From: Deinococcales bacterium
GTDB lineage: Bacteria; Deinococcota; Deinococci; Deinococcales; JAAFIG01
Direction: 5' to 3'
Length of the DNA stretch: 64,000 bases
NCBI GenBank assembly: GCA_031414595.1
Contig: JANNVX010000004.1
Span: 17,047-81,046 of the forward strand
Of the stretch, positions 1 through 64,000 are shown piece by piece. Both the position numbers and the translations under genes were made by a program. Position 1 is the stretch's first letter; every line of letters begins with the position of its first letter. Under the pieces are notes generated by a model. The model searched no databases and was not told the origin of the DNA. It saw only the letters and a program-made list of their open reading frames with translations.

Positions 1-74
1 ATGCTTTATCCGCACACAATCCGCCTCGAGTCGCAAAGTGTTAATCTGTTGGCTATGTCGTCTCGAGGCAAATT

Positions 75-1100
75 GTGAAAAACGCCATTCAAGCCCTACT
101 TATCACCTTGGTCTTTTCGGCACTGGGAATTTTTGGTCTGCTCAGCCTTGGCAAAGAATTTAATCCTGCCGAATTTAGTCGCACAGTGCAAATTCATCCG
201 CTTTGGGCAGTGATTTTTGTGGCATCAGTTATCGCGTGGTGGCTGGTGGCTGGCTGGCGGATTCAGTTACTTGCCAACGATAAAAATGTCACGCTGGCTC
301 GAGCCACCCGAGCATTTTTACTCTACTTATTTGGAGCATCCACCACCCCCAGTGCCAGTGGTGCAAATGTAGCCATGGCTTGGTATTTAAGCCAGTACAC
401 CGACTCGAGACGCGCCACAGCCGTAGCAATTTTTTCGGTCTCGCTTGACTTGGTTTTTTATGCTTACGCGCTTCCGCTTTCTTTTGCTTATTTGTACTTG
501 GCTGGGATTGACTTGCACTTGCCAATTATTGGTTCGTTTTTAGGTGTGTTGGTGCTGCTTGGGACAGTCGTGGCGATTGGTTTAGCGTATGGGGTTGCCT
601 ACCAAGCGCATCGTCTCGAGAAACTGATTTTTATGATTTGTAATCTTAAATTCCTAAAGCGTTTCCAGCGTGGCGCACTGCGTTTTATTGGTGAAACCGC
701 CGATGCTATGGCGCAAATGCGACAATTGCCTTTTTCGACCCAAGTTAAACTTCATTTTTCTACCTTCTTAAATTACACCTTTCATTTTGCCGCCGCAAAT
801 TTAGTGCTGGCAACGCTGGGTTATAAAGTAGATGACCTTGGTTTAATCGCTGCCCAGATTTTACTGGTCTTTTTTAGCTTCTTTATCCCAACACCCGGCG
901 GGGCTGGGTACTTTGAAATTGTGCTTGGCACAAGCAGTTCGGCGCTTGGGATTGCCAAAGAAGCGGTTGTGCCATTTGTGCTGATTTGGCGCGTTTTATC
1001 GTATTACTTGTATTACCTTATTGGTCCATTTATTGGTGGTGCGGCTGTCCTGGCACAAGCCCAATCTGCGGCGCAACAAGCAAAAGAGGCAAAACCATGA
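75..1100 (+). CDS. Lysylphosphatidylglycerol synthase TM / UPF0104 flippase-like membrane protein
   Basis: Multi-TM ORF with TPSASG, PTPGGAGYFE and WRVLSYY motifs typical of the family; stop overlaps the next ATG. Confidence 0.8.
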   Translation: MKNAIQALLITLVFSALGIFGLLSLGKEFNPAEFSRTVQIHPLWAVIFVASVIAWWLVAGWRIQLLANDKNVTLARATRAFLLYLFGASTTPSASGANVAMAWYLSQYTDSRRATAVAIFSVSLDLVFYAYALPLSFAYLYLAGIDLHLPIIGSFLGVLVLLGTVVAIGLAYGVAYQAHRLEKLIFMICNLKFLKRFQRGALRFIGETADAMAQMRQLPFSTQVKLHFSTFLNYTFHFAAANLVLATLGYKVDDLGLIAAQILLVFFSFFIPTPGGAGYFEIVLGTSSSALGIAKEAVVPFVLIWRVLSYYLYYLIGPFIGGAAVLAQAQSAAQQAKEAKP

Positions 1101-2218
1101 AACGCATCCTCTTCTTAATGTCCGACACTGGCGGAGGACACCGCGCTGCCTGTAACGCCATCACTGCCGCTCTCGAGGAAAAACACGCTGGGGAATTCGA
1201 GTTTGAATTGGTGGACATGTGGAAGGATTATACCAGTTACCCTTTTAACACCATGCCTACGACCTACGGCAAATGGGTCAATCTGCACCCCTCGAGTTAT
1301 GAAGCCCAATACTGGATAGGTGACCGACTTTTTAAGAATAAATTAGCTGCGAAGCTGTATGAACGCAACATGTACCCACGTATTCGGCATTTGTACCAGC
1401 GCCACCCATCTGACATTGTGGTTTGTGTTCATAGTGTTTTTGTGCGCCCAAGTGTCTACGCCTTACGAAAACTCGGGCTTCAGACACCATTTATTAGTGT
1501 GATTACCGACTACGCCCTACCAACAATTTTGTGGTACGACCCTCGAGCCGATAAAACCCTTGTGCCAGTCCAACCCGCTTATGACCGTGGTTTGGAGCTT
1601 GGGCTAGACCCGAAAAAACTGATTTTAACCGGACCTGTGATGCACCCAAGGTTCTCGAAAATGAATTTAAGTCAACTCGAGGCTCGGCAGAAACTGGGCT
1701 GGGATGAAAACGCAAAAATTGTGATTCTGGTCGGCGGCGGCGATGGCGTGGGACCGCTACTCGAGACGGCTAAAGCCATAGACGCGAGTAGCGCCGATTC
1801 ACAATTGGTGGTGCTGGCAGGTAAAAATACAACCTTAAAAAATGCGCTCGAGGCTGTATCTTGGAAGAAGAAAACCACGATTTACGGATTTACTGACTTG
1901 TTTGATGTCTTCTTGCGGGCTGCCGATTTACTGATTTCAAAAGCTGGACCTGCCACCATTACCGAAGCGGCGGCGCTTGGCACACCGATGATTATTAACG
2001 GGGCGATTAAATTCCAAGAATCCCCTAATGCCGAATATGTGGTGGCTCAGGGGGCTGGGATGTATGCCGAAGGTGCAAGTAAGGTTGCCTTGGCACTCGA
2101 GCAAGTGCTATCCACACCAGATAAACTCGAGCAACTCAAAGCTGGGGTCAAAAAACTTGCCGATGCCTCGGCGGTTTACCGAATTGCTGATGAAATTTGG
2201 CAAAGCCTTGGTGTTTGA
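1097..2218 (+). CDS. MGDG synthase-like GT28 glycosyltransferase
   Basis: SDTGGGH, VITD, GGGDG and SKAGPATITEA motifs; start MKRILFLMS at the ATGA overlap (1097). Confidence 0.85.
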   Translation: MKRILFLMSDTGGGHRAACNAITAALEEKHAGEFEFELVDMWKDYTSYPFNTMPTTYGKWVNLHPSSYEAQYWIGDRLFKNKLAAKLYERNMYPRIRHLYQRHPSDIVVCVHSVFVRPSVYALRKLGLQTPFISVITDYALPTILWYDPRADKTLVPVQPAYDRGLELGLDPKKLILTGPVMHPRFSKMNLSQLEARQKLGWDENAKIVILVGGGDGVGPLLETAKAIDASSADSQLVVLAGKNTTLKNALEAVSWKKKTTIYGFTDLFDVFLRAADLLISKAGPATITEAAALGTPMIINGAIKFQESPNAEYVVAQGAGMYAEGASKVALALEQVLSTPDKLEQLKAGVKKLADASAVYRIADEIWQSLGV

Positions 2219-2332
2219 GCTAAAACTTCTATCGGCTACATTGTCAATTTTTGCGTCTCTTACAAAAAAATTACTGAATTCGTGTAAGAGCTTTGTGATT
2301 TTTACTTGCTAGAATTGCCCGCGAGGTTAATC

Positions 2333-4090
2333 GTGAACAGTCTCTTTCAAATCAGTCGTTATACTTTAGGCGTTCTGCTTTGTACCATTTTTGTTGCCTG
2401 TACTTCGCTCCAGACAAGCGAACCGAGCAGAGAATTTATTCTGACTGTTAATTTAATTGCAAATGACACCGAGCAAGGCTTAATAAGTCGTTATGGTGGC
2501 AATCTGCTTTCTTTTAACCCAAAAGCAGGGTATGCAGTTCTAAAAGTAAATACACCACCAGTCAGCACCGATTTGGCAGTCAAGCACCTCGAGCCAAATA
2601 TTAAAATTGGTTCTACCGACGCTAAAATTAGTCTTGACCGTCCAAACATCACCACCCAAGGCGCAAGCACCGGCATGGCTAGTGTTGGTATGAGTGGTTG
2701 GGCTACATGGTCAAGTGGTTGGGCTACATGGTCAAGTGGCGAGACACTTCCGCGTATGCCTCTGCAAACCAGTGGTGTTTATATGAATTCTCGAGTTCCA
2801 CAAGCCCATGCGATTGCCCGTAATTTTGGGGCTGGTGTGATTGTGGCTGTTTTGGACACGGGTGTAGACGTATATCACCCAGGGATTTTTGGGCGTTTAA
2901 TCGAACCTACCAAGCGTTGGAATTTTGTGGACAATAATAATAATGTCAATGAAATCAGTGGAGGCGCAGGGTACGGACACGGTACAGCTGTGACTGGCAT
3001 TGTTTTACAGGTTGCCCCCAAAGCCACAATCATGCCACTTAAGGTTTTAGATGCAAATGGGGCTGGCGACTTAGACAACGTGATTGCTGCGATTGACTAT
3101 GCGGTCAAAAATGGCGCTCGAGTAATCAATATCTCTTTGGGTTCACATCAATTTTCAGATGCCCTATGGACAGTGATTAACAATGCCATCGAAAATAAAG
3201 TTTATGTTGTGGCGGCTGTAGGAAACGAAGGGCAATCTAATTCCGCCGATTACCCGGGGGCGCTAGGCTATAGACGACCAGGTTATATGGTTGGGGTTGG
3301 CAGTGTCAATGCTGACGACCAATTGTCGAGCTTCACCAATCGTGGCGGAGATGTGTTTATGTACGCTCCGGGTGAAAATGTTCCAACTTTAGCCCCAAAT
3401 TTCCAAACTGCTAATGCCACAGGTACTTCGTTTTCCACACCTCTGGTGGCGGGAGCATTGGCTTTGGCTTATGGTGAAGCCACAACTTCAGAAGCCCGAG
3501 AAGGTATTGGCAATACATTATGGAATTCTAACGAGCGAAATCGTTTATGGTGGCGATTTTATAGAAATGCGTTCATTTGTGACCTTTTAGGCAATACTTG
3601 GTGTCATAGCGAAGGTGGACTCGACGTTGAAAGGTTACTTTTGCAAATGTCTGGTTTTGTCCCGGCAGTCCAAAAAAGCACCGTGGACTTTATTCGCAAT
3701 GGCAACTTTGAACTTGGTGGGTTACAAGGTTGGACATCCTCTAGTTTTGTTGGCTATGACTACAACTCATTTTCAGGGGATTACGCGGCGGCAATTTATG
3801 GCACAGGCAACCTTAGCCAAAAAATAACTGGCTTAACCCCAAACACCACTTATCGCTTAACCGGGTGGACGCAAGTGAATAGACTGACTTCTTCGGTTCG
3901 TTTTGCGGTTCGTAACTTTGGTGGGACTTCGGTCATTGCTTCTAGTAATCAATTTAGTTTTGGGAATCTAAAACCACTCAGTCTAATCTTCACCACAGGT
4001 TCGTCGAGTACCACGGCTGATGTCGTGATTGAAAAAACTTTAGGAAAAGATATAGGTTGGATTGATCTTGTGACCCTCACCCGCAACTAG
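2333..4090 (+). CDS. S8 subtilisin-like lipoprotein peptidase with C-terminal CBM4/9-like domain
   Basis: Catalytic VLDTG, GHGT and GTSFS motifs; lipobox FVAC; C-terminal IRNGNFE...GW carbohydrate-binding-like module; start uncertain (2306 or 2333). Confidence 0.85.
   Translation: MNSLFQISRYTLGVLLCTIFVACTSLQTSEPSREFILTVNLIANDTEQGLISRYGGNLLSFNPKAGYAVLKVNTPPVSTDLAVKHLEPNIKIGSTDAKISLDRPNITTQGASTGMASVGMSGWATWSSGWATWSSGETLPRMPLQTSGVYMNSRVPQAHAIARNFGAGVIVAVLDTGVDVYHPGIFGRLIEPTKRWNFVDNNNNVNEISGGAGYGHGTAVTGIVLQVAPKATIMPLKVLDANGAGDLDNVIAAIDYAVKNGARVINISLGSHQFSDALWTVINNAIENKVYVVAAVGNEGQSNSADYPGALGYRRPGYMVGVGSVNADDQLSSFTNRGGDVFMYAPGENVPTLAPNFQTANATGTSFSTPLVAGALALAYGEATTSEAREGIGNTLWNSNERNRLWWRFYRNAFICDLLGNTWCHSEGGLDVERLLLQMSGFVPAVQKSTVDFIRNGNFELGGLQGWTSSSFVGYDYNSFSGDYAAAIYGTGNLSQKITGLTPNTTYRLTGWTQVNRLTSSVRFAVRNFGGTSVIASSNQFSFGNLKPLSLIFTTGSSSTTADVVIEKTLGKDIGWIDLVTLTRN
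2693..2739 (+). repeat. 21-bp tandem repeat encoding SGWATWS-SGWATWS-SG in the S8 propeptide
   Basis: agtggttgggctacatggtca twice, then agtgg. Confidence 0.9.
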
Positions 4091-4119
4091 GCAACCCAAG
4101 ACCCTCAAGGCGAAACCAT

Positions 4120-5172
4120 ATGACTAATCAAAGCCAAATTCAGGAACTCAATCAAACGGCTTGGCAATTGCGCCACACTGACCGTAAGGCTTGCGAAACA
4201 CTCAGTCGCCAAGCTCTAGAATTGGCTGAATCGAGCAACGATAAAATCGGTCAAGGTTTTGCCTTGCGCTCCCTCGCTCATTGCTGTGTTACAACTGGAC
4301 AACCCGAACAAAGCCTTGAATTACTAACCCAAGCCCTCGAGATAGCCCAAACCCAACAAAATCAGCTACTCGAGCGTGACTGCCTAAATTTGCTGGCAGG
4401 GGTTCATAACTGGTTTGGTGATTTAGAACGGGCTGTTGGTCTGGTCAGCCAAGCCTACCGCCTGAGTATGCTCCTACAAGACGATGCCCAAATTAGCTCA
4501 TGCTTAAACAACATCAGTCTGATGTACCACCAACTCGGTCAAAACCTGACTGCCCTCGAGTACGCCCAAGAAGCCATTCAACAAGCCGCCAACACGGGCG
4601 ACCAAGTACGTGAGGCTATCGCCCTGTCAAATGCAGCCTTGGCATTAAGTGGATTATCCCAATTTGCAGAAGGTTTAAGCGCAATCGAAAAATCACAAAC
4701 CTTCTGTCAAGAACTTGGTCTCGAGGAATTACAACTCCGCAACCGAGTCAACCGAATCGAAATCTTGATTGGCTTAGAAAACCTTGCAGAAGCCCAGTCC
4801 GAAGTGAGTCAATGCTTAGAAATAGTACGCAGCCTTGATATTGCCGAAGGCGAAGCCCAGTGTTTGCTGCTGCAAAGCCAGATTCATCTAGCCCAAGCCA
4901 ATTATAGCCAAGCCCAACAAACCGCAAGTCTTGCCCTCGAGATTGCACGCACCGCTAAAATGCGTGGACTAGAAGCCAAAATTTGTTCTGAACTTGCCCA
5001 AGCCAATAAAGGCTTAGAGCAGTATGCCATTGCCCTCGAATACACCGCCCAAGCCCAAGCCATCGAAGCCGAAATGCGAACCGAAGGCGCACACCGTCGG
5101 ATGCGAACCTTATCTAAACTCAATCTGGTGGATCGGCTCGAGAGTTTACTGCGCTTGGAGCGGGTTAGTTAA
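4120..5172 (+). CDS. TPR-repeat protein with no output domain
   Basis: Repeated A..L..A / LNN(I/L) helical TPR pattern throughout. Confidence 0.8.
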   Translation: MTNQSQIQELNQTAWQLRHTDRKACETLSRQALELAESSNDKIGQGFALRSLAHCCVTTGQPEQSLELLTQALEIAQTQQNQLLERDCLNLLAGVHNWFGDLERAVGLVSQAYRLSMLLQDDAQISSCLNNISLMYHQLGQNLTALEYAQEAIQQAANTGDQVREAIALSNAALALSGLSQFAEGLSAIEKSQTFCQELGLEELQLRNRVNRIEILIGLENLAEAQSEVSQCLEIVRSLDIAEGEAQCLLLQSQIHLAQANYSQAQQTASLALEIARTAKMRGLEAKICSELAQANKGLEQYAIALEYTAQAQAIEAEMRTEGAHRRMRTLSKLNLVDRLESLLRLERVS

Positions 5173-5248
5173 ACCAAAAATACTAAAAGCCAAATGAACC
5201 TGCTGATTTTTGTGCAAAACCCTTGCAATTTCACCTATGCTCTTAGGT

Positions 5249-5956
5249 ATGAAGAACAAACGGGTTGAACTGCTTGGCTTACCTCTGGATTTAATCACGC
5301 TCGAGCAGACCCTCGAGTTACTTAGCACTTGGACAACTGATGCGACCTCGAGAAAAACCGTGGTCACCTCTAACCCAGAATTTATTGTCCAGTGCCAAAC
5401 AGATACGGTTTTTGCCTCCGACATTCGCAATGCCGATTTAATCACTGCTGACGGTATTGGTATGGTGCTGGCAGGTAAAAAATTTGGTTTGAAAGTCCCT
5501 CGAGCCACAGGAGTGGATATTGCTCGCGGTATCATGCAAAAACAAGGCTCGAGTCTACGGGTTTTTTTCTTAGGGGCAAAACCAAATGTGGCACAACTTG
5601 CCGCCGAGACCTGTGCTGCACTTTACGGAATTCAAATTGCTGGGGTGCAAGATGGGTACTTTACACCAGACCAAGAAGCCGAAATTGCTAAGCGGATTCT
5701 CGAGTCAGAGGCGCATTTGGTACTGACTGGTTTAGGGGCGGGCAAACAAGAACGATTTAATGAACAACGTCTAGCCAGAGTTTCAATAGGTTGTGGTGGC
5801 ACAATAGATGTCTTGGCGGGTGTTGCTCCACTTGCCCCACAATGGATTCGCGGCATTGGTTTTGAATGGCTGTGGCGAATCGTCAAATTTAAGCGCTGGC
5901 AGCGTGGCTTAAAACTGCTCGAGTTTGCGGGACTTGTCTTAACCCGACCCAATTAA
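5249..5956 (+). CDS. WecB/TagA/CpsF family glycosyltransferase
   Basis: TSNPE, ADLITADGIG, GLGAGKQE and GFEWLWR motifs; TATGCT 7 nt before ATG 5249. Confidence 0.9.
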   Translation: MKNKRVELLGLPLDLITLEQTLELLSTWTTDATSRKTVVTSNPEFIVQCQTDTVFASDIRNADLITADGIGMVLAGKKFGLKVPRATGVDIARGIMQKQGSSLRVFFLGAKPNVAQLAAETCAALYGIQIAGVQDGYFTPDQEAEIAKRILESEAHLVLTGLGAGKQERFNEQRLARVSIGCGGTIDVLAGVAPLAPQWIRGIGFEWLWRIVKFKRWQRGLKLLEFAGLVLTRPN

Positions 5957-6158
5957 GCTATAATCAAAGGCGTGCATAGGTTCAAAGTTCTACCACTCGT
6001 CTCGAGTTCATGGGGCTTGGTACTGTGCGCTCAGAATTTGATGGGGACAAACACCCACCCAATTTGTGAAGTCTTTTTTTATACCCCAATCACTTAAATC
6101 CTTCGAGAAAATGTAGGGCATTTACCGACTTAACGAATTTTTTCTAGGAGGCACTATT

Positions 6159-7319
6159 ATGTACGAGGCAAAACCCGAGCATCACTTTACTTTTGGACTT
6201 TGGACAGTAGGCAACATCGGACGCGACCCATTTGGCAATCCAACCCGTAACCCACTGACTGCACCGTATATTGTCCATAAACTGGCAGAATTGGGTGCGT
6301 ATGGTGTGAATTTACACGATAACGACCTAATTCCCATAGACGCAACCCAAGGTGAACGCCAACAAATTTTGCGTGATTTCAAAAAAGCCCTCGCCGACAC
6401 GGGAATGAAAGTCCCAATGGCAACCACCAACTTATTTTCCGACCCTGCCTTTAAGGACGGCGCATTTACCAATGCCAATGCCCAAATTCGTGGTTATGCC
6501 ATCCAAAAAGCCATGAACAGCATGGACTTGGGCGCAGAACTCGGGGCAAAAACCTATGTTTTTTGGGGAGGACGTGAAGGCGCAGAAGTAGACGCTGGCG
6601 GCAATATGCTCAATGCCCTTAGCTACATGCGTGAAGCCATGAATTACTTAGCTGAGTACAGCCAAGACCAAGGCTACGGCTTTAAGTTTGCGCTCGAGCC
6701 AAAACCCAACGAACCTCGCGGCGATATTTACTTTCCTGTGGTTGGTTCGGCACTGGCTTTTATTTACACCCTAGATAAACCAGAACTTTTTGGCTTAAAC
6801 CCAGAAGTTGCCCATGAAACCATGGCTGGCTTAAATTTTGTTCATGCCATCGCCCAAGCCATAGATGCTGGAAAGCTCTTTCATATTGACTTAAACGACC
6901 AGAAAATGGGGCGTTTTGACCAAGACTTGCGCTTTGGTGCAGAAAACATCAAACAAGCCTTCTTGCTGGTTAAGCTGCTCGAGGACACGGGCTACACAGG
7001 CATGAAACACTTTGATGCCCACGCCCTTCGCACCGAAGACGAAGCTGGGGTCTGGGCTTTTGCCAAAGGCTGCATGAGGAATTACTTGATTCTTGCTGAA
7101 AAAGCCAAGCGCTTTAACGATGACAAAGAAATTCAAGCCCTGCTCGAGCATTACCACTTCAAAGACCCAGCAGTCTCGAGCTTAACTGCTAAGTACAGCC
7201 CAAGCAATGCTGCCACCCTAAAAGCCCATAGCTTTGACCGAGTTGCATTAGGCGCTCGTGGACCCGGACTAGAACTGATTGACCAATTGACGATGGAACT
7301 CTTGATGGGCATTCGCTAA
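6159..7319 (+). CDS. xylA: Xylose isomerase (class I)
   Basis: [32 protein letters not shown] and HIDLND motifs; RBS AGGAGG. Confidence 0.97.
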
Positions 7320-7377
7320 ACCTACCACTCGAGTTATTATTCTCATGATTGTCTGGGTACGATAGCTCGAGTTTTTT

Positions 7378-8001
7378 ATGAAAATCATTTCTTTGATGCG
7401 CGAACCAATCAACACCATCACCCACGGAATCGGTGCGGTTATGGCACTTCTTTTTACAATCCTGATGCTGGTTTTATCAAACGGCAACTGGATTAACTTG
7501 GTGTTTGGCGTAAGCATGATGGTTTGTTACATCGCCAGTACCCTGCACCACGGCATACGCTCGAGTGAAAAAATTGAAGAATGGCTGCGCCGCCTTGACC
7601 ACAGCGCTATTTACTTACTGATTGCTGGAACGTATACCCCAGTTTTATGGCATGTTCTCGAGGGCGAGACCCGTTTGTACTGGTTACTTGGCGTTTGGGG
7701 TGTGGCAGCTTTTGGTGTGCTGCTGAAAACCTTGACCAGACCACCCGAATGGTTTTCCTTAACAATTTACATCGGCATGAGTTGGTTCGCCATTATTTTA
7801 CTGCCCAAGTTTATCGCTGGCTTACCATTGGCTGCCTTCATCGCCTTGGTGATTGGTGGGCTTTGCTACACCCTAGGTGTACCGTTTTATGCTCTAGGCA
7901 GACGGGTTCTCAAAAAAGGTTTATGGACATCCCATGAAATCTGGCATTTATTTGTACTGGCGGGCAGTGTTAGCCATTTTGTGATGGCAATCAATCTCTA
8001 A
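7378..8001 (+). CDS. Hemolysin III / PAQR family membrane protein
   Basis: NTITHG, STLHH, RRLDHSAIYLLIAGTYTP and HEIWHLFVL motifs. Confidence 0.92.
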   Translation: MKIISLMREPINTITHGIGAVMALLFTILMLVLSNGNWINLVFGVSMMVCYIASTLHHGIRSSEKIEEWLRRLDHSAIYLLIAGTYTPVLWHVLEGETRLYWLLGVWGVAAFGVLLKTLTRPPEWFSLTIYIGMSWFAIILLPKFIAGLPLAAFIALVIGGLCYTLGVPFYALGRRVLKKGLWTSHEIWHLFVLAGSVSHFVMAINL

Positions 8002-9643
8002 GCTGAGGACGGGTACAATTACGCCCAGCGTTCTTGGCGGAGTACATCGCTCGGTCAGCAATTTCAAAGAGCTTATTTTGATGCGCCACAGAAACATCGT
8101 CACACCAACCTAAACTGATTGTCACGCTTAAATCAGGGTGAATATCGGTCATGTCGGTACGGGCAATCACCTCCCGAATTCGTTCGCATAAACGGTAAAC
8201 CGCTAAACCACCAATTCCGGGCAGAATTAAAGCAAATTCCTCACCACCATAGCGAGCCACCAAATCATGACTTCGGCACTGCTCAGATAAAATTTTGGCG
8301 ATGCGTTGCAGCACCAAATCCCCAGCAGCATGTAAATACTTATCATTGACCAACTTAAAATGATCGATGTCGAGCAAAACAATGCTCAGTTTAGAACGGG
8401 TTTCGGTGGCTTCTAAAAAAACTCGAGCCACAAAGGTTTCTAAAGTGCGGCGATTGGCTAACCCAGTCAGGGAATCCTCGCTGGCTTGACGATCCAATTG
8501 CACATTTAAGCGGGTTAATTCCTCAGAACGCTGCTGATACCACAGGGCTTCACGGCGCACATTCTCACGTTCTATTTTAACCGCCAAAGCCTGAGATTGC
8601 CGTTCGGCACTTTCGGAACGCACCAACGAATCGAATTTATGAAACATTTCAAGATGCTGTAAGGCTAACTCAAACTCAGAACGAGCCTTAAAAACCTTAT
8701 AAAATTCTTTATGGACATCCGACAGGTATTTTTTAGCCGTATTGACTTCAAAATGGGCTTTTGCTTGACTTAAATGTCCTAACGCCGCCTCGAATTGGCG
8801 TTGCAGTGCAAAAACCCGTCCAAATTGCAATTCGCATTCACCCAAAGACTCGAGCGACCCATAACGCTGGGCATGAACCATCCCTTGCCCAACTGCCAAT
8901 TCTGCTGCCACAAAATCTTCTAAACCAGACATGATTTTAGACTGAATAATATAGGCTTCGGATAGTGTTGCCTGATCATCCGCCCGAATCAAATAAGTCA
9001 AAGCCAATTCGAGATGACCCAAGGCAAGCCTAAAATCCTCTTCTTTGGTTGGCTGATTTTTTTCTTCAATGATGGCATTGGCTAATGCCATTAGCGCACC
9101 ACCCTCGGCTCGAGTCCGCCCCATTTTTTGCGCCAAAATAATTGCTTGATTGGCATAATCAAAAGCAAAACTCCAATTTTTTAAGCACCGATGGGTCTGA
9201 CTTAAGTAAATTAAGCTGGCTAAACGTCCACCATCAATGCCATGGGTATTGGCGATTTCTAAGGCTTCTTCAAAAATACTTAAAGCATCAGAAAAGTCGC
9301 CCAAGTCTTGGTAAACCACGCCAATTTCCATCTGACACGCCAAGGCATTTGAAAAAGCACCATGCAAAAAATAAGTATCACAGGCTAAAAATAAATTTTT
9401 TAGCGCATTTTTAACATCAGACCCTCGAGCATGAACCTTACCAATCATTCGTAAGCCAAACGCATGAACTCGAGGGTTATCGTTGATTGAAAATTTCAAT
9501 AACGCCTCACCAAGTTCACGCTGTTCTTCTTTGGTGCTTTCAGCAAACTCGATATACACCGTATTGGTCAATAGCCGAATATCCTCATCAGATAAAATCT
9601 GCCGAAAACGATTGACGGCACTTTGAACATTAGTTTTCATCAT
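7991..9643 (-). CDS. TPR-repeat GGDEF diguanylate cyclase
   Basis: N-terminal TPRs, coiled linker, DSLTGLANR, DIDHFK.VND, RYGGEEF with RxxD I-site. Confidence 0.92.
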   Translation of the reverse strand: MMKTNVQSAVNRFRQILSDEDIRLLTNTVYIEFAESTKEEQRELGEALLKFSINDNPRVHAFGLRMIGKVHARGSDVKNALKNLFLACDTYFLHGAFSNALACQMEIGVVYQDLGDFSDALSIFEEALEIANTHGIDGGRLASLIYLSQTHRCLKNWSFAFDYANQAIILAQKMGRTRAEGGALMALANAIIEEKNQPTKEEDFRLALGHLELALTYLIRADDQATLSEAYIIQSKIMSGLEDFVAAELAVGQGMVHAQRYGSLESLGECELQFGRVFALQRQFEAALGHLSQAKAHFEVNTAKKYLSDVHKEFYKVFKARSEFELALQHLEMFHKFDSLVRSESAERQSQALAVKIERENVRREALWYQQRSEELTRLNVQLDRQASEDSLTGLANRRTLETFVARVFLEATETRSKLSIVLLDIDHFKLVNDKYLHAAGDLVLQRIAKILSEQCRSHDLVARYGGEEFALILPGIGGLAVYRLCERIREVIARTDMTDIHPDLSVTISLGWCDDVSVAHQNKLFEIADRAMYSAKNAGRNCTRPQLRD

Positions 9644-9693
9644 AAATAAAAGAGGTTTGGGACATGCCCAAACCTAAAAGACCTTTATTAAAT

Positions 9694-9870
9694 CTAGCAA
9701 TCTCCATTACAAAAACCCTTGGCTTTCGGTTTAGACGGTTCTGGTGAATCTGGTGGGTCTTGATACGCGCCGACTTCTGCTCTATCCCAACGATCACCTT
9801 TTGCCAATGCTGCTGGTAATGCAATTAAGCAAAACGCTAAACCAATTCCGAATAGCAACCTTTTAATCAT
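9694..9870 (-). CDS. Unannotated 58-aa secreted peptide (MIKRLLFGIGLAFCLIALPAALA|KGDRWDRAEVGAYQDPPDSPEPSKPKAKGFCNGDC)
   Basis: Translated by hand and below the ORF-track cutoff; G-rich RBS 7 nt before ATG, classic n/h/c signal peptide ending A-L-A, TAG stop about 50 nt before the TPR-GGDEF start. Confidence 0.75.
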   Translation of the reverse strand: MIKRLLFGIGLAFCLIALPAALAKGDRWDRAEVGAYQDPPDSPEPSKPKAKGFCNGDC

Positions 9871-10043
9871 TTTGTACCCCCGTTATAGTTCTTATACCTT
9901 ACCAAGTAAATACTTACAAAGACCTTACTAAAAAATTTTGTAAGAATTACAATCCCATTGTTTCAGACAACAAGAATAAGAACTGATTGGATTTGCAAAA
10001 AATAATGTGAGAGACTTTATAAAAACCATGCCGCCATATCAAC

Positions 10044-10071
10044 TTGACACCAGACAACAAAAGGCTATACT
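10044..10071 (+). promoter_or_regulatory. Sigma70-type promoter of the T-box leader
   Basis: TTGACA-16 nt-TATACT. Confidence 0.8.
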
Positions 10072-10074
10072 CGA

Positions 10075-10329
10075 GACGGGAAGAGTACCGAGTAAAAGCC
10101 CCCACAGAGAAGTGTTCCATAAGCTGAGAAGAACACTGGGAAAGCCGCAAGGGAACGTCACCCAAGCAACACCGAGGAAAGAAAGCCTAACCGCAATTAG
10201 AATCCTCTGGGTGCGCCCATCACAGCGCGTTTGAGCGCTCGAGACAACTCGAGAAAAGCGGTGGTAACGCGGGAGCGATTTTTTTCAAAAAACGCCATCT
10301 CGTCCGCAGATTTTACGGACGAGGTGTTT
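10075..10329 (+). ncRNA. T-box riboswitch leader with valine specifier
   Basis: AGAGA box (10106), GCTGAGA loop, specifier GAAC-GTC-A (GUC=Val, 10157); antiterminator GCGG-TGGTAAC-GCGGG (10258-10273) pairs with CTCGT-CCGC (10299-10307); mutually exclusive hairpin CTCGTCCG/CGGACGAG covers the GAGGTG RBS. Confidence 0.92.
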
Positions 10330-11286
10330 ATGTTCACAAAGTATGCCAATTTTGAAACCGCCCAAGCCCATGCCAAACAGAACGGTACTCGAGAACGTGT
10401 GGTGTGTTACATCACCAGAGGACTCGAGTTACTGGTTTTTCTTCACGAAGCCAAGTACCCAACGGCTGGAATTCAAGTTCCAGCCGGCGGACTCGAGGCA
10501 GGGGAGAGCATTTTTGAAGCTGCTATCAGGGAAGCCTTTGAAGAGACTGGTTTACAGAACCTCGAGATTAAAACACACCTTGGTTCTGGACTGTACAAAA
10601 ATGGCAAAAGGCACGAAATTTGGCATTTTGTCTGGCTAACGCTAGGGCAGGGCGAGGCATACTGTCTTGACCCTAAAGATGCACCTGTCGGGCTGGGTCG
10701 CCTCGCCCCTACGGTGAATGAATGGCAACATTTTGCTGAAAATAAATACACTTTTTACTGCCGTTTTGAACTGCTCGAGAATGTGGTTTTGCATTACGAT
10801 ATGGATGCTATGCTGCCCGAACTAGCACAGCGGCTTGGACTCGAGTTGCAAAGTCGGCAAACAAAGCCTCGCTCTGTTGCGATTTGTTACATCACACGCG
10901 GTTCGGAAATCCTGACTTTTAGCGGACATCCAGACGGCGGTATTGGCATACCTGCTGGTGGCATTGAAGACGGCGAAACGCCATTAGAAGCTGCCATGCG
11001 TGAAATTCTTGAGGAGAGCGGGCTGAGTCTCGAGAATCCGATTTACCTTGGACGGCAAGATTATTATTTTAAGGGGCAGCACCCAGAAAATGGTACGCCG
11101 CTCGAGTTTCTTGAGGACAGGTATTACTATTGGTTTAAGACACTCGAGCCGAGGGATTCTTGGGAGTGGGTTGTGTCGGATGGTGTTGGCGATAAGGGCA
11201 AGGTTTTTAAGCATTCGTTTGTGCCGCTCGAGGAAGCAAAGATTGATTGGGAAATGGATGAGTTTATGGGAGAACTTAAGCAGTAG
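10330..11286 (+). CDS. Tandem two-domain Nudix hydrolase
   Basis: Two Nudix boxes, GGLEAGESIFEAAIREAFEETGL and GGIEDGETPLEAAMREILEESGL; RBS GAGGTG before ATG 10330. Confidence 0.9.
   Translation: MFTKYANFETAQAHAKQNGTRERVVCYITRGLELLVFLHEAKYPTAGIQVPAGGLEAGESIFEAAIREAFEETGLQNLEIKTHLGSGLYKNGKRHEIWHFVWLTLGQGEAYCLDPKDAPVGLGRLAPTVNEWQHFAENKYTFYCRFELLENVVLHYDMDAMLPELAQRLGLELQSRQTKPRSVAICYITRGSEILTFSGHPDGGIGIPAGGIEDGETPLEAAMREILEESGLSLENPIYLGRQDYYFKGQHPENGTPLEFLEDRYYYWFKTLEPRDSWEWVVSDGVGDKGKVFKHSFVPLEEAKIDWEMDEFMGELKQ
10649..10712 (-). repeat. GTAG-type REP palindrome, in-frame in the Nudix gene, with a nested ~39-bp insert
   Basis: Reverse strand reads GTAGGGGCGAGG[insert]TATGCCTCGCCCT. Confidence 0.85.
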
Positions 11287-11327
11287 CCCAACTAGCCAAA
11301 GCCTCAAGTATCGAGAAAAAAGGATGT

Positions 11328-11774
11328 ATGAACCAAAATTTGATCATCACAGATGAATTTTCGAATCCAGATTCCGAAATGGAATACCTAAGTGATTATC
11401 CTTTAGATGCCAAAGCTCGAGCCAATGCCGAACAGTGCTGGCAATGCGGTGGTTGCTCGTATTTTTCACCATTTACTACAAGTTATGGTTTGTGTCACAA
11501 CCAAAATTCAAGGCATTATCTCGAAACTGTTTTTGAGCATTTTACCTGTGCTGTTATTGATATTGAATCGTGGGAATACCATAGTTTTGGTGCTGGAGAA
11601 ATCACAACTGAAATTCCAGAAAATGAATTGGATGCAAATGTTTGGGAAGCTGCCAAAAATGCGGTGCTTGCGTTGAAATCACATTATCCAGATGGTGAAT
11701 CACATGATGCTGTTAAACTGGTTTATAGAGTTTTAGACAACAAAGTCAAATTTGTTCTTGAAAAGAAATTCTAG
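11328..11774 (+). CDS. Cys-rich DUF3027-like protein
   Basis: QCGGCSYF...YGLC.N..S......FEHFTC pattern. Confidence 0.6.
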   Translation: MNQNLIITDEFSNPDSEMEYLSDYPLDAKARANAEQCWQCGGCSYFSPFTTSYGLCHNQNSRHYLETVFEHFTCAVIDIESWEYHSFGAGEITTEIPENELDANVWEAAKNAVLALKSHYPDGESHDAVKLVYRVLDNKVKFVLEKKF

Positions 11775-11814
11775 AGCCAAAGCATCAGGCTCGAGCCTCG
11801 AGAAAGAAGGAATC

Positions 11815-13743
11815 ATGAACCAAATTTCTATTGACAAAGCCGCCACAATTATGGGTGTTTCCTCTGCGACCATCAGAAATTGGGTCAAAGCTGGACTGAT
11901 AGAGCCTATCAATGCGCGTCCTATCGCTTTTTCCGAAGAAAGTGTGGCGCTCTTAAAAAATCAAGTCTCGAGTGGTGCGCTACAAAAATTACAAACCAGA
12001 GCCAATAAAGCCCAATCGAAAAATGATTTTATTCCGCTCGAGTACAATTCAAATTCTGGTTTTATCAGTATCTTAAACACCATTTTAGAACAATTTAAGA
12101 ACCATTCTTTAGCCATTGAACCGCTTTTATTTTTAGCTGCTCTTTGTTGTCTCGAGCAGAATAGCGAACTCAAACGCCCAATTCAATCAGATGTTTTTGA
12201 TTTGACCCAAGCAGAATTTACTCGAGTTTTGGTTAGACAAGAAATACTTGGCTGGCGAACTTCTCTGGGGGAAATAACCCATAAGGAACGTTACAAGGAT
12301 ATTTATGACTTACTTTTTACCAAAGACACAGAAGATTTACTGGGGATTTTATACCAGTCTTTACGCAGCGAAGGCAATAAATCGAATTTGGGTTCGTATT
12401 ACACCCCAACGCATTTGGTGCAAGATGCCTTACAATCTGTTCGGCTCGAGACGGTCAGTAATTTCCTAGACCCTTGTTGTGGCACTGGAAAATATTTAAT
12501 CGAGGCAGCAAAAACTTTTTCTTTGCCACCAGAATCTATTTATGGTTTTGATATTGACCAATTGGCTGTACAGATAGCCCGTGTCAATCTGCTGATGCAC
12601 TATAAAAAAGCAGAATTTTCCCCCAATATTTTTTGTCTGGATGCACTTTCTGACTTAGCCAATGGAGACTTTTTTTGCACCACAAATCACCTGATGGGGT
12701 TTTTTGATTTGATTGCCACCAATCCACCTTGGGGAGCGTATAAAAACTCGAGTATTCCAGTTCAGTTTCAGAATGTCCTCGAGTCCAGCGAAACCTATTC
12801 GATGTTTATTCTCAAATCCATGCAATTGCTGAAAAAAAGTGGAGCGCTTTCTTTTATTTTGCCTGAATCTATTCTAAAAATCCGAACTCACAGCGACATT
12901 CGAGAATTTATTGTTAAAAACAGTACAATGATAAAAATAATTCAACTCGGACGACAATTTAGTGGGGTTTTTACACCAGTTGTTCGCTTAGATTTGAAAA
13001 ATGAAATCCCAAACAACAATATGCTTGAACTGCATGACGAAAATAAATTGGTTACTCGAGTTGGTCAAAACAGATTTCTATACAATACCGATTATATTTT
13101 TGATACTCGAGTAGATGATACCGTAGAAGCCTTAATTCAAAAAATTTATGCAAAACCGCATTTGACTTTACAGGGTCATTCAGAGTGGGCGCTTGGGATT
13201 GTCACAGGCGATAACACTAAGTATTTACTCGAGCAGCCAACTCCCACTGCCGAAGCCATTTATAGAGGCATGGATATTAGCCCTTTTTACTTAACTGCTG
13301 CAAAAACATTTATCGAATTTACGCCAAGCCAGTTCCAACAAGTCGCTCCAGAACGGTTTTTTAGAGCAGATGAAAAACTGATTTACAAATTTATTTCAAA
13401 GAAATTGGTTTTTGCATTCGATGATACCCAAGCCCTAACGCTAAACAGCGCCAATATCCTGATTCCAAAATTGCCGAACATGAGCATCAAAGTTACAATG
13501 GCATTTTTGAACTCGAGTGTATTTCAGTTCTTATTTACCAAAAAATTCGCCACCCATAAGGTGCTGCGTGGAGACCTTGAAAAATTACCATTCCCGAATC
13601 TCGAGCCAGATGTCCACAATCAACTCGAGCAGCTTTTAGATAATGTGCTGGAAACAAAAATAGTGAGCGCAGAAATAGACAATTTGATATTTCAGATTTT
13701 TGAACTCACCCAAGAAGAAATAGATTTGATAGAGGGGACATAA
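11815..13743 (+). CDS. Gamma-class N6-adenine DNA methyltransferase with N-terminal HTH and TaqI_C-like target recognition domain
   Basis: GSYYTP, FLDPCCGTG, NPPW; N-terminal AATIMGVSSATIRNW HTH; C-terminal LGIVTGDN...FLNSS. Confidence 0.9.
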   Translation: MNQISIDKAATIMGVSSATIRNWVKAGLIEPINARPIAFSEESVALLKNQVSSGALQKLQTRANKAQSKNDFIPLEYNSNSGFISILNTILEQFKNHSLAIEPLLFLAALCCLEQNSELKRPIQSDVFDLTQAEFTRVLVRQEILGWRTSLGEITHKERYKDIYDLLFTKDTEDLLGILYQSLRSEGNKSNLGSYYTPTHLVQDALQSVRLETVSNFLDPCCGTGKYLIEAAKTFSLPPESIYGFDIDQLAVQIARVNLLMHYKKAEFSPNIFCLDALSDLANGDFFCTTNHLMGFFDLIATNPPWGAYKNSSIPVQFQNVLESSETYSMFILKSMQLLKKSGALSFILPESILKIRTHSDIREFIVKNSTMIKIIQLGRQFSGVFTPVVRLDLKNEIPNNNMLELHDENKLVTRVGQNRFLYNTDYIFDTRVDDTVEALIQKIYAKPHLTLQGHSEWALGIVTGDNTKYLLEQPTPTAEAIYRGMDISPFYLTAAKTFIEFTPSQFQQVAPERFFRADEKLIYKFISKKLVFAFDDTQALTLNSANILIPKLPNMSIKVTMAFLNSSVFQFLFTKKFATHKVLRGDLEKLPFPNLEPDVHNQLEQLLDNVLETKIVSAEIDNLIFQIFELTQEEIDLIEGT

Positions 13744-14483
13744 TGGAAATCTTAAAACAACATTTAGACAATTTACTCGAGCAATTAGAGCAAGAAAAAC
13801 GCGAAGAAATCATGCAGCGATTAGATGATTTACTTTCGGTCTACCCTTTTAACGAATTTGAATTTTTAATCGCAACACTGATGGGAAATAACAAAATTTT
13901 ATTAAACGATTACTACGATCTACGCGACGAATACTTAGCTCGGAATATGTACTTGCATCTTTTTGAAATGACTTCACCCCGAGGATTTGGAGAAAGTTGG
14001 GCGCAAGGTCACTTAAAAGAAATCGTTCCAGAACTGGTTAAGCCTACTCAGAAATTAGACTCGAGCTATTCAGGACAATACGATTTTCTACTCGGCGACA
14101 TCAAAATCGAAGTGAAAGCCTCTCGAGCCGTAGATTTTAATAGCCAAGAAGCACTGTATGTCAAAGCCCTAGCCTCGAGTTCAGGAAAACGCTTCGATAT
14201 GAACTTCCAGCAAGTCAAACCCGCTTGTGCCGATGTTTTTATTTGGATTGGCGTTTGGCGAGATGTGATTCGGTACTGGGTACTGGCATCCAACGAAATT
14301 GCAAACAACAAGTATTACTCGACTGGTCAACACCGAGGTAACACAGGCGAAGGGCAAATACACCTCAAAGACGATAATATCAGTAGTTTCGCAGCTTTTG
14401 AAACCAGCCCAAGGGATTTACTCGAGAAAATAAGGAAAGCCCATCGGAGGCAACATCAAAAAACTCGAGGACGGAGAAAATAG
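13743..14483 (+). CDS. Putative type II restriction endonuclease (PD-(D/E)xK)
   Basis: YD....IEVKAS and FQQVKP motifs; translationally coupled to the methyltransferase (TAATG). Confidence 0.75.
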   Translation: MEILKQHLDNLLEQLEQEKREEIMQRLDDLLSVYPFNEFEFLIATLMGNNKILLNDYYDLRDEYLARNMYLHLFEMTSPRGFGESWAQGHLKEIVPELVKPTQKLDSSYSGQYDFLLGDIKIEVKASRAVDFNSQEALYVKALASSSGKRFDMNFQQVKPACADVFIWIGVWRDVIRYWVLASNEIANNKYYSTGQHRGNTGEGQIHLKDDNISSFAAFETSPRDLLEKIRKAHRRQHQKTRGRRK

Positions 14484-14595
14484 TAGTAAAAATACACAGT
14501 GCCGAGCGCAGTGCCAAGGCTTAGGTTTCTCGAGGAAAGGATTTATGAATAATTTCGACCCAACCATCAAACCAAATTGTCAAAAAATACCCTCT

Positions 14596-14719
14596 CACAG
14601 GGCGACCACAAGCGACCATGCCCGTAAGGTGCGTGTTTATGGTCAAGATAGGGTCGCCCTGTGGTTGGATTGCAAATTTGTGTCCAACCGTAGGGGAGGG
14701 TCTTGTACTCTCCCTGACC
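14596..14719. repeat. REP cluster: CACAGGGCGACC..GGTCGCCCTGTG with nested ~39-bp insert, plus GTAGGGGAGGG..CTCTCCCT
   Basis: 12-bp inverted repeat 14596-14663; GTAG-tagged hairpin 14690-14715. Confidence 0.8.
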
Positions 14720-14765
14720 AGCCAAAGCCCCAAGCTCGAGCCTCGAGAAAACTAAGGATAAAGAA

Positions 14766-15539
14766 ATGAATTTGAAAAAAGCTAGAAAACATTTGAAAGA
14801 ATGGGCAGAACAAGGCTCTGGTTATGTGCAAAAACTTCATTTGGAAAACATTGATGAAGTGAGTGACTTACTATGTTTCGTAGCTGGATACTGCTTTGAA
14901 CTTTCTCGAGAAAAATTTTACGACATAAAACCTAAATCAAATTGGCACTGGAGAATCAATCATAAGAGAACAATATCTCACGGAACTGTATATTGGGATG
15001 AACTATTGATAGATGTGGTTGATGCTGAAAACTATGAACCCCAATATCAGTTTCTTTTAGGTATATATTTTTTATTGCAGAGTAGTGCAATCTATTCAAG
15101 TTCACTTTATCAGATTTGGCTAGGGGGCGAAGAATTTCAGACAATGGTGATTGAAGATGAAGTCCCGATAGCGATTCTGCCGCCAGACTCGCAAAAAATA
15201 ATTTATTGGTATGAAACTGATTTCGCTGAAAGTGATTTTTCCCCTGAATTCATGCCTGCACCAAATATGTTTGCCCGAATTTATTGGCAGGATTTTTTAA
15301 GAAAAAAGTATCCAAAAAAATCTACTTGTTTTGATTGCGGTTCAGACAATGCGACTCATGCACATCATGATGGCAAAGAAGTATCTGAACTTGCAAAAGA
15401 GGGGATTTGGCATCGTCCAGATGAACACAAAGTAGTAATGCTTTGTGCAGAATGTCATGTAAAACGTCACGAAGGTACGAAATCAGCAAATTTCTTAAAA
15501 GTATTTACTGTTGGTCGTCAAAAAAGGAAACAACCATGA
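14766..15539 (+). CDS. Protein with C-terminal zinc-binding HNH endonuclease domain
   Basis: CFDC...HAHH...LCAECHVKRH; stop overlaps the valS ATG. Confidence 0.7.
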   Translation: MNLKKARKHLKEWAEQGSGYVQKLHLENIDEVSDLLCFVAGYCFELSREKFYDIKPKSNWHWRINHKRTISHGTVYWDELLIDVVDAENYEPQYQFLLGIYFLLQSSAIYSSSLYQIWLGGEEFQTMVIEDEVPIAILPPDSQKIIYWYETDFAESDFSPEFMPAPNMFARIYWQDFLRKKYPKKSTCFDCGSDNATHAHHDGKEVSELAKEGIWHRPDEHKVVMLCAECHVKRHEGTKSANFLKVFTVGRQKRKQP

Positions 15540-18169
15540 ATGAATTACCCGCCAAATACGAACCATCGTCTGTCGAATCTTCTTGGTCTGAACTCTGGGC
15601 TAAACCTGGTACGTTTCGTGCCGATGCTACCTCGAGCAAACCTGCTTTTACCATTGTTATCCCACCGCCTAATGTAACGGGTAGCCTCCACCTTGGTCAT
15701 GCGCTCGATAACACAATTATTGATGTCCTGACCCGCTTTAAGCGCATGGCGGGCTTCGAGGCGCTGTATTTGCCGGGGACTGACCATGCGGGAATCAGTA
15801 CCCAAGTGCTGGTCGAAAAAGAACTTGCCCTCGAGGGGCTGCACAAAAACGACCTCGGGCGCGAGAAATTCCTCGAGCGAGTCTGGGCATTCAAAGAAAA
15901 AAATGGCGGCACGATTCTCAAGCAACTGACCCGCCTTGGTATCTCTGCCGATTGGTCTCGAGAACGTTTTACCATGGATGCTGGGCTTTCCAAAGCCGTG
16001 CGACGTACTTTTGTCGAATACGTAGCGAAGGGCATGGCGTACCGTGGCGAGAAAATTGTCAATTGGGACCCTGTTGCCCAAACCGTTCTGTCTGACCTCG
16101 AAGTTGACCGTGAGGATCGTCAGGGCAAAATGTACACTTTATCCTACGCCCTCGAGGATGGAAATGGCGTAATCAACGTGGCAACTGTCCGTCCTGAAAC
16201 GATTTTTGCTGACCAAGCCGTGGCGGTTCATCCCGATGATGCGCGGTTCTCGAGCCTTGTTGGGCAAAATGTGCGGATTCCGCTAACCGATAGGCTGATT
16301 CCAATTATTGCTGACTCGAGTGTTGAAATGGATTTTGGAACGGGTTGTCTTAAAATCACCCCAGCCCACGACCCAACCGATTTTGAAATTGGTTTGCGCC
16401 ACAACTTAGCCACGCCCAGTGTGATTGATAAATTTGCCAAACTGACTTCCGACCTTGTGCCAGAAGAATTTAGGGGTATCGAGCGTTTCGCTGCCCGTAA
16501 AGCTGTGGTCAAGGCACTCGAGGCATCAGGCGCACTGCTCGAGGCAAAAGATTATAAAGTCAGTATTGGCATTTCGGAGCGCACCAAAGAACCAATTGAG
16601 CCAATGGTCATGACCCAGTGGTGGTGCAAAATGGATAAGCCCGCCAAGCAAGTTCTCGAGGCACTGGAAGATGGCAGAATAAAAACTGTGCCTGAGCGCT
16701 ACACCAAGGTCAATCGTGATTGGCTCGAGAATATCCGTGAATGGGCGATTGGGCGGCAACTCTGGTGGGGGCATCAAATTCCAGCTTGGTACGATGCGGA
16801 TGGTAAAATCTATGTGCCAGACCTCGAGAATCCTGATTTGGATTGTGACCAAGACCCTCGTTACGCGCATCTGAATCTGACTCGAGACCCTGATGTTTTC
16901 GATACGTGGTTTTCGAGCGCACTCTGGAATTTTAGTACCATGGGCTACCCTGACCAAACCGAGGATTTAGCCAAGTTCTACCCGAATAGTGTGCTGGTGA
17001 CAGGTTATGACATCCTGTTTTTCTGGGTAGCACGGATGCAAATGGCGGGCTTTGAATTTACGGGTCAAGCGCCGTTTCATACGGTCATGCTGCATGGTTT
17101 GTACTTGGATGCCAAGGGTCAGAAGATGAGTAAATCCAAGAATAATGGCATTGACCCACTCGAGTTAATGGATAAGTACGGCGTGGATGGTTGTCGTTTT
17201 GCATGGGCGTATTTGTCTACGGGTGGGCAGGACATCAAGCACGATGAACGCCGTTACGAAATGGGACGAAATTTTTCCAATAAACTCTGGAATGCGTCGC
17301 GTTTTGCAATGATGAATCTCGAGCTTGGGCATTCGGAAATGGGCATGAGCTTAGGCGCTGCGCCAGCCAGTTTTGGTGCGACCCTGGCGGATGCTTGGAT
17401 TGTCTCGAGGCTGTCCGAAACCATTGCAACTGCCACGGCACAACTCGAGGCGTATGACCTTGGCGCTTCAATTCGGACCATTTACAGTTTTACTTGGGAT
17501 GATTTTTGTGATTGGTACATCGAAGCGGCTAAACCAGCTTTGAAAGCACAAAATCCTGTTACCCAAACCACGATTAAACGGGTTCTCGAGGCGATTCTGA
17601 AATTGCTTCATCCGTTCATGCCATTTATCACTTCAGAAATTTATGCAGCATTAAACCCTAAGCATGGACAATTGGCGTTTGAACCTTTTCCTCGAGCCGA
17701 TGAATTTGCGGTGGATACAGCTTCACTCGAGGAATTCGAGAAAGTCAAAAATGCAATTACGGCTGTGCGGGTCTTGCGGAATGAATTGATGATTCCGCCA
17801 ATGCAGATGCTGACCGTGGCTGTGGACGGGGTGAACTCTGGTGCAGTAGCCAAGAACCTCGAGACGTTTACTGGACTTGCCAAAGCCGAACTGGGCGAGG
17901 TGAGCGGCAAAATTATTAACTCGGTCGCGCCTGGACTCGAGGTGCTACTAGCACTCGAGGGGCTGATAGATACTACCGAATACGTGGCTCGGGGCAAGAA
18001 AAAAGTGGTTGAACTCGAGAAGCAAGTGGCACAAGCCAAAGGTAAGTTAAGCAATGAGAATTTCTTTAAGAATGCCCCACAAGAAGTTCTGCTCGAGGAA
18101 CAAAGGCGGATAGAGGATTTTGGAATGCAGTTAGAGCGCTTGCAAAAAGTTTTGGCGCAATTTGCTTAA
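15536..18169 (+). CDS. valS: Valine--tRNA ligase
   Basis: PPPNVTGSLHLGH, DHAGISTQ, RQLWWGHQIP, KMSKS motifs and C-terminal coiled arm. Confidence 0.98.
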   Translation: MNELPAKYEPSSVESSWSELWAKPGTFRADATSSKPAFTIVIPPPNVTGSLHLGHALDNTIIDVLTRFKRMAGFEALYLPGTDHAGISTQVLVEKELALEGLHKNDLGREKFLERVWAFKEKNGGTILKQLTRLGISADWSRERFTMDAGLSKAVRRTFVEYVAKGMAYRGEKIVNWDPVAQTVLSDLEVDREDRQGKMYTLSYALEDGNGVINVATVRPETIFADQAVAVHPDDARFSSLVGQNVRIPLTDRLIPIIADSSVEMDFGTGCLKITPAHDPTDFEIGLRHNLATPSVIDKFAKLTSDLVPEEFRGIERFAARKAVVKALEASGALLEAKDYKVSIGISERTKEPIEPMVMTQWWCKMDKPAKQVLEALEDGRIKTVPERYTKVNRDWLENIREWAIGRQLWWGHQIPAWYDADGKIYVPDLENPDLDCDQDPRYAHLNLTRDPDVFDTWFSSALWNFSTMGYPDQTEDLAKFYPNSVLVTGYDILFFWVARMQMAGFEFTGQAPFHTVMLHGLYLDAKGQKMSKSKNNGIDPLELMDKYGVDGCRFAWAYLSTGGQDIKHDERRYEMGRNFSNKLWNASRFAMMNLELGHSEMGMSLGAAPASFGATLADAWIVSRLSETIATATAQLEAYDLGASIRTIYSFTWDDFCDWYIEAAKPALKAQNPVTQTTIKRVLEAILKLLHPFMPFITSEIYAALNPKHGQLAFEPFPRADEFAVDTASLEEFEKVKNAITAVRVLRNELMIPPMQMLTVAVDGVNSGAVAKNLETFTGLAKAELGEVSGKIINSVAPGLEVLLALEGLIDTTEYVARGKKKVVELEKQVAQAKGKLSNENFFKNAPQEVLLEEQRRIEDFGMQLERLQKVLAQFA

Positions 18170-18175
18170 AAGAAT

Positions 18176-18217
18176 TTACCTCACGCACTATCTAAAATTA
18201 GGTGCGTGAGGTAAAAA
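18176..18217 (+). terminator. Hairpin after valS
   Basis: TTACCTCACGCAC / GTGCGTGAGGTAA inverted repeat. Confidence 0.75.
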
Positions 18218-18276
18218 TCAATTGGGATAAAACTTAACTCAAAAAGCAAGTGATTAGATTTAGAGGAAAACAAAAC

Positions 18277-19299
18277 ATGATACTGAGTGGACGTTACCTT
18301 GGTGAAATTATTGATGCTTTTGGCACTATCGCCGAACGCGCCGAACTTCGTGCCAAAATTGGATTTACGGATTTACATCGTGTCCTTGAAGATTTTTTCA
18401 TGAATATCCTAAATGAATTGGATAACCTGAGTCTGACAAATACCAATAGAGAAGCTGCTAATAGTGCTGGAATAGATCTGTACGATGCCAATTCAAAAAT
18501 CGGTATTCAAATCACAACGGTTAGTAGTTCGGACAAAATAAATAATACTCTACGTGTGGTTCACGAACAAAATAATACTCTCAAAAGTTCTAATGTCGAA
18601 GCGTTGTACGTGTTAATTATTGGCAAAAAACAAGGCTCATATAAACTAGATTCTACGCTGTGTGAGGCGCTTGATTTCAATGAAAAAGACAATATTTGGG
18701 ATATTGTTACATTGTCCCGAAAACTTATTGGAATTAAACCTGATGTACTTGAGAGCATTTATAAGTTTGTCATGCGTGAACTTACTCGAGTAAGAATAGA
18801 ACTTGAATTACCTGACTCTAATGGCGAATTTCCCACCGATTTAGGGCAATACATGGAAGTAAGCCCATCAAATGAATTAGGAGAATGTAAGAAGCTCAAA
18901 GAATTCTGCACTGCTAATGGGTGGGACAATGGTTTTGAAGAGGCTATTTCTGAGCTAAGACTTTACTTTCAAAAATTAAGCTCATTGCCAAGAATTACCC
19001 GACAAGTGCTTGGTGAAATTATTGATAATCGTGAACCTAATCAATCCAAAATATATGTTATTTGGGAAAAATTTCGACGAATTTGTACATATCCTGAACT
19101 TGATACGGAATTTAACATTCTTGTATACGACAATTATCTTACACGAAACATTCATGAAGAGGAACGAATTATCACAGTTCACGTTAAGGGTGATGGGGAT
19201 AGGATTCTAGGGTATCTTGAGCCTTTCCTACAGCGGGAAAGTAAAACTTTCAATAAATTATTTTCAACTTTTGATTTCTCAATCTTTGAGAACCCATAA
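18277..19299 (+). CDS. SMEK domain-containing protein (defence-associated nuclease-like fold)
   Basis: D.H...EDFF..ILN.....L.N.N......IDL.D......QIT.....KI..T pattern; AT-rich. Confidence 0.75.
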   Translation: MILSGRYLGEIIDAFGTIAERAELRAKIGFTDLHRVLEDFFMNILNELDNLSLTNTNREAANSAGIDLYDANSKIGIQITTVSSSDKINNTLRVVHEQNNTLKSSNVEALYVLIIGKKQGSYKLDSTLCEALDFNEKDNIWDIVTLSRKLIGIKPDVLESIYKFVMRELTRVRIELELPDSNGEFPTDLGQYMEVSPSNELGECKKLKEFCTANGWDNGFEEAISELRLYFQKLSSLPRITRQVLGEIIDNREPNQSKIYVIWEKFRRICTYPELDTEFNILVYDNYLTRNIHEEERIITVHVKGDGDRILGYLEPFLQRESKTFNKLFSTFDFSIFENP

Positions 19300-19450
19300 A
19301 TTCTGTTACTAATTTTCAAATGTATAGTTTCGCATTTCGCATAATTTCACGTTTTTGCACGTCCGTTAGAACAACATTTTTTATGCGAAAAATCCCTCAT
19401 TTACTTCATAAATTGCAATTCACTTATTTCACTTGTGCTATACTCGAGCT

Positions 19451-19870
19451 ATGCGACCGATTGTTCTGTCTGCCCAAGCCGCCCAGACTGCTCGAGAAGT
19501 TGGGCAACAACTCCTATCCGGACAACTCGCTTTTCACTCGAGCAATGGCGAAGTTACGTTATTGCCACAAGAAACCTTGCGTGTTTTCCAAGAAGTTCTC
19601 GAGCAATTGGGGCAAGAACGCTCTGTGGTGGTTTTACCGCTTGATACAGAACTTAGTACCTTTGAAGCTGCCGATGTGCTGAATGTCTCACGTCCCTTTG
19701 TGACCAAACTACTCGAGCGCGGCGAAATGCCGTTTCGGATGGTTGGGGCGCACCATCGGGTACTACTGGCGGATGTGTTGAAATACCAATCTGAGCAACG
19801 TCAGCGCAGTCTAATTGCGATGCAGGAATTAGCCGAACTCTCACAAGAACTTGGGTTGTACGATTCGTGA
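19451..19870 (+). CDS. Excisionase-like HTH antitoxin/regulator
   Basis: ELSTFEAADVLNVSRPFVTKLLERGEMPFRMVGAHHRV; TG-x-TATACT 6 nt before ATG. Confidence 0.85.
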   Translation: MRPIVLSAQAAQTAREVGQQLLSGQLAFHSSNGEVTLLPQETLRVFQEVLEQLGQERSVVVLPLDTELSTFEAADVLNVSRPFVTKLLERGEMPFRMVGAHHRVLLADVLKYQSEQRQRSLIAMQELAELSQELGLYDS

Positions 19871-20430
19871 TTGCGGTTCTCGATGCTAATGTGTTGTACT
19901 CGGCACGTTTACGAGATTTTTTTATTTGGCTGGCATTACAAAATGCGTACCAAGCCCATTGGACAGCCGAAATCCAAGCCGAATGGAAACGTAATTTATT
20001 GCAAAATCGACCTGAAATTCTTGTGGCTAATCTCGAGCGTACCCAAAAACTGATGGATAGGGCTTTACCTGATGCGTTACTCGAGAATGTGCCTCGGCTC
20101 GAGGTTATTCTTCCAGATACGAACGACATTCATGTTCTTGAGGCAGCCATTTATGCACAAGCGGGTTATGTGGTGACAAACAATTTACGAGACTTTCCTC
20201 AAGCCATCCTCGAACCTTTTGGTGTGATTGCTTTGGGTCCTGATGACTTTGTGATGCGTATTCTTGAACGTACACCAAATCTTGTGTTGAAGGCGATTCA
20301 AATGCAGGTGGCGAATTTACAACGCCCTCCAATTGGCATCAATACCATGTTGCTGCAACTCGAGGAACAGGGATTGGTGAAAGTTGTGGATTGGTTGCGC
20401 GGACAATTGTTACCAGAAAGTCGTGCTTGA
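19867..20430 (+). CDS. PIN domain toxin (PIN_3/VapC-like)
   Basis: VLDANVLY, LPDTNDIHVLEAA and VTNNLRDFP motifs. Confidence 0.88.
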   Translation: MIAVLDANVLYSARLRDFFIWLALQNAYQAHWTAEIQAEWKRNLLQNRPEILVANLERTQKLMDRALPDALLENVPRLEVILPDTNDIHVLEAAIYAQAGYVVTNNLRDFPQAILEPFGVIALGPDDFVMRILERTPNLVLKAIQMQVANLQRPPIGINTMLLQLEEQGLVKVVDWLRGQLLPESRA

Positions 20431-20584
20431 ACTCGAGAAGCAAGTGCAGCAAGCAAAAGGCAAATTGTCTAACGAGAATTTTGTCAAGAATGCCTCAGAA
20501 GAAGTGCTTCTCGAGGAACGCCGTCGGATTGAAGATTTTGGAATACAACTCGAGCGGTTACAAAAAGTGCTGGCGCAATTCTAA
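20429..20584 (+). pseudogene. valS: Orphan duplicate of the valS 3' end (last ~51 codons)
   Basis: ELEKQVQQAKGKLSNENFVKNASEEVLLEERRRIEDFGIQLERLQKVLAQF aligns without gaps to 18011-18163. Confidence 0.93.
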
Positions 20585-20595
20585 GTAATTTTGAA

Positions 20596-20625
20596 CTAGG
20601 ACGGTTAAATTTTTGACCGTCCTAG
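20596..20625 (+). terminator. Hairpin after the valS remnant
   Basis: CTAGGACGGT / ACCGTCCTAG inverted repeat. Confidence 0.65.
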
Positions 20626-20704
20626 ACGATTCAAGTGCATAAATTTGACGAACACTGAATACTGTGCTATTCTTATTCCTATCAGCAGCCAAGAGGCTGT
20701 TTTT

Positions 20705-21622
20705 TTATTGCTTAAATTCCGTATCGCGTTCTGCTTCTAAAACTGCATTCTCGAGGGCAAGCAGTGCAGTCTCGCCTTCTCCACCATGAGCGCGTTCTGG
20801 ACGGTCTACCCATGCTTGGAAACCCTGTTCTTTGCGTCGAATCAGAATTTCTGAGTAGCCAGCAGCTTCGGCTCGAGCAAAAAGTGCGTTGACATCGCTG
20901 TGCTTAAATCCTTGCTTCTCGAGAACACGCCGTAATGTGATTTCCCGTGCTTCCATTGTTCCGCCCTTGGCAAAGTATCGTGCCAGACTTTGCGCCCAGT
21001 CACCTCTGGCGGTAATTCTTGCCATGCGCTCTAAGGCAGTCTCGAGTTCAGATGCGCTTGGAATTCTGTAGGTGTTTTCGTGCATGACCAATTCGGGCTG
21101 AATCCTTGGGCGTTGGTCTGGGGTTTCGTCAGGTACGCCAATCGTCAGCCCAGCAAATGGCAGCACCCCATTTGGTAACTCGCACAAGTCTATAATTTCC
21201 TCGAGTGCGCTTAAGACCCCACCAATCCAGCAGCCTTGGTAGCCAAGGCATTCGGCGGCGTGTAACATCGTCTGACCAGCCAAGACCGCATCTCCGATGC
21301 CAAAATGAATTGCCACAGCATCCCAAGTCCCAAATTCATAGCCTTTATGCTCGAGCAGGAGTTGTAGGCGTTTGACATCGGCACAAATCAAAAATGCTTC
21401 GGGCGCAGTCTCCATATGGGCGTTGTTGGTTAGTCCTGCCACTCGAGTTTTGGTTTGGTTGGTTAAGCGAATAAAGCTATACATCTGGGCAGTTGCATCA
21501 GTTGGGGCGTGCTGAGCGCAGTACAGAATTTGCTCGAGATGCCCAGTTTCCAGTGGTTGGGGTTTGTATTTACGAATGGTGCGGTGGTTGACAAAAACGC
21601 TTAGGCGCGGGTCTAGGTTCAT
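20705..21622 (-). CDS. Nitroreductase (NfsA/FRP-like) with a short C-terminal extension
   Basis: HRTIRKY, Q.YSFI, AAECLGYQGCWIGG and RPR motifs. Confidence 0.85.
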   Translation of the reverse strand: MNLDPRLSVFVNHRTIRKYKPQPLETGHLEQILYCAQHAPTDATAQMYSFIRLTNQTKTRVAGLTNNAHMETAPEAFLICADVKRLQLLLEHKGYEFGTWDAVAIHFGIGDAVLAGQTMLHAAECLGYQGCWIGGVLSALEEIIDLCELPNGVLPFAGLTIGVPDETPDQRPRIQPELVMHENTYRIPSASELETALERMARITARGDWAQSLARYFAKGGTMEAREITLRRVLEKQGFKHSDVNALFARAEAAGYSEILIRRKEQGFQAWVDRPERAHGGEGETALLALENAVLEAERDTEFKQ

Positions 21623-21643
21623 GGGTCTAACTTACCAAAAAAT

Positions 21644-21669
21644 CAGCGCAGCTTTTAAGGGCTGCGCTG
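21644..21669 (-). terminator. Intrinsic terminator
   Basis: CAGCGCAGC / GCTGCGCTG stem with U-tract on the minus strand. Confidence 0.7.
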
Positions 21670-21687
21670 CAAAATAAGGTTTAGAAT

Positions 21688-22689
21688 TTACTGATAATTC
21701 CAAGTTCCGTCACCGCAACCTGTAATTGTCCAAGTCAAGGTGTTCTTACCATCGGTGAATTTTACATTTCCGCTATTGACCATTTTGTTGCTTCCACAAG
21801 CATTGCGGTCTACAATCATAGCGTTTGAAGAAAACTCCAAGCTCGATTCGTATTTATTTCCTGCGTTATTGACCTTAAAAGAAAATCTGTTATTGAATTT
21901 CAGTGTGCCTCGAGCAAAACGGTCATTGTTGGTGGCACTGGGTTGGGGAGTATACTCCAAAGTTCCATTTGTCGAGTATTCAAAACTCGAGATTACGCCG
22001 TCATCTATCGAAACAGCTATGAAATTGAAATTCTGGGTAATGGTGTATTTGCCATTAGCACCAACTGTTACTTTGGTGTCCAAATTGGTCTGTAAGGCAA
22101 TACCGAAATTGTTGGCAGGGTCAATGTAATAAAAGGTTAAATTCGTCAGTTTTACCTCGTAACCACTGGTTGCACCATTTGTATTGGGGTTATCGTTATA
22201 GTCTTTGATATAAACATCACCGAGTAGAACGGCTGTAACTCCATTATAGGTTGTATTGCAATCAAAATTATAATTGAATAAGAGTGGAATACCGTCCCCA
22301 TCGGCATCTGTCGTAGACCCGACACCGCATTTATTGCCACCTGCTGGAGCTTGTGGCGATAGTTTGAGGCTTGAGTAAGCGGCTGGAAGAACAAATGGCG
22401 TGCTGCTGGCTTGTGTTCTCAGGCTCGAGAAAGCCATGCCAAGGTTTTCAGGGGCTTTTTTAAGCATGATCTCGAGTTTGGGGTTGCCTTTGGCAAACTG
22501 CATGACAATTTCGGTTGCACCTAAAGCACTAACAGGCGCACCCTTTAAGAATTGGGTAGAGCTTGCGACCGCATTTGGTCCGAAATTTTTTAAGTTTTCA
22601 GAATTTTGGCTATCAAACGGTCGAGTTGTTGGACACGCGGTTAATGCCAACGCCAATGCTGCCGTCCCTAATAAACTAAAGAGTCTCAT
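21688..22689 (-). CDS. Hypothetical lipoprotein
   Basis: Lipobox LTAC; DADGDG motif; TAGGAT 7 nt before ATG. Confidence 0.75.
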   Translation of the reverse strand: MRLFSLLGTAALALALTACPTTRPFDSQNSENLKNFGPNAVASSTQFLKGAPVSALGATEIVMQFAKGNPKLEIMLKKAPENLGMAFSSLRTQASSTPFVLPAAYSSLKLSPQAPAGGNKCGVGSTTDADGDGIPLLFNYNFDCNTTYNGVTAVLLGDVYIKDYNDNPNTNGATSGYEVKLTNLTFYYIDPANNFGIALQTNLDTKVTVGANGKYTITQNFNFIAVSIDDGVISSFEYSTNGTLEYTPQPSATNNDRFARGTLKFNNRFSFKVNNAGNKYESSLEFSSNAMIVDRNACGSNKMVNSGNVKFTDGKNTLTWTITGCGDGTWNYQ

Positions 22690-22745
22690 GGTTCTTATCC
22701 TAGCAGAGTCCCAAAGAATCAGATGAGGAAAAACCAAAGAAAACG

Positions 22746-25700
22746 TTAATCTGAAGGTGAATCACTGAGCGACAGCATCACATCTCGAGCCAAAACACCA
22801 ATGGGTGAAGCAATATACTGAGGACAAAGTAATGCCAGTCTTGCCTCGTTTTCGGGAGTCCTTGGTTGCAAAACAAGTTCTATAAATTTTATAAATTCTC
22901 GAGTCAGTTCTGCCGTCAGATTTGGGTCGGTTGCAACTCCATCAAGCACCTGTTTTATGGCGGTATCATCTTGTAAACCCAAGCGCCAACCTGCATGAAC
23001 TCGAGCCAAAGCCCAATGCCAATCAGCTTCATCTAATTCTACAGATGTCATGTCCCAAACCTTTTGATAATCACCAAAAGACAGCGCCAGCAACGCTTGC
23101 GTTAGCTGATAGTACCCATAGCCATAGTCCTCTTTTGCAATTTCAGGCACTTGCAACACAAAACCGTCGCCTAACTCGACGGTGATGCGTGTTTCCCAAA
23201 CTCGGGCTACTTTCTCCAATGAATGCTCACGCACTTTTTCCATTTCAGTTCTGGCTTCTATCAGTTGATTTTTTCCGTATAAACAATTTGCCCGATTGTA
23301 AATTGCGTACTTTTCGAGACTTTGCATTCCTATTCGTTGTGCTAACTGGATGGCACGTTCAAGTGTTTGAATCGCGTTATCAAAATCTGTATCCTGCATA
23401 AGAATAAGTGCCTTATTGACATCTATAATCACCAAAATACGAATATTGCTAACAATTTCAGCGAATTTCGCGGCATTTTCCCAAGCTGAAAAAGCCTCTG
23501 CTCGAAAATTTGCACTGTAATAAGCGACTCCTAATTCATTCCACACCACAGAAAGTAAATAATGATTGCCTGTCACTTCTGCCACCTTAGTAGCCATTTG
23601 GATAATGCTAATTTTTCGTTTTTTTGGTTGAATAACAACTGATAGAACAGACAAAGCATTAACCAAATCTTCTTTATTTTTTTGTTTCTTAGCAGCCTCA
23701 ACAGCTTCTAAGGCATAGAATCGTGCTTTTATTAAATCTTTTTGTACTAAAAGTAAGCTCAAGTTTGCACAAAGCAGCGTATACAATGGTTCTTCTTTTT
23801 TTGGTTCACCAATAAGCTCGAGGGCATTTTGATTTTCACCTGTAAAGCGCATCACTCGAACCAGTTCTACTTTGGCTCGAGCAATCAACTCGCCACTGTT
23901 GGGCAGCCATTGGGCGTGTTCAATCACATCGCGCCATAAATCTTGGGCTTCGCTGATTCGCCCAGCTGCACTCAATACCTCTCCTAAATGGTGCTTGGCT
24001 TGCATCCGCAAAAGCTGCTGGGCTTCGCTGGCGCTGTTATCGTTTTCTAAATGGGTGGCTGCCTCGAGAACCAAGCGGTAGGCTCGTTCGGCTTGTGGGT
24101 AAGCAAAAGTGGCTTGGGCGCTTAGTCCGGCTTGCATAGCAATTTCTAAGGCTTGCGGGTAGTTTTCGGCAGCGTACCAATGTTCGCCCAACTCGAGCAG
24201 TTCGGCTTTGCCCGTGCGTAACGTGGCAGCTTTGGCATGAAGGCGTTTGCGTTTTAAGCGCATGATGCCTTGGCGCAGCAGTTCGTTGTACATCGGGTGG
24301 GTGAACCTGAATCCTTCACCGTTTGTGCCGGGTGTTTCGGCAATCAGTCTGGCTCGAGAAAGGCTTTCTAAAGCATCTAAAGCGTCATCATCGCGCCAGT
24401 CAAGCATGGCGCGGGCATCTTCAAACCAAAAGGCTCTGCCTAAAATGCTGGCAGCACGGGCAAACTCGAGAACATTGGGGTCAAGCACTGCTAAACGGTG
24501 GGCGAGTAATTCGCCGAGGCTTTCGGGTAAGCCAGTTAAACTTCTGTTCCATTCGTAGACCTGGGCGCGGCGTTGAATTGCGCCGTTCTCGAGCATGGCT
24601 TTAAGCCGTTCCTCGAGTACCCAAGGGTTGCCGCCAGCGTGAGAGACCAATTCGTTTTCTAAAGCAGCTTCGATTTCACCACCGAGTAAGGCTTGTAGTA
24701 ATTCAAACATCTGTTCGTCGGTTAGGGCGCTTAGAGCAATGGTTTTGCGTGGCTTGGGGAATCCTTTGGGGCTTTGCTGCCCTTCGGGTAAGTCCTCGAG
24801 TCGGTAGGTGATAATCACTCGGGCATCTGGCGCGGCTCGAAGCGCGTGGGCAAGCAGCGCAAGGGTGCTTTCGTCTGCCCAGTGGAGGTTTTCAAAAGCA
24901 ACTACGGTCAGGCTCGAGATGCGTTCTAAAAGCTCGGTAAAGGCTTCAAATAAGCGCAATCGGGCAACTTCGGCAGGGATGTTCGGGTCTGAAGGCGGGG
25001 CTGCACCAAATTGTGAGGCAATGCGGGCGAGTTCATTTTGTGAAGTTGGCGAAACTTCATCAAAAATAAAGCGGTAATGTTTTTCTAAGTTTTCAATTAA
25101 GCGTTTGACCGTACCAAATGGGGTCGGGTCATCCGCAATCGCTTCGCCGATGCCAAGCCGAGCGCCAGAACTCTGGGCGCGTTCGCCGAGGGCGCGAAGC
25201 AGACGAGTTTTGCCAGTGCCAACATCGCCAATAACCGTGTACAAGCCAGTTAAACCCGTTTCAAAAAGTCCAGCCAAGGTCTCGAGTTCGGTTTCTCGTC
25301 CAATCAAAGGCGAAAGCAACAGCGCGTCGGCTCGAGCCGATTGCGCCTGCATCTGAATGGTTTGGCTTAATGGGGATTCTAAGGCACGAAGCAGCGCTTC
25401 GCGCACCGCTTCGGCGCTGCTTGGGCGTTCGGCTGGGTTTTTGGACAACATGGCGAGGCAAATGTTCTCGAGGGCTTCAGGGATGGCTGGATTGCGGGTC
25501 GTGGGCGGAACGGGGGCTTGTTGGATGTGCTGCATAATCACTTGAACAATGCTGTCGCCTAAAAATGGCGGTTGCCCAGTCAATGCCCAGTACAGCACTG
25601 CGCCTAGGGCGTATAAATCGGCACGGTAATCGAGTTGAGCGCCTCTGCACTGCTCGGGTGCCATGTAGAGGGCTGTGCCAACCATAGCGCCGACTTTGGT

Positions 25701-26177
25701 CAGGGCAACCGTGCCTTCCATGGTTTTTGCCAGTCCAAAATCCATTAACTTGGGTTGTCCGTCGGTGGTGACGCGAATGTTTTCTGGTTTTAAGTCGCGG
25801 TGAATCACCCCTTGGGCATGAACTGCGCCTAGCGCCCCAGCGATGCCGACAAAAATTCTTGTAATGGTTGGAAAATCTGGGTTTGTGCCAAGCCAATCGG
25901 ATAAATCCTGACCTTTAATAAATTCCATCACCAAAAATGGCATACCGCGTTCTTCGCCTAGCTCGAGAACCCGCACCACATTAGGATGATCTATTTGCGA
26001 CAAACTGCGGAACTCGCGGCGCATTCGAGCGCCACCAGTTAAAGCCACCATCTCGTGCATTTTTTTGATGGCGACCAATGTGCCAGTCTCGGTGTCCATG
26101 GCGAGCGTGACCTGACCCATTGCTCCAGCCCCGAGTTCACGGACAAACTGGTAACGCTGGTTTGAAGCCACGGTCAT
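22746..26177 (-). CDS. Ser/Thr kinase - AAA ATPase (STAND-like) - TPR protein
   Basis: LGAGAMG, HRDLKPEN, DFG, YMAPE; GRETE, GDVGTGKT, ENLHWAD, GGNP; C-terminal TPRs. Confidence 0.92.
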   Translation of the reverse strand: MTVASNQRYQFVRELGAGAMGQVTLAMDTETGTLVAIKKMHEMVALTGGARMRREFRSLSQIDHPNVVRVLELGEERGMPFLVMEFIKGQDLSDWLGTNPDFPTITRIFVGIAGALGAVHAQGVIHRDLKPENIRVTTDGQPKLMDFGLAKTMEGTVALTKVGAMVGTALYMAPEQCRGAQLDYRADLYALGAVLYWALTGQPPFLGDSIVQVIMQHIQQAPVPPTTRNPAIPEALENICLAMLSKNPAERPSSAEAVREALLRALESPLSQTIQMQAQSARADALLLSPLIGRETELETLAGLFETGLTGLYTVIGDVGTGKTRLLRALGERAQSSGARLGIGEAIADDPTPFGTVKRLIENLEKHYRFIFDEVSPTSQNELARIASQFGAAPPSDPNIPAEVARLRLFEAFTELLERISSLTVVAFENLHWADESTLALLAHALRAAPDARVIITYRLEDLPEGQQSPKGFPKPRKTIALSALTDEQMFELLQALLGGEIEAALENELVSHAGGNPWVLEERLKAMLENGAIQRRAQVYEWNRSLTGLPESLGELLAHRLAVLDPNVLEFARAASILGRAFWFEDARAMLDWRDDDALDALESLSRARLIAETPGTNGEGFRFTHPMYNELLRQGIMRLKRKRLHAKAATLRTGKAELLELGEHWYAAENYPQALEIAMQAGLSAQATFAYPQAERAYRLVLEAATHLENDNSASEAQQLLRMQAKHHLGEVLSAAGRISEAQDLWRDVIEHAQWLPNSGELIARAKVELVRVMRFTGENQNALELIGEPKKEEPLYTLLCANLSLLLVQKDLIKARFYALEAVEAAKKQKNKEDLVNALSVLSVVIQPKKRKISIIQMATKVAEVTGNHYLLSVVWNELGVAYYSANFRAEAFSAWENAAKFAEIVSNIRILVIIDVNKALILMQDTDFDNAIQTLERAIQLAQRIGMQSLEKYAIYNRANCLYGKNQLIEARTEMEKVREHSLEKVARVWETRITVELGDGFVLQVPEIAKEDYGYGYYQLTQALLALSFGDYQKVWDMTSVELDEADWHWALARVHAGWRLGLQDDTAIKQVLDGVATDPNLTAELTREFIKFIELVLQPRTPENEARLALLCPQYIASPIGVLARDVMLSLSDSPSD

Positions 26178-26255
26178 GACCCTATTATGACCTGTTTTAA
26201 TGACATTTTTGTATGGGGTTTTTTACTTGGGTATCAAAACGGTAAGATATGCCCA

Positions 26256-27467
26256 ATGATTTTTCATTCCCTGCTCGAGAATGGGCTGTTACTGCTGCTC
26301 GAACCTGTGGAAAGCTCAAAGCTCGTCAGTATTGAATTGTTTGTGCCGAACGGTGCATTGACCGAAGATATTTCGGGGAGTGGCAGTGTAATGGACGAAT
26401 GGTTGCGCCGAGGGGCTGGCTCGCGCAATGCCAAAGAACTCGAGAATGCTTGGGATGAACTTGGGGCAATTCGTGGTGCAGAAATCGGACTCGAGGGCAT
26501 GGAATTTAGCGTGACTTGCCTAGCCCCAGACGCGGCAGCCGCTCTTGAATTGCTGTCTGATTGGGTGCTGCGTCCGCATTTAAGCACGGATGGTTTTGCA
26601 CCCAGTCTCGAGTTGGCTGTGGCTGCACTGGACAGCCTAGAAGATTCACCAGATGAACTCCTGTACGCTCGGCTGTGGGAAGCCGCCTTTGGCAGTCCGC
26701 ATCAGCGAAGTCCGTATGGCACAAAAGCGGGTTTCTCGAGTCTCACGCCCGAATTTCTGCGATTAGATTATGCACAGCGTTGCACCCCACAAGGCGCGAT
26801 TCTGGCTTGTAGTGGAGCGCATCAATCGGCAGAATTGCTCGAGTTGGTACAGCAACATTTTGGCGGGTGGTCTGGGGATGGTTTAGAAGTGCCAGAAGTG
26901 GTTTGGAATCCGCCTTTTACACGCTTTGAGCCACGGGACACCGCCCAAACCCAAATTGGGATGATCATGCCGTTGGTGGAATTTGCCGAGTCTGGGTATT
27001 ACGAATCACGTTTCGCCCTCGAGATACTAGGTGGCGGCAACAGCAACCGCTTATTTAACGAAGTCCGAGAAAAACGCGGCTTGGTCTACGGGATTCATGC
27101 AGGTAGCAGTTTTGTGCGTGGGGCTGGAACACTAGAAATCTTTGCCAGTTGTACCCCCAATCACACCGAAGAAACGATTGCGGTTATTCGCGCAGAACTC
27201 GAGACATGGCGCGAAGGGGTGAGCCAAGAAGAGTTCGCTCGAGCCAAAGTCGGGATTGAAACTGGGCTTGCCATGAGTTTAGAAAGCATTGGCGCAAGGG
27301 CAGCCTCTTGTCTGCGCGATGCCCAATTATTAGGCAGAGCCAGAGGCATAACAGAAATCCAAGCTGGATTGCAAAATGTGACGTTAGAAAGCCTGAATGC
27401 TTGGTTGCAAACTCTAGATTTTAAGCAGCTACGAACCTTTGTTTTGGGCGCGGATGTGCAGACATGA
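26256..27467 (+). CDS. M16 peptidase family, non-catalytic subunit
   Basis: M16 fold motifs (LGGG.SNRLFNEVREKRGLVY) but no HxxEH. Confidence 0.85.
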   Translation: MIFHSLLENGLLLLLEPVESSKLVSIELFVPNGALTEDISGSGSVMDEWLRRGAGSRNAKELENAWDELGAIRGAEIGLEGMEFSVTCLAPDAAAALELLSDWVLRPHLSTDGFAPSLELAVAALDSLEDSPDELLYARLWEAAFGSPHQRSPYGTKAGFSSLTPEFLRLDYAQRCTPQGAILACSGAHQSAELLELVQQHFGGWSGDGLEVPEVVWNPPFTRFEPRDTAQTQIGMIMPLVEFAESGYYESRFALEILGGGNSNRLFNEVREKRGLVYGIHAGSSFVRGAGTLEIFASCTPNHTEETIAVIRAELETWREGVSQEEFARAKVGIETGLAMSLESIGARAASCLRDAQLLGRARGITEIQAGLQNVTLESLNAWLQTLDFKQLRTFVLGADVQT

Positions 27468-28672
27468 AACCCTTACAAGTTATCCTAGCAAACGGACTAA
27501 CTGTGATTGCCCAGCCGATGCCAACTGCCCGAAGCCTCGCTATGGCAGTGGTGCTGCGCTCTGGCGCAAGGCAAGACTTAAAACTTGGTACAGCCCATTT
27601 TCTCGAGCATATGCTTTTTAAGGGCAACCTAAAATATTCTGCCCTCGAGTTATCCAAGGCGTTTGATGCGCTGGGCGCTCATGCCAATGCTTTTACTTCG
27701 CATGAAACCACGACCTACACGGCTTGTGGGTTACCGCAAATTCAATCAGAACTAACGCGGTTATTGCTTGGAATGCAAACCCCACGTTTAGATTTATCTG
27801 ATATTGAACTTGAACGTCAAGTGATTCTCGAGGAAATCGAATTGTACCGCGATGACCCCATGAGTCTGGCACTCGAGCGCAGTGCTGCCGATTATTTTCA
27901 GTCGCATCCGCTTGGAAGACCCGTGATTGGCACAAGCAGCATGGTTGCCAGCATTTCACAAACAGATTTACAAACGTATCTGAACAGCCATTACACCACC
28001 AGCAACATGGTTTTGGCAGTTTGTGGGATTTTTGATTGGCAGCAATTACTCGAAGATGCACAAGCCTTTAGTGAAAGATTACCCATTGGGCAGCTTCTCG
28101 AGACAAACAGCACCGAATTTAGTCCACAACAAGGACTAATTCATGTGCCGCACGACTGCACCCATAGTCAAATTAGTTTCATTGCTCGCGGCTTTAAGGC
28201 TGGTCATGCCCTCGAGTTACCCGCCGCGATTGCTTCACGGATTATCGGGGACTCGGAAAATTCAAGATTTGCATGGGCTTTTGTAGATGATGGTACAGCC
28301 CTTGCCGCCAGTTTAGAACACGAAGGACACACCGATCTTGGCGCGTTTTATGGCTCGCTCGAGTGCGCCCCCCAAGACACCCAAGAATGCTTAGAGCGCT
28401 TGTATAGCCAACTAAAAACGATTCGTCAAAATGGGATTACGGCGGCAGAACTAAGCCGTATGAAACGCAAACTTGAAGTTGGTTTAGCCCTGCGACTCGA
28501 GACCCCTAGCGCTTGGCTTGGTGCGTTTAGTGAAGATTATGTGTTGCAAAATGACCTGCGCCAACCGAGCGCGGTACTCGAGGAATTAAGCGCCATAACT
28601 TTAGAAGAAGTCAATGCTGCGCTATTTGAAAGTGGTCTCGAGTCTCCGAGTATTGTGACGCTTGGGGTTTAG
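27464..28672 (+). CDS. M16 peptidase family, catalytic subunit
   Basis: AHFLEHMLFKG, NAFTS and ERQVILEE motifs. Confidence 0.9.
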   Translation: MKPLQVILANGLTVIAQPMPTARSLAMAVVLRSGARQDLKLGTAHFLEHMLFKGNLKYSALELSKAFDALGAHANAFTSHETTTYTACGLPQIQSELTRLLLGMQTPRLDLSDIELERQVILEEIELYRDDPMSLALERSAADYFQSHPLGRPVIGTSSMVASISQTDLQTYLNSHYTTSNMVLAVCGIFDWQQLLEDAQAFSERLPIGQLLETNSTEFSPQQGLIHVPHDCTHSQISFIARGFKAGHALELPAAIASRIIGDSENSRFAWAFVDDGTALAASLEHEGHTDLGAFYGSLECAPQDTQECLERLYSQLKTIRQNGITAAELSRMKRKLEVGLALRLETPSAWLGAFSEDYVLQNDLRQPSAVLEELSAITLEEVNAALFESGLESPSIVTLGV

Positions 28673-28687
28673 CGCTGGACATAAAAA

Positions 28688-28711
28688 AGGCATGGTCAAA
28701 AAACCATGCCT
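28688..28711. terminator. Terminator hairpin between convergent genes
   Basis: AGGCATGGT / ACCATGCCT flanked by an A-run. Confidence 0.7.
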
Positions 28712-28726
28712 AAAATACAAAACGAA

Positions 28727-29029
28727 TTACTTCTTAACGTTGTCTTTAAGTGCCTTGCCCGGTTTGAAGGCAGGGTACTTGCTGGCTGGGATTTTAATTT
28801 TGGTTTTTGTGCCTGGTTTAACACCGGTGCGGGCTTTACGGCTACGCACTTCAAATGTACCAAAGCCCGTAATTTGGACTTTACTGCCTTTGTCAAGCGC
28901 TCCGCTGACTTCGCCAATAAATGCGTCAATCAGGGCTTTAACATCTTTTTTCTTGCTGGCGGTTTTTTCTGCCAAGATGTCAATGAGGTCGGACTTGGTG
29001 ATCGTTTTCTTAACTACTTTCTTTGCCAT
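28727..29029 (-). CDS. hup: DNA-binding protein HU
   Basis: TKSDLI, VQITGFGTFEVR..KARTG and PAFKPGKALKD motifs. Confidence 0.95.
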   Translation of the reverse strand: MAKKVVKKTITKSDLIDILAEKTASKKKDVKALIDAFIGEVSGALDKGSKVQITGFGTFEVRSRKARTGVKPGTKTKIKIPASKYPAFKPGKALKDNVKK

Positions 29030-29288
29030 ATTGTTGCTCCCTGAGCATTTTTATTATTATGGTTGAAACACGATTTTTGCGTACTTTCAACCACTCCCTA
29101 TGCTCAGCACGAACTTTAGCATGTTTATATGTAATTTGCAACGTCTTGGAGGGCTTTTTGTAGACTATACTTAAGTTTGGCAAAGTGACATAAAATATGA
29201 AGTTTTTCACACCAGTAAAAAAATAGTGTACTGAAAAGGATGTTTTAGAGGTCATTTCCTCGGCAATAAGGAAGGCTATCTATGGTTC

Positions 29289-30065
29289 TTACTGACTGTC
29301 TTTTTTCCAAGAACGTTGAACTACCATGTCGCCTATGGCTGGAATCAAATGCTCGAGCCAAATCAGTGGCTGATACCAATTTGGCACAACCACTTCGGCT
29401 TTTGGATGCTCGAGTAACCGCAATACAGTGGCAGCAATATGTTCGGGTTCAACCATTGGTAGGGGGCGCTTGCCACCTTTGGCAGTCATGGCGGTGCGAA
29501 CAAAACCTGCGGTTAATAGAGAAACATTCACCCCAGTGCCACGTAACTCGCGGTGTAGGGCTAAACTCATACCACGCAGCGCAAACTTACTTGCGCCGTA
29601 CAAACTCGAGAGTGCCAAAGTCCCCTGAACACTGCCCATGTTAATAATTTGCCCGTTGCGCTCGGATAGCATTTCGGGCAGCACCAACTGCGATAACCAA
29701 TATGGTGCAAGCACATTGGTTTCATACATGGCGTTTACATCCAAAGCCGAGCGTTTCCACCAAGACTGCCCGCCAGAATCCATTCCCGCGTTGTTAAAAA
29801 CCACTTGTACCGCCCCAAATGTAGCTCTGGCTCGAGCTACCAAGCGCTCTAAATCGGCGTGGTTACGCACATCACACGGTACACCAATCACCCGTTTACC
29901 CGAAGGATTCAGTTCAGTCACCAAATCTGTAAGAACATCTTCGCGCCGAGCCGCCAAGACCAGCCGGTGTCCAGCCGCTACCAAAGCCCGTGCAGTAGCC
30001 GCCCCGATGCCACTGGATGCACCCGTGATAATAATATGCAAACCGCCCGAACCTTCAATACTCAT
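29289..30065 (-). CDS. SDR family oxidoreductase
   Basis: TGASSGIG, NNAG and YGASK motifs. Confidence 0.9.
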   Translation of the reverse strand: MSIEGSGGLHIIITGASSGIGAATARALVAAGHRLVLAARREDVLTDLVTELNPSGKRVIGVPCDVRNHADLERLVARARATFGAVQVVFNNAGMDSGGQSWWKRSALDVNAMYETNVLAPYWLSQLVLPEMLSERNGQIINMGSVQGTLALSSLYGASKFALRGMSLALHRELRGTGVNVSLLTAGFVRTAMTAKGGKRPLPMVEPEHIAATVLRLLEHPKAEVVVPNWYQPLIWLEHLIPAIGDMVVQRSWKKDSQ

Positions 30066-30186
30066 AGTGCAAAGCATAAATAGACTCGGTGTAAAGTGCA
30101 AATAGGGTGCAATAGCCTTGACCAAACCGTAAATTTTTGAAAGACTGCTAAAACGTGATTGAAGCTACTGTTCTAAAGGCTCACGG

Positions 30187-31689
30187 ATGAATTTTTTTGA
30201 TGATAAACCGCACGAAGAATGCGGGGTTTTTGCTGTCTACGCGCCAAGCCGCGACGTACCACGACTGGCTTTTTTTGCCTTGTACGCTTTACAACACCGA
30301 GGGCAAGAAAGCGCTGGGATTGTTAGTTCCGACGGGCAGACCGCCAAGATACATAAAGAAATGGGTTTGGTTTCTCAGGTCTTTAAGGAAGAACACCTCG
30401 AGATGCTCCAAGGTACACATGCCATCGGACACACTCGCTACAGCACCACTGGCTCGAGCCACGTTAAAAATGCCCAACCATACCTGATTCAAACCCTGCA
30501 CGGGGCATTATCGGTGGCGCACAACGGCAACCTGACCAATGCCCACACCCTGCGTAAGCGCCTGCTCGAGCGCGGCGGTGGTTTAAGCAGCACTTCGGAT
30601 TCTGAGGTGCTGACTTATATGCTGGCAGTCCCGACCCAGTTATCTGGCTTTGAAACGGCTCGAGTCAAAACCGAAGATGGCTCGAGTGTCCAAATTAAAG
30701 ATGTGGATTTCTGGCAATCGCAACTCATCAGTTTTATGCTCGAAGCCGAAGGTGCATACACCCTTGGGGTTCTGACCAAAGATGCAATTTATGGTGTCCG
30801 CGACCCGCAAGGACTGCGCCCATTGTGCCTTGGCAAACTCGAGGGCGGCTGGGTTTTTGCTTCTGAGTCCTGCGCCCTGAACACGATTGGCGCAGAATTT
30901 GTACGCGACATCGAACCGGGCGAAATTGTTCGTATAGACCAGCGTGGCGTGACCAGTCTAAAACTCGAGCATACCAAGCAACTGGCAATGTGCAGTTTTG
31001 AATATGTGTATTTTTCGCGCCCAGACACCAATCTCGAGGGCAATGTGGTTCATGATGTGCGCCAACGCATCGGGCGGCGTTTAGCCAAAGAAGCTCCTGT
31101 CGAAGCCGATATTGTTGTAGCAGTCCCCGACAGCGCTACCCCACACGGCATTGGTTACAGTTTAGAAAGTGGTATTCCGTACACCGAAGGACTGATTAAA
31201 AATCGCTACATCGGGCGGACGTTTATTACCCCAGACCAGAGCTTGCGCGAAATTGGAATGCAGTTAAAATACAACCCGTTACGTGCCAATCTCGAGGGTA
31301 AACGGATTGTTTTAATAGATGACAGCATTGTGCGCGGCACGACTTCTGGACCATTGGTTAAACTGCTGCGCGACGCTGGGGCTAAAGAGGTTCATTTGCG
31401 GGTGGCATGTCCACCGATTCGCCACCCGTGTTTTATGGGTGTGGATATGGCAACACGCGGGCAGTTAATCGCCCATAATCGCAGTCTCGAGGAAATCAGG
31501 GTGCATATTGGGGCAGATAGCTTGGCGTATATTTCTGAGGAAGGCTTACGGGCTGCCATCAGTAATACCGATGTGCCAAAAGAGGACACAGGGCATTGTT
31601 ATGCCTGTATGACAGGAAAATACCCGCTCAAGATTCCAGCTTGGTTATTTGAAGAAACGCGAGATAAAAATGTTTTTGAGGGCGCATAA
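30187..31689 (+). CDS. purF: Amidophosphoribosyltransferase
   Basis: EECGVF, QHRGQES, GHTRYST and IDDSIVRGTT motifs. Confidence 0.97.
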   Translation: MNFFDDKPHEECGVFAVYAPSRDVPRLAFFALYALQHRGQESAGIVSSDGQTAKIHKEMGLVSQVFKEEHLEMLQGTHAIGHTRYSTTGSSHVKNAQPYLIQTLHGALSVAHNGNLTNAHTLRKRLLERGGGLSSTSDSEVLTYMLAVPTQLSGFETARVKTEDGSSVQIKDVDFWQSQLISFMLEAEGAYTLGVLTKDAIYGVRDPQGLRPLCLGKLEGGWVFASESCALNTIGAEFVRDIEPGEIVRIDQRGVTSLKLEHTKQLAMCSFEYVYFSRPDTNLEGNVVHDVRQRIGRRLAKEAPVEADIVVAVPDSATPHGIGYSLESGIPYTEGLIKNRYIGRTFITPDQSLREIGMQLKYNPLRANLEGKRIVLIDDSIVRGTTSGPLVKLLRDAGAKEVHLRVACPPIRHPCFMGVDMATRGQLIAHNRSLEEIRVHIGADSLAYISEEGLRAAISNTDVPKEDTGHCYACMTGKYPLKIPAWLFEETRDKNVFEGA

Positions 31690-31744
31690 AAAGCAAGGCT
31701 TTATTGGCAATGTCAACTAAATTATCTCGTTTCGCATGAGTAAA

Positions 31745-32569
31745 TCAATCAGAATTAGTGTGATTCGGTATTGCATTGCGCTCAATCCACAAAGCAACAT
31801 CTTCTAAAAACCAACCTAACTTTTGTACGGATTGGAATTCAGTAATTGTTCTAAGCCAAGTTGAAAGTTCTAAGAAGGTCAATTGAAAAACAGGAATTCC
31901 CTGACTCTCTTTCCATCCTTGGACTTCAATATGATCATTAGCATTTGGTGAAAAATAAACAAAAGCTAATTTAACTGGCAAAGAAGGACGAAAATCTTTA
32001 CGAATAGCACGCTGGACTAAAGAAACCAACCTTTGCTTATCATTAATAATTGCAACTAACAAAGACTGAGGAAGAATAACAAGACAAAACTCGGGTTCAA
32101 AATTTTTGGCAAACACTCGAACTATGACCTGATGATTTTCAAGAGTCAGATATAGAAACTCCACGCTCATTGCATCATAAATTGGAATACACGCCCGAAG
32201 TTCGGATTTAAGGTCAAGGAAAGATTCAAAAACACTATTCTTAAAACGATAATTTAATACCAAAACATCTTCCAAAACGTGCATCATCTGCGATTCACTG
32301 AACGGCTGTTCGTAAGCCTTAGGGCGGTTTTCAATAAAAGCCTCGAGCATTCTAACTCGCTGTTCAGCATTAAAATACTTATAACGAAGCATTTCATAAA
32401 TAAGATCACATCGAAAGGGTTCGTTTTCTAGGGGGAAAACCAATTGAAAAAGACTAAATCCATATTCGTGGATTAAATCTGAAACATCCAATTCTTTATC
32501 AGACAGCCTAAATTCATCTGGTTCATCTTCCACAATGGTTCTCGTGGTGGTGTAAGCAACAGTAGACAT
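31745..32569 (-). CDS. Hypothetical protein (AT-rich)
   Basis: 274-aa ORF with GGAG RBS; no family recognised. Confidence 0.6.
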   Translation of the reverse strand: MSTVAYTTTRTIVEDEPDEFRLSDKELDVSDLIHEYGFSLFQLVFPLENEPFRCDLIYEMLRYKYFNAEQRVRMLEAFIENRPKAYEQPFSESQMMHVLEDVLVLNYRFKNSVFESFLDLKSELRACIPIYDAMSVEFLYLTLENHQVIVRVFAKNFEPEFCLVILPQSLLVAIINDKQRLVSLVQRAIRKDFRPSLPVKLAFVYFSPNANDHIEVQGWKESQGIPVFQLTFLELSTWLRTITEFQSVQKLGWFLEDVALWIERNAIPNHTNSD

Positions 32570-32650
32570 AATAAAACTCCAATCTTAAAATAAGTGAATG
32601 AATCTCTCGAGCCAACCTGAGTCAAGCGACTCACTAGAAATACCGATAGG

Positions 32651-33265
32651 CTAAAGCTCGAGCAAATGCCAACGCCCAGCCGTGTTAATAATTCGTGTTT
32701 CGCGCAGAACAGCTTCGCCAGCCGCTTCGTGAATATGACCGCAAATGAAAAGTTTAGGTTGCTTCTGACGAATATAAGAAAGAGCTTCTCTCGAGCCTGC
32801 ACGCTTACCAGAATGGGTTAAATCCACATAACCAAATGGTGGACCATGCGAAACAACAATATCCACAGCTTCAAAATCCCAAGCAGCAGCTTCTTCGTCT
32901 TCATCAATGGTCATGAATTGCCACCGCAGCAGCATTTCAGGTCGGTCATAAGCTGGCGTGAGCGCCACGCCGTAAATAGTCAAACCACTCGAGTGTGTAT
33001 AAGTGATGCCATCAATTGGAGTAACGCCCCACTGTTTCCAGAGATGATTACTAAAGCCAAGGTCGTGATTGCCATGCAGTGCCAGAACCACGGGGTATTT
33101 TTCTCGAGCTTCGGACAGGAATTTCTCGAACAGAGCGCATTCGGCTTTGGTGTGACGGTAGCCAAGGTTAGTCCAATCGCCACCGTGAATGAAGATGTCA
33201 GCATCAGGCAGGAACTCGAGTGTCGGGAAAACCTGATGGGTGTCTGATGTAATTAAGATTTTCAG
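32651..33265 (-). CDS. Metallophosphoesterase (calcineurin-like), probable CTG start
   Basis: Frame extends past the track start: LKILITSDTH...HGGDW...GNHD...SHGPP...CGHIHE; in-frame TGA three codons upstream of the CTG. Confidence 0.85.
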   Translation of the reverse strand: MKILITSDTHQVFPTLEFLPDADIFIHGGDWTNLGYRHTKAECALFEKFLSEAREKYPVVLALHGNHDLGFSNHLWKQWGVTPIDGITYTHSSGLTIYGVALTPAYDRPEMLLRWQFMTIDEDEEAAAWDFEAVDIVVSHGPPFGYVDLTHSGKRAGSREALSYIRQKQPKLFICGHIHEAAGEAVLRETRIINTAGRWHLLEL

Positions 33266-33330
33266 AAATTGTCACCTTTGACGGTTCGTTTTTAGCTATC
33301 TGCACTTAGTTTTCTTGATTCTAAAATTTG

Positions 33331-33696
33331 TCAGAGGAGGAATACTTTACGTGTCCAATCATCGTCGGCAGCAAAAGGTCCGTGAATTGACGCAAAACAG
33401 CCTTTGGATGCAACTTCTCTCTGAAGATCAGTATTTGCCCAATGAATATAGACTCTTTTGTCGTACAGATCGATTTCAGTGACTATACCGATAGCACGAA
33501 TTTCTATATTGGGAGAACCCTGACCGAGCATTTTTTTGATTGCAATACGATCACCAACTTTGATTTGATCTCGTGCCGCAGCTTGTGAAGGTTGTTCTTC
33601 ATCATTCCAGCCCAAAAACCAATAACCACGACGGGTAAACACGTCAAACATATCGTCACCACTGAAATTTGCACCTACAACCCAATAATTTGCCAT
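33331..33696 (-). CDS. Stand-alone EVE/PUA-like domain (McrB/Mrr N-terminal-like)
   Basis: YWVVGA..., W..GW, IKVGDRIAIK, IRAIGIV and V.W pattern. Confidence 0.55.
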   Translation of the reverse strand: MANYWVVGANFSGDDMFDVFTRRGYWFLGWNDEEQPSQAAARDQIKVGDRIAIKKMLGQGSPNIEIRAIGIVTEIDLYDKRVYIHWANTDLQREVASKGCFASIHGPFAADDDWTRKVFLL

Positions 33697-33748
33697 ATAA
33701 CTCCTTTTGATTCTGAGCGTTCTTCCAATTTGTAACTACCCTTAACAA

Positions 33749-33777
33749 AGCATAGCACAGCTTCAATCTTCTGTCAA
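33749..33777 (-). promoter_or_regulatory. Sigma70-type promoter
   Basis: Minus strand TTGACA-17 nt-TATGCT with TG extension. Confidence 0.7.
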
Positions 33778-33800
33778 TTTCAAATTTGAATTTCTTATTG

Positions 33801-34472
33801 CTAAGACTTCAAAATCTCGATTGCTTTAAGTCTGGTTGATTCCGAAGCACTATCAAGTAGCTTGACGGCTGCTTGTGTTCTAATGTCTCTCGAGTCACTT
33901 TGAAGCAGTCCCAAAAGGGTCTTTTCGATTTTTGCTTCCACTGCTTCTGGTAATGTGCTGGGCGTGAGCGCATTACCATCTACAATTGCAAACACAGTTT
34001 CTTCATTGCGTCCTTGCAGCTTGGTTACAGCTTTTTTGGCAGCATTAAGCATATCTTGAAATTCAGTGGGAAAAACTGCTCGAGACACGGTTTTCAAGTG
34101 CTTCACTCGAATCTGATGCGGATTCCCAACGTCGTCAGACATGGCTTTTTCATCAAAATAATACTCACTTGTGGTCTCGAGTAAGTGAATGTCTCGAGTT
34201 TTAATGCTTGGTGTAACAATAATTGACCCAATAGGTAGGTTCGCAAATGCAAAAATCTGCGTTGTGGCGAGTGAAACACTATGGCTATCCCCGTATTCTT
34301 TGCTCACAATTTCAAGAATTTCTTCATGAGATAGAATTTGATTTTTTGAATTTCTCAAATCTCCCAAACTTGGGTATCCTAAACTAGCAATCCTGCCACT
34401 TAAAAACTGCTCTTCTTTGTCCTTCCCGTCAGGTTTTGCTCGAACTACACACGCTTGTCTATTCGTTTTCAT
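33801..34472 (-). CDS. Mrr N-terminal-like (PUA-like) domain protein without a nuclease domain
   Basis: VVRA......EQFL....LGY..LGDL, F......G.IIVTP, EYYF and H...V..L....R pattern; TATCAT 6 nt before ATG. Confidence 0.55.
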   Translation of the reverse strand: MKTNRQACVVRAKPDGKDKEEQFLSGRIASLGYPSLGDLRNSKNQILSHEEILEIVSKEYGDSHSVSLATTQIFAFANLPIGSIIVTPSIKTRDIHLLETTSEYYFDEKAMSDDVGNPHQIRVKHLKTVSRAVFPTEFQDMLNAAKKAVTKLQGRNEETVFAIVDGNALTPSTLPEAVEAKIEKTLLGLLQSDSRDIRTQAAVKLLDSASESTRLKAIEILKS

Positions 34473-34575
34473 TTTTCTATGATAACACTTCAAAAGAGTT
34501 TTTGAATACCAATTGAAAACATGCAGATTGATTCTAGTGGTTGCTTGCTGCTTAAAATCTTTGTACACTCGAACC

Positions 34576-34860
34576 ATGACCATGATTACTGTTTCTACCA
34601 AAGCCCTTGCCGCGCTTGATCGTATCCGCTCTCAGCGTGGTATTCGCACTCGGGCTAAGGCGCTTGAGGTGATTGCTTTTGAAGCTGCGCCAGAACACCC
34701 GCTCGAGCAAAAAATCAGGGATGCTAAGACCGTTAAGCCCACTCGCCTTGAAGCTGACCGCGCTACGGCTTACTTGGCACGTAAAAAAGCGGGTACGGTT
34801 GAAACGTTTTCACCAGCCCAAGCTCTTAAAGAAGCGGCTAAACTGCGCGGGTCAAAGTGA
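34576..34860 (+). CDS. Putative antitoxin (RHH-like)
   Basis: Small basic ORF coupled to a RelE-like gene; TACACT 6 nt before ATG. Confidence 0.6.
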   Translation: MTMITVSTKALAALDRIRSQRGIRTRAKALEVIAFEAAPEHPLEQKIRDAKTVKPTRLEADRATAYLARKKAGTVETFSPAQALKEAAKLRGSK

Positions 34861-35156
34861 TTAAACCAGAGTTTGCCCCATACCGACTCGAGATTGAAAA
34901 ACCAGCCTTGAAAGACCTTGCCGACTTTTCGGCTGAGGATGCAGAACACATTATTGAAGTTTTGCAGCGTGTTGCGCTTACAGGCTCAGGCAATGTCGAA
35001 TGGTTAGAGGGTCATCGGTTACTCCGCCTTAAAGCGCCTCCTGCTCGAGCTTTGGTAGATGTGACTGATGGTGTGATAACGGTGGTACTTATCGAATCTC
35101 GAGACCAAGTGTATTCTAAAAAAACATTAAAACGAGTCAAAGCCTACAGGCGTTAA
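34857..35156 (+). CDS. RelE/ParE family toxin
   Basis: YRLEIEKPALKDL...LEG...RLK....RAL.....ITVV.I..R..VY. Confidence 0.75.
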   Translation: MIKPEFAPYRLEIEKPALKDLADFSAEDAEHIIEVLQRVALTGSGNVEWLEGHRLLRLKAPPARALVDVTDGVITVVLIESRDQVYSKKTLKRVKAYRR

Positions 35157-35359
35157 GTCTATTTTATACAAAGCTTACATACGCTTAAATTCCTCCTCTA
35201 AAAGACTTAAATCTCGAGTAACCGCCGAATTTATTGTGTGGCTCGAGATTGCAAAACAAATTTGGAAAATAACAAGCCCAGTGCTAAACTTCTGCCCGAG
35301 ATGATTGTCTTTGAAACTCAAGGCTTGCCTGAAACTGGGCAATCACGTACAGTGACTTT

Positions 35360-35611
35360 ATGACCCTGACCCTAGACCAAAATGGAAAACTCGAGCTTCC
35401 CAAAGCGATAAAGGAAGCACTTCATCTTGAATCAGGCAGTCAGCTTTATGCACAAATTGAAGGGGATAAATTGATTTTAACAGGTGTAAAAACAGCCGAA
35501 CTTAAACGCATCGGAAAACTTTTGATGTGGACAGGTGAAATAGACTCGAGTTTACCCGATGCGCTCGAGGTCATGCGTTCAGAACGAATCGGGCAAGTGG
35601 GTGGCTTTTGA
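35360..35611 (+). CDS. AbrB/MazE-type antitoxin
   Basis: LTLDQNGKLELPKAIKEALHL..G..L pattern. Confidence 0.8.
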   Translation: MTLTLDQNGKLELPKAIKEALHLESGSQLYAQIEGDKLILTGVKTAELKRIGKLLMWTGEIDSSLPDALEVMRSERIGQVGGF

Positions 35612-35712
35612 AAGTTTTAATTGATACTAATGTGCTAATTGCAGCCGTATTTTTGAATCATGAATGGAAAAAATTGAAAAACTCATTCATACACTTTAGA
35701 GATTACTTATGA
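35608..35712 (+). pseudogene. Truncated VapC/PIN toxin (34 codons)
   Basis: TTG-KVLIDTNVLIAA...NHE then unrelated sequence; overlaps the AbrB stop and the purD start. Confidence 0.8.
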
Positions 35713-38030
35713 AAAAACAAAACATCCTGATTATTGGAAGCGGCGGACGTGAACACGCGATTGCATGGAAGGTCTTACAAAGCCCTCGAGTTAAAAAAGT
35801 CTTTGTTGCCCCCGGAAATGGTGGCACAGCCTCGAGTGCAAAACTCGAGAATGTAGACATTAAAGCCATGGATTTTCCTGCCCTGCTCGAGTTTGCAGTT
35901 ACTCAAAAGATTGATTTAACGATTATTGGACCAGACGACCCATTGGCGGCTGGAATTGTGGACGTGTTTGAAGCACAGGGCTTACGGGTTTTTGGTGCAA
36001 GTAGGGCAGCTTCTAAGCTCGAGTGGAGCAAAGGTTTTGCCAAAACCATGATGCGGCAATGCAGTGTGCCAACTGCCGATTTTGCGGTTTGTACCAACTT
36101 AGAGGACGGCTTAGAATTGGTACGCGATTTTCCATTTAGCACTGAGGGCTTTGTGATTAAAGCCGATGGTTTAGCACTGGGCAAAGGCGTGTTGATTTGC
36201 GACACAGTGCAACAAGCCGAATATGCTTTAGAACAAATGTTTAGTGGTGCTTTTGGCGAAGCTGGACAAACTGTGGTGATTGAACAGCGCTTATTTGGGC
36301 GTGAAGTTAGTGCTTTATGTTTTTGTGATGGCAAAATTGCTAAAATGATGCCACCTGCAAGGGATCATAAACGGGCTTTGAATGGTGATAACGGACTGAA
36401 CACGGGTGGTATGGGCGCATACGCCCCAGCCCCAGACATCAGTGCTGCCTTGCTCGAGGAAATACGGGTTAGGGTGGTACAACCCATTTTAGAGGGTATG
36501 GCAGCCCGAGGCGAACCGTTTACGGGTGTTTTGTACCCCGGTATCATGCTGACCGAAAACGGCATCAGTGTGCTTGAATTTAACGCCCGATTTGGCGACC
36601 CAGAAACCCAAGTGCTACTCCCGCTTCTCGAGACGGACTTGCTCGAGATTATAGATGCTTGTATAGATGGCACACTGCATAACCTCGAGCCAATTTGGAA
36701 AAAAGAATCTTGTGCGACGGTCGTGATGGCAAGTGGTGGTTATCCAGAAAAGTACGAAACTGGTTTTGAAATTCTGGGACTAGGGGCAGTGCCAAAGGAT
36801 GTGATGGTCTTTCATGCGGGGACAAAACTCGAGCAGAAAAAAATCGTCTCGAGTGGTGGACGGGTTTTAAGTGTCAGTGCTACGGGCAAGAATCTCGAGG
36901 AAGCACTGCATAAAGCCTATTCTGGGGTTAAACAGATTTCGTTTCGTGAAGCCCATTATCGCACCGATATTGGACAAACTCTCTCCCCCAAAGAACAAGA
37001 GAGGGGAGCAACTGATGCTTATGCTGGGGCTGGGGTGAACATTGCCGAAGGAACTCGAGCCGTGGCACTGATGCAGGACGCGGTACGTTCGACCCATGAT
37101 GCTCGAGTGGTGGCTGGGGTTGGGGCATTTGGTGGGGTCTTTGACATTTCAAGCCTCAAGAATATGCAGCGTCCATTGTTGGTTGCCAGTACCGACGGGG
37201 TAGGCACAAAAACAATGGTGGCGGCTCAAATTGGCAATTGGACTGGGATTGGTGCTGATATTGTCAATCATGGGATTAACGATATTCTGGTTCAGGGCGC
37301 AAAACCACTTTTTTTCTTAGATTATATTGCGGCTAACAAATTACAAGCCGAATGGGTCGCCAGTATTGTCTCGAGTATGGCAGAGGCTTGCCGTGCTGCC
37401 AATTGCGTGATTTTGGGCGGCGAAACCGCCGAGATGCCTGGAGTCTATAAAACAGGTGAATCGGATGTGGCTGGGACAATGGTCGGTGCTTTAGAACATG
37501 GAAACCTAATAGATGGCACTCGAGTTGAGGTCGGCGATTGTATTTTAGCGCTGCCCTCGAGTGGTTTACACACCAATGGGTATAGTTTGGCTCGAAAAAC
37601 GCTGTCTGGGTTATCTTGGACAAAACCTCGAGCCGATTTAGAAAGCATGACCATAGGCGAAGCCCTGCTGATGCCGCACCGTTCGTACTTAGACCATATT
37701 AACGCCCTCGAGGAAGCTGGAATAGACATTCGGGCAATGGCACACATCACAGGCGGGGGACTCTGGGACAACATTCCGCGTACCCTGCCAAAAGACAAAG
37801 CCGCATGGATTAAACGCGGTACTTGGCGCATTCCAAGTATTTTTAAGTTAATTCTCGAGCGGGCAAAACTAAGTGAATACGACGCATATCACGCTTTTAA
37901 CATGGGTGTTGGGATGACTGTGATTATCCCAGAGAATCAACTTGTACAAGCCCTCGAGATTCTAGGCGATGATGTGTTTTTGATTGGCGAAATTATCCCT
38001 CGAGCCAGCCAAAGTGTGGTGTTGCAATGA
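35709..38030 (+). CDS. purD: Fused GAR synthetase / AIR synthetase (PurD-PurM)
   Basis: GSGGREHA, KADGLALGKGV, EFNARFGDPE, then YAGAGVNI, STDGVGTK, GGETAEMPG, HITGGG in one ORF. Confidence 0.95.
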   Translation: MKKQNILIIGSGGREHAIAWKVLQSPRVKKVFVAPGNGGTASSAKLENVDIKAMDFPALLEFAVTQKIDLTIIGPDDPLAAGIVDVFEAQGLRVFGASRAASKLEWSKGFAKTMMRQCSVPTADFAVCTNLEDGLELVRDFPFSTEGFVIKADGLALGKGVLICDTVQQAEYALEQMFSGAFGEAGQTVVIEQRLFGREVSALCFCDGKIAKMMPPARDHKRALNGDNGLNTGGMGAYAPAPDISAALLEEIRVRVVQPILEGMAARGEPFTGVLYPGIMLTENGISVLEFNARFGDPETQVLLPLLETDLLEIIDACIDGTLHNLEPIWKKESCATVVMASGGYPEKYETGFEILGLGAVPKDVMVFHAGTKLEQKKIVSSGGRVLSVSATGKNLEEALHKAYSGVKQISFREAHYRTDIGQTLSPKEQERGATDAYAGAGVNIAEGTRAVALMQDAVRSTHDARVVAGVGAFGGVFDISSLKNMQRPLLVASTDGVGTKTMVAAQIGNWTGIGADIVNHGINDILVQGAKPLFFLDYIAANKLQAEWVASIVSSMAEACRAANCVILGGETAEMPGVYKTGESDVAGTMVGALEHGNLIDGTRVEVGDCILALPSSGLHTNGYSLARKTLSGLSWTKPRADLESMTIGEALLMPHRSYLDHINALEEAGIDIRAMAHITGGGLWDNIPRTLPKDKAAWIKRGTWRIPSIFKLILERAKLSEYDAYHAFNMGVGMTVIIPENQLVQALEILGDDVFLIGEIIPRASQSVVLQ

Positions 38031-39382
38031 GTATCAAAAGTATTTCCCCGATAGATGGGCGGTATGCGAGGGTTACGCAACCGCTCGAGGATTTTGTCTC
38101 TGAATTTGCCTTAATGAAGTACCGTGTTTTTGTTGAACTTAAATGGTTAGAGTTTTTAACTCATGCAAATCTCGAGGGGATTCGGGCTTTGCAACCCTCC
38201 GAGTTTGTTTTCTTGGATTCATTGAACTCGAATTTTGCAGTCGCAGATGCCGAACGCATCAAGGAAATTGAGCGCACCACCCGACATGATGTTAAAGCTG
38301 TAGAGTATTTTATCCGCGAGAAATTCAAAGGCACAACCCTTGAAGATGTTGGCGAATTTGTGCATTTTGCCTGTACCTCTGAGGACATCAACAACCTCGC
38401 CTATGCCCTGATGTTAAAAAAAGCCATGAGTCATTGTCTTCAACCGCTTCTGCTCGAGGTCATGGATGCTGTTTCCTACCTTGCGGCAACCCATCAAGCA
38501 CTGCCGATGATGGCACGTACCCACGGGCAACCTGCTAGTCCAACCACACTTGGTAAAGAAATGGCAGTCTTTGTGTACCGTTGGCAACGTCAAATGCGCT
38601 TTCTCGAGTCGCAAGAAATTCTGGGCAAGTTTGCTGGGGCAGTCGGTAATTTTAATGCCCACACCAGTGCCTATCCAAATGCCGATTGGCGTGGTTTAGC
38701 CAAGGATTTTGTGACTTCTTTGGGCTTAACCTATAATCCACTGACCACCCAAATCGAATCCCATGATTTTATTGCCGAACTTTTCCATACCTTAATGCGT
38801 TTTAACCAAATTGCGCTTGGTTTTGCCCAAGATATTTGGCAGTACATCAGCCTTGGGTACTTTAAGCAACGAACCGTGGCAGGAGAAATTGGCAGTAGTA
38901 CCATGCCGCATAAAGTCAATCCAATAGATTTTGAGAATGCCGAAGCCAATCTGGGCTTAGCAAACGCGACTTTTGCACATCTGGCAACGAAGCTCGAGGT
39001 CTCGAGGTTACAACGCGATTTATCCGACTCGAGCGCCCTGCGTAACATTGGCGTGGGCTTGGCACACACCATGATTGCGTTCTCGAGCTTAAAAGCTGGA
39101 ATTGCCAAACTCGAAGTCAACACAACCAAAATTGCCGCCGACCTTGAAAACGAATGGATGCTCTTAGCCGAACCAATTCAAACGGTCATGCGAAAATACA
39201 ATGTGCCAAATGGGTATGAGCGTATGAAAGACCTGACTCGAGGTGAATCTGTTAATGCTGCTACAATGCAAGCCTTTATTTCGAGCCTCGAGATTCCAGA
39301 AACCGATAAAAAACGCCTCCTCGAGATGCGCCCAAGTTCGTATGTGGGTTTAGCGGCTGAATTGGTCTCGGAAATTGGCTAG
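38027..39382 (+). CDS. purB: Adenylosuccinate lyase
   Basis: SPIDGRY, HDVKAVEY and GSSTMPHKVNPIDFEN motifs. Confidence 0.97.
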   Translation: MSIKSISPIDGRYARVTQPLEDFVSEFALMKYRVFVELKWLEFLTHANLEGIRALQPSEFVFLDSLNSNFAVADAERIKEIERTTRHDVKAVEYFIREKFKGTTLEDVGEFVHFACTSEDINNLAYALMLKKAMSHCLQPLLLEVMDAVSYLAATHQALPMMARTHGQPASPTTLGKEMAVFVYRWQRQMRFLESQEILGKFAGAVGNFNAHTSAYPNADWRGLAKDFVTSLGLTYNPLTTQIESHDFIAELFHTLMRFNQIALGFAQDIWQYISLGYFKQRTVAGEIGSSTMPHKVNPIDFENAEANLGLANATFAHLATKLEVSRLQRDLSDSSALRNIGVGLAHTMIAFSSLKAGIAKLEVNTTKIAADLENEWMLLAEPIQTVMRKYNVPNGYERMKDLTRGESVNAATMQAFISSLEIPETDKKRLLEMRPSSYVGLAAELVSEIG

Positions 39383-39403
39383 ACTAAGGCTAAGAGGTGA
39401 AGC

Positions 39404-39631
39404 ATGAAAACGGTTACAATTTCACAATTTGAAGCAGATGTCCATGAACTCCTAAAAGCATTAGGTGATGGCGAAACAATTACAATTGAAAAAGATGGCG
39501 AACCATTTCTTGAATTGCAAGGCAAAAAGACAAAAACAAGCAATTGGTCGCCAGAGGTACAAGCACATTTGGACAATCCCAATCCTCATTGGTATCTCGA
39601 GCCTGACCCGTTTCCACGAGAAGTAGATTAA
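39404..39631 (+). CDS. Orphan Phd/YefM-type antitoxin
   Basis: MKTVTISQF......LL....GETITIEKDGEP pattern; no toxin follows. Confidence 0.7.
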   Translation: MKTVTISQFEADVHELLKALGDGETITIEKDGEPFLELQGKKTKTSNWSPEVQAHLDNPNPHWYLEPDPFPREVD

Positions 39632-39939
39632 GGCGTGTTTTTGCTATCTGTCCCAATGACCCAATCAAAACTATTCACGGCTTCTTGCAGAGAATCGTAC
39701 AGTGTCAAGTCTTTAGTCAACTCTGAATAGATAAGTTGGTCAAGGAAATATGCTTCATGGTCAAGGAAGTATTGAGTAGGGTTTTTGCGATTTATCGGAT
39801 CGCAATTTAGAGCAGCAAACCTACCATCTGACAGACTCTTAATGCAATGAATGCGATATAAAGCTCCTTCAGCCGTTTTTGTATAAACTTTAATATGTTC
39901 AAAAAATTCCTGCATACTCCACTCTATCTCTTCAAGCAC
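39628..39939 (-). CDS. Hypothetical protein
   Basis: ~100-aa ORF filling the purB-purN gap; start may be ATG 39915. Confidence 0.5.
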   Translation of the reverse strand: MLEEIEWSMQEFFEHIKVYTKTAEGALYRIHCIKSLSDGRFAALNCDPINRKNPTQYFLDHEAYFLDQLIYSELTKDLTLYDSLQEAVNSFDWVIGTDSKNTP

Positions 39940-39988
39940 GTATCTGCAATTTCATTGAGGTTTTTATAAAAAAAGTTAGGACACAACC

Positions 39989-40579
39989 TTGAAACCCCGT
40001 CTGATTGTCTTGATTTCTGGCGCTGGAACAAACCTCCAAGCCCTGATAGATGCTGTGCAGAACGATATTCTCGAGATGGAAATTGCATTAGTTGTCTCAA
40101 ATCGCAAAGCTGCATTTGGTCTCGAGCGAGCTAAAAATGCTGGTATCCCCACGCTGTATTTTCCCTTAAAACCCTATAAAGATGCCGGCAAAACTCGAGA
40201 AGATTTTGACACCGATTTAGCCAAAATTCTCGAGCAGCACAACCCAGATTTAATTGTTTTAGCGGGTTGGATGCACATTGATTCTGGTGCGTTATGTCAG
40301 ACTTTTCTTGGGCGAATTATTAACTTGCACCCAGCCTTACCCAACGAATTTGCTGGCGCTCATGCGATAGAAGATGCTTTTGCTGCGTGGCAACGCGGTG
40401 AAATCTCGAGGTCGGGCTGCATGGTGCATCATGTGATTCCAGAATTGGACGCAGGAGAAGTGATTGTAACAAAGGAAATACCGTTTATGGTAGGTGATAC
40501 GCTCGAGACATTTGCATCTCGAGTACATGAAGCTGAACACCAGATTATTGTAGAAGCCACAAAGAAAATGCTTTCGTAG
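39989..40579 (+). CDS. purN: Phosphoribosylglycinamide formyltransferase
   Basis: LISGAGTNLQA, LAGWMHI, INLHPALP and LDAG motifs; TTG start with AGGA RBS. Confidence 0.95.
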   Translation: MKPRLIVLISGAGTNLQALIDAVQNDILEMEIALVVSNRKAAFGLERAKNAGIPTLYFPLKPYKDAGKTREDFDTDLAKILEQHNPDLIVLAGWMHIDSGALCQTFLGRIINLHPALPNEFAGAHAIEDAFAAWQRGEISRSGCMVHHVIPELDAGEVIVTKEIPFMVGDTLETFASRVHEAEHQIIVEATKKMLS

Positions 40580-40601
40580 GGGCGAACCTTGTGTTCGCCC
40601 T
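40576..40601 (+). repeat. GTAG-type REP supplying the purN stop codon
   Basis: GTAGGGGCGAACCTTGTGTTCGCCCT; TAG at 40577-40579. Confidence 0.85.
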
Positions 40602-40660
40602 GTGCAGCACATGCCCTTTTCAAGAATGTCCAGCAAGACATCCATTGGAGGAGAAATAAA

Positions 40661-43600
40661 ATGTCCACATACCGAATTGAAATCCGCAACCGTAATAATC
40701 TCGAGGTCAACCGCTCAAGACTATACTTTGTCAAAGCCCTAATTCTCGAGCAGCAAGCAGTCGAACGCCTCTGCCGTGAAGTCTTATGCGACCCTGTGAC
40801 CGAATCATTTGTCGTGCAAACCGTAGGGGCGAGGCATGCCTCGCCCCTACAACCAAACATTTCTTTTTTTGAATTAACCCTCCAAGCTGGTGTAACCGAT
40901 TCTGCCGCCGAAAGCCTGCTCGAGGCGGCAAAAATCTTAAGCATCCCGCTCGAGTCGGCTGCGACTGGCGAACGCTTTGAATATGCCCAAGAAACCACAC
41001 TCGAGGAACTAAAAGTCTTAGCCCATGAACGTGCCAACGAAGTCATCGAACGCTTCACCTTAAACCAAGAAATCACCCCACCATTTGTTGAACACGCGAA
41101 CCTTTCCAGCGCCGAAGTCGAGTACACCGATTTGCGTGGCGTAACTGATGCCCGTCTGCTTGAGGTATCCAAGGAACGCCGCCTAGCACTGGATTTACTC
41201 GAGATGCAAGCTGTTAAAGCCTATTATGAAAAAGAAAACCGCCCAGCCGCCGATGTTGAACTCGAGATGATTGCCCAAACGTGGTCAGAGCATTGTGTCC
41301 ATAAGACCTTTCGGGCGCGTATCGAAACCAACACGGGCGAAGTGGTGAATGGCTTACTGAAAACCTTTATCGCCAAAGCCACCAAAGACTTAAATAAATC
41401 GTGGGTGCGCTCAGCATTTGTAGATAACGCTGGAATTATCGAATTCGATGATGATTATGATGTGGCTGTGAAAGTCGAAACCCATAATCATCCAAGCGCC
41501 CTCGAGCCGTTTGGTGGGGCAAATACCGGTGTCGGTGGCGTGATTCGTGATGTGCTGGCATTGGGCGCAAAACCGATTGCCAATATGGATGTCTTGTGCT
41601 TTGGGAGTCTCGAGCAGGAATCTGTGCCAGACGGTGTGCTGCACCCTAAACGTGTTCAAGAAGGTGTGGTGCGAGGCATCGAAGACTACGGCAATAAAAT
41701 GGGTATTCCGACGGTCAATGGTGCGGTTTTGTACCACAAGGGTTATACCGCCAATCCACTGGTGTACTGCGGTTGCGTGGGTATCTTGCCAGCCTCGGTT
41801 AAAAACGCTAAGCCGCTCGAGGCAAAAGCAGGGGATTTAATCATCGCTATCGGTGGACGAACTGGGCGCGATGGTTTGCGCGGCGCGACCTTCTCGAGTT
41901 TAGAAATGGACACCAGCACTGCCGAAATTGCCAGTACCAGTGTACAAATTGGGCAGCCAATCACCGAGAAAAAAGTTCAAGAAGTGTTGCTTCGAGCTAA
42001 AGCCGAAGGTTTGTATACCGCCATGACCGATTGTGGTGCGGGTGGCTTCTCGAGCGCCGTCGGAGAAATGGGCAAAGACCTAGGCGCGTACATTCGCCTC
42101 GAGAATGCGCTCTTAAAGTATCCCGGTTTGCGCCCATGGGAAATCTGGTTATCCGAAGCCCAAGAACGCATGGTGCTGAGTGTGCCGCAGGGGAATTTAG
42201 AACCTTTACAAACCCTGTGCGATTCTCAAGATGTTGAACTGGTTCACTTGGGAGAGTTCACCGACTCCGAACGACTTGTTCTAACCCATGAAGGCAAAAC
42301 CGTTGGAGAACTTGACCTCGAGTTCCTGCATGAAGGCATTCCACAACGTCAACTAAAAGCCACTGTAGGGGAGAGGTATGCTTCGACCCTGACCGAGCGC
42401 GACCCTCGAGAAATAGACCCCGAAATAGATTTATTAAATTTACTAGCACACCCAAACATCCGTTCTCGAGAAAAAATTATTCGCCTTTTTGACCATGAAA
42501 TCAAAGGCGGCACCGCTGTTCGTCCTCTGGTTGGTGCTGCCAATCATGGACCCTCCGACGCAGCCGTGATTATTCCCAATCCGGGCAAGTCCCAAAAAGC
42601 CTTGGCGATTTCTAACGGCATCTGCCCGCAATTTGGCTTGTCCGACCCCTACGCCATGACATGGGCAGCCATAGACGAAGCCGTGCGAAACGCGGTTTGT
42701 GTTGGCGCTGACCCAGACCAAATTGCTATTCTCGATAATTTTTGCTGGGGCAACCCAACCCTGCCAGACCGCATGGGCAGCTTGCTCGAGACTTCACGGG
42801 CGTGTTATGACGCAGCGATGGCGTATGGCACACCATTTGTTTCGGGTAAGGACAGTTTGTACAACGAGTACACCGACGAGGACGGTAACAAACACGCCAT
42901 TCCGGGAACGCTTCTAATCTCTGCGATTGGAATTGTGCCAGACGCAACAAAAACTGTAACAATGGATTTCAAGCAAGCGGGTAATTTGGTCTATCTATTG
43001 GGCGAAACTCGAGATGAATTGGGTCAAAGCCATTACGCGCTCATGCACGGTCTCGAGGGTGGGATTGTACCGCAACCGATTCAGAATCCGCTCGAGCGTT
43101 ACCGCGCTGTGCACCAAGCCATTCAAGAGGGTTTAGTCCAAAGCGCTCATGATTGCTCAGAAGGTGGTTTAGCCGTTGCCTTATCCGAAATGTGCCTTGC
43201 TGGACGGCTTGGGATGAACTGGCAACTGCTGGGGGACAACCAAGACCCTGTTTTTGATACCCAGACCATTTTATTTTCGGAAACGGCTGGTAGAATTGTT
43301 CTCGAGGTACGCCCAGAACACCAAGCACAACTCGAGATATTATTCGCGGGTATTTCACTCTCTCAAATTGGTTTGGTCACAGCCGAACCAGAATTCATTG
43401 TTTTTTTTGGAATGGATGAAGTCATAGAAACCCCCATTGATGTTCTCGAGATGGCATGGCGTGATGAAATCGCTCCAAATCCTGTTCCAACCGTAGGGGC
43501 GAGGCATGCCTCGCCCTTGCCCTCGCCCGTCGTAAAAGCAGGACAGACACAGGGGGCTGTCCCTACAAGTACAACAAAAACCAAAACCATAATTATTCAT

Positions 43601-44320
43601 GCCAACGGCACAAACCGAGACCACGATGCAGCCTTGGCGGTTGAATTGGCTGGTGGAAACCCAGAAATTGTGCATTTGAACCAGCTTTTTGCTGGTCAGC
43701 GCAAACTCGAGGATTACGGTTTTTTAATTGTTCCTGGTGGTTTTTCGTATGGCGACGACCTCGGGGCAGGGGTGATGTGGGCTTTGGCATTGCGTGAAGG
43801 TCTTGGCGAACAACTCGAGAATTTTGTCTCGAGCGGCAAGCCAGTCTTGGGGATCTGCAATGGTTTCCAAACACTGGTAAAAGCGGGTGTCCTACCGGGC
43901 GGTTTTGAACCAAGAACCAGTACCCTGACGTACAACGCCCAAGGACATTTTGAATGCCGTTGGGTGACACTCGAGGCGAATCAAAACTCGAGCAGTTTTT
44001 GGTTGGCGGGTTTAGATGATGGTCTGGACACACCCATTGCCCACGGTGAAGGACGTTTCTTGTGTGATGATACAACCCTAGCGCATCTCGAGGAAAACAA
44101 CTTAGTGGCACTGCGTTACCTTGGCGATGAATACCCCACCAACCCAAACGGCAGCCTCTCGAGAATCGCGGGAATTACCAACGTGGCGGGCAATGTGCTT
44201 GGGCTAATGCCGCACCCAGAAAATCATATTTTTGATTGGCAACATCCGCGTTATCATCGTGGTGAGCGTGGGCGCAGTGGCTTGACGCTTTTTGAGAATG
44301 CGTTAAAGCAGATAAAATGA
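40661..44320 (+). CDS. purL: Single-chain FGAM synthase (PurL with fused PurQ glutaminase domain)
   Basis: QTWSEHCVHK, KVETHNHPS, DCGAGG, SEAQERM, PGGFSYGD, GICNGFQ and MPHPE motifs; GGAGG RBS before ATG 40661. Confidence 0.96.
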   Translation: MSTYRIEIRNRNNLEVNRSRLYFVKALILEQQAVERLCREVLCDPVTESFVVQTVGARHASPLQPNISFFELTLQAGVTDSAAESLLEAAKILSIPLESAATGERFEYAQETTLEELKVLAHERANEVIERFTLNQEITPPFVEHANLSSAEVEYTDLRGVTDARLLEVSKERRLALDLLEMQAVKAYYEKENRPAADVELEMIAQTWSEHCVHKTFRARIETNTGEVVNGLLKTFIAKATKDLNKSWVRSAFVDNAGIIEFDDDYDVAVKVETHNHPSALEPFGGANTGVGGVIRDVLALGAKPIANMDVLCFGSLEQESVPDGVLHPKRVQEGVVRGIEDYGNKMGIPTVNGAVLYHKGYTANPLVYCGCVGILPASVKNAKPLEAKAGDLIIAIGGRTGRDGLRGATFSSLEMDTSTAEIASTSVQIGQPITEKKVQEVLLRAKAEGLYTAMTDCGAGGFSSAVGEMGKDLGAYIRLENALLKYPGLRPWEIWLSEAQERMVLSVPQGNLEPLQTLCDSQDVELVHLGEFTDSERLVLTHEGKTVGELDLEFLHEGIPQRQLKATVGERYASTLTERDPREIDPEIDLLNLLAHPNIRSREKIIRLFDHEIKGGTAVRPLVGAANHGPSDAAVIIPNPGKSQKALAISNGICPQFGLSDPYAMTWAAIDEAVRNAVCVGADPDQIAILDNFCWGNPTLPDRMGSLLETSRACYDAAMAYGTPFVSGKDSLYNEYTDEDGNKHAIPGTLLISAIGIVPDATKTVTMDFKQAGNLVYLLGETRDELGQSHYALMHGLEGGIVPQPIQNPLERYRAVHQAIQEGLVQSAHDCSEGGLAVALSEMCLAGRLGMNWQLLGDNQDPVFDTQTILFSETAGRIVLEVRPEHQAQLEILFAGISLSQIGLVTAEPEFIVFFGMDEVIETPIDVLEMAWRDEIAPNPVPTVGARHASPLPSPVVKAGQTQGAVPTSTTKTKTIIIHANGTNRDHDAALAVELAGGNPEIVHLNQLFAGQRKLEDYGFLIVPGGFSYGDDLGAGVMWALALREGLGEQLENFVSSGKPVLGICNGFQTLVKAGVLPGGFEPRTSTLTYNAQGHFECRWVTLEANQNSSSFWLAGLDDGLDTPIAHGEGRFLCDDTTLAHLEENNLVALRYLGDEYPTNPNGSLSRIAGITNVAGNVLGLMPHPENHIFDWQHPRYHRGERGRSGLTLFENALKQIK
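40823..40850. repeat. Perfect 28-bp GTAG REP palindrome in-frame in purL
   Basis: GTAGGGGCGAGGCATGCCTCGCCCCTAC, read as VGARHASPL. Confidence 0.92.
42365..42394 (+). repeat. Degenerate GTAG REP in-frame in purL
   Basis: GTAGGGGAGAGGTATGCTTCGACCCTGACC, read as VGERYASTLT. Confidence 0.7.
43493..43566. repeat. Inverted REP doublet in the PurL-PurQ linker
   Basis: GTAGGGGCGAGGCATGCCTCGCCCT ... GGACAGACACAGGGGGCTGTCCCTAC. Confidence 0.88.
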
Positions 44321-44838
44321 CAAATCGGGAATTGTACCTTCATGTCAGTGCGATTTGTCAGGGAACGACTCACTCACTCGAGGATTATTTACTTGCCTTG
44401 TATACCTTGACTAAAGATTGTCCAGAAGATTCTATTCCGATTGGCAATTTTGCAGCTTTTCTTGAACAGGCTTTTGTGATTGAACCCTTGCCTTTTGATG
44501 AACAATGGTTTGAGATAAGCGTCCTAACCCTCAATTCTTGGCATGAGCTTTTGGCTTTTCAGATTGCCGATTTACGACGAATGCGTGTGGCGGGTTTATT
44601 AGACGGAATGAATACTTATTTTGGGATAGATTCTTCAAGCGGTGTTCGTTGGTACAATCTTGAACCCCTGACTTATTTGGAGTGTGCTGTACGGGGAACA
44701 TTTGGCGGATACGAAGCCGATGAGGTAATTATTTTGGTCTCAAGCCCCGATGGTGATAACAGTGAAGTATTTGCAATTGAATCAATCAGTGAACATGACT
44801 TTTTTAATTTTTTACAGTGCGGCGCAACTTATGAATAA
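44317..44838 (+). CDS. Hypothetical acidic protein
   Basis: 173-aa ORF coupled to the purL stop. Confidence 0.6.
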   Translation: MTNRELYLHVSAICQGTTHSLEDYLLALYTLTKDCPEDSIPIGNFAAFLEQAFVIEPLPFDEQWFEISVLTLNSWHELLAFQIADLRRMRVAGLLDGMNTYFGIDSSSGVRWYNLEPLTYLECAVRGTFGGYEADEVIILVSSPDGDNSEVFAIESISEHDFFNFLQCGATYE

Positions 44839-44858
44839 TTGCTTTAATCTAAGACTAA

Positions 44859-45305
44859 TTAAAACCCAAATGCCTCGAGAACCACAGGCGGTATGCGTTT
44901 TGGGCGGTTGGTCACTGGGTCTATCCAAACCCAATTGGTTTTGATTTGTACCAATAGCGCATTGTCCTCGAGCCGTCGCATTTCGTGGTAGCGCACAGCC
45001 CTGAATCCAGCGCATTCGGCTGTCCATGTGGTGTCCTCGAGCGTATCACCGAGTATCGCCGATTTGTGGTACTTAATGATGTGTCCGTGAACCACGGGAA
45101 CAATCCCTAGGCTTTTCATTTTATTAAATGGCATTCCGAGTTTTGCCGAGTGAATTATTGCGGCAGTGTCGGCATAGCGCAGGTAAACACTGTTATTCAC
45201 ATGTTCGAGTTCGTCTATATCGGCAAGGGCAACAATAAAATCTTGTTTGTGATGCCGGCGCTCGGGGAGTGACGGGTCAAAGTTTTGAAATTCAAATTCG
45301 GGCAT
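44859..45305 (-). CDS. Acyl-CoA thioesterase (4HBT/YbgC-like)
   Basis: DIDELEHVNNSVYLRY motif. Confidence 0.88.
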   Translation of the reverse strand: MPEFEFQNFDPSLPERRHHKQDFIVALADIDELEHVNNSVYLRYADTAAIIHSAKLGMPFNKMKSLGIVPVVHGHIIKYHKSAILGDTLEDTTWTAECAGFRAVRYHEMRRLEDNALLVQIKTNWVWIDPVTNRPKRIPPVVLEAFGF

Positions 45306-45339
45306 TGGTAACAGCCTAGCATTTGTGACTCGAGACAAA

Positions 45340-45368
45340 AAAGCGGCTACTCGAGGGCAGCCGCTTTT
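45340..45368. terminator. Bidirectional terminator
   Basis: AAAGCGGCT..AGCCGCTTTT with CTCGAG in the loop. Confidence 0.75.
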
Positions 45369-45415
45369 AGGGGTCTGGTTTTTAGCTTAAAACTAGAAGC
45401 TAGAAGCTGTCGTCC

Positions 45416-46288
45416 TTATCCTTTTGTCGCACCAACAGTTAAGCCACCAATAAAGTAGCGTTGTAGTGCAAAGAAAACAATTAAAGTTGGAGCGCAAGCG
45501 ATGATGCTTCCTGCCACAATCAACGGGTAGTCGGTGGTGAATTGTCCACGTAAATTGGCTAAACCAGTGGTGATGGGTTTTAAGGAGTTATCGGTGATTA
45601 AGACCAATGCCCAGAGGTAATCGTTAAAAATCCAAGTGAACTCGAGGGTAGCAAGGCTGGCGATCCCCGGCATCATTAACGGAAAAGCAATCCGTAGAAA
45701 AATTGTCCATTCGGTTGCGCCGTCTATCATGGCGCTTTCAAAGAGGCTGGCGGGTACGGTTTTCATAAAGTTTCGCAGTACAAAAGTGCAAAATGCCAGT
45801 TGGAAAGCTGTATGAAAGAAAATCAATGCCCAATAGGTGTTGTACACCCCTAGGTCGTTGGTCAGCTTAAAGACTGGCAGCAGCAGCATTTGAAAAGGCA
45901 GCAGTAAGCCAGCCACAAACATATAGTACAAGGGTTTGGCTAACTTAAATTGAAAACGAACCAAGGCATAAGCGCACATGCTGGCAAGCATGATGCAGCC
46001 AATTAGGGATGGGATGGTGACAATAAAGCTGTTTAAGAGGTATTTGTCTATGCCCATTTTGCCCCAAGCCTTTACATAATTATCTAAGGAGATGCTTTCG
46101 GGGATACTCCAGAACCCCCTTGCATTAAAGTCATCAAAGCCGCGCAAACTGGTCAGAATCGAACCAACAATTGGAATCAGCCAGATAAACGCACCAATCC
46201 AAACGATGGTCAGAATGATAGGATGAACGCCTCTTTTCTTTTCTTTTCTCGAGCCTGTGGTTGGAATATTTTTGGTAATGGCACTCAT
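45416..46288 (-). CDS. Carbohydrate ABC transporter permease
   Basis: EAA-like ESAMIDGA; FNDYLWAL; QRYFIGGL..GA.KG. Confidence 0.92.
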   Translation of the reverse strand: MSAITKNIPTTGSRKEKKRGVHPIILTIVWIGAFIWLIPIVGSILTSLRGFDDFNARGFWSIPESISLDNYVKAWGKMGIDKYLLNSFIVTIPSLIGCIMLASMCAYALVRFQFKLAKPLYYMFVAGLLLPFQMLLLPVFKLTNDLGVYNTYWALIFFHTAFQLAFCTFVLRNFMKTVPASLFESAMIDGATEWTIFLRIAFPLMMPGIASLATLEFTWIFNDYLWALVLITDNSLKPITTGLANLRGQFTTDYPLIVAGSIIACAPTLIVFFALQRYFIGGLTVGATKG

Positions 46289-47205
46289 TAGCTTTCCTCC
46301 TGTTTCATGACTTCACGTAAGTACAAGAAAATAAAGATGAGACTGATACCAAACAGCACCACAGCTATACTGGCAGCGTATCCCATGCGGTAATCTTCAA
46401 AACTGAGGTACATGTAATTTGCCAGCACGTTACTCGAGTCAAATGGGTTGCCCCTGGTCATGATGTTGACCATATCAAATGAACGCAAGCTGTCTATAAC
46501 GCTGATGACCACCACAATTGTGGTGACTGGCGCAAGCATTGGAAAGACCATGTAGCGAAACAGTGTCCAGCCTTCTGCCCCATCCATTTTAGCTGCCTCG
46601 AGAACTTCTTGGTCTACGGTTTTTAGCCCAGCCAAATAAAGAATCATCACATAGCCAACTTGTCGCCAAACGGCTGCACCGATGACACTCCAAATTGCTA
46701 GGTTAGGGTCGCCTAACCACTGAATTTTATAGGCTTCGTCGCCAATAAACAGTGATAAGAAGGTATTCAGTAAGCCAGAACGTGGATTGTAAATGCCTTG
46801 CGCCCAAACCAAGGCGGTGACCACAGTGGCAAGCACAAGTGGCAAGTAATAAGCAACTTTGAGGAAACGATCAAATTTAACATCAGTGTTTAAGACCATC
46901 GCTAAACCAAGTCCAGCCGCAGGTGGAATGGTAATAAATACAAGTATCCAAAGGATATTGTTACGGATTGATTTTTGAAACGGCTCTTCGCCAAGTAAGC
47001 GCTGAAAATTTTCTAAACCCACCGAGTTCCATGTTTTTGAAAGCCCATCCCAATCTGTGGTGGAAAGAAGTAGTGTTTGGAAAGTCGGATAGATTACCCA
47101 GACAATATACAACCCTAATGGAACGGCTAAAAATGAAAGAATGTTCAAAAATTGACGTTGGGCGCGTTGCTGCCGATTGACCGTCCGCACAGGTGCTTGC
47201 ACCAT
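46288..47205 (-). CDS. Carbohydrate ABC transporter permease
   Basis: VGLENF, LYLAGL and EAAKMDGA motifs; GAAGGAGG RBS. Confidence 0.92.
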   Translation of the reverse strand: MVQAPVRTVNRQQRAQRQFLNILSFLAVPLGLYIVWVIYPTFQTLLLSTTDWDGLSKTWNSVGLENFQRLLGEEPFQKSIRNNILWILVFITIPPAAGLGLAMVLNTDVKFDRFLKVAYYLPLVLATVVTALVWAQGIYNPRSGLLNTFLSLFIGDEAYKIQWLGDPNLAIWSVIGAAVWRQVGYVMILYLAGLKTVDQEVLEAAKMDGAEGWTLFRYMVFPMLAPVTTIVVVISVIDSLRSFDMVNIMTRGNPFDSSNVLANYMYLSFEDYRMGYAASIAVVLFGISLIFIFLYLREVMKQEES

Positions 47206-47343
47206 GAAATCCTCCTTCTCGAGTTTGAATGATCTATAGTTTACACCCAACTCGAGGTGCAAAGTCCAAGATTACCGTTGGTAAGTAAGCAACGTAAAAC
47301 CCGCCCCCGAATCTGAGGGCGGGGCATTTTACACAAAGCAAGT

Positions 47344-48600
47344 TTATTTGAAAATACGAACTCGAGCAGCTTCTAAGCGCTTCAAGATGTTGTCAATGCT
47401 GCTTGGATTTGACATAAATTCTTGGAAGCCTTTCATGCCAATGGTTGCCATTTCTGGGTCAGTGTCACGGTCGTAGAATTGGGCGATTGCGTCAGCCTTG
47501 TTGATGATCGTGTTTTGGGCTTTAGCAATTTGTGGCTTGGAAGCATACAAGCTATTGTCAACATCGGTACGTGGGGCAAGACGACCAAGGTCTTTGACAC
47601 CCAATTCCATGTTTTCTTTACCAGCAATGTAACCAAGGAACAACTTAGCGTTTTCCATGTTTGGTGCTTGGGCTGGGATGAAGTAACCATCGGTTGGGGC
47701 TTCTTCGCCAACTTGTTGCTTAGGATCAATGATTGGGAATCTAAAGAAATCGAGTTGGGTCTTTTCGTTGCCGTCTTTCCATTGGTCACGAAGGAAGTCA
47801 CCCATCAGGAACATTGCGCCTTTTGGTTCGGTGGCAGACATTAATGCCGCCGCTTCGTGCCAATCTAAGCTGGCGCTGTCGGAGTTAAAGCACTTCTTGT
47901 CTAACATTTGCTTCCAGTACGTAAAGACTTTGCGAACTCGAGCATCGGTGTAAGGAATTTTACCATCGGTCACATCAAAGTGGAATTTTGGTCCGTTGAC
48001 GCGCATATTGAGGAAATCAAACCAACCGCCCAAGGGCCACAAGAACTTGCTGCCTGTCACCATTGGTGTTACGCCAGCCGCATTGAGCTTATCGCAAAGG
48101 GACAGCATTTGTGTCCAAGTTTGAGCTTCTTTCAAACCGAGTTTAGCAAACAAGTCTTTGCGGTAGTAAACTGCCCACCAGTAGTAATTGGTTGGCACAA
48201 AGACAAACTTACCATTGGACTTAGAAAGCTCCTGCATACCCTTTGGAAAGGACTTGGTAAAACCATTCTTGGTCCAAACATCGCCAATGTCGGCTGCCAA
48301 ACCACGCTCCGAGAAAGCCCGCATACGGTTGCCAGCAAACCAAGTCAGCACGTCTGGTGGATTATCAGAAGCCAAGTAGGTACGAATAGCGGTCTTGAAA
48401 CCTTCGTGGTCTACAGTGTTGTGAGTAACATTAATCCCGGGGTATGCCTTTTTGAAACGAGCCACTTGACCTTCGTCGAATGCGCGTGGATCAGGGTCGG
48501 AGGCGTTGGAGTTGTACACCAATTTACCGCTACCTTGAGCCATAACCACTGCTGCGCTTGCTGCAACAGCACCGAGTGCCACTAAAAGCCACTTTTTCAT
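47344..48600 (-). CDS. Sugar ABC transporter substrate-binding protein
   Basis: Signal peptide MKKWLLVALG; SBP_bac_1-like PPDVLTWFAG, YYRKDLF; GGAG RBS. Confidence 0.9.
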   Translation of the reverse strand: MKKWLLVALGAVAASAAVVMAQGSGKLVYNSNASDPDPRAFDEGQVARFKKAYPGINVTHNTVDHEGFKTAIRTYLASDNPPDVLTWFAGNRMRAFSERGLAADIGDVWTKNGFTKSFPKGMQELSKSNGKFVFVPTNYYWWAVYYRKDLFAKLGLKEAQTWTQMLSLCDKLNAAGVTPMVTGSKFLWPLGGWFDFLNMRVNGPKFHFDVTDGKIPYTDARVRKVFTYWKQMLDKKCFNSDSASLDWHEAAALMSATEPKGAMFLMGDFLRDQWKDGNEKTQLDFFRFPIIDPKQQVGEEAPTDGYFIPAQAPNMENAKLFLGYIAGKENMELGVKDLGRLAPRTDVDNSLYASKPQIAKAQNTIINKADAIAQFYDRDTDPEMATIGMKGFQEFMSNPSSIDNILKRLEAARVRIFK

Positions 48601-48664
48601 CTTCACTCCTCCTGAGTTGTATTGCGAATGCCAGATTAACATAAAAATGTCTTGAAACAATGAA

Positions 48665-49624
48665 CTAGGTTTCTTTTTGCCTGACCTCCTGATGTTTCAT
48701 TGTGGATTCACGAATAATTAAATGGGGGGTAATCACTTGAGTTGGTGGTAATGCCTGACCACGTAATTTGGCAATTAAGAGCGCTGCTGCCCTCGAGCCT
48801 TGAATCTCGAGTGGTTGCTGCACGGTGGTTAAGGCTGGGGTAAAATGTTTAGCCAGTGGTATATCGTCAAAGCCAACCAAGGAAATATCTTGAGGGACTT
48901 GTAAACCCTTGTTGCGAAGGGCATGAACCAAGCCAAGTGCCACGTAATCGTTAGCGGCAAAAATAGCGCTAGGATTGGTTTGTAAGGCTGCCTCAAGCAG
49001 TGCATAACCACTTTCGGCAGTCCAGTCGCCAGCTAACCAAGCGGCGTTGGGGTAGGTCTCGAGTAGCCCAGCGTAACGCCCAGAAGCATGTGGAGCGCTG
49101 CTCGGACCTCCAACAAAAACCACGTTTTGATGCTTTAATTCGGCTAAGTGCTTGGCGACCAAGCGCCCACCATCACGGTGGTCTATTGGTGCATCATCGA
49201 GTTCGACAATCGGTAATTCGGTCAGGTATTGCTGCCCATGAAAATTTTGTGGCTCGAGAACCAGCACTCCATCCACCCGATGTTCTGCCAGCAACCCACC
49301 GTTGTCCGAAGCCGAATCAAAATCGGCAACCAACACACTATAGCCGTGTTGCCGTGCTTCGCGCTCTGCGCCAGAAAAGAAAATCCCAAAGTTTGGATCG
49401 GTTAAATGCGGTACAAGCATGGCGATTAAGTGGGTGCGTTGCGTAACCATGCTTCGGGCTGCCGCCGAAGGTCGGTAGCCAAGTTCGGAAATTGCGTTTA
49501 GAACACGTTTTTTGGTCTCTAAAGCGACATAAGGTTTATTGGACAGCACCCTCGAGACCGTTGGGTATGTGACCCCAGCAGCTTTAGCCACATCTTTAAT
49601 GGTCGGACGACGGGTTGGGGTCAT
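48665..49624 (-). CDS. LacI family transcriptional regulator
   Basis: TIKDVAKAAGV...TVSRVL, VPQDISLVGFDD and LTTV.QP motifs. Confidence 0.95.
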   Translation of the reverse strand: MTPTRRPTIKDVAKAAGVTYPTVSRVLSNKPYVALETKKRVLNAISELGYRPSAAARSMVTQRTHLIAMLVPHLTDPNFGIFFSGAEREARQHGYSVLVADFDSASDNGGLLAEHRVDGVLVLEPQNFHGQQYLTELPIVELDDAPIDHRDGGRLVAKHLAELKHQNVVFVGGPSSAPHASGRYAGLLETYPNAAWLAGDWTAESGYALLEAALQTNPSAIFAANDYVALGLVHALRNKGLQVPQDISLVGFDDIPLAKHFTPALTTVQQPLEIQGSRAAALLIAKLRGQALPPTQVITPHLIIRESTMKHQEVRQKET

Positions 49625-49677
49625 AAGGCAGCCTCGAGATAGAATAAACCATGCGTCTTTGACGGCAAGGTGAGTTC

Positions 49678-49703
49678 TGTAAACGTTTGTCTAAACGTGT
49701 GCA
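49678..49703. promoter_or_regulatory. Putative LacI-family operator(s)
   Basis: TGTAAACGTTTGTC followed by TAAACGTGTGCA, matching the AAAC-GTTT LacI core. Confidence 0.6.
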
Positions 49704-49869
49704 GAATACCCGTCAATCCCTAAGCTGTCAAGAGGGTGGACAAGATAATATCAATCCTAGACCCTTGTTGTTTTTCTCAGTCTCGAGTAATCTCAAATCT
49801 AAATGACTTTGTTGAGAATGGGCTTATGAAGCTAACGTAAACTAAATTTCAACACTCGAGAGGACGATT

Positions 49870-51615
49870 TTGACCACACCACGCATTGCACTTGTTTTAT
49901 ACGCCCATCAACCTGTCGGTAATCTCGAGGAAGGGGTACAACGTGCCTTACGCGAAGCCTACTTACCGGCTCTGGCTGCCCTCGAAGCCCATCCAAAACT
50001 GAAAAGCAACTTGTATTTATCGGGTGCATTGCTTGAATGGTTTGAACGCCTCGAGCCAATTGCCCTCTCGAGACTTGCCGCCCTGCGTTCCAGAGTCGAG
50101 TTTATGGCTGGGGCAATGTACCACCCACTCTTAGCCCAGACCCCCAAAGCCGATGTGCTAGGGCAGGTTAAAGCCCATACTGCCTTATTGGAAAAATACT
50201 TTAATGCAACGAGTAGAGGCATCTGGATTCCAGAATTTGCCTGGGAAACGCAACTCCCAGCGCTGCTCGAGGATACTGGTTTGGAGTACACGGTTTTGCC
50301 AGAAACCATTTTTCGGGCTGCTGGTCTTACCGAAGGCACGCTTTTTTCGCTTGAAGAGGCGGGCAAAAGCATCCGTGTTTTTCGAGCGCTAGAAGCCAAA
50401 CTCGAGACTGTGCCACTGATTACGGGCGACACGGTACTGCTGGTTAAACTCGAGGATTTGGTCGGACACTTAAAAGGTTTTTCGGCACTGTTAGAGCATT
50501 TAGAACATTTTGAAACGATGCGCTTATCCACCATGCTCGATGCCAGTCGGCGCAACAAATTGGTGTACTTGCCTAACGCCAAACCACACCATCATTCCAA
50601 TTGGCGTGAAGTGCTACACACCTTTACGGGTATCGGGCATTTGCAACAACGAATCCGTTATGCTTCCGAAAAACTCAATGCGGTTTTTCGAGTTCCAGAA
50701 GAAGCCTTTTTGCACCTCTGGCGCTCCCAAGACAGCGCGGTATTTAATCACATCGGGGCGCACCGCAATTATTTGCGTTTTGAAGCCTATCGCCATCTGA
50801 TTCGCGCCGAGAACATCCTCGAGCCAAGAAAATATGGTTGGTTGGACATCAATTACCGCGACCTTGACTTTGACGGTACACCCGATGTGATTGCCGAAGC
50901 CCACACCATGAACTTGTATTTTAGTGCCTCCCAAGGCGGAGGAATCCTCGAATTTGATGCTCGAGAAGTGGCGGCTAACTTGTGTGACCCATTCTCGAGT
51001 CCATTATCATTTACCGACCATTTTCTCGAGCCAGAAGCCACAACCTTAGAAAACTTTGCCAATGGCACATACTTAGAACTGGGTGACTTTGTAGACGGAC
51101 TGTACGAAATCGGCAAATACCGAGACCGCGTAACTTTGACCCGCCTCGGTACAGTTCGCGGACCGGCTGGCGCACCCGTGGCGGTCGAAATTAAAAAAGC
51201 GATTCGCCTAAAACCAAAAGAGAACCTGCTCGAGATTGAATACCAAATCCATAACAAAGGCGACTGGGATATAGTCATGCGCTTTGGCAGTTTATGGAAC
51301 TTTGCCCTGCTTGCGCCGCATTCTATTGAACGCCAATTTACAGTGGGTGGGCAAGCGGTCAGCGACCTTGGCGCAACCTTAGAACACCGCAACGTTTTAA
51401 GCGCTGGTTGGAAAGATGAATGGCTTGGTGCAGAACTGATTTTTGATTTCCCAAGGGAAACCACGCTCTGGACGCATCCTGTCTACACCGAGAGTGATAA
51501 CCAAAAACAATACCAATCTAGTGTTTTTATGCCGCTTTGGGATGTGGATGTTCCAAAACGTCGCTCGAGACGACTCGAGTACACGATTAAACTCAACACA
51601 CTCAGGACACCATGA
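49870..51615 (+). CDS. GH57 alpha-amylase / 4-alpha-glucanotransferase-like protein
   Basis: YAHQPVGN, WIPEFAWE and ELGDFV motifs, C-terminal YQSS; central region looks shortened. Confidence 0.8.
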   Translation: MTTPRIALVLYAHQPVGNLEEGVQRALREAYLPALAALEAHPKLKSNLYLSGALLEWFERLEPIALSRLAALRSRVEFMAGAMYHPLLAQTPKADVLGQVKAHTALLEKYFNATSRGIWIPEFAWETQLPALLEDTGLEYTVLPETIFRAAGLTEGTLFSLEEAGKSIRVFRALEAKLETVPLITGDTVLLVKLEDLVGHLKGFSALLEHLEHFETMRLSTMLDASRRNKLVYLPNAKPHHHSNWREVLHTFTGIGHLQQRIRYASEKLNAVFRVPEEAFLHLWRSQDSAVFNHIGAHRNYLRFEAYRHLIRAENILEPRKYGWLDINYRDLDFDGTPDVIAEAHTMNLYFSASQGGGILEFDAREVAANLCDPFSSPLSFTDHFLEPEATTLENFANGTYLELGDFVDGLYEIGKYRDRVTLTRLGTVRGPAGAPVAVEIKKAIRLKPKENLLEIEYQIHNKGDWDIVMRFGSLWNFALLAPHSIERQFTVGGQAVSDLGATLEHRNVLSAGWKDEWLGAELIFDFPRETTLWTHPVYTESDNQKQYQSSVFMPLWDVDVPKRRSRRLEYTIKLNTLRTP

Positions 51616-52496
51616 AAGAACTTGCACAAGACATTTATTACTTGGCTGGCGGAGTCAACTGCGGCATACTCGAGACTGGGGATGGTGGTTGCTTAATCGT
51701 GGATACTGGCAATTCTGAGGACAGTGGTAAGAAAATCCTCAAAAGCTGCCGCGCTGCCGGTCTCGAGCCGAGGGCAATTGTCAACACGCACAGTCACGCC
51801 GACCATTACGGCGGCAATGCGTACTTGGTTAAACACCTCGAGATTCCGGTCTACGCCCCGATTTTTGAGGAAAGTATTCTGCATTATCCGATTCTCGAGC
51901 CGATTTATTTATGGAGCGGGGCAAGAGCGCCCAAGGAACTACACAATAAATTTTTACTGGCTGCACCAAGCCCTGCCAAGGTGCTAAATGAAGCTGGAAA
52001 GTGCAAAATTGCTGGGCTAGAAATCGAACTGCTCGAGGTTTCTGGTCATGCCCATATTCAATTTGCAGTGCTGGTGGGGGAAGTTCTGTTTGCTGCCGAC
52101 GCGGTTTTTGGCGCGAACATTCTCGAGAAGTACCCGCTTTCGTTTATGGTAGATATTGAAAATGCCCGTGAAGCGATTGAAACTGTGCGGAACTGCGGGG
52201 CTAAAATTATCTTGCCCGGACATGGTGAGCCAACCACGGATGTAAATGCGCTTTGTGATGCGAACTTGGCTGCGCTTGAACGTGCTAATCAAGCGGTGCT
52301 GATTGCTTGTCAGGACAAAGGCACAACTCCAGAAATTTTATCTCGAGTCTGCGCTATGCTCGAGATAAATATGACTGATTTAACGCGCTATGTGCTGAAT
52401 CAAACGGCGGTGTTGGCGCATTTGACTGACCTCGAGGAACATGGGATGATTGAACATAGAATCGTGCAGAATACTTTGGTTTGGCAAGCGACCTGA
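51612..52496 (+). CDS. MBL-fold metallo-hydrolase
   Basis: THSHADHYGG, GH, AD and PGHG motifs. Confidence 0.9.
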   Translation: MKELAQDIYYLAGGVNCGILETGDGGCLIVDTGNSEDSGKKILKSCRAAGLEPRAIVNTHSHADHYGGNAYLVKHLEIPVYAPIFEESILHYPILEPIYLWSGARAPKELHNKFLLAAPSPAKVLNEAGKCKIAGLEIELLEVSGHAHIQFAVLVGEVLFAADAVFGANILEKYPLSFMVDIENAREAIETVRNCGAKIILPGHGEPTTDVNALCDANLAALERANQAVLIACQDKGTTPEILSRVCAMLEINMTDLTRYVLNQTAVLAHLTDLEEHGMIEHRIVQNTLVWQAT

Positions 52497-52523
52497 CCAC
52501 AATTTCGGCGTATAATTGCAACC

Positions 52524-53834
52524 ATGTACATAGACGAATTGCACATCGAGAATTTCAGGTGCTTTGCTAAGCAATCTGTGCAGTTCATGCACCCCGATTC
52601 ACCTCGAGCCGATGGGGTACGTTTTCCGAATATCAATGTGGTGCTTGGTGCTAATGGCGTGGGCAAAACGACACTCCTTAAAGCGGCGGCGTTAGCAACA
52701 AATAATTTAACCTTTAATGAATCTGGCTTTCGTCCAGTTTCATTAATTAGAAAGTTGTTAAAAAAAGTAACAAAAAATAGAATTGAAGTTCAAGTGGCAC
52801 ATAAGTCTAGTATTTTAGGAAGACTTATCTTACATGAATCTATTGAGTCTTGGTTATATGTCCATCATTACAACCCTATAAGACAAACTTTGAATGATAA
52901 ATTTGAATTTGAATTTGAGGTCGTTCACAAGAATCAAGAAGAGTCTATATTAAATTTTAATCAAATTCAGGATAATTTTGATTCTTTCGGCAAGTTATTT
53001 TCAGTTGCTTATGGCGCAATGCGTCGTGTAGAACGCCTGCCAAGCTACGAACTCGAGGCGCAAAACAAACAATACTCGTATCGGTACTCGAGAATGGCAA
53101 ATTTGTTCGATAGTCGGGTTGTTTTAACGCCACTTGTTTCGTGGTTGCCGCAACTCCCGAAACGCGAGAAAAAACAAATTCTCGAGATTTTTTCTTCGCT
53201 CATGCCCGCTAAACTCGAGTTTAGTGATTCGATTGATGGGCGCGAATTTAGTTTCTATCACAATAAAATCCTTGTGCCGTTCGATGCACTTGCTGACGGA
53301 CACCGCAGTTATATTGGTTGGGTTTCGGATTTGCTTTATCATTTGCATCGGGCGAATCCTAAAAATGTTTTGGATGTTCATGGTGTGGTGCTGGTGGATG
53401 AAGTGGATTTATTGGCGCATCCCACTTGGCAGCGCACGCTTGTACCAACGCTCTCTAAAACTTTTCCGAAATTGCAATTTATCCTAACGACCCACAGCCC
53501 AATTGTGGCAGCCAGTGTTGAAGCCGCCAATCTGTTTATTCTCGAGCCAGCCCGTGGTGGTACGGCTAAACTCACCCGCCCAGATGCCGAGGTTTATGGT
53601 CTAAATGCCCAGCAAGTGCTACATCAAGTTTTTGGGATGGACAGCACTCGAGCCGAGGGCTTTGATAAAACACTTAAATCCCTTGTGAAGAAAAGTCGTA
53701 CAGGCGACAGAGCGGCGGCTCATGCGCTGATGCAAGGCTTGGCGTTTGGCGCGGGTAAACCTTTGGTTCTCGAGGATGATTCTGAATTGGCGAGTATTCA
53801 AAAAGCGGCTCAGGAATTGCTCGAGAAGGCATGA
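52524..53834 (+). CDS. ABC/AAA ATPase, PtuA-like
   Basis: IENFRCF, GANGVGKT, LADG, VLVDEVDLLAHPTWQR and QFILTTHSP motifs. Confidence 0.85.
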   Translation: MYIDELHIENFRCFAKQSVQFMHPDSPRADGVRFPNINVVLGANGVGKTTLLKAAALATNNLTFNESGFRPVSLIRKLLKKVTKNRIEVQVAHKSSILGRLILHESIESWLYVHHYNPIRQTLNDKFEFEFEVVHKNQEESILNFNQIQDNFDSFGKLFSVAYGAMRRVERLPSYELEAQNKQYSYRYSRMANLFDSRVVLTPLVSWLPQLPKREKKQILEIFSSLMPAKLEFSDSIDGREFSFYHNKILVPFDALADGHRSYIGWVSDLLYHLHRANPKNVLDVHGVVLVDEVDLLAHPTWQRTLVPTLSKTFPKLQFILTTHSPIVAASVEAANLFILEPARGGTAKLTRPDAEVYGLNAQQVLHQVFGMDSTRAEGFDKTLKSLVKKSRTGDRAAAHALMQGLAFGAGKPLVLEDDSELASIQKAAQELLEKA

Positions 53835-54730
53835 TTCGGATTCGTTTACCTGTTGGAAAGTCCATTGAAAGCGTGGTGGATGAATTTGATGCTGATTGGC
53901 GTTCTGTTAATCTGATTTGGACTGGCGGTAATCCGTGGTCAGAAATCAAGGAAGTCTTTGCTAGTCTGCACTTTGGCAAGTGTGCGTATTGCGAGCGCTT
54001 GGTGCAAGCCGAATTGAAACAGGGGAAAGTGCAATCGGATGTTGAGCATTTTCGTCCTAAAAAAGAAGTTAAGCCTTGGCACTCTTCGGGTGCTTTATTG
54101 GTTGTGCAGCAAGGTATTTTTACTGGGTATTCTTGGTTGGCAACCAATGTGGAAAATTATAACTTTGCTTGCAAGGAATGCAATACCATACTCAAAGGCA
54201 ATTATTTTCCAATCGCTGGAAAAGCAGGGCGCATAGGGCAATCGGTGCGGGTATTGAATAAAGGGGAAAACCCATTTTTGCTTAATCCCTTGGATATCTT
54301 TGATGATGACCCCGAAGACTTGATTGATTGGGTAGGTTTTGTGCCAATTCCCAAGTTTTCCGAAGCTCAAGATTTGTTTCGTTACCAACGAGCCAGAGTG
54401 ATTATTGAACTTTTTGATTTGGATGAACGGCAAGATGTGAGGCGAGGTTGTGCCGAGCAGATTCAAGTTGTTTGGAAGGCTTTTAAGTTGCGAACAGATT
54501 CGGAGGATGGTATCGCAAATCAGGCATTTTTGGAACGCTGCAAAACCGAGAATACCGCAGTCCATACGGCTTGTATTAGAGCATTTATTCGTTTGCTTGA
54601 GAATAAAAAAACAGAGTCTATGGCAAGAATTTATGCTGTTGCTGCCGAGAATTATTTGGCGGAAATCAAGGATAATTTTGTGCTGAAACCTAAACCAAAA
54701 AAACCAAGGCGCTCGAGAAAATCGCCTTGA
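53831..54730 (+). CDS. HNH endonuclease, PtuB-like
   Basis: GKCAYCE, VEHFRPK, Y.WLA...NY..ACKECN..K and LLNP...DP motifs. Confidence 0.85.
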   Translation: MIRIRLPVGKSIESVVDEFDADWRSVNLIWTGGNPWSEIKEVFASLHFGKCAYCERLVQAELKQGKVQSDVEHFRPKKEVKPWHSSGALLVVQQGIFTGYSWLATNVENYNFACKECNTILKGNYFPIAGKAGRIGQSVRVLNKGENPFLLNPLDIFDDDPEDLIDWVGFVPIPKFSEAQDLFRYQRARVIIELFDLDERQDVRRGCAEQIQVVWKAFKLRTDSEDGIANQAFLERCKTENTAVHTACIRAFIRLLENKKTESMARIYAVAAENYLAEIKDNFVLKPKPKKPRRSRKSP

Positions 54731-54731
54731 A

Positions 54732-55184
54732 TTATTCTTCTGGCTCGAGCAGGTAGCGCAAGGCACTGCGGAGGCTGTTCATGTGGTGTTTACCCAGTTT
54801 TTTTTCGTAATCAGTTTCGATTTCTTTTTTGATTTCATACGCATCTTGTAGCAATCCCATACCTTGTTCGGTAAACGTAATGATACTGGCGCGTTTGTCG
54901 GTGTTGTCGGGTTGACGCTGCACGTATTTGGCTGTTTCGAGTTCGGTGATTAAAACCCCAATGGCTTGTTTGCTGATGCCTGCGCGGTCTGTAAGGTCTG
55001 AGGCTCGAGTGCCGTTTAAGTCTATGTGTGGGATTAGTCCGATGGCGCTGGTGCTGATTTGGTGTCCTCGAGCTTGGAGTTTTTGGCTGGCAGTATCGGC
55101 GAATTGTCTGTAGGCACGTAACAGTAAGCGTCCGGTGTGGTCTTGGCGCAATTCTTGGATTTGTTTTGGATCAACGGCTTTCAT
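54732..55184 (-). CDS. MarR family transcriptional regulator
   Basis: ISKQAI..LI.ELE...YVQR.PD..DKRA motif; TAAACT 7 nt before ATG. Confidence 0.9.
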   Translation of the reverse strand: MKAVDPKQIQELRQDHTGRLLLRAYRQFADTASQKLQARGHQISTSAIGLIPHIDLNGTRASDLTDRAGISKQAIGVLITELETAKYVQRQPDNTDKRASIITFTEQGMGLLQDAYEIKKEIETDYEKKLGKHHMNSLRSALRYLLEPEE

Positions 55185-55218
55185 GGTTTTTAGTTTAGCC
55201 TGTTTGTGGTTCAAAAAT

Positions 55219-55259
55219 TAGTAAACTTAATTGACAAATTAGACAATTAAGTTTACTAT
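55219..55259. promoter_or_regulatory. MarR operator (15-bp perfect inverted repeat) overlapping a TTGACA-17-TACTAT promoter
   Basis: TAGTAAACTTAATTG-N10-CAATTAAGTTTACTA between divergent genes. Confidence 0.8.
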
Positions 55260-55293
55260 ATTCCAGTGCCGTGTTCATGGCAAAGGAGATAAA

Positions 55294-55851
55294 ATGCAGC
55301 TTCAAATAAATCACCCCGCCCCAAGTGTCCAAACTCGAGATGTTTTTGACCAACCCATCAACCTTGGTGGAACTGCAACACACTGGACACTGATTTCTTT
55401 TTTACGCAACGGTGCGTGCGTCATGTGCAACTTACGAATTCATCAGATGATTGCCCAGTATTCAGAACTTAAAGTCCTTGGTCTCAAGATGATTGCTGTT
55501 TTTGAATCCCCAGTCCCCAGTATCGTACAAAATGTGACCAAACAAAACGTGCCGTTTGTCTTACTCAGCGACCCAGAAGCCAAACTGTACGAACTGTACG
55601 GCGTGGAAATTTCTGAAGAAAAAATTGCCCTGACCATGCAAATGCCAGAAACTCAAATTGCCATTCAAAGCGCCGCCAGTATCGGCTATGCCCTCACCCC
55701 AGAAGAAGGCAGTAATTTTTACCGCATCCCAGCCGATTTTTTAATAGACCCACAAGGCAACTTACGAATCGTTCATTATGCCAATCACCTGACCGACCAC
55801 ATTAGTTTTGAAGATATTCGTTCCAACTTGCTCGAGCCTAAACTAATGTAA
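55294..55851 (+). CDS. AhpC/TSA peroxiredoxin-like redoxin
   Basis: FLR...CVMC, LSDP...LY..YG and PADFLID motifs. Confidence 0.8.
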   Translation: MQLQINHPAPSVQTRDVFDQPINLGGTATHWTLISFLRNGACVMCNLRIHQMIAQYSELKVLGLKMIAVFESPVPSIVQNVTKQNVPFVLLSDPEAKLYELYGVEISEEKIALTMQMPETQIAIQSAASIGYALTPEEGSNFYRIPADFLIDPQGNLRIVHYANHLTDHISFEDIRSNLLEPKLM

Positions 55852-55860
55852 AATCCAGGT

Positions 55861-56397
55861 ATGCAAATCTCGGTTTTTATTGCCACCAGTTTAGATGGAT
55901 TTATTGCTCGAGACAATGGCGCTCTGGATTGGCTACCGCAAGACCAAGCCGAAGACCACGGCTATACCGATTTCTTCTCGAGTATAGACACGATGCTGAT
56001 GGGTCGTATTACCTATGAAACCATATTGGGGTTTACACCGTACCCATACGAAGGCAAGCGAGTGGTGGTCTGTAGCCGCACCCTGACCGAAGTGCCAGCA
56101 CACTTAATTGGCAAGCTCGAGTTTAGTGCTAACCCCTTGCCAGACTTAGTGCAACGGCTCGAGAGCCAAGGTTCAAAACATATTTACGCCGATGGTGGGC
56201 AGATAATTACGGCACTACTCGAGTTGGGGCTGGTCAACCGTATTGTCCTCACTCGAGTGCCTGTTTTGCTTGGTTTGGGGATTCCTCTTTTTGGGGCTTT
56301 GAGTACCGATGTTATTTTGCAGCACATCGAAACAAAAACTTTCTCGAGTGGCTTGGTGCAGAGTGTGTACCAAATAAAGCCGAGTCTCGAGAACTAA
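55861..56397 (+). CDS. Dihydrofolate reductase / RibD C-terminal family protein
   Basis: IATSLDGFIA, MGRITYE, DGG and PVLLG.GIPLF motifs. Confidence 0.9.
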   Translation: MQISVFIATSLDGFIARDNGALDWLPQDQAEDHGYTDFFSSIDTMLMGRITYETILGFTPYPYEGKRVVVCSRTLTEVPAHLIGKLEFSANPLPDLVQRLESQGSKHIYADGGQIITALLELGLVNRIVLTRVPVLLGLGIPLFGALSTDVILQHIETKTFSSGLVQSVYQIKPSLEN

Positions 56398-56448
56398 AGT
56401 ATTGGCAATCGCCCCAAATAAAGGGCTTCAAATGTTGCACAATAGGGT

Positions 56449-57525
56449 ATGGACATTGCCGCACTTAAAAAAGAAGCTAAAAGCAAGAAAACTACAGCCA
56501 CTCGACTGCTTGAGTTAGCAAAAACCGCAGACCCAACGGTGCAGTATGCCGTGGCAGCCAATCCTAATACGCCTTTGGCTGCGCTCGAGTACCTGAGTGG
56601 GCATGGAAAATGGACGATTCTAAAAGCTGTGGCGGTTCATCCGAATGTCAGCCTAGCAATTCTCGAGATATTAGCGGCACATAAACAAGTTACAGTTTGT
56701 GTTGCCGTGGCAGAAAGTCAGCAAGCACCTGTTCATTTCCTCGAGCAACTGACTAAGCACCCGGAAGCTGCTGTGCGACGTGCGGTTGCTGCGAACACAA
56801 ATTGCACAGATGCAATTTTTACTGTCTTGAGCGAGGATTCTGCTTACAAAGTGCGTTATGAAGTGGCAAGTCGGATGTCTTGTCCTGCGGCGGTTTTGCA
56901 AAAACTTGCGTATGACCCTGAAGTTTCTGTGCGTGATTTTGTAGCTTGGAATTCTGGCGTTCCAACCACAGAATTATGTCTCTTAGCCACTGACCCTGAA
57001 GCTCGAGTTCGAGCTTCAACTGTGGAAAATTTAAGGCGACGTGGAGAGATGGCATTATTACAAACTTTAGCTCGAGACCCAAGTGAGGAAGTTCGCTTCG
57101 CAATTGCTAATTTATTTATTTGGAATAACTTGTTGCATCTTGGGCTTATCGGCGATACCAGCCAAAAAATCCGTGAAAGGTTGGCTGAGCATCACGAATT
57201 ACCGCTCGAGCAGATGCTGATACTGGCTTCGGACTCGAGTGAGCAAGTGCGGTATGCAATCGCAAGGCGGGATGATTTAAGTAAAAGTGTTCTTGAACAA
57301 CTCGTTAAGGATTCTTATGTAGAAGTTCGCCGAGCTTTGGTGTATGCCAAAACAACCAGAGTTCCAAGTTGGCTTCTCGAGACTTTAGCAACCGATATAG
57401 ACGAAACCGTGCGTTGGCAAGTGGCAAATAATGGCAGTACACCCAAGGCAGTGCTGAATAAACTGCTACAAGACCCAAGTGATGATGTACGGGCAAAAGC
57501 TAGTGAAACATTAAAATGGTTCTGA
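56449..57525 (+). CDS. LRV/HEAT-like repeat protein
   Basis: ~24-aa repeats L..LA.D....VR..VA.N..P. Confidence 0.85.
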   Translation: MDIAALKKEAKSKKTTATRLLELAKTADPTVQYAVAANPNTPLAALEYLSGHGKWTILKAVAVHPNVSLAILEILAAHKQVTVCVAVAESQQAPVHFLEQLTKHPEAAVRRAVAANTNCTDAIFTVLSEDSAYKVRYEVASRMSCPAAVLQKLAYDPEVSVRDFVAWNSGVPTTELCLLATDPEARVRASTVENLRRRGEMALLQTLARDPSEEVRFAIANLFIWNNLLHLGLIGDTSQKIRERLAEHHELPLEQMLILASDSSEQVRYAIARRDDLSKSVLEQLVKDSYVEVRRALVYAKTTRVPSWLLETLATDIDETVRWQVANNGSTPKAVLNKLLQDPSDDVRAKASETLKWF

Positions 57526-57573
57526 AAAAATACGCCACTTGCAGAAAGCCCCTGATGCGGTATACTGCCAAGC

Positions 57574-60500
57574 GTGACGCGACGTTCCGCACAAGCGGCG
57601 GGGTCGTCGGGCGTTTTACAACCGAAAAGCAAACCAACAGCCAAAGTCGCTGCTGGTGCTGCGCGGTTGCTTGCCCGCGCCCAACTCGCCTTTTTATCCT
57701 TAAAACCACTCGAGACTGGCTTATATGCTGGGCTTCCCCAAGTGGCACGTTTGATGCTGTTTGCTCGAGATGAACAAGCGGTGCTGCTGACCACGCCCGA
57801 GCGGATGCGCTTGTACAAGGACTTGGCGGTCTTGGGGCGTAAAAATAGCATCAACCCCGGAATTGCCGATTGGTCTGACTTAGAAAATCATGTGGTTTTG
57901 GATATTGCCACTGCACTCGAGGACTTCCCGAGTGAACCCAATGCCTTTAGGCTCGAGTTAAAAGTGGGGCAAGCCTATACTCGAGATGATTTTTTATCGC
58001 GGCTCGAGGTTTTGGGTTACGAACGCGAAGAGAACCTAGACAAAGCCGATTTTGACAAAACCGATGGTTTTTTTAAGGTGCTGGGCGATACGCTAGAAAT
58101 TACCATCAATCGTTCTGGACAAAATAAGACCAAACGTGAAGTCCGAGCCGAATTTTTTGGTGATGACTTGGAAACCCTGAAACTCAACGGCGAGAAAGTC
58201 ACGCATTTTGGTCTCGAGCCTCTGGGTGATTACGTGCCGGAAGTGGCTTGGGATAGTACCAGACTCGAGCGAATTGGTGGACAGGTGTACCTCGATTCCC
58301 CAGAATTCTTTGAAGGTTACTTAACCGTTAAGCAAAATCAAAGGCTTTGGGCGCACTTAAAAACTCGAGCAGTGATTAGTTTTGGCGCAACACCGCTTTC
58401 TCTCGAGACTAAGCAATCCATGCTCGAGCCAATGGCGTTTTATCGCGCTAGACTTAAAATGTTTGCCGAGGATGCCAAGAACTGGATAGACGAGGGCTAC
58501 CGTGTTCAGGTGCTTTTGAAGCACGAACGCACTGGCGCATATTTACAAAGTAATGTCTTAAATGCCGAAAGTGGTGTACCAGTCGTTTGGGAATGGCGTG
58601 CCGAACCCCAAATTGGCAAAGTCACACTGACCCTTGGGACTGCCGAAGCGGGGTTCATTGACCGCGAGTCTAAACTGGTGGTGCTGACCGAAGACGCGCT
58701 GTACGGCTTTACGGGTGGGGCAAGTCTGCGAATGCGAAAACTGCGGGGCAATCCCGTCTCGGACACGATGGCGCTGACGGTCAATGATTACTTGATTCAT
58801 CCCGAGCATGGCATTGGGCAATTTCTGGGTCTCGAGTCACGGCTTGTACTTGGGGTAATGCGAGATTATATTCATTTGCGCTACGCCAACGATGCTCGAA
58901 TTTACTTGCCTGTCGAGCAATTGCCGTTTTTGAAGCGTCACCCCGGAACAACCGACGACCCACCGCGCCTGAGTACCCTTGGCACAAACGATTGGGCGAA
59001 GGCTCGAGAAAAAGCCAAGAAAAACGCCGAGGAATTGGCGCAAAAACTGCTGATTCAATACGCGGCGCGTCAAGCCACTTCGGGCATTTCCTATCCGCCA
59101 GCCCCAATGGAATGGGATGAAGATTTTAACAAGAATTTCCCGTTTGAATTTACCAAAGACCAAGGCAGAGCCATCAAGGATGTCTACAAAGACCTCGAGC
59201 GTGCCATGCCGATGGACAGGCTTGTTTCGGGCGATGTTGGTTTTGGTAAAACCGAAGTTGCGGTTCGTGCGGCGCACCGCGTGGTTGCCAATGGTCGCCA
59301 AGTTGCGATTCTTGTGCCGACTACGCTTCTTGCTGAGCAGCACCTCGAGACGATCAGACGGCGTTTTGCAGATACTCCCGTGATTGTTGCTGGACTCTCA
59401 AGATTCACACCCAATAAAGAGGTCGAAGGGGTTTTTAAGCACCTCCGAGAAGGCAAAATAGACATTGTGATTGGCACACACCGCCTTCTTGCCGAACAGT
59501 TATCATTTAAGAACCTTGGGCTACTGATTATTGACGAAGAACACCGTTTTGGCGTGATGCAAAAAGAAAAACTCAAAGCCCTAAAAGCTGGCGAACTCTC
59601 ACTCTCGAGTTTTAGAGATGTTGTGCTGGACAGCGAAAAAGATTCTAAGCCCAAAGCTCGTAAAATCGGCTCTAAGACGGCTCAGGCAGCCTCGAGTATC
59701 GCCCACGACCTCTCGAGCATTATGGGCAATGTCATCGGTGTAAAGCGCGAGCGTAAAGTCGAACTGACCGAACACGCCATAGACGTGATGACCCTCTCGG
59801 CAACGCCAATTCCGCGCACCCTGTACATGAGTATGGTCGGTTTACGTGATATGTCGCATATTGCTACGCCACCGGCAGGACGCAAACCAATTCAAACTGT
59901 TCTTTCGCCCTTTGACCCGTTTACCGTCCGCGACGCAATCCTGCATGAAATGGAACGTGGCGGCAAGTGTTTCTATATTCATGACCGCGTAGCCAGTATT
60001 GGCAGACGCGCTCAGTATTTGCAAACCCTGATTCCAGAAGCGCGAATTGCTGTGGCGCACGGTCAAATGCCCGATGGTGAAATCGAAGAGATTATGCAGG
60101 GCTTTGAAGAAGGCGCTTTTGATGTTCTGGTTGCCACGACGATTGTTGAATCGGGTTTAGACATCCCCGAAGCCAACACGATTTTAATTGAACGCTCCGA
60201 CCGCCTTGGTTTGGCACAACTCTATCAACTTCGTGGGCGTGTGGGTCGTCGTCAGACCGAAGCCTTTGCGTATTTCTTCTACCCCCCGCGTTTATCCGAA
60301 AATGCCGAACGGCGCTTGTGGGCAATTGCCGATTTAACTGACCTTGGCAGTGGGCATCTCCTTGCCGAAAAAGACATGGAAATTCGTGGGGTCGGTAATA
60401 TTCTTGGGGCAGAGCAGCATGGGCATATTCAAAATGTCTCACTTGAGGTTTACACCGAACTCTTGGGCGAAGCGATTGGCAAACTAAAGGGCGAAGAAAA

Positions 60501-60945
60501 AATCATTCCACCACGTTTAGCCATAGACCTGAAAGTCAACGCCCGTCTCGAGCCAGCCTATATCCCAGAAGAACTCGAGCGCATCGAATACTATGGGCGT
60601 TTATCGGAGAGTACATCTTTAGGCGAAATTTCTCGTGTTGAACGCGAAATGAAATCCAAACACGGGGTTGTGCCTTTAGAAGTCCATAACTTCCTCGAGT
60701 TAGCCCGATTGCGGGTCATCGGCACAGCCAAAGGTGCAATGAGCATCGGTGAGACCATGACCCAATTGGTGGTGCAGTTTGCGCCAAATCGCGGCAGTTT
60801 GGATTACGACGCAAGGGCAGCCAAGAATCACCCGAATAAGTTACTTGTGACCAAGTATCCGCCGGGCTTTACGCTCGAGAAAAAAGGCTTAAAACCCGAG
60901 GAGTACGCAAGAGCAATTCTCGAGGCGCTGTATGCCTTTGCTTAG
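57574..60945 (+). CDS. mfd: Transcription-repair coupling factor
   Basis: CarD-like [31 protein letters not shown] and QLRGRVGR motifs; TATACT 7 nt before GTG. Confidence 0.96.
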
Positions 60946-60991
60946 ATTTTAAGTTGGGAACGATTTGACTTGAATTATCGTAATTTAACTT

Positions 60992-61486
60992 ATGCTTTCT
61001 AAGAATAAGTCGTTCGTTGAATTGAATAAGGATTACTGGACGTTTCAAGTTTCTACAAAAACTTTGGTTGATTTCGTGATTTGGGGTTTTGTAATCAGCA
61101 TAATTGCAGTTATTTTCGTGTCATTTTTGCAAAATGTATTGCAGCGTCGCCCTCTTGATGTCTGTTCTGTACAACTTTCACCCATCTCGAGTGTTAATGT
61201 TCAACATATTCGATATATTGCCGTTACATCTGGGCAATACTGTACAGAATTAGGTGAAACCAGATCAGGTCGGGGAAGTGAATTCGAGACGGTACTCATT
61301 GAAATTGATGATAGCAAAGTAAAGTCCACATTGCTATTATCATCATATTCACCCCAAAAAGTTTATTGGAAGTCAGATCGTATCCTTGAAATTTGTGCCG
61401 AAAAAGATTTGAAAATCCACAAAAGCCAATGGGGTCGTATAAGTATTGACTCAAGTGAAAGTATTTTGAACTGCCAAATCAAATAG
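60992..61486 (+). CDS. Hypothetical membrane-anchored protein
   Basis: One TM segment, AT-rich. Confidence 0.55.
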   Translation: MLSKNKSFVELNKDYWTFQVSTKTLVDFVIWGFVISIIAVIFVSFLQNVLQRRPLDVCSVQLSPISSVNVQHIRYIAVTSGQYCTELGETRSGRGSEFETVLIEIDDSKVKSTLLLSSYSPQKVYWKSDRILEICAEKDLKIHKSQWGRISIDSSESILNCQIK

Positions 61487-61532
61487 TGCATGATTACTAA
61501 TAAATCAGCTTCACAAAACCGTGTTCAACACA

Positions 61533-61874
61533 TCACCGAGGGCGTAACTCGAGATGGACTTCTAAATCCAAAGCTGCTGCGTAGCGCGTTAAAGTTTTTA
61601 ACTCGAGGTTGGCGTGGGCTTGCTCGAGTTGTGAGACTCTGGCTTTACTAACTTGTAATACTTGGGCTACATTGTCTAACGTTAAACCGCGTTTGACTCG
61701 AGCTTCTTTGAGCATCATCCCAATTTGTTTGCCAATCGTGATTTGTTCGACTCGAGCGCGAATATCTTGTGGAGTGCTTTCCTCAAGTAAACCAGTTGGT
61801 GGTGTTCCCTTTATTTCTCCAGTGGCAATTTCTTCGGCGCTAAATTCGGCAAGTAAAGCAGCTACTTTATTCAT
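61533..61874 (-). CDS. XRE-HTH antitoxin (HigA-like)
   Basis: LKEARVKRGLT...VA..L.VSKARVSQLE motif. Confidence 0.85.
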   Translation of the reverse strand: MNKVAALLAEFSAEEIATGEIKGTPPTGLLEESTPQDIRARVEQITIGKQIGMMLKEARVKRGLTLDNVAQVLQVSKARVSQLEQAHANLELKTLTRYAAALDLEVHLELRPR

Positions 61875-62272
61875 GATGACCTCTCTTTCATAATTTTAGG
61901 CTTGTGTTTGAAAGCTAAAGCAACCTCGAGAACTTCAATCAGTTTTTCGTCACTTGGTTCGTCGCCATCTTTTATTTCAGCATTGACAATGACTGCTGCT
62001 GTTGTGTTTTCTAGTGTGTAAAAGAACAAATAAACTCTTGCACCACCTTTTTGACCACCTCGGGAACGAGTTTTCAATGCCCAGACCAAATTGCTTTTCA
62101 TTTTCTTCAAGTATCTCGAGTCTCGCCCAAATTGGTGTATGTCGGTTAGCATTTCAATCATTGAATCAATTGCTGTTTGTTGCTGGTTTTCACTGAACTC
62201 GAGTAAATTTTCGATGATGATTGGATGTTCGGCACTGAGGCGGTCTGGATGACGAGCCAGTAAAAGCTGCAT
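61871..62272 (-). CDS. HigB/RelE-like toxin
   Basis: YLKKM....WALK......GGARVY.F; toxin-first order, coupled to the HTH gene. Confidence 0.65.
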   Translation of the reverse strand: MQLLLARHPDRLSAEHPIIIENLLEFSENQQQTAIDSMIEMLTDIHQFGRDSRYLKKMKSNLVWALKTRSRGGQKGGARVYLFFYTLENTTAAVIVNAEIKDGDEPSDEKLIEVLEVALAFKHKPKIMKERSS

Positions 62273-62435
62273 AGGATAGATTAGTCGAATCTGTTGGTCA
62301 AGTCAAGACTTAACTTGAAGGCAAATCAAACATCAATAACGCGCCTGATTACTGGAAGTGATACTCGAAGGTAGGCTTACTTGAGATACATGCTCAAACA
62401 GATATGAGGGTTTGTTGGAACGTCTGGCTTTAACA

Positions 62436-62558
62436 TCAAACGGTCAGCATGGCATCACCAAGACTGTAAAAACGATAGTCAGACTCGAGGGCAACTTGAT
62501 ATGCGGCTCTCATGGTTTCAAACCCCGCAAAAGATGCCACCAGCATCAGTAGGTTTGA
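62436..62558 (-). pseudogene. queA: Orphan 3' end of queA (SAM:tRNA ribosyltransferase-isomerase)
   Basis: Hand translation [40 protein letters not shown] matches the QueA C-terminal signature (STLLMLV.AF.G...YRF.S.GDAM). Confidence 0.88.
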
Positions 62559-62572
62559 AATCTATGGGTCAA

Positions 62573-63739
62573 TCAAATTGGTTTGACTGACTTGGATAAA
62601 ACGGCAATGACCGCACCTGCCAGCAAGACCGCTAACAACCCAAAACGCAAAGAAACCACTTCGGATAACAAACCAATAAATGGTGGACCCACCAGAAAAC
62701 CACTGTAGGCAATACTGCTCACCCAAGCGATGGCAGGACCGCTTGAGCCTTGCTCGAGCTTAGAAACCAAACCAAGTGCAGCCGGAAAAATGACGGCAAA
62801 CCCTGCACCGACAAAACCAAAACCAATAATCGTTGTCCAGACCAGATTGGGTGTAATAGCCAAAATCATACCAAAGGTTGCTACTAAGCCACTGATTAGT
62901 AAGACTCGAGCATCTCCAAGACGCAAGCGCAGTTGATCGCCAGTAAATCGAAAAATTGCCATACAGAACTGAAAAGCCACAAAACCTGCGGCGGCTAAAC
63001 CTGCATCTGCACCGAGTGAGTTCTTCAAATACAATGCGCCCCAATCGGCAATTGCGCCTTCGCCCAATAAAGCACAAAAAGCAATCGCCCCAAGTGCCAT
63101 TAAACCCGAAGACAATTTTAACTTTGGCTGAGACTGGGTTTGTGTGGGCTGAATATCTGCAATTAAGTATCTGGAAAGCACAAAAAAAGCAATCAAGCTC
63201 AGTACACCAATCAAGACCAAGTGAAGACTAGCCGCTAAACCAAAACCTGCCAAGACCCCACCAACGGCTGCCCCCAGTAAACTACCGACGCTCCATAAAG
63301 CATGAAAACTCGAGAGGATGGGGCGCTCGAAGCCTTGTTCTATGGTTGTTCCTTGGGTGTTCATGGCTACGTCTAAACCTGCGTTGCTTGCTCCCCAAAT
63401 AAATAAAGTGAACACCAATAAGCCGATGTTGGGGGTCAAAGCCAGAAACATGGTACTGATGGCAAACCCTAAGCTACACAAAAGCGTTAATCGTCTCGAG
63501 CCGAACTGAACACATAAACGCCCGACCAAAGGCATACTGACCAAAGCACCTACAGCAGAAGCCAACAGCACCAACCCCAATGTACCCGTAGATAAATTTA
63601 AGGCTTGACTGACATCCGGAATTCGCACCACCCAATTGGCAATCGTAAAACCGTTGAAGAAAAAAATTGCGGCGACAGCCCAGCGTCCAAGAATCAAAGA
63701 TTGTGCGATGGGTGTATTGGTAGTCTGAGATAAATCCAC
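62573..63739 (-). CDS. MFS transporter
   Basis: Multi-TM pattern, DVAMN, SSFHALWSVG and EGAIADW motifs. Confidence 0.9.
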   Translation of the reverse strand: MDLSQTTNTPIAQSLILGRWAVAAIFFFNGFTIANWVVRIPDVSQALNLSTGTLGLVLLASAVGALVSMPLVGRLCVQFGSRRLTLLCSLGFAISTMFLALTPNIGLLVFTLFIWGASNAGLDVAMNTQGTTIEQGFERPILSSFHALWSVGSLLGAAVGGVLAGFGLAASLHLVLIGVLSLIAFFVLSRYLIADIQPTQTQSQPKLKLSSGLMALGAIAFCALLGEGAIADWGALYLKNSLGADAGLAAAGFVAFQFCMAIFRFTGDQLRLRLGDARVLLISGLVATFGMILAITPNLVWTTIIGFGFVGAGFAVIFPAALGLVSKLEQGSSGPAIAWVSSIAYSGFLVGPPFIGLLSEVVSLRFGLLAVLLAGAVIAVLSKSVKPI

Positions 63740-63863
63740 GGCTTATTGTGTCATGGTTGAAGCTGTTTCATCAACACATTACTTTTTTAGACGAGTCGTA
63801 TAGCAATGTTATTCAGCAAAATATCGTATCGGTGGCCCGAGGTGATGCGGTTTCTAAAGCATT

Positions 63864-64000
63864 AGACGTTATCGGAAATTAGGATAAACTATTCGAGTGC
63901 TGCATTACGACAAACTCGTCAAGAATAAAACTCGCTTCTTAGCCCTGACTGGACTAACCAAAAAAGAATTCCAAGCCTTACTTCCATACTTTCAAGAAGC
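63864..64000 (+). mobile_element. Left end of an IS (IS5/ISL2-like DDE_Tnp_4 transposase), cut by the window edge
   Basis: GTG 63897 opens MLHYDKLVKNKTRFLALTGLTKKEFQALLPYFQEA, an HTH_Tnp_4-like N-terminus; exact end uncertain. Confidence 0.7.

Follow-up and report, generated by a model that had tools for sequence, protein, structure and literature searches.

Does the small gene that precedes a TPR-GGDEF diguanylate cyclase gene in this Deinococcales genome encode an exported peptide, and might that peptide tune the cyclase? The window, by which we mean the whole stretch of DNA that was analyzed (64 kb), contains on its minus strand a 58-aa open reading frame (9694..9870), which is followed after a gap of 50 nt by the co-oriented cyclase gene (7991..9643, ATG at 9643). 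The features of both genes given below lie on this strand. A sequence-only reading had described the frame with its ribosome-binding site, its spacing of about 50 nt from the cyclase gene, and their shared orientation, and had proposed an RRNPP-like circuit in a member of the Deinococcota. The frame, its start signals, and the gene arrangement are borne out, and the lineage agrees with the three related loci that we used for comparison.

The comparison set comprised the window and three related Deinococcales/Deinococcota loci (L001, L002, and L003), which were all that the scan returned; only close relatives are thus compared, with cyclases of 81–92% protein identity. The small frame, taken from the list of open reading frames, starts with ATG, and a Shine-Dalgarno-like GGGGG (9877..9881), read from the sequence, stands 6 nt before it. 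Orthologous frames of 58, 58, and 60 aa occur in L001 (1806..1982), L003 (2632..2808), and L002 (2738..2920), with the same start, ribosome-binding site, signal-peptide layout, and 50-nt-type same-strand neighbor arrangement in 3/3 of these loci. The GGGGG run and the columns AACGGGGGT are invariant in all four aligned loci, and the latter are unchanged even in L002, where the upstream region is otherwise 27–60% identical. Between loci the frame changes length in-frame only, its dN/dS is 0.35–0.53, and of the six frames it alone is free of internal stops in all three close copies (window, L001, and L003). Pooling three pairs, which are not independent, gives a pN/pS of 0.50 (Fisher p 0.0046). 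The 58-aa peptide matches no family in Pfam, NCBIfam, or PADLOC, and its best E values are 0.33 against PHROGs and 0.5 against the PDB. Farther upstream lies a palindrome, AATACTTACAAA-N16-TTTGTAAG.ATT (9909..9948, strand unassigned), with 12-nt arms whose complementarity is 92% in the window and complete (100%) in L001 and L003; the arms are likewise preserved in L002, at 15 nt and 100%, though a 3-nt gap occurs there. We consider this palindrome a candidate operator or 5′-UTR hairpin. The search for small frames beside homologous genes, which the sequence-only reading had suggested, is positive in 3/3 close loci and negative beside the two distant Deinococcus plasmid TPR homologues (23–25% identity, L004 and L005), which have no flanking frame of such build: no frame beside the TPR gene passes our signal-peptide rule in L005, and the one that does in L004 is antisense inside an annotated gene. 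Since the three relatives are close, the common gene order possibly reflects mere descent. We regard 9694–9870 as, very probably, a genuine, conserved small gene.

The product appears to be built like an exported pro-peptide, as the four copies support: a signal peptide leads into a variable spacer, and a basic stretch then precedes the conserved C-terminal end. The predicted signal peptide (residues 1–23, 9802..9870) has K3 and R4 in its n-region, a hydrophobic core, and A-L-A at residues 21–23; the mean Kyte-Doolittle value of the 19-aa core is 2.45, compared with 2.39 for the neighboring HlyIII and 1.18 for the cyclase. Both the call and the cleavage after residue 23 come from a crude, hand-made heuristic rule, which 4/4 copies pass with the same layout (A-F-A, A-L-A, and, in L002, V-F-A). 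The same rule is passed by 6 of the 379 window frames of 40–120 aa, so a lone frame of this kind would be unremarkable, and it is the conservation that counts. The textbook signal peptide of the sequence-only reading thus stands under the hand rule, and translation of the frame returns the 35-aa mature part ending in FCNGDC that it had named. Residues 24–46 (9733..9801) form a fast-evolving Pro/Asp/Lys-rich spacer in the four-copy alignment, which differs in L002 and is 4 residues longer there; the dN of the mature part among the close copies is 0.13–0.24 versus 0.03–0.07 for the cyclase TPR core. The spacer is followed by a dodecapeptide, K-P-K-[AS]-K-x-[FY]-C-x3-C (9697..9732), which is kept in all four copies and is our candidate for the active end. 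None of the four copies departs from P25, K26, K28, C31, and C35 (mature-peptide numbering), and in L002 the DNA identity is 60–78% over the last 12 codons and 33–49% over the remainder of the gene. The C-terminal 7-mer (GFCNGDC in the window) is different in each copy. Two active pieces had been offered before, of which the Cys-loop end coincides with the conserved part, while KGDRWD is unlikely because it is located in the fast-evolving spacer (KGDSSD, KGSLSD, and FGG-DD in the relatives). On these features, export of the 58-aa product is likely.

The neighboring gene encodes a TPR/coiled-coil/GGDEF diguanylate cyclase of 550 aa, identified from Pfam, NCBIfam, and motif reading, or of 549 aa if translation begins at the second ATG, the sole one that L002 has; we see no Shine-Dalgarno-like run before the cyclase start. 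The protein begins with an N-terminal helical cap (residues 1–100, 9344..9643) that is hypervariable by dN, dS, and DNA identity and that is modeled by AF2 as five helices (10-residue block mean pLDDT 73–96). It continues with a core TPR superhelix (∼residues 101–345, 8609..9343), which is nearly invariant among the four loci by alignment, with TPR_12 matching residues 106–168 (E 7.8e-11) along with other TPR models. The sensor part alone measures ∼345–385 aa, and its AF2 model has 17 helices and a pLDDT that stays high as far as residue ∼280 but is low over 284–358. The C-terminal GGDEF catalytic domain (residues 388–542, 8018..8482) matches PF00990 (E 2.3e-38, 132 bits versus a cutoff of 23.8) and TIGR00254 (E 3.6e-44). 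An RxxD inhibitory site is expected five residues before a GGDEF motif, and here the order is RSHD-LVARY-GGEEF, with GGEEF at residue 466 and both the A- and I-site motifs intact; the enzyme is apparently active and is predicted to make c-di-GMP. The highest 19-aa hydropathy is 1.18 versus 2.39 for the HlyIII control, so no membrane-like segment is seen, and the cyclase is predicted to be cytoplasmic, in keeping with the cytoplasmic TPR-GGDEF protein with intact GGEEF that had been described from the letters. Its orthologues are 92, 86, and 81% identical over residues 1–385, the dN/dS of the TPR core is 0.07–0.12, and the dN of residues 101–380 is 0.026–0.079.

Comparison of the loci supports the view that the peptide gene and the first ∼100 residues of the cyclase form a hypervariable island between conserved flanks. 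In L003 the replaced block is contiguous, reaching from the 3′ part of the peptide gene across the spacer DNA through cyclase residues 1–100; the DNA identity is 31–62% within this block and 91–100% in both flanks, and the cyclase cap has a dS of ∼2.0 and a dN of 0.62 versus 0.31 and 0.026 for residues 101–380. The block replaced in L002 runs from ∼10040 to 9720 (27–67% identity), with a peptide dS of 1.7 versus 0.77 for the cyclase. This pattern resembles comQXP of Bacillus, a polymorphic pheromone locus in which conserved flanks likewise enclose a hypervariable island made up of the signal gene and the stretch of the receptor gene that encodes the N-terminal sensor; the receptor there is a membrane histidine kinase, and the peptide is modified. 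Unlike in comQXP, the two variable blocks here sit in different genomes among the four compared. The co-variation of peptide and receptor that the earlier reading had put up as a check is not clean among these four genomes, a number at which the result is weak either way: in L002 the spacer and signal peptide diverge strongly, yet its TPR part is 86% identical, and across the set the core TPR hardly varies while the C-terminal 7-mer is never the same twice.

When the TPR model was used in a fold search, the best PDB match was LGN/Pins (E 1e-8, TMq 0.52–0.59), and RapF (3ulq) was found at E 3.6e-7 and TMq 0.52, followed by RapF-PhrF (4i9c), RapI, and the phi3T and pLS20 Rap-peptide complexes. 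Overall, the Rap chains (E 3.6e-7 to 2e-5, TMq 0.41–0.54) rank below LGN. The best matches of the modeled superhelix are proteins that bind peptides in a groove; the predicted fold itself is generic, and its likeness to Rap is generic TPR likeness. In a sequence search with the TPR part, Pins/LGN came out best (∼1e-5) and NprR was not significant (E 0.25). Pfam, NCBIfam, and PADLOC gave generic TPR families only, with no RRNPP-specific Pfam or NCBIfam model matched, and the Atlas search gave generic TPR_12 clusters. Co-folding of the TPR part with the mature peptide scored 0.52 (runs 0.52, 0.53, and 0.47), while the best of three controls scored 0.19; contact agreement between runs was at least 59%, and the partner pLDDT was at least 42. 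The co-folding check proposed from the sequence thus gives a score above the best control, graded as weak support, and no interface. Of 80 solved complexes 58 reach the mark, as do 2 of 110 mismatched pairs, counts that hold roughly because our own 4-row alignments were used; scores of 0.60 or below account for only 7 of those 80 solved complexes plus both mismatches that passed. A pass of this kind is rated as wrong in more cases than not, unless the pairing was already likely on prior grounds. Since solved TPR-peptide complexes exist, the pass may also reflect likeness to these.

How does this pair relate to known systems? With the RRNPP pairs of the Bacillota (Rap-Phr, NprR-NprX, PlcR-PapR, and AimR-AimP) it shares a Sec-type pro-peptide adjoining a cytoplasmic TPR receptor and the conservation of the pro-peptide at its C-terminal end. 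In RRNPP pro-peptides (for example, Phr, PapR, and AimP) the active piece is C-terminal. In contrast to classic RRNPP pairs, where the peptide gene is mostly downstream of the receptor, it lies upstream here; moreover, the candidate active end holds two cysteines, and the lineage is Deinococcota. The published RRNPP signature, as far as the available text sets it out, is a pro-peptide of 10–100 aa with a Sec/SPI tag and a receptor of 250–500 aa with TPRs, the two being direct neighbors (PMC10075063). The locus agrees in four of these five points (small pro-peptide, Sec-type tag by the hand rule, TPR receptor, and direct neighbors), whereas the receptor, at 550 aa, exceeds the range of 250–500 aa (PMC10075063). 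The receptor also differs in that its TPRs are N-terminal and its C-terminal output is GGDEF, whereas in the reference receptors the TPRs follow an N-terminal effector of the HTH or Rap type, at least as these receptors are described in the same text. On receptor length, N-terminal TPRs, GGDEF output, and the lack of significant sequence kinship (NprR E 0.25), we reject RRNPP membership (PMC10075063); what survives of the proposed RRNPP-like circuit is the small exported-type peptide beside a TPR receptor. Because RRNPP_detector, in the available description, discards clusters with N-terminal TPRs or with domains absent from the reference receptors, systems of this build would be filtered out (PMC10075063). 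The main text of two RRNPP surveys contains neither "Deinococc" nor "cyclase". The 64-kb window holds no oligopeptide permease, and its sole ABC importer is sugar-type.

Closer in receptor build is RcbAB of Vibrio vulnificus, in which the TPR part autoinhibits a fused GGDEF domain and the protein encoded upstream lifts this inhibition; the available text reports homologues in gamma- and beta-proteobacteria, not in Deinococcota (PMC12282931). RcbB is likewise cytoplasmic, with N-terminal TPR and C-terminal GGDEF, a likeness drawn from its described build, whereas RcbA is described as a large TPR protein from a bicistronic operon (PMC12282931). Here the upstream partner is a 58-aa exported-type peptide without TPR, and a pair of the RcbAB type is rejected on that account. 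A TPR-only protein of the same TPR-plus-helix build, a paralogue, is encoded at 4120-5172, three genes and ∼3 kb away from the cyclase and on the other strand. The window also contains a lipobox-like S8 protease gene (2306-4090); nothing connects it to the peptide. In YfiBNR (TpbB), the periplasmic YfiR, a folded protein of ∼190 aa, controls the membrane cyclase YfiN, which has a periplasmic sensor domain. The likeness to our locus is a signal-peptide-bearing product encoded directly upstream of a cyclase, and in YfiR cysteines and redox state matter. Control of the YfiR/YfiN type is rejected because the cyclase here has no membrane segment (1.18 versus 2.39 for HlyIII) and the product is a 35-aa peptide.

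These features suggested to us a circuit in which Sec would export the peptide and signal peptidase I would cut after Ala23, releasing a 35-aa pro-peptide whose business end would be K-P-K-[AS]-K-x-[FY]-C-x3-C. Outside the cell, the two cysteines would probably form a five-residue disulfide loop, and a cut behind the basic stretch would yield a 7-mer, which in the window reads GFCNGDC. The peptide or its C-terminal piece would accumulate outside, re-enter, and bind the cap/TPR sensor of the adjacent TPR-GGDEF protein. Binding would then alter c-di-GMP synthesis, with the TPR domain presumably holding the cyclase in check by analogy with the available account of RcbB (PMC12282931). We put the probability of this whole export-import peptide circuit with a second-messenger output, RRNPP-like but not a member of the family, at about one in three. 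That the peptide and the cyclase are functionally linked in any way falls a little short of an even bet, and direct binding of the peptide to the cyclase, with direct peptide control, is on the unlikely side. Still more doubtful is the boldest form of the proposal, namely, the first RRNPP-like circuit outside the Bacillota and the first with a c-di-GMP output, its Cys-loop end and cap diversifying together as a pherotype-like island.

In the DNA between the genes, a terminator-like hairpin (9 bp, 5 GC, loop 5) with a U-rich run abuts the cyclase start codon (9644..9675). A terminator scan found 3 such sites versus 3.5 expected from shuffles, which alone is not above chance; the hairpin folds at −15.8 kcal/mol in the window, −17.7 in L001, and −13.5 in L002 (z −2.6, −2.3, and −1.25), and L003 has none between the genes (z 0.14). 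Because the hairpin is present in 3/4 loci, the peptide gene may be transcribed separately, from its own promoter to its own terminator, which its conserved palindrome and separate upstream region would fit, and the two genes may be independent neighbors whose adjacency is inherited, the gene order being common to close relatives only. The exported Cys-loop peptide would then serve some separate purpose in the envelope or outside the cell and could evolve fast without a receptor; its C-x3-C thiol pair could serve in redox or metal binding, for which no family or motif match was found, or it could act in competition or antimicrobial defense. The cyclase TPR, generic in fold, would sense a protein partner, for example, the TPR-only paralogue 3 kb off, as RcbB senses RcbA, and TPR-TPR partner control of a TPR-GGDEF protein is indeed documented in the available text (PMC12282931). 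That TPR-only gene is not adjacent to the cyclase in the window, and no S8 or TPR gene was found at the corresponding positions after wecG in L003, where the two frames scanned encode an HRDC-domain protein and an OHCU decarboxylase. Independence also sits poorly with the L003 block that joins the peptide 3′ end to the receptor cap, with the missing hairpin in L003, and with the weak co-folding pass (0.52 versus 0.19), and we judge it possible but rather unlikely. The genes could instead be linked without any cytoplasmic binding, the peptide acting outside the membrane through another receptor or on the envelope in one shared behavior, such as biofilm or surface life; the link would be co-regulation by read-through of a leaky terminator, or the peptide would be an output of c-di-GMP signaling. 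The shared strand and 50-nt gap fit this, as does the lack of a hairpin in L003, and cyclase expression may depend on transcripts through the peptide gene because the U-run abuts its start codon without a Shine-Dalgarno-like run. A diderm-type envelope and a disulfide loop would also make re-import less straightforward. With no candidate outside receptor in view, and with a hypervariable cap next to the peptide gene that reads more easily as a contact surface, such a link is improbable.

Two further alternatives reinterpret the peptide itself. Its hydrophobic stretch might stay uncleaved, so that the product would span the membrane once and keep its tail outside, or would be an atypical lipoprotein via Cys14; in either form this small protein may tether or localize partners. 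A Cys does lie within the hydrophobic core in 4/4 copies, including the divergent L002 (F-C-L), but it is preceded by Phe in all four, and the lipobox rule requires a canonical residue at position −1, which Phe is not. Small residues also occupy −3/−1 after the core in 4/4 copies (A-x-A and V-x-A), and the four cytoplasm-facing residues are too few to reach a cytoplasmic TPR, all of which makes an uncleaved product quite improbable. A cis-acting leader, in which a translated upstream frame or an arrest peptide of the secretion-monitor type sets hairpin read-through and thereby cyclase expression, would explain why the frame immediately precedes the hairpin at the cyclase start and why its most conserved codons are the last twelve, beside the stop. 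However, 18 nt lie between the stop codon and the foot of the hairpin, more than the footprint of a terminating ribosome spans; L003 retains the peptide without the hairpin; the signal-peptide features are preserved in the divergent allele, where a mere leader would not need them; and the gene regulated is no secretion factor. We hold this last explanation to be very improbable indeed.

In the main text of the open-access papers searched there is no account of "TPR-GGDEF" or of a peptide pheromone with GGDEF and TPR, and writings that join RRNPP with a diguanylate cyclase or GGDEF are quorum-sensing reviews and RpfR/DSF structure work, none of which, in the text available, concerns such a pair. 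To the best of our knowledge, peptide signals that are genetically encoded and have intracellular targets count as a speciality of the Bacillota, with only transcription factors and Rap-type proteins as outputs. If the export-import circuit is true, a peptide that tunes a c-di-GMP cyclase in the Deinococcota would extend such circuits both taxonomically and in their outputs. TPR-GGDEF enzymes are common, mostly without a known cue, and the circuit would offer a testable class of ligand for them. Even without a link to the cyclase, the locus adds a conserved, unannotated, family-less peptide of the exported type with a Cys-loop tail.

The feature at issue is an ORF of 58 codons on the minus strand (9694..9870) that starts with ATG and has a GGGGG run (9877..9881, minus strand) 6 nt before that codon. 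By reading of the sequence, its product opens with a short, basic n-region (K3, R4), followed by a hydrophobic core of 19 residues with a mean Kyte-Doolittle value of 2.45; on the same scale, the neighboring HlyIII membrane protein scores 2.39 and the cyclase 1.18. A-L-A occupies residues 21-23, and the remaining 35-residue part ends in FCNGDC. A co-oriented ORF of 550 codons (7991..9643, minus strand) begins 50 nt downstream and encodes a cyclase with TPR_12 at residues 106-168 (E = 7.8e-11) and a GGDEF domain at residues 388-542 (Pfam, E = 2.3e-38), carrying the motifs RSHD-x5-GGEEF; a hydropathy scan found no membrane-like segment in it. Every element that the sequence-only reading had described is present, from the RBS-like run, signal-peptide features, A-L-A, and the 35-aa tail to a TPR-GGDEF neighbor with GGEEF and no membrane-like segment. 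The export call was made with a hand signal-peptide rule, and because 6 of the 379 window ORFs of 40-120 aa obey that rule, a single ORF doing so is unremarkable.

Relatives were sought in a genome-contig scan with cyclase residues 1-385 as the query; 44 stretches matched, and three encode a relative. All three come from metagenome-assembled genomes of Deinococcales/Deinococcota, with 92% (L001), 86% (L002), and 81% (L003) identity to the query; the L001 contig is 3.3 kb long and cuts the cyclase gene. Searching beside these homologues for small signal-peptide ORFs, as had been proposed, revealed one at the equivalent place before the cyclase gene in each of the three. L001 and L003 encode 58 aa; L002 encodes 60 aa when translation is counted from the ATG in register with the conserved AACGGGGGT. 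The L002 peptide is very divergent, yet it keeps the basic n-region, the hydrophobic core, V-F-A, and an equal C-terminal end, and all length differences among the four copies are in frame. In the window, L001, and L003, the peptide frame alone of the six is uninterrupted by stops; pooled over the three nonindependent pairs, it has a pN/pS of 0.50 (Fisher p = 0.0046). The antisense frame shows a similar ratio but contains stops. Pairwise dN/dS is 0.35-0.53 for the peptide, 0.09-0.34 for the whole cyclase, and 0.07-0.12 for the TPR core. We regard the small ORF as very probably a real gene.

The peptide gene is new to family libraries, with no match in Pfam, NCBIfam, or PADLOC. Its best PHROGs E values are 0.33 and 0.48; the best among PDB sequences is 0.5, to an NMDA-receptor chain, which we take as chance; the best ESM Atlas score (0.78) lies under the level of a usable lead; and tblastn against plasmids gave no match up to E = 1. 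A search of the window and loci for paralogues ending in C-x3-C returned only the orthologues and two unrelated short ORFs (window 62632..62712; L003 8414..8521). The TPR part gave three distant tblastn matches in plasmids (23-31% identity). At two Deinococcus plasmid loci (L004 and L005), no ORF of the peptide's build was found; the signal-peptide rule picks out none in L005 and one in L004, antisense inside an annotated gene.

Aligned, the four peptides fall into a signal peptide, a spacer, and a C-terminal dodecapeptide directly before the stop. The signal-peptide DNA is nearly identical among the window, L001, and L003. The spacer is rich in Pro, Asp, and Lys and changes freely, with L002 having a different one that is 4 residues longer; KGDRWD, which had been offered as an alternative active piece, sits within this variable stretch and is an unlikely active part. 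The dodecapeptide follows the consensus K-P-K-[AS]-K-x-[FY]-C-x3-C, of which all four copies keep P, K, K, and both C unchanged. Its last seven residues read GFCNGDC, AFCGGDC, NFCGEGC, and HYCGSDC, so that an aromatic residue and two cysteines are fixed while the other positions vary.

Between the peptide stop and the cyclase start, the RNA can fold into a hairpin of 9 bp, 5 of them G-C, with a loop of 5, and the U-rich run after it reaches up to the cyclase ATG (window 9640-9652, minus strand). The folding energy is -15.8 kcal/mol in the window (z = -2.6 against shuffles), -17.7 kcal/mol in L001 (z = -2.3), and -13.5 kcal/mol in L002 (z = -1.25); L003 has no such structure (z = 0.14). A terminator scan returned 3 sites in 2.7 kb against 3.5 expected, so the case for a terminator rests on position and conservation. 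We saw no Shine-Dalgarno-like run before the cyclase start, and of the two ATGs there, L002 lacks the first. This arrangement suggests a leaderless or read-through-dependent start, and for want of such a run cyclase expression may need one or the other. Upstream of the peptide start lies a palindrome (AATACTTACAAA, 16 nt, TTTGTAAG.ATT; 9909..9948) found in all four loci, with 15-nt arms and a 3-nt gap in L002; it may act as an operator or form a hairpin in the 5' UTR. Rfam in gathering mode gave no hits across the window. A weak 'cyano_het_sRNA' match (9650-9718; E = 0.056) scored 22.8 bits where the gathering score is 35.7; we rejected it as a real sRNA, since it is the terminator-like hairpin itself.

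The conserved DNA farther upstream was likewise considered as a leader of the peptide gene and proved to be a T-box leader on the opposite strand (10044-10310, plus strand). The conserved block, from about 10064, aligns with the whole of the Rfam model RF00230 at 61 bits (E = 1.1e-12), short of the gathering score of 93. It is nearly invariant in L001-L003, is preceded by a near-consensus TTGACA-16-TATACT promoter, and opens onto a tandem-NUDIX gene in the window, L002, and L003, not onto an aminoacyl-tRNA synthetase gene. On our own reading of the alignment, its specifier would be GUC (Val); valS (15443-18169) lies on the same strand 5 kb further. The TTG given as the start of the NUDIX ORF (10231) is within the leader, so translation of that ORF probably begins near 10330 instead. 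Between the NUDIX gene and valS, 11752-14483 (plus strand) holds a 663-aa N6-adenine DNA methyltransferase (N6_Mtase, Eco57I, and TaqI_C domains, with a MerR/HTH_17-like helix-turn-helix at its N-terminus) and a family-less 246-aa ORF after it. Both lie where the GC content of the window is lowest (0.378 at 12001-14000), and together they are probably a restriction-modification island acquired by insertion. Just after valS, 18250-20430 (plus strand) encodes a SMEK-domain protein and then an excisionase-type DNA-binding protein, whose ORF overlaps that of an RSP_2648-family PIN-domain protein in a toxin-antitoxin-like pair. Elsewhere on the plus strand are two fused purine-synthesis ORFs, one at 35709-38030 (purD, residues 5-423; purM, residues 437-763) and one of 1243 aa at 40589-44320 (PurL, 213-960; PurQ, 997-1239). 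At 52524-54730 (plus strand), a 436-aa ATPase matching retron-Ec78/Septu PtuA (E = 7.8e-41; 140 bits, below the cutoff of 500) is overlapped and followed by a family-less 299-aa ORF, a possible Septu-like defense pair.

An AF2 model of cyclase residues 1-385, built from the four-row alignment, has a mean pLDDT of 71.9 and a pTM of 0.63, with high confidence to about residue 280 and low confidence over 284-358. Of its 17 helices, the first five form a cap; a TPR superhelix follows, and one long helix runs on to the GGDEF domain. In a Foldseek comparison with the PDB, LGN/Pins TPR domains come top (E = 1e-8, TMq 0.52-0.59); RapF (3ulq) ranks 24th (E = 3.6e-7, TMq 0.52), and RapF-PhrF (4i9c), RapI, and the phi3T and pLS20 Rap-peptide complexes also lie below LGN/Pins (E = 2e-6 to 2e-5). 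The PDB sequence search with the sensor reached Pins/LGN at about 1e-5 and NprR at E = 0.25, and the ESM Atlas returned only generic TPR_12 clusters for the TPR part. On these matches, the modeled sensor is a TPR groove of the type that holds extended peptides; none of the three comparisons yielded a mark of kinship to RRNPP receptors. By analogy, the best experimental precedent for the TPR-GGDEF architecture is RcbB of Vibrio vulnificus, in which the N-terminal TPR represses the fused cyclase and RcbA, a TPR protein from the gene upstream of rcbB, relieves that repression (PMC12282931).

The window holds another TPR protein, of 350 aa (4120-5172, plus strand), which ends in a long helix like that of the cyclase sensor and lies 30 nt after an S8 serine protease gene (2306-4090, plus strand) with a lipobox-like N-terminus. 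A homologous pair occurs on a Deinococcus sp. QL22 plasmid (L004, 1319-5181; 45% identity over 234 aa and 28% over 300 aa), where it is directly followed by HD-domain and GGDEF-domain genes. The pair may represent another TPR/c-di-GMP module, or may supply the studied locus with a partner or a processing enzyme. These two instances hint, as a lead only, that TPR sensors of this kind tend to occur with exported proteases and with c-di-GMP enzymes in this lineage.

Co-folding of the TPR part with the mature peptide, a check put forward with the original idea, returned 'weak support': a score of 0.52 (runs 0.52, 0.53, and 0.47) against 0.19 for the best of three controls, with at least 59% contact agreement between runs, a partner pLDDT of at least 42, and no interface reported. 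Of 80 solved complexes, 58 reach the pass mark, as do 2 of 110 mismatched pairs; these counts are only approximate here, since our own shallow alignments were used. Only 7 of the 80 reach it at scores of 0.60 or less, along with both passing mismatches; the tool rates a pass of this grade as likelier to be wrong than right if the pairing was not already probable, and solved TPR-peptide complexes may lend it likeness. We take the predicted complex as a small push for binding, nothing more.

Sliding DNA identity profiles and dS values reveal a hypervariable island at this locus. Between L003 and the window, the upstream region and signal peptide are 93-100% identical, identity declines along the mature-peptide codons, reaching 58% over the final ones, is 31-62% across the intergenic DNA and the cap (cyclase residues 1-100), and recovers to 91-96% from about residue 105. 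The L003 cyclase accordingly has a dS of about 2.0 and a dN of 0.62 over residues 1-100, against 0.31 and 0.026 over residues 101-380. In L002 compared with the window, the stretch from about 10040 to 9720 has diverged (27-67% identity); it takes in the upstream region, signal peptide, and spacer, and dS is 1.7 for the peptide against 0.77 for the cyclase. The last twelve peptide codons and everything downstream are at background level (73-89%). The replaced segments in L003 and L002 therefore adjoin at the peptide gene's 3' end, and the one in L003 joins the peptide tail to the receptor cap. Polymorphic signal-receptor loci such as comQXP look like such islands. Among these four genomes, a fast-evolving secreted product that recombines, its neighbor hitch-hiking along, would look no different. 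The predicted co-variation of peptide and receptor did not emerge cleanly among them, as L002 combines a very different pro-peptide with a near-standard receptor.

In the working that we infer from these sequence features, the peptide would be exported, cleaved after Ala23, and likely trimmed behind its basic residues, leaving a Cys-loop piece of 7 to 12 residues; it would accumulate outside, re-enter the cell, and bind the cap/TPR sensor that would hold the GGDEF domain in check. We put direct peptide-sensor binding at about 0.3, and a functional peptide-cyclase link of any kind seems to us somewhat short of an even bet. The main rival, itself rather doubtful, is that the two genes are independent neighbors and the cyclase listens to a protein partner: RcbA offers a model for such a partner, and set against this rival are the L003 block that joins peptide tail and receptor cap and the weak co-folding pass. 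An indirect peptide-cyclase link and an uncleaved membrane anchor are lesser rivals, and the odds are low for a lipoprotein and for a cis-acting leader or arrest peptide.

RRNPP systems have a published signature of five points, including a receptor length of 250-500 aa (PMC10075063). The locus agrees in pro-peptide size, secretion tag (by the hand rule), receptor TPRs, and adjacency, and departs in receptor length (550 aa); the cluster filter of the RRNPP pipeline would also discard it, for N-terminal TPRs and for a foreign domain (PMC10075063). A YfiR/YfiN-type pair would need a cyclase with a periplasmic part, which this one does not have, and an RcbAB pair would need a TPR protein as partner in place of the peptide; the locus is neither. 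The main texts of two RRNPP surveys contain neither 'Deinococc' nor 'cyclase', and in literature outside subscription journals and supplementary files, we found no description of such a peptide/TPR-GGDEF pair. Of the RRNPP-like circuit first suggested, the real, conserved gene beside a TPR-GGDEF cyclase and the weak co-fold stand, and family membership falls with receptor length, the pipeline filter, and sequence searches that show no significant kinship. The RRNPP-like reading is thus alive, weakly supported: the locus is not a member of the RRNPP family and may work like an RRNPP system.

Follow-up and report, generated by a model that had tools for sequence, protein, structure and literature searches.

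How does a valine-specific (GUC) T-box leader come to lie about 5.2–5.28 kb from valS, and which genes does it serve? The window, by which we mean the whole stretch of 64 kb of a Deinococcota genome that was analysed, contains five genes between leader and valS, all on the + strand like valS and tightly packed, with ATGA overlaps or gaps of 41–61 nt between neighbouring genes of the Nudix-valS unit (Table 1). The gene coordinates thereby bear out the first-pass annotation, which had described five co-oriented genes, the last one ending across the valS ATG. For comparison, three related Deinococcota genomes (L001, L002, and L003), all metagenome-assembled, were used. We consider it probable that this uncultured Deinococcota lineage has here a T-box operon of class-I type with Val specificity, in which Nudix comes first and valS last, the middle is a hotspot for horizontally acquired, co-oriented defence/TA cassettes, and the transcript reaches valS.

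Table 1. Features of the T-box–valS locus and of the adjoining downstream island, in window coordinates.
Feature	Position	Strand	Details
Promoter-like site	10044..10071	+	-35 TTGACA, 16-nt spacer, -10 TATACT; 11/12 positions matched
T-box leader, RF00230-like	10064..10310	+	long Stem I, Stem II/IIA-B, Stem III, antiterminator
Terminator/sequestrator hairpin + UUU	10296..10329	+	11 bp, 9-nt loop; hairpin 10296-10326, then UUUAUGUU
Tandem two-domain Nudix hydrolase	10330..11286	+	PF00293 twice, E 3.5e-29; GC 48.7%
Junction copy J1	11287..11327	+	degenerate core CCAAAGCCTCAAGT + ribosome-binding site
orf148, Cys-rich protein, cassette 1	11328..11774	+	GC 37.4%; CTCGAG 2.2 per kb
Junction copy J2	11775..11814	+	AGCCAAAGCATCAGGCTCGAGCCTCGAGAAA + ribosome-binding site
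Type II N6-adenine DNA methyltransferase (MTase), cassette 2	11815..13743	+	PADLOC MTase_II 1.8e-105
Type II restriction endonuclease (REase), cassette 2	13743..14483	+	PADLOC REase_II 6.8e-68
Structured spacer	14484..14765	+	degenerate junction 14517-14547, doubtful orf74, three hairpins 14596-14718, J4
orf74, doubtful	14545..14769	+	
Junction copy J4, exact core	14722..14735	+	within spacer 14484-14765
257-aa protein, C-terminal HNH-like zinc motif, cassette 3	14766..15539	+	GC 36.2%; stop overlaps valS ATG
valS (valine--tRNA ligase)	15536..18169	+	NF004349 1098 bits vs cut-off 704; GC 49.7%; CTCGAG 9.5 per kb
13-bp hairpin after valS stop	18176..18214	+	no U tract on + strand; similar hairpin in L001, L003
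Downstream island	18250..20430	+	Pfam: SMEK-domain protein, HTH_17, PIN_3; collinear with L003
SMEK-domain protein	18250/18277-19299	+	
HTH_17	19433-19870	+	
PIN_3	19867-20430	+	
Relic valS 3' end, second copy of last ~155 nt	20427..20583	+	blastn 70-82% to valS 3' ends of L001, L002, L003
Canonical intrinsic terminator after relic valS 3' end	20684..20711	+	7-bp stem, then TTTTTATTGC

An Infernal scan with the T-box model, which the first-pass annotation had proposed as a check, returned the leader as the sole RNA match at E <= 0.01 in the whole 64 kb (RF00230, E = 8.5e-11; E = 7.9e-13 when 601 nt were searched). Although the match spans the model from end to end (1-219), its 61 bits stay below the gathering score of 93, and a gathering-score scan of the window therefore lists nothing; the leader of L002 (53.5 bits, E = 5.2e-9) does not reach this score either. 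The specifier GUC at 10157-10159 is followed by A in the context GAA-C-GUC-A (10153-10160), which reads GAA-C-GUC-G in L002, and a codon-then-purine specifier loop in Stem I was found in both leaders. Stem I also carries the AG bulge and distal loop of the tRNA elbow platform, its ACAGAGA and GCUGAGA aligning with AGAGA and GGUGAAA of the model at high posterior probability. The T-box bulge UGGU lies at 10262-10265, inside GGUGGUAACGCG; the cognate tRNA-Val would have the anticodon GAC and the discriminator A73. The UGGN-bulge antiterminator (predicted folds of -15.5 and -16.6 kcal/mol) competes with the terminator/sequestrator hairpin, the CUCGUCCGC strand being common to both structures in the window and in L002. 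No tRNA genes were found in the window or in L001-L003.

Comparison of the T-box–valS interval among relatives, also proposed as a check, was informative in part: L002, at 75% ValRS identity to the window, has the same T-box, promoter, and Nudix start 3.1 kb ahead of valS, but the T-box is visible in two of the four genomes, as the L003 sequence begins inside Nudix and the L001 contig inside the cassette array. While the two leaders are only about 67% identical (blastn), they do not differ in specifier, T-box bulge, or either hairpin arm, GGUGGUAACGCGGGA is the same in both, and among 48 stem pairs six are compensatory and none is broken; the distal stem shows four compensatory pairs. The promoter-like site is the best among 20 in 9600-19500 (shuffles, 17.6 +/- 4.1 sites), and the leader alignment shows that L002 keeps TATACT, with TTGTCC as -35. 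The full-model match and the conservation in L002 thus agree with the earlier claim that promoter, GUC specifier, UGGU bulge, and antiterminator are intact, and, as far as sequence can tell, an intact and Val-specific T-box is supported. According to the accessible part of PMC7778990, the transcriptional class is marked by a long Stem I that has the AG bulge and distal loop, and the translational class by a short Stem I; in its predicted structure, the window leader fits the transcriptional rather than the short-Stem-I translational class.

Firmicutes class I valS T-boxes (e.g., Bacillus valS) share with this leader the long Stem I, the GUC-plus-purine specifier loop, the AG bulge/distal loop, Stem II/IIA-B, Stem III, the UGGN antiterminator bulge, and the competing terminator hairpin. 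In 58 of 77 Firmicutes valS loci carrying a T-box motif, the distance from motif to valS is 78-384 nt (median 110.5), in line with the first reading that T-boxes normally abut the synthetase gene, whereas here it is ~5.28 kb. The present leader further differs in scoring below the Rfam cut-off, in holding the ribosome-binding site of the first gene in the terminator 3' arm with the start codon in the U tract, and in its host phylum, Deinococcota. For Deinococcus radiodurans, the accessible part of PMC2494555 reports only Ile and Gly T-boxes. It also gives a precedent for T-box operons in which the tRNA ligase comes later than the first gene. These share with our locus a matching leader specificity and a ligase reached by read-through of upstream genes, which here is predicted; however, in the operons described there one metabolically related gene or another ligase stands upstream, while here 4-12 unrelated defence/TA genes do, apparently horizontally acquired and differing between close relatives.

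The hairpin at 10296-10326 (-17.9 kcal/mol, z -3.74; 0/200 shuffles fold equally well) contains in its 3' arm the Nudix ribosome-binding site GAGG (10321-10324). L002 has the same hairpin (-24.9 kcal/mol, z -5.76) and, behind it, UUUUUC and a GTG start, and in both genomes Nudix starts 3-6 nt past the hairpin. Both Nudix boxes, GGLEAGESIFEAAIREAFEETGL and GGIEDGETPLEAAMREILEESGL, are complete when the translation is compared by eye to GX5EX7REUXEEXGU, and every match to NCBIfam equivalogs is below cut-off. L003 encodes an orthologue (72%), and so does L002 (42%), there with three domains; of 70 homologues, those with an organism name are from Deinococcota, except three weak matches (two Chloroflexota, one unclassified). 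The gene had first been counted among the cargo, a view that we abandon, since it is abutted by the switch and has these orthologues: judged from sequence, the unit begins with the multi-domain Nudix as its conserved first gene.

What follows Nudix differs from genome to genome. While the window carries orf148, an R-M pair, and the HNH-like gene, L001 carries PIN and two small ORFs, L002 a 140-aa ORF, an antitoxin, and a 252-aa ORF, and L003 a 212-aa ORF, antitoxin-PIN, R-M, PDC-S02, HicB, an antitoxin plus PIN fragment, HEC-01A/B, and the DRT RT_UG13b. All cargo genes of the four genomes are on the valS strand, and the gene directly upstream of valS is a different one in each. Cargo GC is 36-41% versus 49-50% for Nudix and valS in the window, and 33-48% versus 60% in L002. 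Decayed pieces are found as well, namely a PIN fragment in L003 (6593-6667) and, in the window, the degenerate junction with orf74. The array between Nudix and valS is real cargo: variable, strictly co-oriented, low in GC, and with repeated junctions. Conservation 5' of valS begins only 5-15 nt before the ATG in the four genomes, covering the ribosome-binding site and nothing beyond; as the neighbouring genes differ, valS appears to have no conserved promoter of its own. The suggestion that defence cargo lies inside the regulated unit would apply to these co-oriented variable cassettes and does not extend to Nudix.

Among the window cassettes, orf148 gave no Pfam, NCBIfam, or PADLOC match, and its best atlas score (0.88) came without a named family. 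The MTase (Pfam N6_Mtase, TaqI_C, Eco57I, and HTH_17, with an N-terminal HTH and a TaqI_C-like specificity domain) is 68% and the REase 87% identical to the L003 copy; stop and start of this adjacent Type II R-M pair overlap at 13743. The REase has >4005 homologues, those listed being unnamed or "hypothetical." The spacer that follows is strongly structured (-93.4 kcal/mol, z -4.48; 0/200 shuffles as good) and matched no Rfam family. For the 257-aa protein, three homologues were found among 89 candidates in a 5.8-billion-protein database, and its CxxC..HAHH..CxxCH motif is invariant in 4/4 sequences. All of its ten best family-bearing matches in a language-model atlas search were HNH (0.90-0.93, with only 143 shared features), a lead rather than an assignment. 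Pfam searches with the full protein and, even at E <= 5, with its C-terminal 88 aa were negative, and the protein gave no PDB sequence match; an AF2 model (pLDDT 43.4) was set aside. The label "HNH" given at first is thus kept as HNH-like, based on the motif and the language-model lead.

Cassettes are separated by a junction element, consisting of the core CCAAAGCCCCAAGC and a ribosome-binding site that is supplied to the following cassette; about 10 copies occur between cassettes, and ten were aligned. Homology with the L003 R-M cassette begins at J2, with the blastn breakpoint (11777) at the junction core. The window and L001 each contain a single exact copy of the core and L003 contains five, always on the + strand and inside the Nudix-valS interval; the other 78 loci searched have none. 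Folded as single-stranded DNA, five long copies were no better than shuffles (z -0.73, -1.51, +1.14, -0.79, and -1.43), and the GTTRRRY core of attC was not seen by eye in the junction copies. No recombinase, transposase, or integrase Pfam domain was detected in 58 window proteins scanned (two short ORFs of the 59-ORF list were left out).

Cassettes might be exchanged by recombination at the junction repeats, either through a site-specific enzyme or homologously, once DNA has been taken up. In this Deinococcota clade, the locus could then be a platform that captures cassettes but has no integron integrase: promoterless defence/TA cassettes would enter and be exchanged at a dedicated ~35-90 nt junction element with a ribosome-binding site, in an array nested between T-box-controlled Nudix and valS; we regard this as an unlikely extension. 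If true, a tRNA-charging riboswitch would act as common expression switch, and an essential gene as anchor against loss. Sedentary chromosomal integrons, which store anti-phage cassettes (bioRxiv 10.1101/2024.07.02.601686, accessible part), are similar in their co-oriented compact defence/TA cassettes, repeated site, content variable between relatives, and single upstream promoter. In contrast to them, the array here has no integrase beside it (0/58 window ORFs) and no clear attC-like fold in the five junction copies folded, sits within an essential operon with a conserved gene on either side, and has a riboswitch as upstream control. Defence islands or hotspots flanked by core genes likewise show variable defence content between conserved flanks and a GC below that of the flanks. 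Strict single orientation, overlapping stops and starts, a ribosome-binding-site junction repeat, and a position in a regulated operon are not known to be common in hotspots of this kind.

Whether the unit is transcribed as a whole was addressed by scanning for signals inside it. A strict terminator scan placed none of seven terminator-like sites on the + strand; a lenient, non-discriminating scan yielded, from the start of Nudix to 18160, 17 weak candidates of the hairpin-plus-T type, among them one of -13.1 kcal/mol at 11460 in orf148. Six + strand promoter-like sites with 9/12 matches lie inside the unit, a number no higher than chance, so that internal promoters are neither supported nor excluded. 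A switch specific for Val would make no biological sense without reaching valS, and co-transcription of cargo and valS from the T-box promoter would be the most economical reading of these sequence features. Uncharged tRNA-Val would stabilise the antiterminator, allowing RNA polymerase to read through and freeing the Nudix ribosome-binding site, and the transcript would run on through the cassettes to valS. If it does, valS and, as a by-product, the cargo would follow tRNA-Val charging. Junction hairpins and the structured 14596-14718 stretch could be stop or processing sites of this transcript. The cargo most likely settled in this slot because it is transcribed and terminator-free and its deletion would endanger an essential gene; the defence genes themselves probably do not need the tRNA signal.

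The T-box could instead control Nudix alone, by termination and/or masking of the ribosome-binding site, with cassettes and valS using internal promoters in cassettes or junctions and the 5.2-kb gap reflecting insertions that uncoupled valS from its old leader. The position of the Nudix ribosome-binding site and start relative to the hairpin in both genomes suggests that the switch is built for Nudix. Modules of the TA and R-M kind normally regulate themselves from their own promoters, the MTase has an HTH at its N-terminus, antitoxin genes directly follow the junction in L003, and 9/12 promoter-like sites are found on the + strand at 11557, 12900, 12914, and 13471. Nevertheless, it is hard to see why a Nudix hydrolase on its own would have a Val-specific sensor, and the lack of conserved sequence upstream of valS also argues against this reading. 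No -10-like A/T-rich hexamer was seen by eye in the junction, and no promoter-like match falls within any junction. Neither does a strict terminator follow Nudix, the 41-nt spacer there being a junction copy without hairpin or U run. Control of Nudix alone is doubtful in our view.

We see as improbable that the cargo was selected for induction when tRNA-Val charging falls, upon phage attack on tRNA pools or starvation, with the T-box as defence trigger. While this would produce the same architecture as the operon reading, and while defence or TA genes overwhelmingly make up the cargo in three genomes in an arrangement that persists at 75-93% ValRS identity, the free turnover and decay of the cargo are easier to explain by hitch-hiking than by tuned regulation, a second defence island after valS lies outside the T-box logic, and there is no evident gain in inducing a restriction enzyme together with its methylase. 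That the leader is a decaying relic without regulatory role, the unit being constitutively transcribed, is highly improbable despite the low bit scores of both leaders, given the identical functional elements, the six double substitutions that preserve stem pairing, and the promoter hexamers retained in L002.

A second island lies downstream of valS, within a duplication of the valS 3' end. No integrase was found in it by Pfam scan, and its PADLOC match is Aga_REase-PNTD (7.3e-33). Genomic islands integrating at gene 3' ends classically use tRNA or tmRNA genes. The island here resembles them in providing a replacement gene end, but it lacks an integrase and its target is a protein-coding synthetase gene, the valS 3' end being present twice (18009-18169 and 20427-20583) and bracketing SMEK, HTH_17, and PIN_3.

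The first-pass annotation had described a promoter, a Val T-box with a GUC specifier and a UGGU bulge, and the accompanying gene layout at 10044–18169, and all of these were found in the sequence. The promoter-like site TTGACA-16-TATACT (10044–10071) matches at 11 of 12 positions and tops the 20 sites in 9600–19500, a count that is itself not enriched over shuffles (17.6 ± 4.1). The full-length Rfam T-box covariance model matched 10064–10310 at 61 bits (E = 8.5e-11), below the curated cut-off of 93 bits. A scan of the window at gathering thresholds returned nothing, and in E-value mode the T-box was the sole Rfam match with E ≤ 0.01 across the whole window; the leader is an example missed by the curated threshold. 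GUC occupies 10157–10159 within a specifier loop of sequence GAA-C-GUC-A, and the T-box sequence GGUGGUAACGCG contains the UGGU bulge (10262–10265). The antiterminator competes with an 11-bp hairpin at 10296–10326, whose folding energy of −17.9 kcal/mol (z = −3.74) was equalled by none of 200 shuffles. Stem I is long, as described for transcriptional T-boxes (PMC7778990).

The leader was then compared with valS loci of three related Deinococcota genomes, L001, L003, and L002, whose ValRS proteins are 93, 83, and 75% identical to that of the window. The leader is readable in the window and in L002, since the fetched L003 locus begins within the Nudix gene and the L001 contig within the variable array. 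In L002, whose chromosome is complete and has 59% GC, the T-box lies at 6675–6917 (53.5 bits, E = 5.2e-9), 3.1 kb 5' of valS; its GUC specifier, GGUGGUAACGCGGGA and hairpin arms are identical to those of the window, and the −10 hexamer TATACT is retained. In the alignment of these two sequences, 6 of the 48 predicted pairs changed on both sides yet remained paired (four in distal Stem I, two in Stem III), and none was broken. Stem III of the window (10238–10253) is built from two CTCGAG palindromes typical of the genome, CUCGAG-acaa-CUCGAG; in L002 the pairing is kept with a different sequence. The part of PMC2494555 available to us reports only two T-boxes for D. radiodurans, Ile and Gly, and the present leaders extend Val T-boxes to Deinococcota.

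The distance between leader and synthetase gene is unusual. Among 80 fetched valS loci, 77 were from Firmicutes, and in 58 of these the T-box motif preceded the valS match by 78–384 nt, with a median of 110.5; the remaining 19 gave no hit upstream of valS within the fetched DNA. In the window the motif begins at 10260, about 5.28 kb 5' of valS, so that the T-box stands far from the gene rather than abutting it, as the annotation had noted. Apart from the Rfam score cut-off, the window switch agrees with a Firmicutes valS T-box in all sequence features that were tested, and it probably works like one. T-box operons in which the ligase is not the first gene have a precedent (PMC2494555).

Features of the unit in the window and in the related valS loci
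Feature	Locus	Position	Strand	Remarks
Two-domain Nudix	window	10330–11286	+	PF00293 matches twice
orf148	window	11328–11774	+	no family
N6-adenine MTase	window	11815–13743	+	PADLOC MTase_II 1.8e-105
REase	window	13743–14483	+	PADLOC REase_II 6.8e-68
orf74 (doubtful)	window	14545–14769	+	no family
HNH-like, 257 aa	window	14766–15539	+	motif and atlas lead only
valS	window	15536–18169	+	NF004349, 1098 bits (cut-off 704)
Cargo	window		valS strand	orf148; MTase + REase; decayed stretch; HNH-like gene
Cargo, 5' part	L003			212-aa ORF; antitoxin + PIN; MTase + REase; PDC-S02 (DUF1016 nuclease) + HicB
Cargo, 3' part	L003			second antitoxin + 24-codon PIN fragment; HEC-01A/B (AAA_21 + DUF4276); DRT reverse transcriptase
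Cargo	L001			PIN; two small ORFs
Cargo	L002			140-aa ORF; same antitoxin; 252-aa ORF
Exact junction core	window	14722	+	one copy
Exact junction core	L001	401	+	one copy
Exact junction core	L003	1441, 4848, 6357, 6689, 8577	+	five copies
Degenerate junction	window	11296, 11777
Degenerate junction	L003	2112

The interval between Nudix and valS holds different genes in the four genomes, every one on the valS strand, and has a length of 9.2 kb in L003. The proposal that Nudix, restriction-modification (R-M), and HNH genes form a cargo within the unit therefore needs one correction: variable cargo does lie between Nudix and valS, but Nudix is not part of it. The gene is instead the conserved first one of the unit, because it adjoins the leader in both the window and L002, has an orthologue in L003 (72% identity; truncated by the locus start), and belongs to a family whose members named by organism are nearly all from Deinococcota. 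A search at E ≤ 0.001 gave 70 homologues in this family, roughly 50 of which have two or three domains; among those with an organism name the exceptions are three weak hits, two from Chloroflexota and one unclassified. The L002 protein is a three-domain form of 479 aa. The Nudix start codon follows the hairpin after 3 nt in the window (ATG) and 6 nt in L002 (GTG), and its GAGG ribosome-binding site lies within the 3' arm of the hairpin. In the PDB it comes closest to an 8-oxo-dGTPase domain, to MutT/Nudix proteins, and to an Ap4A hydrolase (E = 7e-9 to 7e-6); our guess is that it removes synthetase by-products such as Ap4A, or alarmones.

The cargo is of foreign composition, with 36–41% GC in the window against 48.7% in Nudix and 49.7% in valS, and 33–48% against 60% in L002. 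Its members are partly shared: the MTase and REase of L003 are 68 and 87% identical to the window copies, and the L001 PIN is 80% identical to the L003 PIN. The L003 reverse transcriptase was assigned to RT_UG13b (8.2e-140). What is left of a PIN toxin gene in L003 (24 codons, 6593–6667) follows the intact second antitoxin, and the two are a decayed duplicate of the antitoxin–PIN cassette at L003 1474–2072. The expectation that defence genes are sheltered in an essential operon was borne out by their location between Nudix and valS, and this holds whatever the regulation.

CTCGAG occurs 385 times in the 64-kb window against 8.3 ± 3.1 expected, about 6 per kb (e.g., 25–30, 10070–10075). It is the commonest 6-mer palindrome, seven times the next one, lacks an extended flanking consensus, and has a similar density in L001–L003, in genomes of 43–59% GC; a limited literature collection contained no paper on iterated CTCGAG palindromes in Deinococcus. 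In native genes it mostly takes codon phase 0 (Leu-Glu; 9 of 10 in Nudix, 18 of 25 in valS), whereas in the R-M genes it is spread across all phases. Its density is at the native level in the two R-M genes, with 6.7 and 8.1 per kb, and low in orf148 (2.2), the HNH-like gene (1.3), and SMEK (1.0); the data fit an older R-M cassette, which L003 also carries, and younger arrivals. The 246-aa REase was also considered as a CTCGAG-cutting isoschizomer and dropped: it had no Pfam hit, so that none of the REase family models there matched it, and gave one weak plasmid-collection match. Its family is very widespread and highly conserved (>4005 homologues, many about 70% identical); the homologues listed are all without a name or annotated as hypothetical, and the few named sources are Rhodocyclaceae, Gallionella, Methylococcales, and Bipolaricaulota.

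The sequences 5' of orf148, the MTase, and the HNH-like gene are alike. In its fullest form this junction runs from the stop codon through CCTGAACCGTAGGGG, a short variable hairpin, (C)CAACCAGCCAAAGCCCCAAGC(TCGAGC)CTCGAGAAA, and a ribosome-binding site to the ATG. Each junction provides the ribosome-binding site of the next cassette. Exact copies of its 14-nt core, CCAAAGCCCCAAGC, all lie within the Nudix–valS interval on the + strand; none was found in L002 or the other 77 valS loci. CCAAAGC is invariant in ten aligned copies. The DNA homology between the R-M cassettes of the window and L003 begins at the junction core (11777 corresponding to 2112) and stops about 14 nt before the REase stop. 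The array is similar in layout to an integron cassette array, but it does not clearly pass the defining integron tests: no integrase or transposase domain was found among 58 window proteins scanned, and the junction folded as ssDNA no better than shuffles, leaving an attC-like hairpin unsupported. The 89-nt junction had no match in plasmid and phage collections. A standardized junction of this kind may be a sign of a recombination system that has so far gone undescribed in Deinococcota. The long junction form begins with AACCGTAGGGG, of which two more exact copies occur at 40819–40829 and 43489–43499 inside a large purL-like gene (40589–44320); at up to one mismatch, four matches were found against 0.57 expected.

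We consider it fairly probable, from sequence, that array and valS are co-transcribed from the T-box promoter. A leader specific for Val is meaningful only when its control extends to valS, and this reading is favored because the + strand carries none of the seven strict terminator-like sites in 9600–19500, the genes overlap or lie 41–61 nt apart, nothing but a ribosome-binding site is conserved 5' of valS, and Stem I is long. After Nudix come 41 nt of a junction copy, in which there is neither a hairpin nor a U run. U-tract terminators are in use elsewhere in this genome (20684–20711, +; 9675–9653, −), which also counts for one unit. In the 300 nt 5' of valS the four genomes share only a ribosome-binding site 5–15 nt before the ATG, and the adjoining cargo gene differs in each, so that on this comparison a conserved promoter of valS itself cannot exist. 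Against one unit stand six weak + strand promoter-like sites inside it, 17 weak hairpin-plus-T candidates in a lenient terminator scan that does not discriminate, an N-terminal HTH on the MTase, and the usual self-regulation of toxin-antitoxin (TA) and R-M modules. It is further weakened by the 285-nt spacer between the REase and HNH-like genes (14484–14768), which is strongly structured (z = −4.48; 0 of 200 shuffles). This spacer has no U tract, and 14400–14850 gave no credible Rfam match. Three consecutive hairpins occupy 14596–14718, one with a perfect 12-bp inverted repeat, CACAGGGCGACC; only the last recurs in L001, there as part of a junction.

If the unit is read as one, uncharged tRNA-Val(GAC) would pair with GUC and UGGU and hold the antiterminator, which would let RNA polymerase pass 10329 and expose the Nudix ribosome-binding site. 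The polycistronic RNA would be translated cassette by cassette through the junction ribosome-binding sites and ATGA coupling, with valS last. With charged tRNA-Val, the hairpin would terminate transcription and mask the ribosome-binding site. An amino-acid-sensing riboswitch would then govern the levels of restriction, TA, and reverse-transcriptase defence genes, directly linking immunity and translation stress. That the arrangement is an adaptive defence trigger appears considerably less probable than co-transcription.

Integron arrays that store defence cassettes are known (10.1101/2024.07.02.601686). New is the combination in Deinococcota of a junction-delimited variable defence/TA array between conserved T-box operon ends with no integrase in view; a limited literature collection contained no description of such a nested array, nor of a T-box placed ahead of defence genes or of a Nudix gene.

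In an ATGA shared by the 257-aa gene and valS, the stop codon of the first overlaps the ATG of the second, as had been observed. The protein had been called HNH; an invariant CxxC..HAHH..CxxCH motif, also present in its homologues, and language-model neighbours that are all HNH (0.90–0.93) make "HNH-like" reasonable but unproven, whereas neither Pfam (even at E ≤ 5 with the C-terminal 88 residues) nor a PDB sequence search gave a match. Only three homologues at E ≤ 0.001 were found among 89 candidates from 5.8 billion sequences, and an AF2 model from the 4-sequence alignment was of low confidence (pLDDT 43.4), too poor for a fold search.

Downstream, the last ~155 nt of valS are present twice (18009–18169 and 20427–20583) and bracket SMEK, HTH_17, and PIN_3 genes; a hairpin and then a canonical terminator (20684–20711) come after the relic copy. 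L003 has the same layout (12480–12634 and 14865–15024), and L002 a single valS 3' end. It looks as if the island, in which no integrase was found, integrated into the valS 3' end and brought a replacement end. With the array upstream and this island downstream, valS has defence or TA cargo as its neighbours on either side. Elsewhere in the window, at 52524–54730, an AAA_21/AAA_15 ATPase gene (436 aa) overlaps the next gene, which encodes a 299-aa protein without a family, and the pair may be another two-gene defence module.

Follow-up and report, generated by a model that had tools for sequence, protein, structure and literature searches.

The window, that is, the whole 64 kb stretch of DNA that was analysed, contains on its plus strand a promoter-like site, a T-box leader, a double NUDIX-domain gene, an array of cargo genes and valS, which follow one another in this order, the array lying inside one operon (as shown in Table 1). 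Promoter-like matches as a whole are not above expectation (21 in total, compared with 18.7 in shuffled sequence), and the strong one is that at 10044. The T-box match has 61 bits (E 8e-12), below the gathering score of 93, and runs the full length of the model (positions 1–219). The T-box sequence GGUGGUAACGCG and the terminator helix, which ends just 5′ of the NUDIX ATG, are both present, and the element stands upstream of an aminoacyl-tRNA synthetase operon, as in T-box leaders. In our reading of the alignment the specifier would be GUC (Val), and valS is expected to be the gene under the control of the leader. In four of the six other loci scanned, the T-box ends 71–82 nt 5′ of valS. That the array is situated between the T-box leader and valS is a point absent from the earlier, sequence-only reading of this DNA. 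Between 10330 and 18169 there are no plus-strand terminator-like sites, the one found being at 20684, and the genes from NUDIX to valS are probably co-transcribed.

Table 1. Features of the valS region (positions counted in the window)
Feature	Position	Strand	Basis or remark
Promoter-like site, TTGACA-16-TATACT, 11/12	10044..10071	+	consensus match only
T-box leader, RF00230	10064..10310	+	covariance model
Double NUDIX-domain gene, first ORF of the operon, native composition	10330..11286	+	PF00293, 3.5e-29
J1, module copy	11294..11337	+	one CTCGAGC unit missing
148-aa Cys-rich protein, no known family	11328..11774	+	GC3 0.28; Leu-Glu as CTCGAG 0/2
J2, module copy	11775..11824	+	SD-to-codon-4 part common to J1
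Type II N6-adenine DNA methyltransferase, N-terminal HTH, TaqI-like specificity domain	11815..13743	+	family models
Type II restriction endonuclease	13743..14483	+	REase_II PDLC03414, 6.8e-68
J3, marginal module copy (string quoted at 14513)	14512..14550	+	nhmmer E 28, score 24, 17/25
Palindromic structured element	14575..14700		z -4.7
Hairpin directly 5′ of J4, kept in L001	14686..14719	+	folding
J4, module copy	14720..14771	+	nhmmer, 31-nt pattern, L001 alignment
257-aa protein, C-terminal HNH nuclease domain	14766..15539	+	phrog_2255 HNH 7.5e-5; HNH clusters 0.93
valS	15536..18169	+	family match
Second cargo block, 3′ of valS: SMEK-domain, HTH_17 (19433–19870) and PIN proteins	18250..20430	+	
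Displaced second copy of valS 3′ end	20415..20584	+	166 nt, 78%, E 9e-33
Terminator-like hairpin then T-run, past the valS remnant	20684..20701	+	

The cargo proteins show no relation to one another (all pairs at E 0.1 or above), and the sequence-only reading, which had described a repeated junction in front of unrelated ORFs, was right in this respect; moreover, these ORFs are compositionally foreign, with a GC content of 36–41% compared with 49–50% for NUDIX and valS. The Leu-Glu pairs of the 148-aa and 257-aa genes are never written as CTCGAG (0/3), compared with 9/12 and 18/21 in the native genes, and GC3 of the 257-aa gene, whose stop overlaps the valS start (ATGA), is 0.26. The adjacent methyltransferase and endonuclease both match type II models and make up a type II restriction-modification pair; the former matches N6_Mtase, TaqI_C, Eco57I and HTH_17 in Pfam as well as MTase_II (3.3e-105), and the start of the latter, which has no match among solved structures and plasmids, overlaps the methyltransferase stop by 1 nt. 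Whether the 74-aa ORF at 14545 is a gene is doubtful, as it matches no family and overlaps the strongly folded palindromic element, which is itself related to a segment of the NUDIX gene (10647–10701; 40 nt, 80%, inverted). As had been noticed before, four unrelated ORFs (11328, 11815, 14545 and 14766) and valS (15536) all begin with Met-Asn, a start found in 3/49 of the other mechanically called ORFs of the window and thus enriched in the array.

The junctions consist of a module of 45–50 nt, which is composed of AGCCAAAGC, two CTCGAG 7 nt apart, an A-run, AAGGA and ATGAAY. Strong copies lie at 11294, 11775 and 14720 with no others in the 64 kb window, and one more (K1) lies in a relative, L001; the window has its three within 3.5 kb, and L001 has a further, marginal copy besides K1, each before a different ORF. 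All four junction strings quoted in the sequence-only reading are in place, and the first two copies do begin within about 8 nt of the preceding stop: J1 starts 7 nt past the NUDIX stop codon (TAG 11284–11286), and J2 immediately past that of the 148-aa ORF (TAG 11772–11774; 0 nt). J1 extends into the first 10 nt of the 148-aa ORF (ATGAACCAAA), it shares with J2 the stretch from the SD through this point, and both have a defined 5′ edge at AGCCAAAGC. In J2, J4 and K1 the common part stops at most about 2 nt after CTCGAGAAA. The strong copies have about 31–50 nt in common at 78–90% identity, plus indels.

The local repeat is real. The 31-nt pattern AGCCAAAGCNNCARGCTCGAGCCTCGAGAAA, with up to three mismatches, matches only at 11775 and 14720, and a gapped pattern (GCCAARGC, TCGAG, AAGGA) only at 11295 and 11776, while none of 100 shuffles contained any match to either. 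An nhmmer profile run over the window and 80 fetched loci gave E values of 3e-7 to 7.5e-11 for 11294, 11775, 14720 and L001:399, which are its own training copies and match by construction; it found no further copy, the next match having E 0.31. Local-alignment scores among the four strong junctions are 30–67, where 1035 pairs of gene-upstream regions gave a 99.9th percentile of 25 and a maximum of 31. It is hardly credible, then, that the resemblance arose by chance from hyper-abundant CTCGAG, the common SD and A-rich second codons: CTCGAG does have a mean spacing of 166 nt, and AGCCAA is one of the most frequent hexamers, but the shuffles are empty, background upstream regions score 23 at most against the copies, and L001 carries an orthologous copy. 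Chance is thereby refuted for the three strong copies of the window, and is possible for the one at 14513. In that fourth case the string exists but is statistically marginal, its nhmmer E value being noise and its identity to J1 being counted with the ATG anchored; J3 is probably a decayed module copy.

All four strong copies hold a reading frame, P-K-P/H-Q...S-R-K, which enters the TGA of ATGA, and the distances from AGCCAAAGC to ATG (34, 40, 46 and 43 nt) are all 1 mod 3, so that the copies differ in length by multiples of 3. These features would suit a coding relic, that is, what is left of the 3′ end of an ancestral gene which overlapped the next start by ATGA and was copied passively with its neighbours. 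Such an origin is nevertheless very improbable, as in three of the four copies the open frames are only 11–23 codons long, without a start codon, the 94% conservation between genomes is unlike a decaying relic, and matching frames would arise by chance in about 1 in 27 cases by simple arithmetic.

The sequence-only reading regarded the CTCGAG pair as a possible crossover point. CTCGAG occurs 385 times in 64 kb compared with about 13 expected from base composition (about 29-fold excess), 31 of these copies lying outside the listed ORFs or across ORF ends; it writes 221 of 348 Leu-Glu pairs, where 1.5% would be expected, and its density is 7.7 per kb in L001 and 5.6 per kb in the second relative, L002, whereas none of the other 78 loci exceeds 0.98 per kb. 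It is therefore an iterated palindrome of the genome, and its presence alone is uninformative on a crossover site. Only the pair with 7-nt spacing is module-specific (2/2 pairs in the window, 1/1 in L001). The module itself, which has two CTCGAG within 13 nt, resembles native DNA in composition. The many-fold excess, the occurrence inside and outside genes, the precedence over codon preference and the presence in relatives are the features of HIP-like palindromes. CTCGAG resembles HIP1 of cyanobacteria in being imposed on codon choice, in coding and non-coding DNA alike, and in being common to relatives that differ in GC content; HIP1 is the octamer GCGATCGC in cyanobacteria, whereas CTCGAG is a hexamer in Deinococcota. 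A term search of the main text of two HIP1 papers (PMC4390886 and PMC5861425) shows no mention of CTCGAG or Deinococcus. The hyper-abundance looks like a second, independent HIP1-type case outside cyanobacteria, and could help to explain the origin of such palindromes.

Two relatives were compared; the module is present only in L001, which is also the only one with usable flanks. The three Deinococcota genomes carry different, mutually unrelated low-GC cargo in this interval, and the operon looks like a gene-capture hot spot. L002 has an orthologous T-box leader (53.5 bits) and the same order of T-box, NUDIX, cargo and valS as the window, the NUDIX genes at this position in the two genomes being 43% identical; its interval holds three cargo genes and no module copies. 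The module is thus not needed for insertion here, which weakens the sequence-only reading. Nor is it shown that one translation-start site was duplicated each time, for the valS start region (AGGAAAC-N4-ATGAAYGAA), present in the window and in the more distant L002, is distinct from the module.

In L001, homology with the window upstream of valS is confined to the hairpin and the module (14686–14751 against L001:366–430), with non-homologous genes on both sides; K1 precedes a different gene, and the homology ends at the two edges of the module. The breakpoints between relatives coincide with the module in this single comparison, window versus L001. Identity over the hairpin and module is 61/65, compared with 237/376 (63%) at the four-fold sites of valS in the same genomes (P = 8e-9), which indicates that the module is conserved above the neutral level. 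The upstream hairpin, found only before J4 and K1, has -14.7 and -15.3 kcal/mol with z only -1.95 and -1.0, and has no T-run.

This conservation, together with the hairpin and SD architecture before a gene in both genomes, the N-terminal HTH of the methyltransferase and the near-palindrome GGCTCGAGCC within J2, also speaks for a purely cis-regulatory role. According to this unlikely but serious alternative, the module would serve RNA processing, RNA stabilisation or the enhancement of translation, or act as an operator of the methyltransferase HTH or as a methylation-sensitive switch, and would be present wherever expression inside a long operon needs tuning, and the cargo would turn over independently. 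However, the module is retained in L001, whose contig, only 4 kb long, has no restriction-modification genes; no promoter-like (sigma-70) site occurs at any module copy; and the fold of the module itself is not significant against shuffles (z -0.69, +0.01, +0.43 and -0.57). Regulation also leaves unexplained the exact end of homology at the module edges and the 10 initial coding nt that J1 and J2 have in common.

An integron comprises intI, attI, the promoter Pc and attC cassettes, attC lying 3′ of each cassette ORF. The array is similar in that co-oriented single-gene units, putatively promoterless, stand behind one promoter-like site, each with a repeated junction. In contrast to an integron, the 64 kb contain no intI, and the junction, which takes in the SD and start codon, is placed 5′ of each ORF and shows no imperfect palindrome of the attC type; its copies are native in composition and do not travel with the cargo. 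The sequence-only reading had spoken of integron-like logic without intI or attC: both absences are borne out by the scan of 60 ORFs across the window, which found no integrase, recombinase or transposase Pfam family, and by the lack of an attC-like fold in the module, but integron-like capture is not supported, and nothing at the locus points to a dedicated enzyme of this kind. Site-specific capture, in which the module (perhaps with the hairpin) would be the attachment site and a recombinase encoded elsewhere would insert circular cassettes by crossover at or just after the CTCGAG pair, is improbable. The sharp recurrent 3′ edge, the 5′ edge shared by J1 and J2, the above-neutral conservation between different genes in two genomes, the module-specific pair and the fusion of foreign ORFs at start codons are in its favour; the missing recombinase and fold, the L002 cargo without module, the small number of strong copies (just four) and their differences of 10–22% plus indels, unlike freshly used sites, are against it. 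A broader version seems likewise improbable, in which a Deinococcota lineage would have a chromosomal platform for gene capture, with hairpin and module as its attachment site; promoterless foreign ORFs would be installed at the start codon between T-box(Val) and valS by a recombinase elsewhere or by repeat-duplicating staggered-cut integration, and the cargo, restriction-modification and nuclease genes included, would come under amino-acid-starvation control. If true, the platform would be analogous to an integron, but its site and enzyme would be different ones and the riboswitch would replace Pc.

Some genomic islands use a gene's 3′ end as their insertion site and bring a surrogate 3′ end. 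Downstream of the array, the SMEK/HTH/PIN block lies between two copies of the valS 3′ end, the second of which also matches Val_tRNA-synt_C (1.9e-10). The duplicated 166 nt resemble such islands; the difference is that a Pfam scan of 18170–20415 found no integrase although the repeats are present, and that the likeness applies to this block and not to the junction module. The duplication suggests that duplication-flanked insertion recurs here without an integrase.

The explanation that we prefer, whose probability we put slightly short of even, is that a conserved intercistronic expression module is reused before foreign ORFs, while the cargo is shuffled by general or short-homology recombination. 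The interval from T-box(Val) and NUDIX to valS would be a lineage-wide slot collecting promoterless foreign genes, and since the cargo is co-oriented and tightly packed, without predicted internal terminators, valS would still be transcribed. The module, with AGCCAAAGC, the 7-nt-periodic core of two CTCGAG, the A-run and the Shine-Dalgarno AAGGA, would provide the translation start of each cargo unit, one copy standing before each and one copy having the upstream hairpin as well. Because several copies are in direct orientation, they could act, together with valS, as short homologies by which general, homology-facilitated or microhomology-mediated illegitimate recombination of the host may add, delete or swap units. 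Several points count against it: 31–50 nt at 78–90% identity is short for RecA-type exchange; the selection that keeps the module 94% identical is left unexplained, and translation of dispensable cargo would be weak grounds for it; the joints of foreign ORFs lie at or close to start and stop codons, which random illegitimate joining predicts only with strong selection; the 1-mod-3 distances are not accounted for; and L002 has cargo without the module. If module copies do mediate cargo exchange, the locus would show a way for foreign genes to enter an essential operon under riboswitch control without the enzymes of mobile elements, and genes for restriction, nucleases and toxin-antitoxin systems inserted there would respond to the charging of tRNA-Val. 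With one slot, three genomes and three cargo sets, the locus is a compact test bed for insertion hot spots between core genes.

Among known systems, homology-facilitated illegitimate recombination (HFIR) in transformable bacteria (PMC3240628) is similar in having a conserved anchor gene (here valS) beside foreign DNA, short-homology joints and no mobile-element genes, but from HFIR alone one would expect neither a 45-nt junction in several copies nor joints that fall at ORF boundaries. The PeSL of T4-type phages (Arbiol et al. 2010, PMC2839356) is a cassette of a sigma-70 promoter and a terminator stem-loop. As described there, this short conserved cassette recurs in the intergenic spaces of a hyperplastic region whose small genes are non-essential and often ORFans; it marks the limits of the insertions, deletions and replacements that distinguish close relatives, and no dedicated recombinase takes part. 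The shuffling proposed here would follow this pattern and not that of an integron. The locus likewise has a repeated cassette in a variable region; unlike PeSL, it shows no promoter in the module, which also counts against our explanation, and has in place of the promoter and terminator stem-loop an SD-bearing start region with a hairpin in one copy per genome. It also differs in being a bacterial chromosome operon rather than a phage region, with only four strong copies known. If these copies mediate cargo exchange, they would be the bacterial-chromosome counterpart of phage PeSL shuffling.

The foreign-looking genes considered here, hereafter the cargo, lie between a T-box leader with its NUDIX gene and valS. 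According to Pfam, NCBIfam and PADLOC, the gene order is NUDIX, 148-aa protein, N6-adenine methyltransferase, type II endonuclease, a 282-nt gap, 257-aa HNH protein and valS, and a TTGACA-16-TATACT site directly precedes the leader. The leader is full-length under the Rfam E-value threshold (61 bits, below the gathering score; E 8e-12) and appears only with that threshold; at gathering thresholds no RNA family was matched in the whole window. Its specifier is read from the alignment as GUC, for valine. No plus-strand terminator-like site was found in 10330-18169, and no tRNA or tmRNA gene that might serve as an integration target lies within the window.

One genome scan with ValS as the query gave only two close relatives, both Deinococcota, with the window's own genome absent from the matches: L001 (ValS 93% identical; a 4-kb contig) and L002 (ValS 75% identical; a chromosome, 59% GC). 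In L002 the same T-box leader precedes the NUDIX gene. A scan of six further loci placed the end of the T-box 71-82 nt ahead of valS in four, all from Bacillales, and gave none in the remaining two; compared with this proximity, 5.2 kb of genes in the window and 3.1 kb in L002 separate the leader from valS in this clade.

Coordinates of the features discussed (in the window unless L001 or L002 is named)
Feature	Position	Remark
T-box leader	10064-10310	terminator helix ends at NUDIX ATG
NUDIX gene	ATG at 10330	multi-domain; first ORF after T-box (window, L002)
Segment translated within NUDIX gene	10647-10715	
Module copy J1	11294	
148-aa protein		no known family
Module copy J2	11775	
N6-adenine methyltransferase		HTH-bearing; TaqI-like specificity domain
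Type II restriction endonuclease		part of RM pair
Restriction-modification (RM) pair	11815-14483	type II
Module copy J3	14513	marginal
Palindromic element	14575-14700	in gap before J4; z -4.7
Module copy J4	14720	
HNH-type nuclease, 257 aa	14766-15539	phage-type, foreign composition; overlaps valS start by ATGA
valS 3' end	17997-18162	
Hairpin past valS stop	18175-18215	z -8.4
120-aa ORF	19320	without family
HTH_17 ORF	19433-19870	
PIN gene	19867	
valS remnant	20415-20584	matches Val_tRNA-synt_C
Module copy K1	L001 399	
Hairpin past valS stop	L001 3763-3803	z -5.7
T-box leader	L002 6675-6917	before NUDIX gene
Hairpin-forming insert	L002 7283-7320	in NUDIX gene

The sequence-only reading had described a repeated junction motif before the cargo units, and this description holds: all four strings quoted for it are present where they were placed, J1 to J4. 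The motif is a module of 45-50 nt with two CTCGAG 7 nt apart, an A-run, AAGGA and ATGAAY. J2 and J4 are identical at 28/31 positions across AGCCAAAGC-NNCARG-CTCGAG-C-CTCGAG-AAA, and with up to 3 mismatches this 31-nt pattern occurs at only those two sites in 64 kb and in 0/100 shuffles. J1 is missing one CTCGAGC unit; what it shares with J2 begins at the A-run, takes in AAGGA and the ATG, and extends over the seven bases following the start codon, ATGAACCAAA. In the window and 80 fetched loci, an nhmmer profile recovered J1, J2, J4 and K1 (E 3e-7 to 7.5e-11); since the profile was trained on these very copies, the informative outcome is that no further copy was found, the next-best match having E 0.31. 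Scored against one another, the four reach 30-67, compared with a 99.9th percentile of 25 in a background of 1035 pairs drawn from other gene-upstream regions. J3 is only a marginal copy, with a profile E of 28 (noise level), a score of 24 against J1 and, in an ATG-anchored alignment, 17/25 identities with J1. As a side observation, the 148-aa ORF, otherwise foreign-looking, contains at 11409-11424, 80 nt downstream of J1, a compact form of both module halves, GCCAAAGCTCGAGCC, with an estimated chance probability of roughly 0.07. Searches of the module plus hairpin against plasmid sequences, and of the whole 11286-14771 stretch against phage sequences, matched nothing.

J1 and J2 start at the same base, J1 7 nt after a stop codon and J2 directly after one; what J2, J4 and K1 have in common stops within about 2 nt after CTCGAGAAA, from where the spacers between the Shine-Dalgarno sequence and the ATG diverge; and, measured from AGCCAAAGC, the ATG follows at 34, 40, 46 and 43 nt, in each case 1 mod 3. 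valS has its own start region, AGGAAAC-N4-ATGAAYGAA, which is kept in the window and L002 and is distinct from the module. The module was rejected as a promoter after a scan of the window for promoter-like sites, and as a structured RNA because its own fold is not significant; the hairpin upstream of it folds in the window and in L001 with weak z-scores.

Between the window and L001, 61/65 positions of hairpin plus module (14686-14751) are identical, and only 237/376 of the four-fold sites of valS (binomial P 8e-9). Judged from these sequences, either constraint or recent exchange must account for the module, and a neutral scar is ruled out. Constraint of this kind would suit a purely regulatory element; on the other hand, hairpin and module are flanked on both sides by different genes in the window and L001, and this explanation is considered unlikely.

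The CTCGAG pair had been proposed as a possible crossover point. The hexamer itself is not confined to the motif: 385 copies occur in the window, about 29 times the ~13 expected from base composition, against 54 of the second-commonest palindromic hexamer; 221/348 Leu-Glu dipeptides (63.5%) are encoded CTCGAG, versus 1.5% under independent codon use. The two close Deinococcota relatives, L001 (46% GC) and L002 (59% GC), have the same excess, with densities of 7.7 and 5.6 per kb; in none of the remaining 78 loci does the density exceed 0.98 per kb. CTCGAG thus behaves like a highly iterated palindrome, of which HIP1 of cyanobacteria is an example; it is not mentioned as an iterated or over-represented palindrome in the literature search results or in the term-searched portions of the HIP1 papers. 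What proved specific is the 7-nt spacing, found twice in the window (J2, J4), once in L001 (K1) and once, elsewhere, in L002. Besides, 385/521 TCGA in the window fall within CTCGAG, which includes TCGA, and the RM pair with its TaqI-like domain sits in this CTCGAG-saturated genome.

The cargo has a GC content of 28-41%, against 49-50% in neighbouring core genes (60% in L002). The 148-aa, 257-aa, SMEK, 92-aa and 252-aa genes have a GC3 of 0.26-0.32 and encode no Leu-Glu as CTCGAG. In the RM genes 7/11 and 2/3 of Leu-Glu are CTCGAG, so that from its codon use the RM pair looks older in the lineage or acquired from a relative. Nothing matched the endonuclease among solved structures and plasmids, the 148-aa protein among plasmids or the 257-aa protein among phages; no use was made of leads from the Protein Atlas on the 148-aa protein, as every one was below 0.9. 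The shared Met-Asn start could be compared for one protein: the methyltransferase has one homologue on a plasmid, 37% identical, which begins MAPDQLVS... where the window protein has MNQISI..., which decides nothing on whether cargo homologues lack Met-Asn. Speculatively, the HNH gene might be a free-standing homing endonuclease against valS alleles.

L001 reads PIN gene, hairpin, K1, 122-aa ORF starting ATGAATGAAT, K2 (a marginal copy), 92-aa ORF and valS, the last two overlapping by ATGA; in L002 the order is NUDIX, 140-aa ORF, Phd-like ORF, 252-aa ORF and valS. No relatedness was found among the cargo proteins of the three loci. The suggestion that cargo boundaries between relatives fall at the motif was borne out in one comparison, window versus L001. 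The integron analogy drawn earlier fails on enzyme, no recombinase family appearing among the 60 ORFs scanned in the window, and on site structure, and the nhmmer profile finds no module in L002, so that of the two relatives compared only L001 carries it. A site-specific capture system is judged unlikely.

The palindromic element before J4 folds strongly and resembles, inverted, the segment translated within the NUDIX gene; in L002 the corresponding place of that gene is taken by a different insert that forms a hairpin. These features may point to an in-frame palindromic repeat. The match at 14612-14651, once taken for a reversed NUDIX pseudogene, is now regarded as a copy of the palindromic element also inside the NUDIX gene.

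Downstream, the valS 3' end occurs twice: its last 166 nt recur at 20415-20580 with 78% identity, in a remnant placed between the SMEK/HTH_17/PIN block, in which no integrase was found, and a terminator-like site. Pairwise identity is about the same, 78-81%, for the present 3' end, this remnant and the 3' end in L001. The remnant ends ...AQF* as in L002, and the working valS ends ...AQFA* plus hairpin as in L001. The long hairpin just past the valS stop is retained in L001 with paired changes in its stem, where C to T on one side faces G to A on the other, and no T-run follows it on the plus strand. Of the overlapping ORFs in 19320-19870, the HTH_17 ORF is the better candidate for a partner to the PIN gene.

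The reading tentatively favoured is that a conserved intercistronic start module may have been reused before foreign ORFs in the slot of the T-box-valS operon, with the cargo shuffled by general or short-homology recombination. It is modelled on two precedents: the shuffling of PeSLs, mobile regulatory cassettes of T4-type phages (PMC2839356), and homology-facilitated illegitimate recombination, HFIR (PMC3240628).
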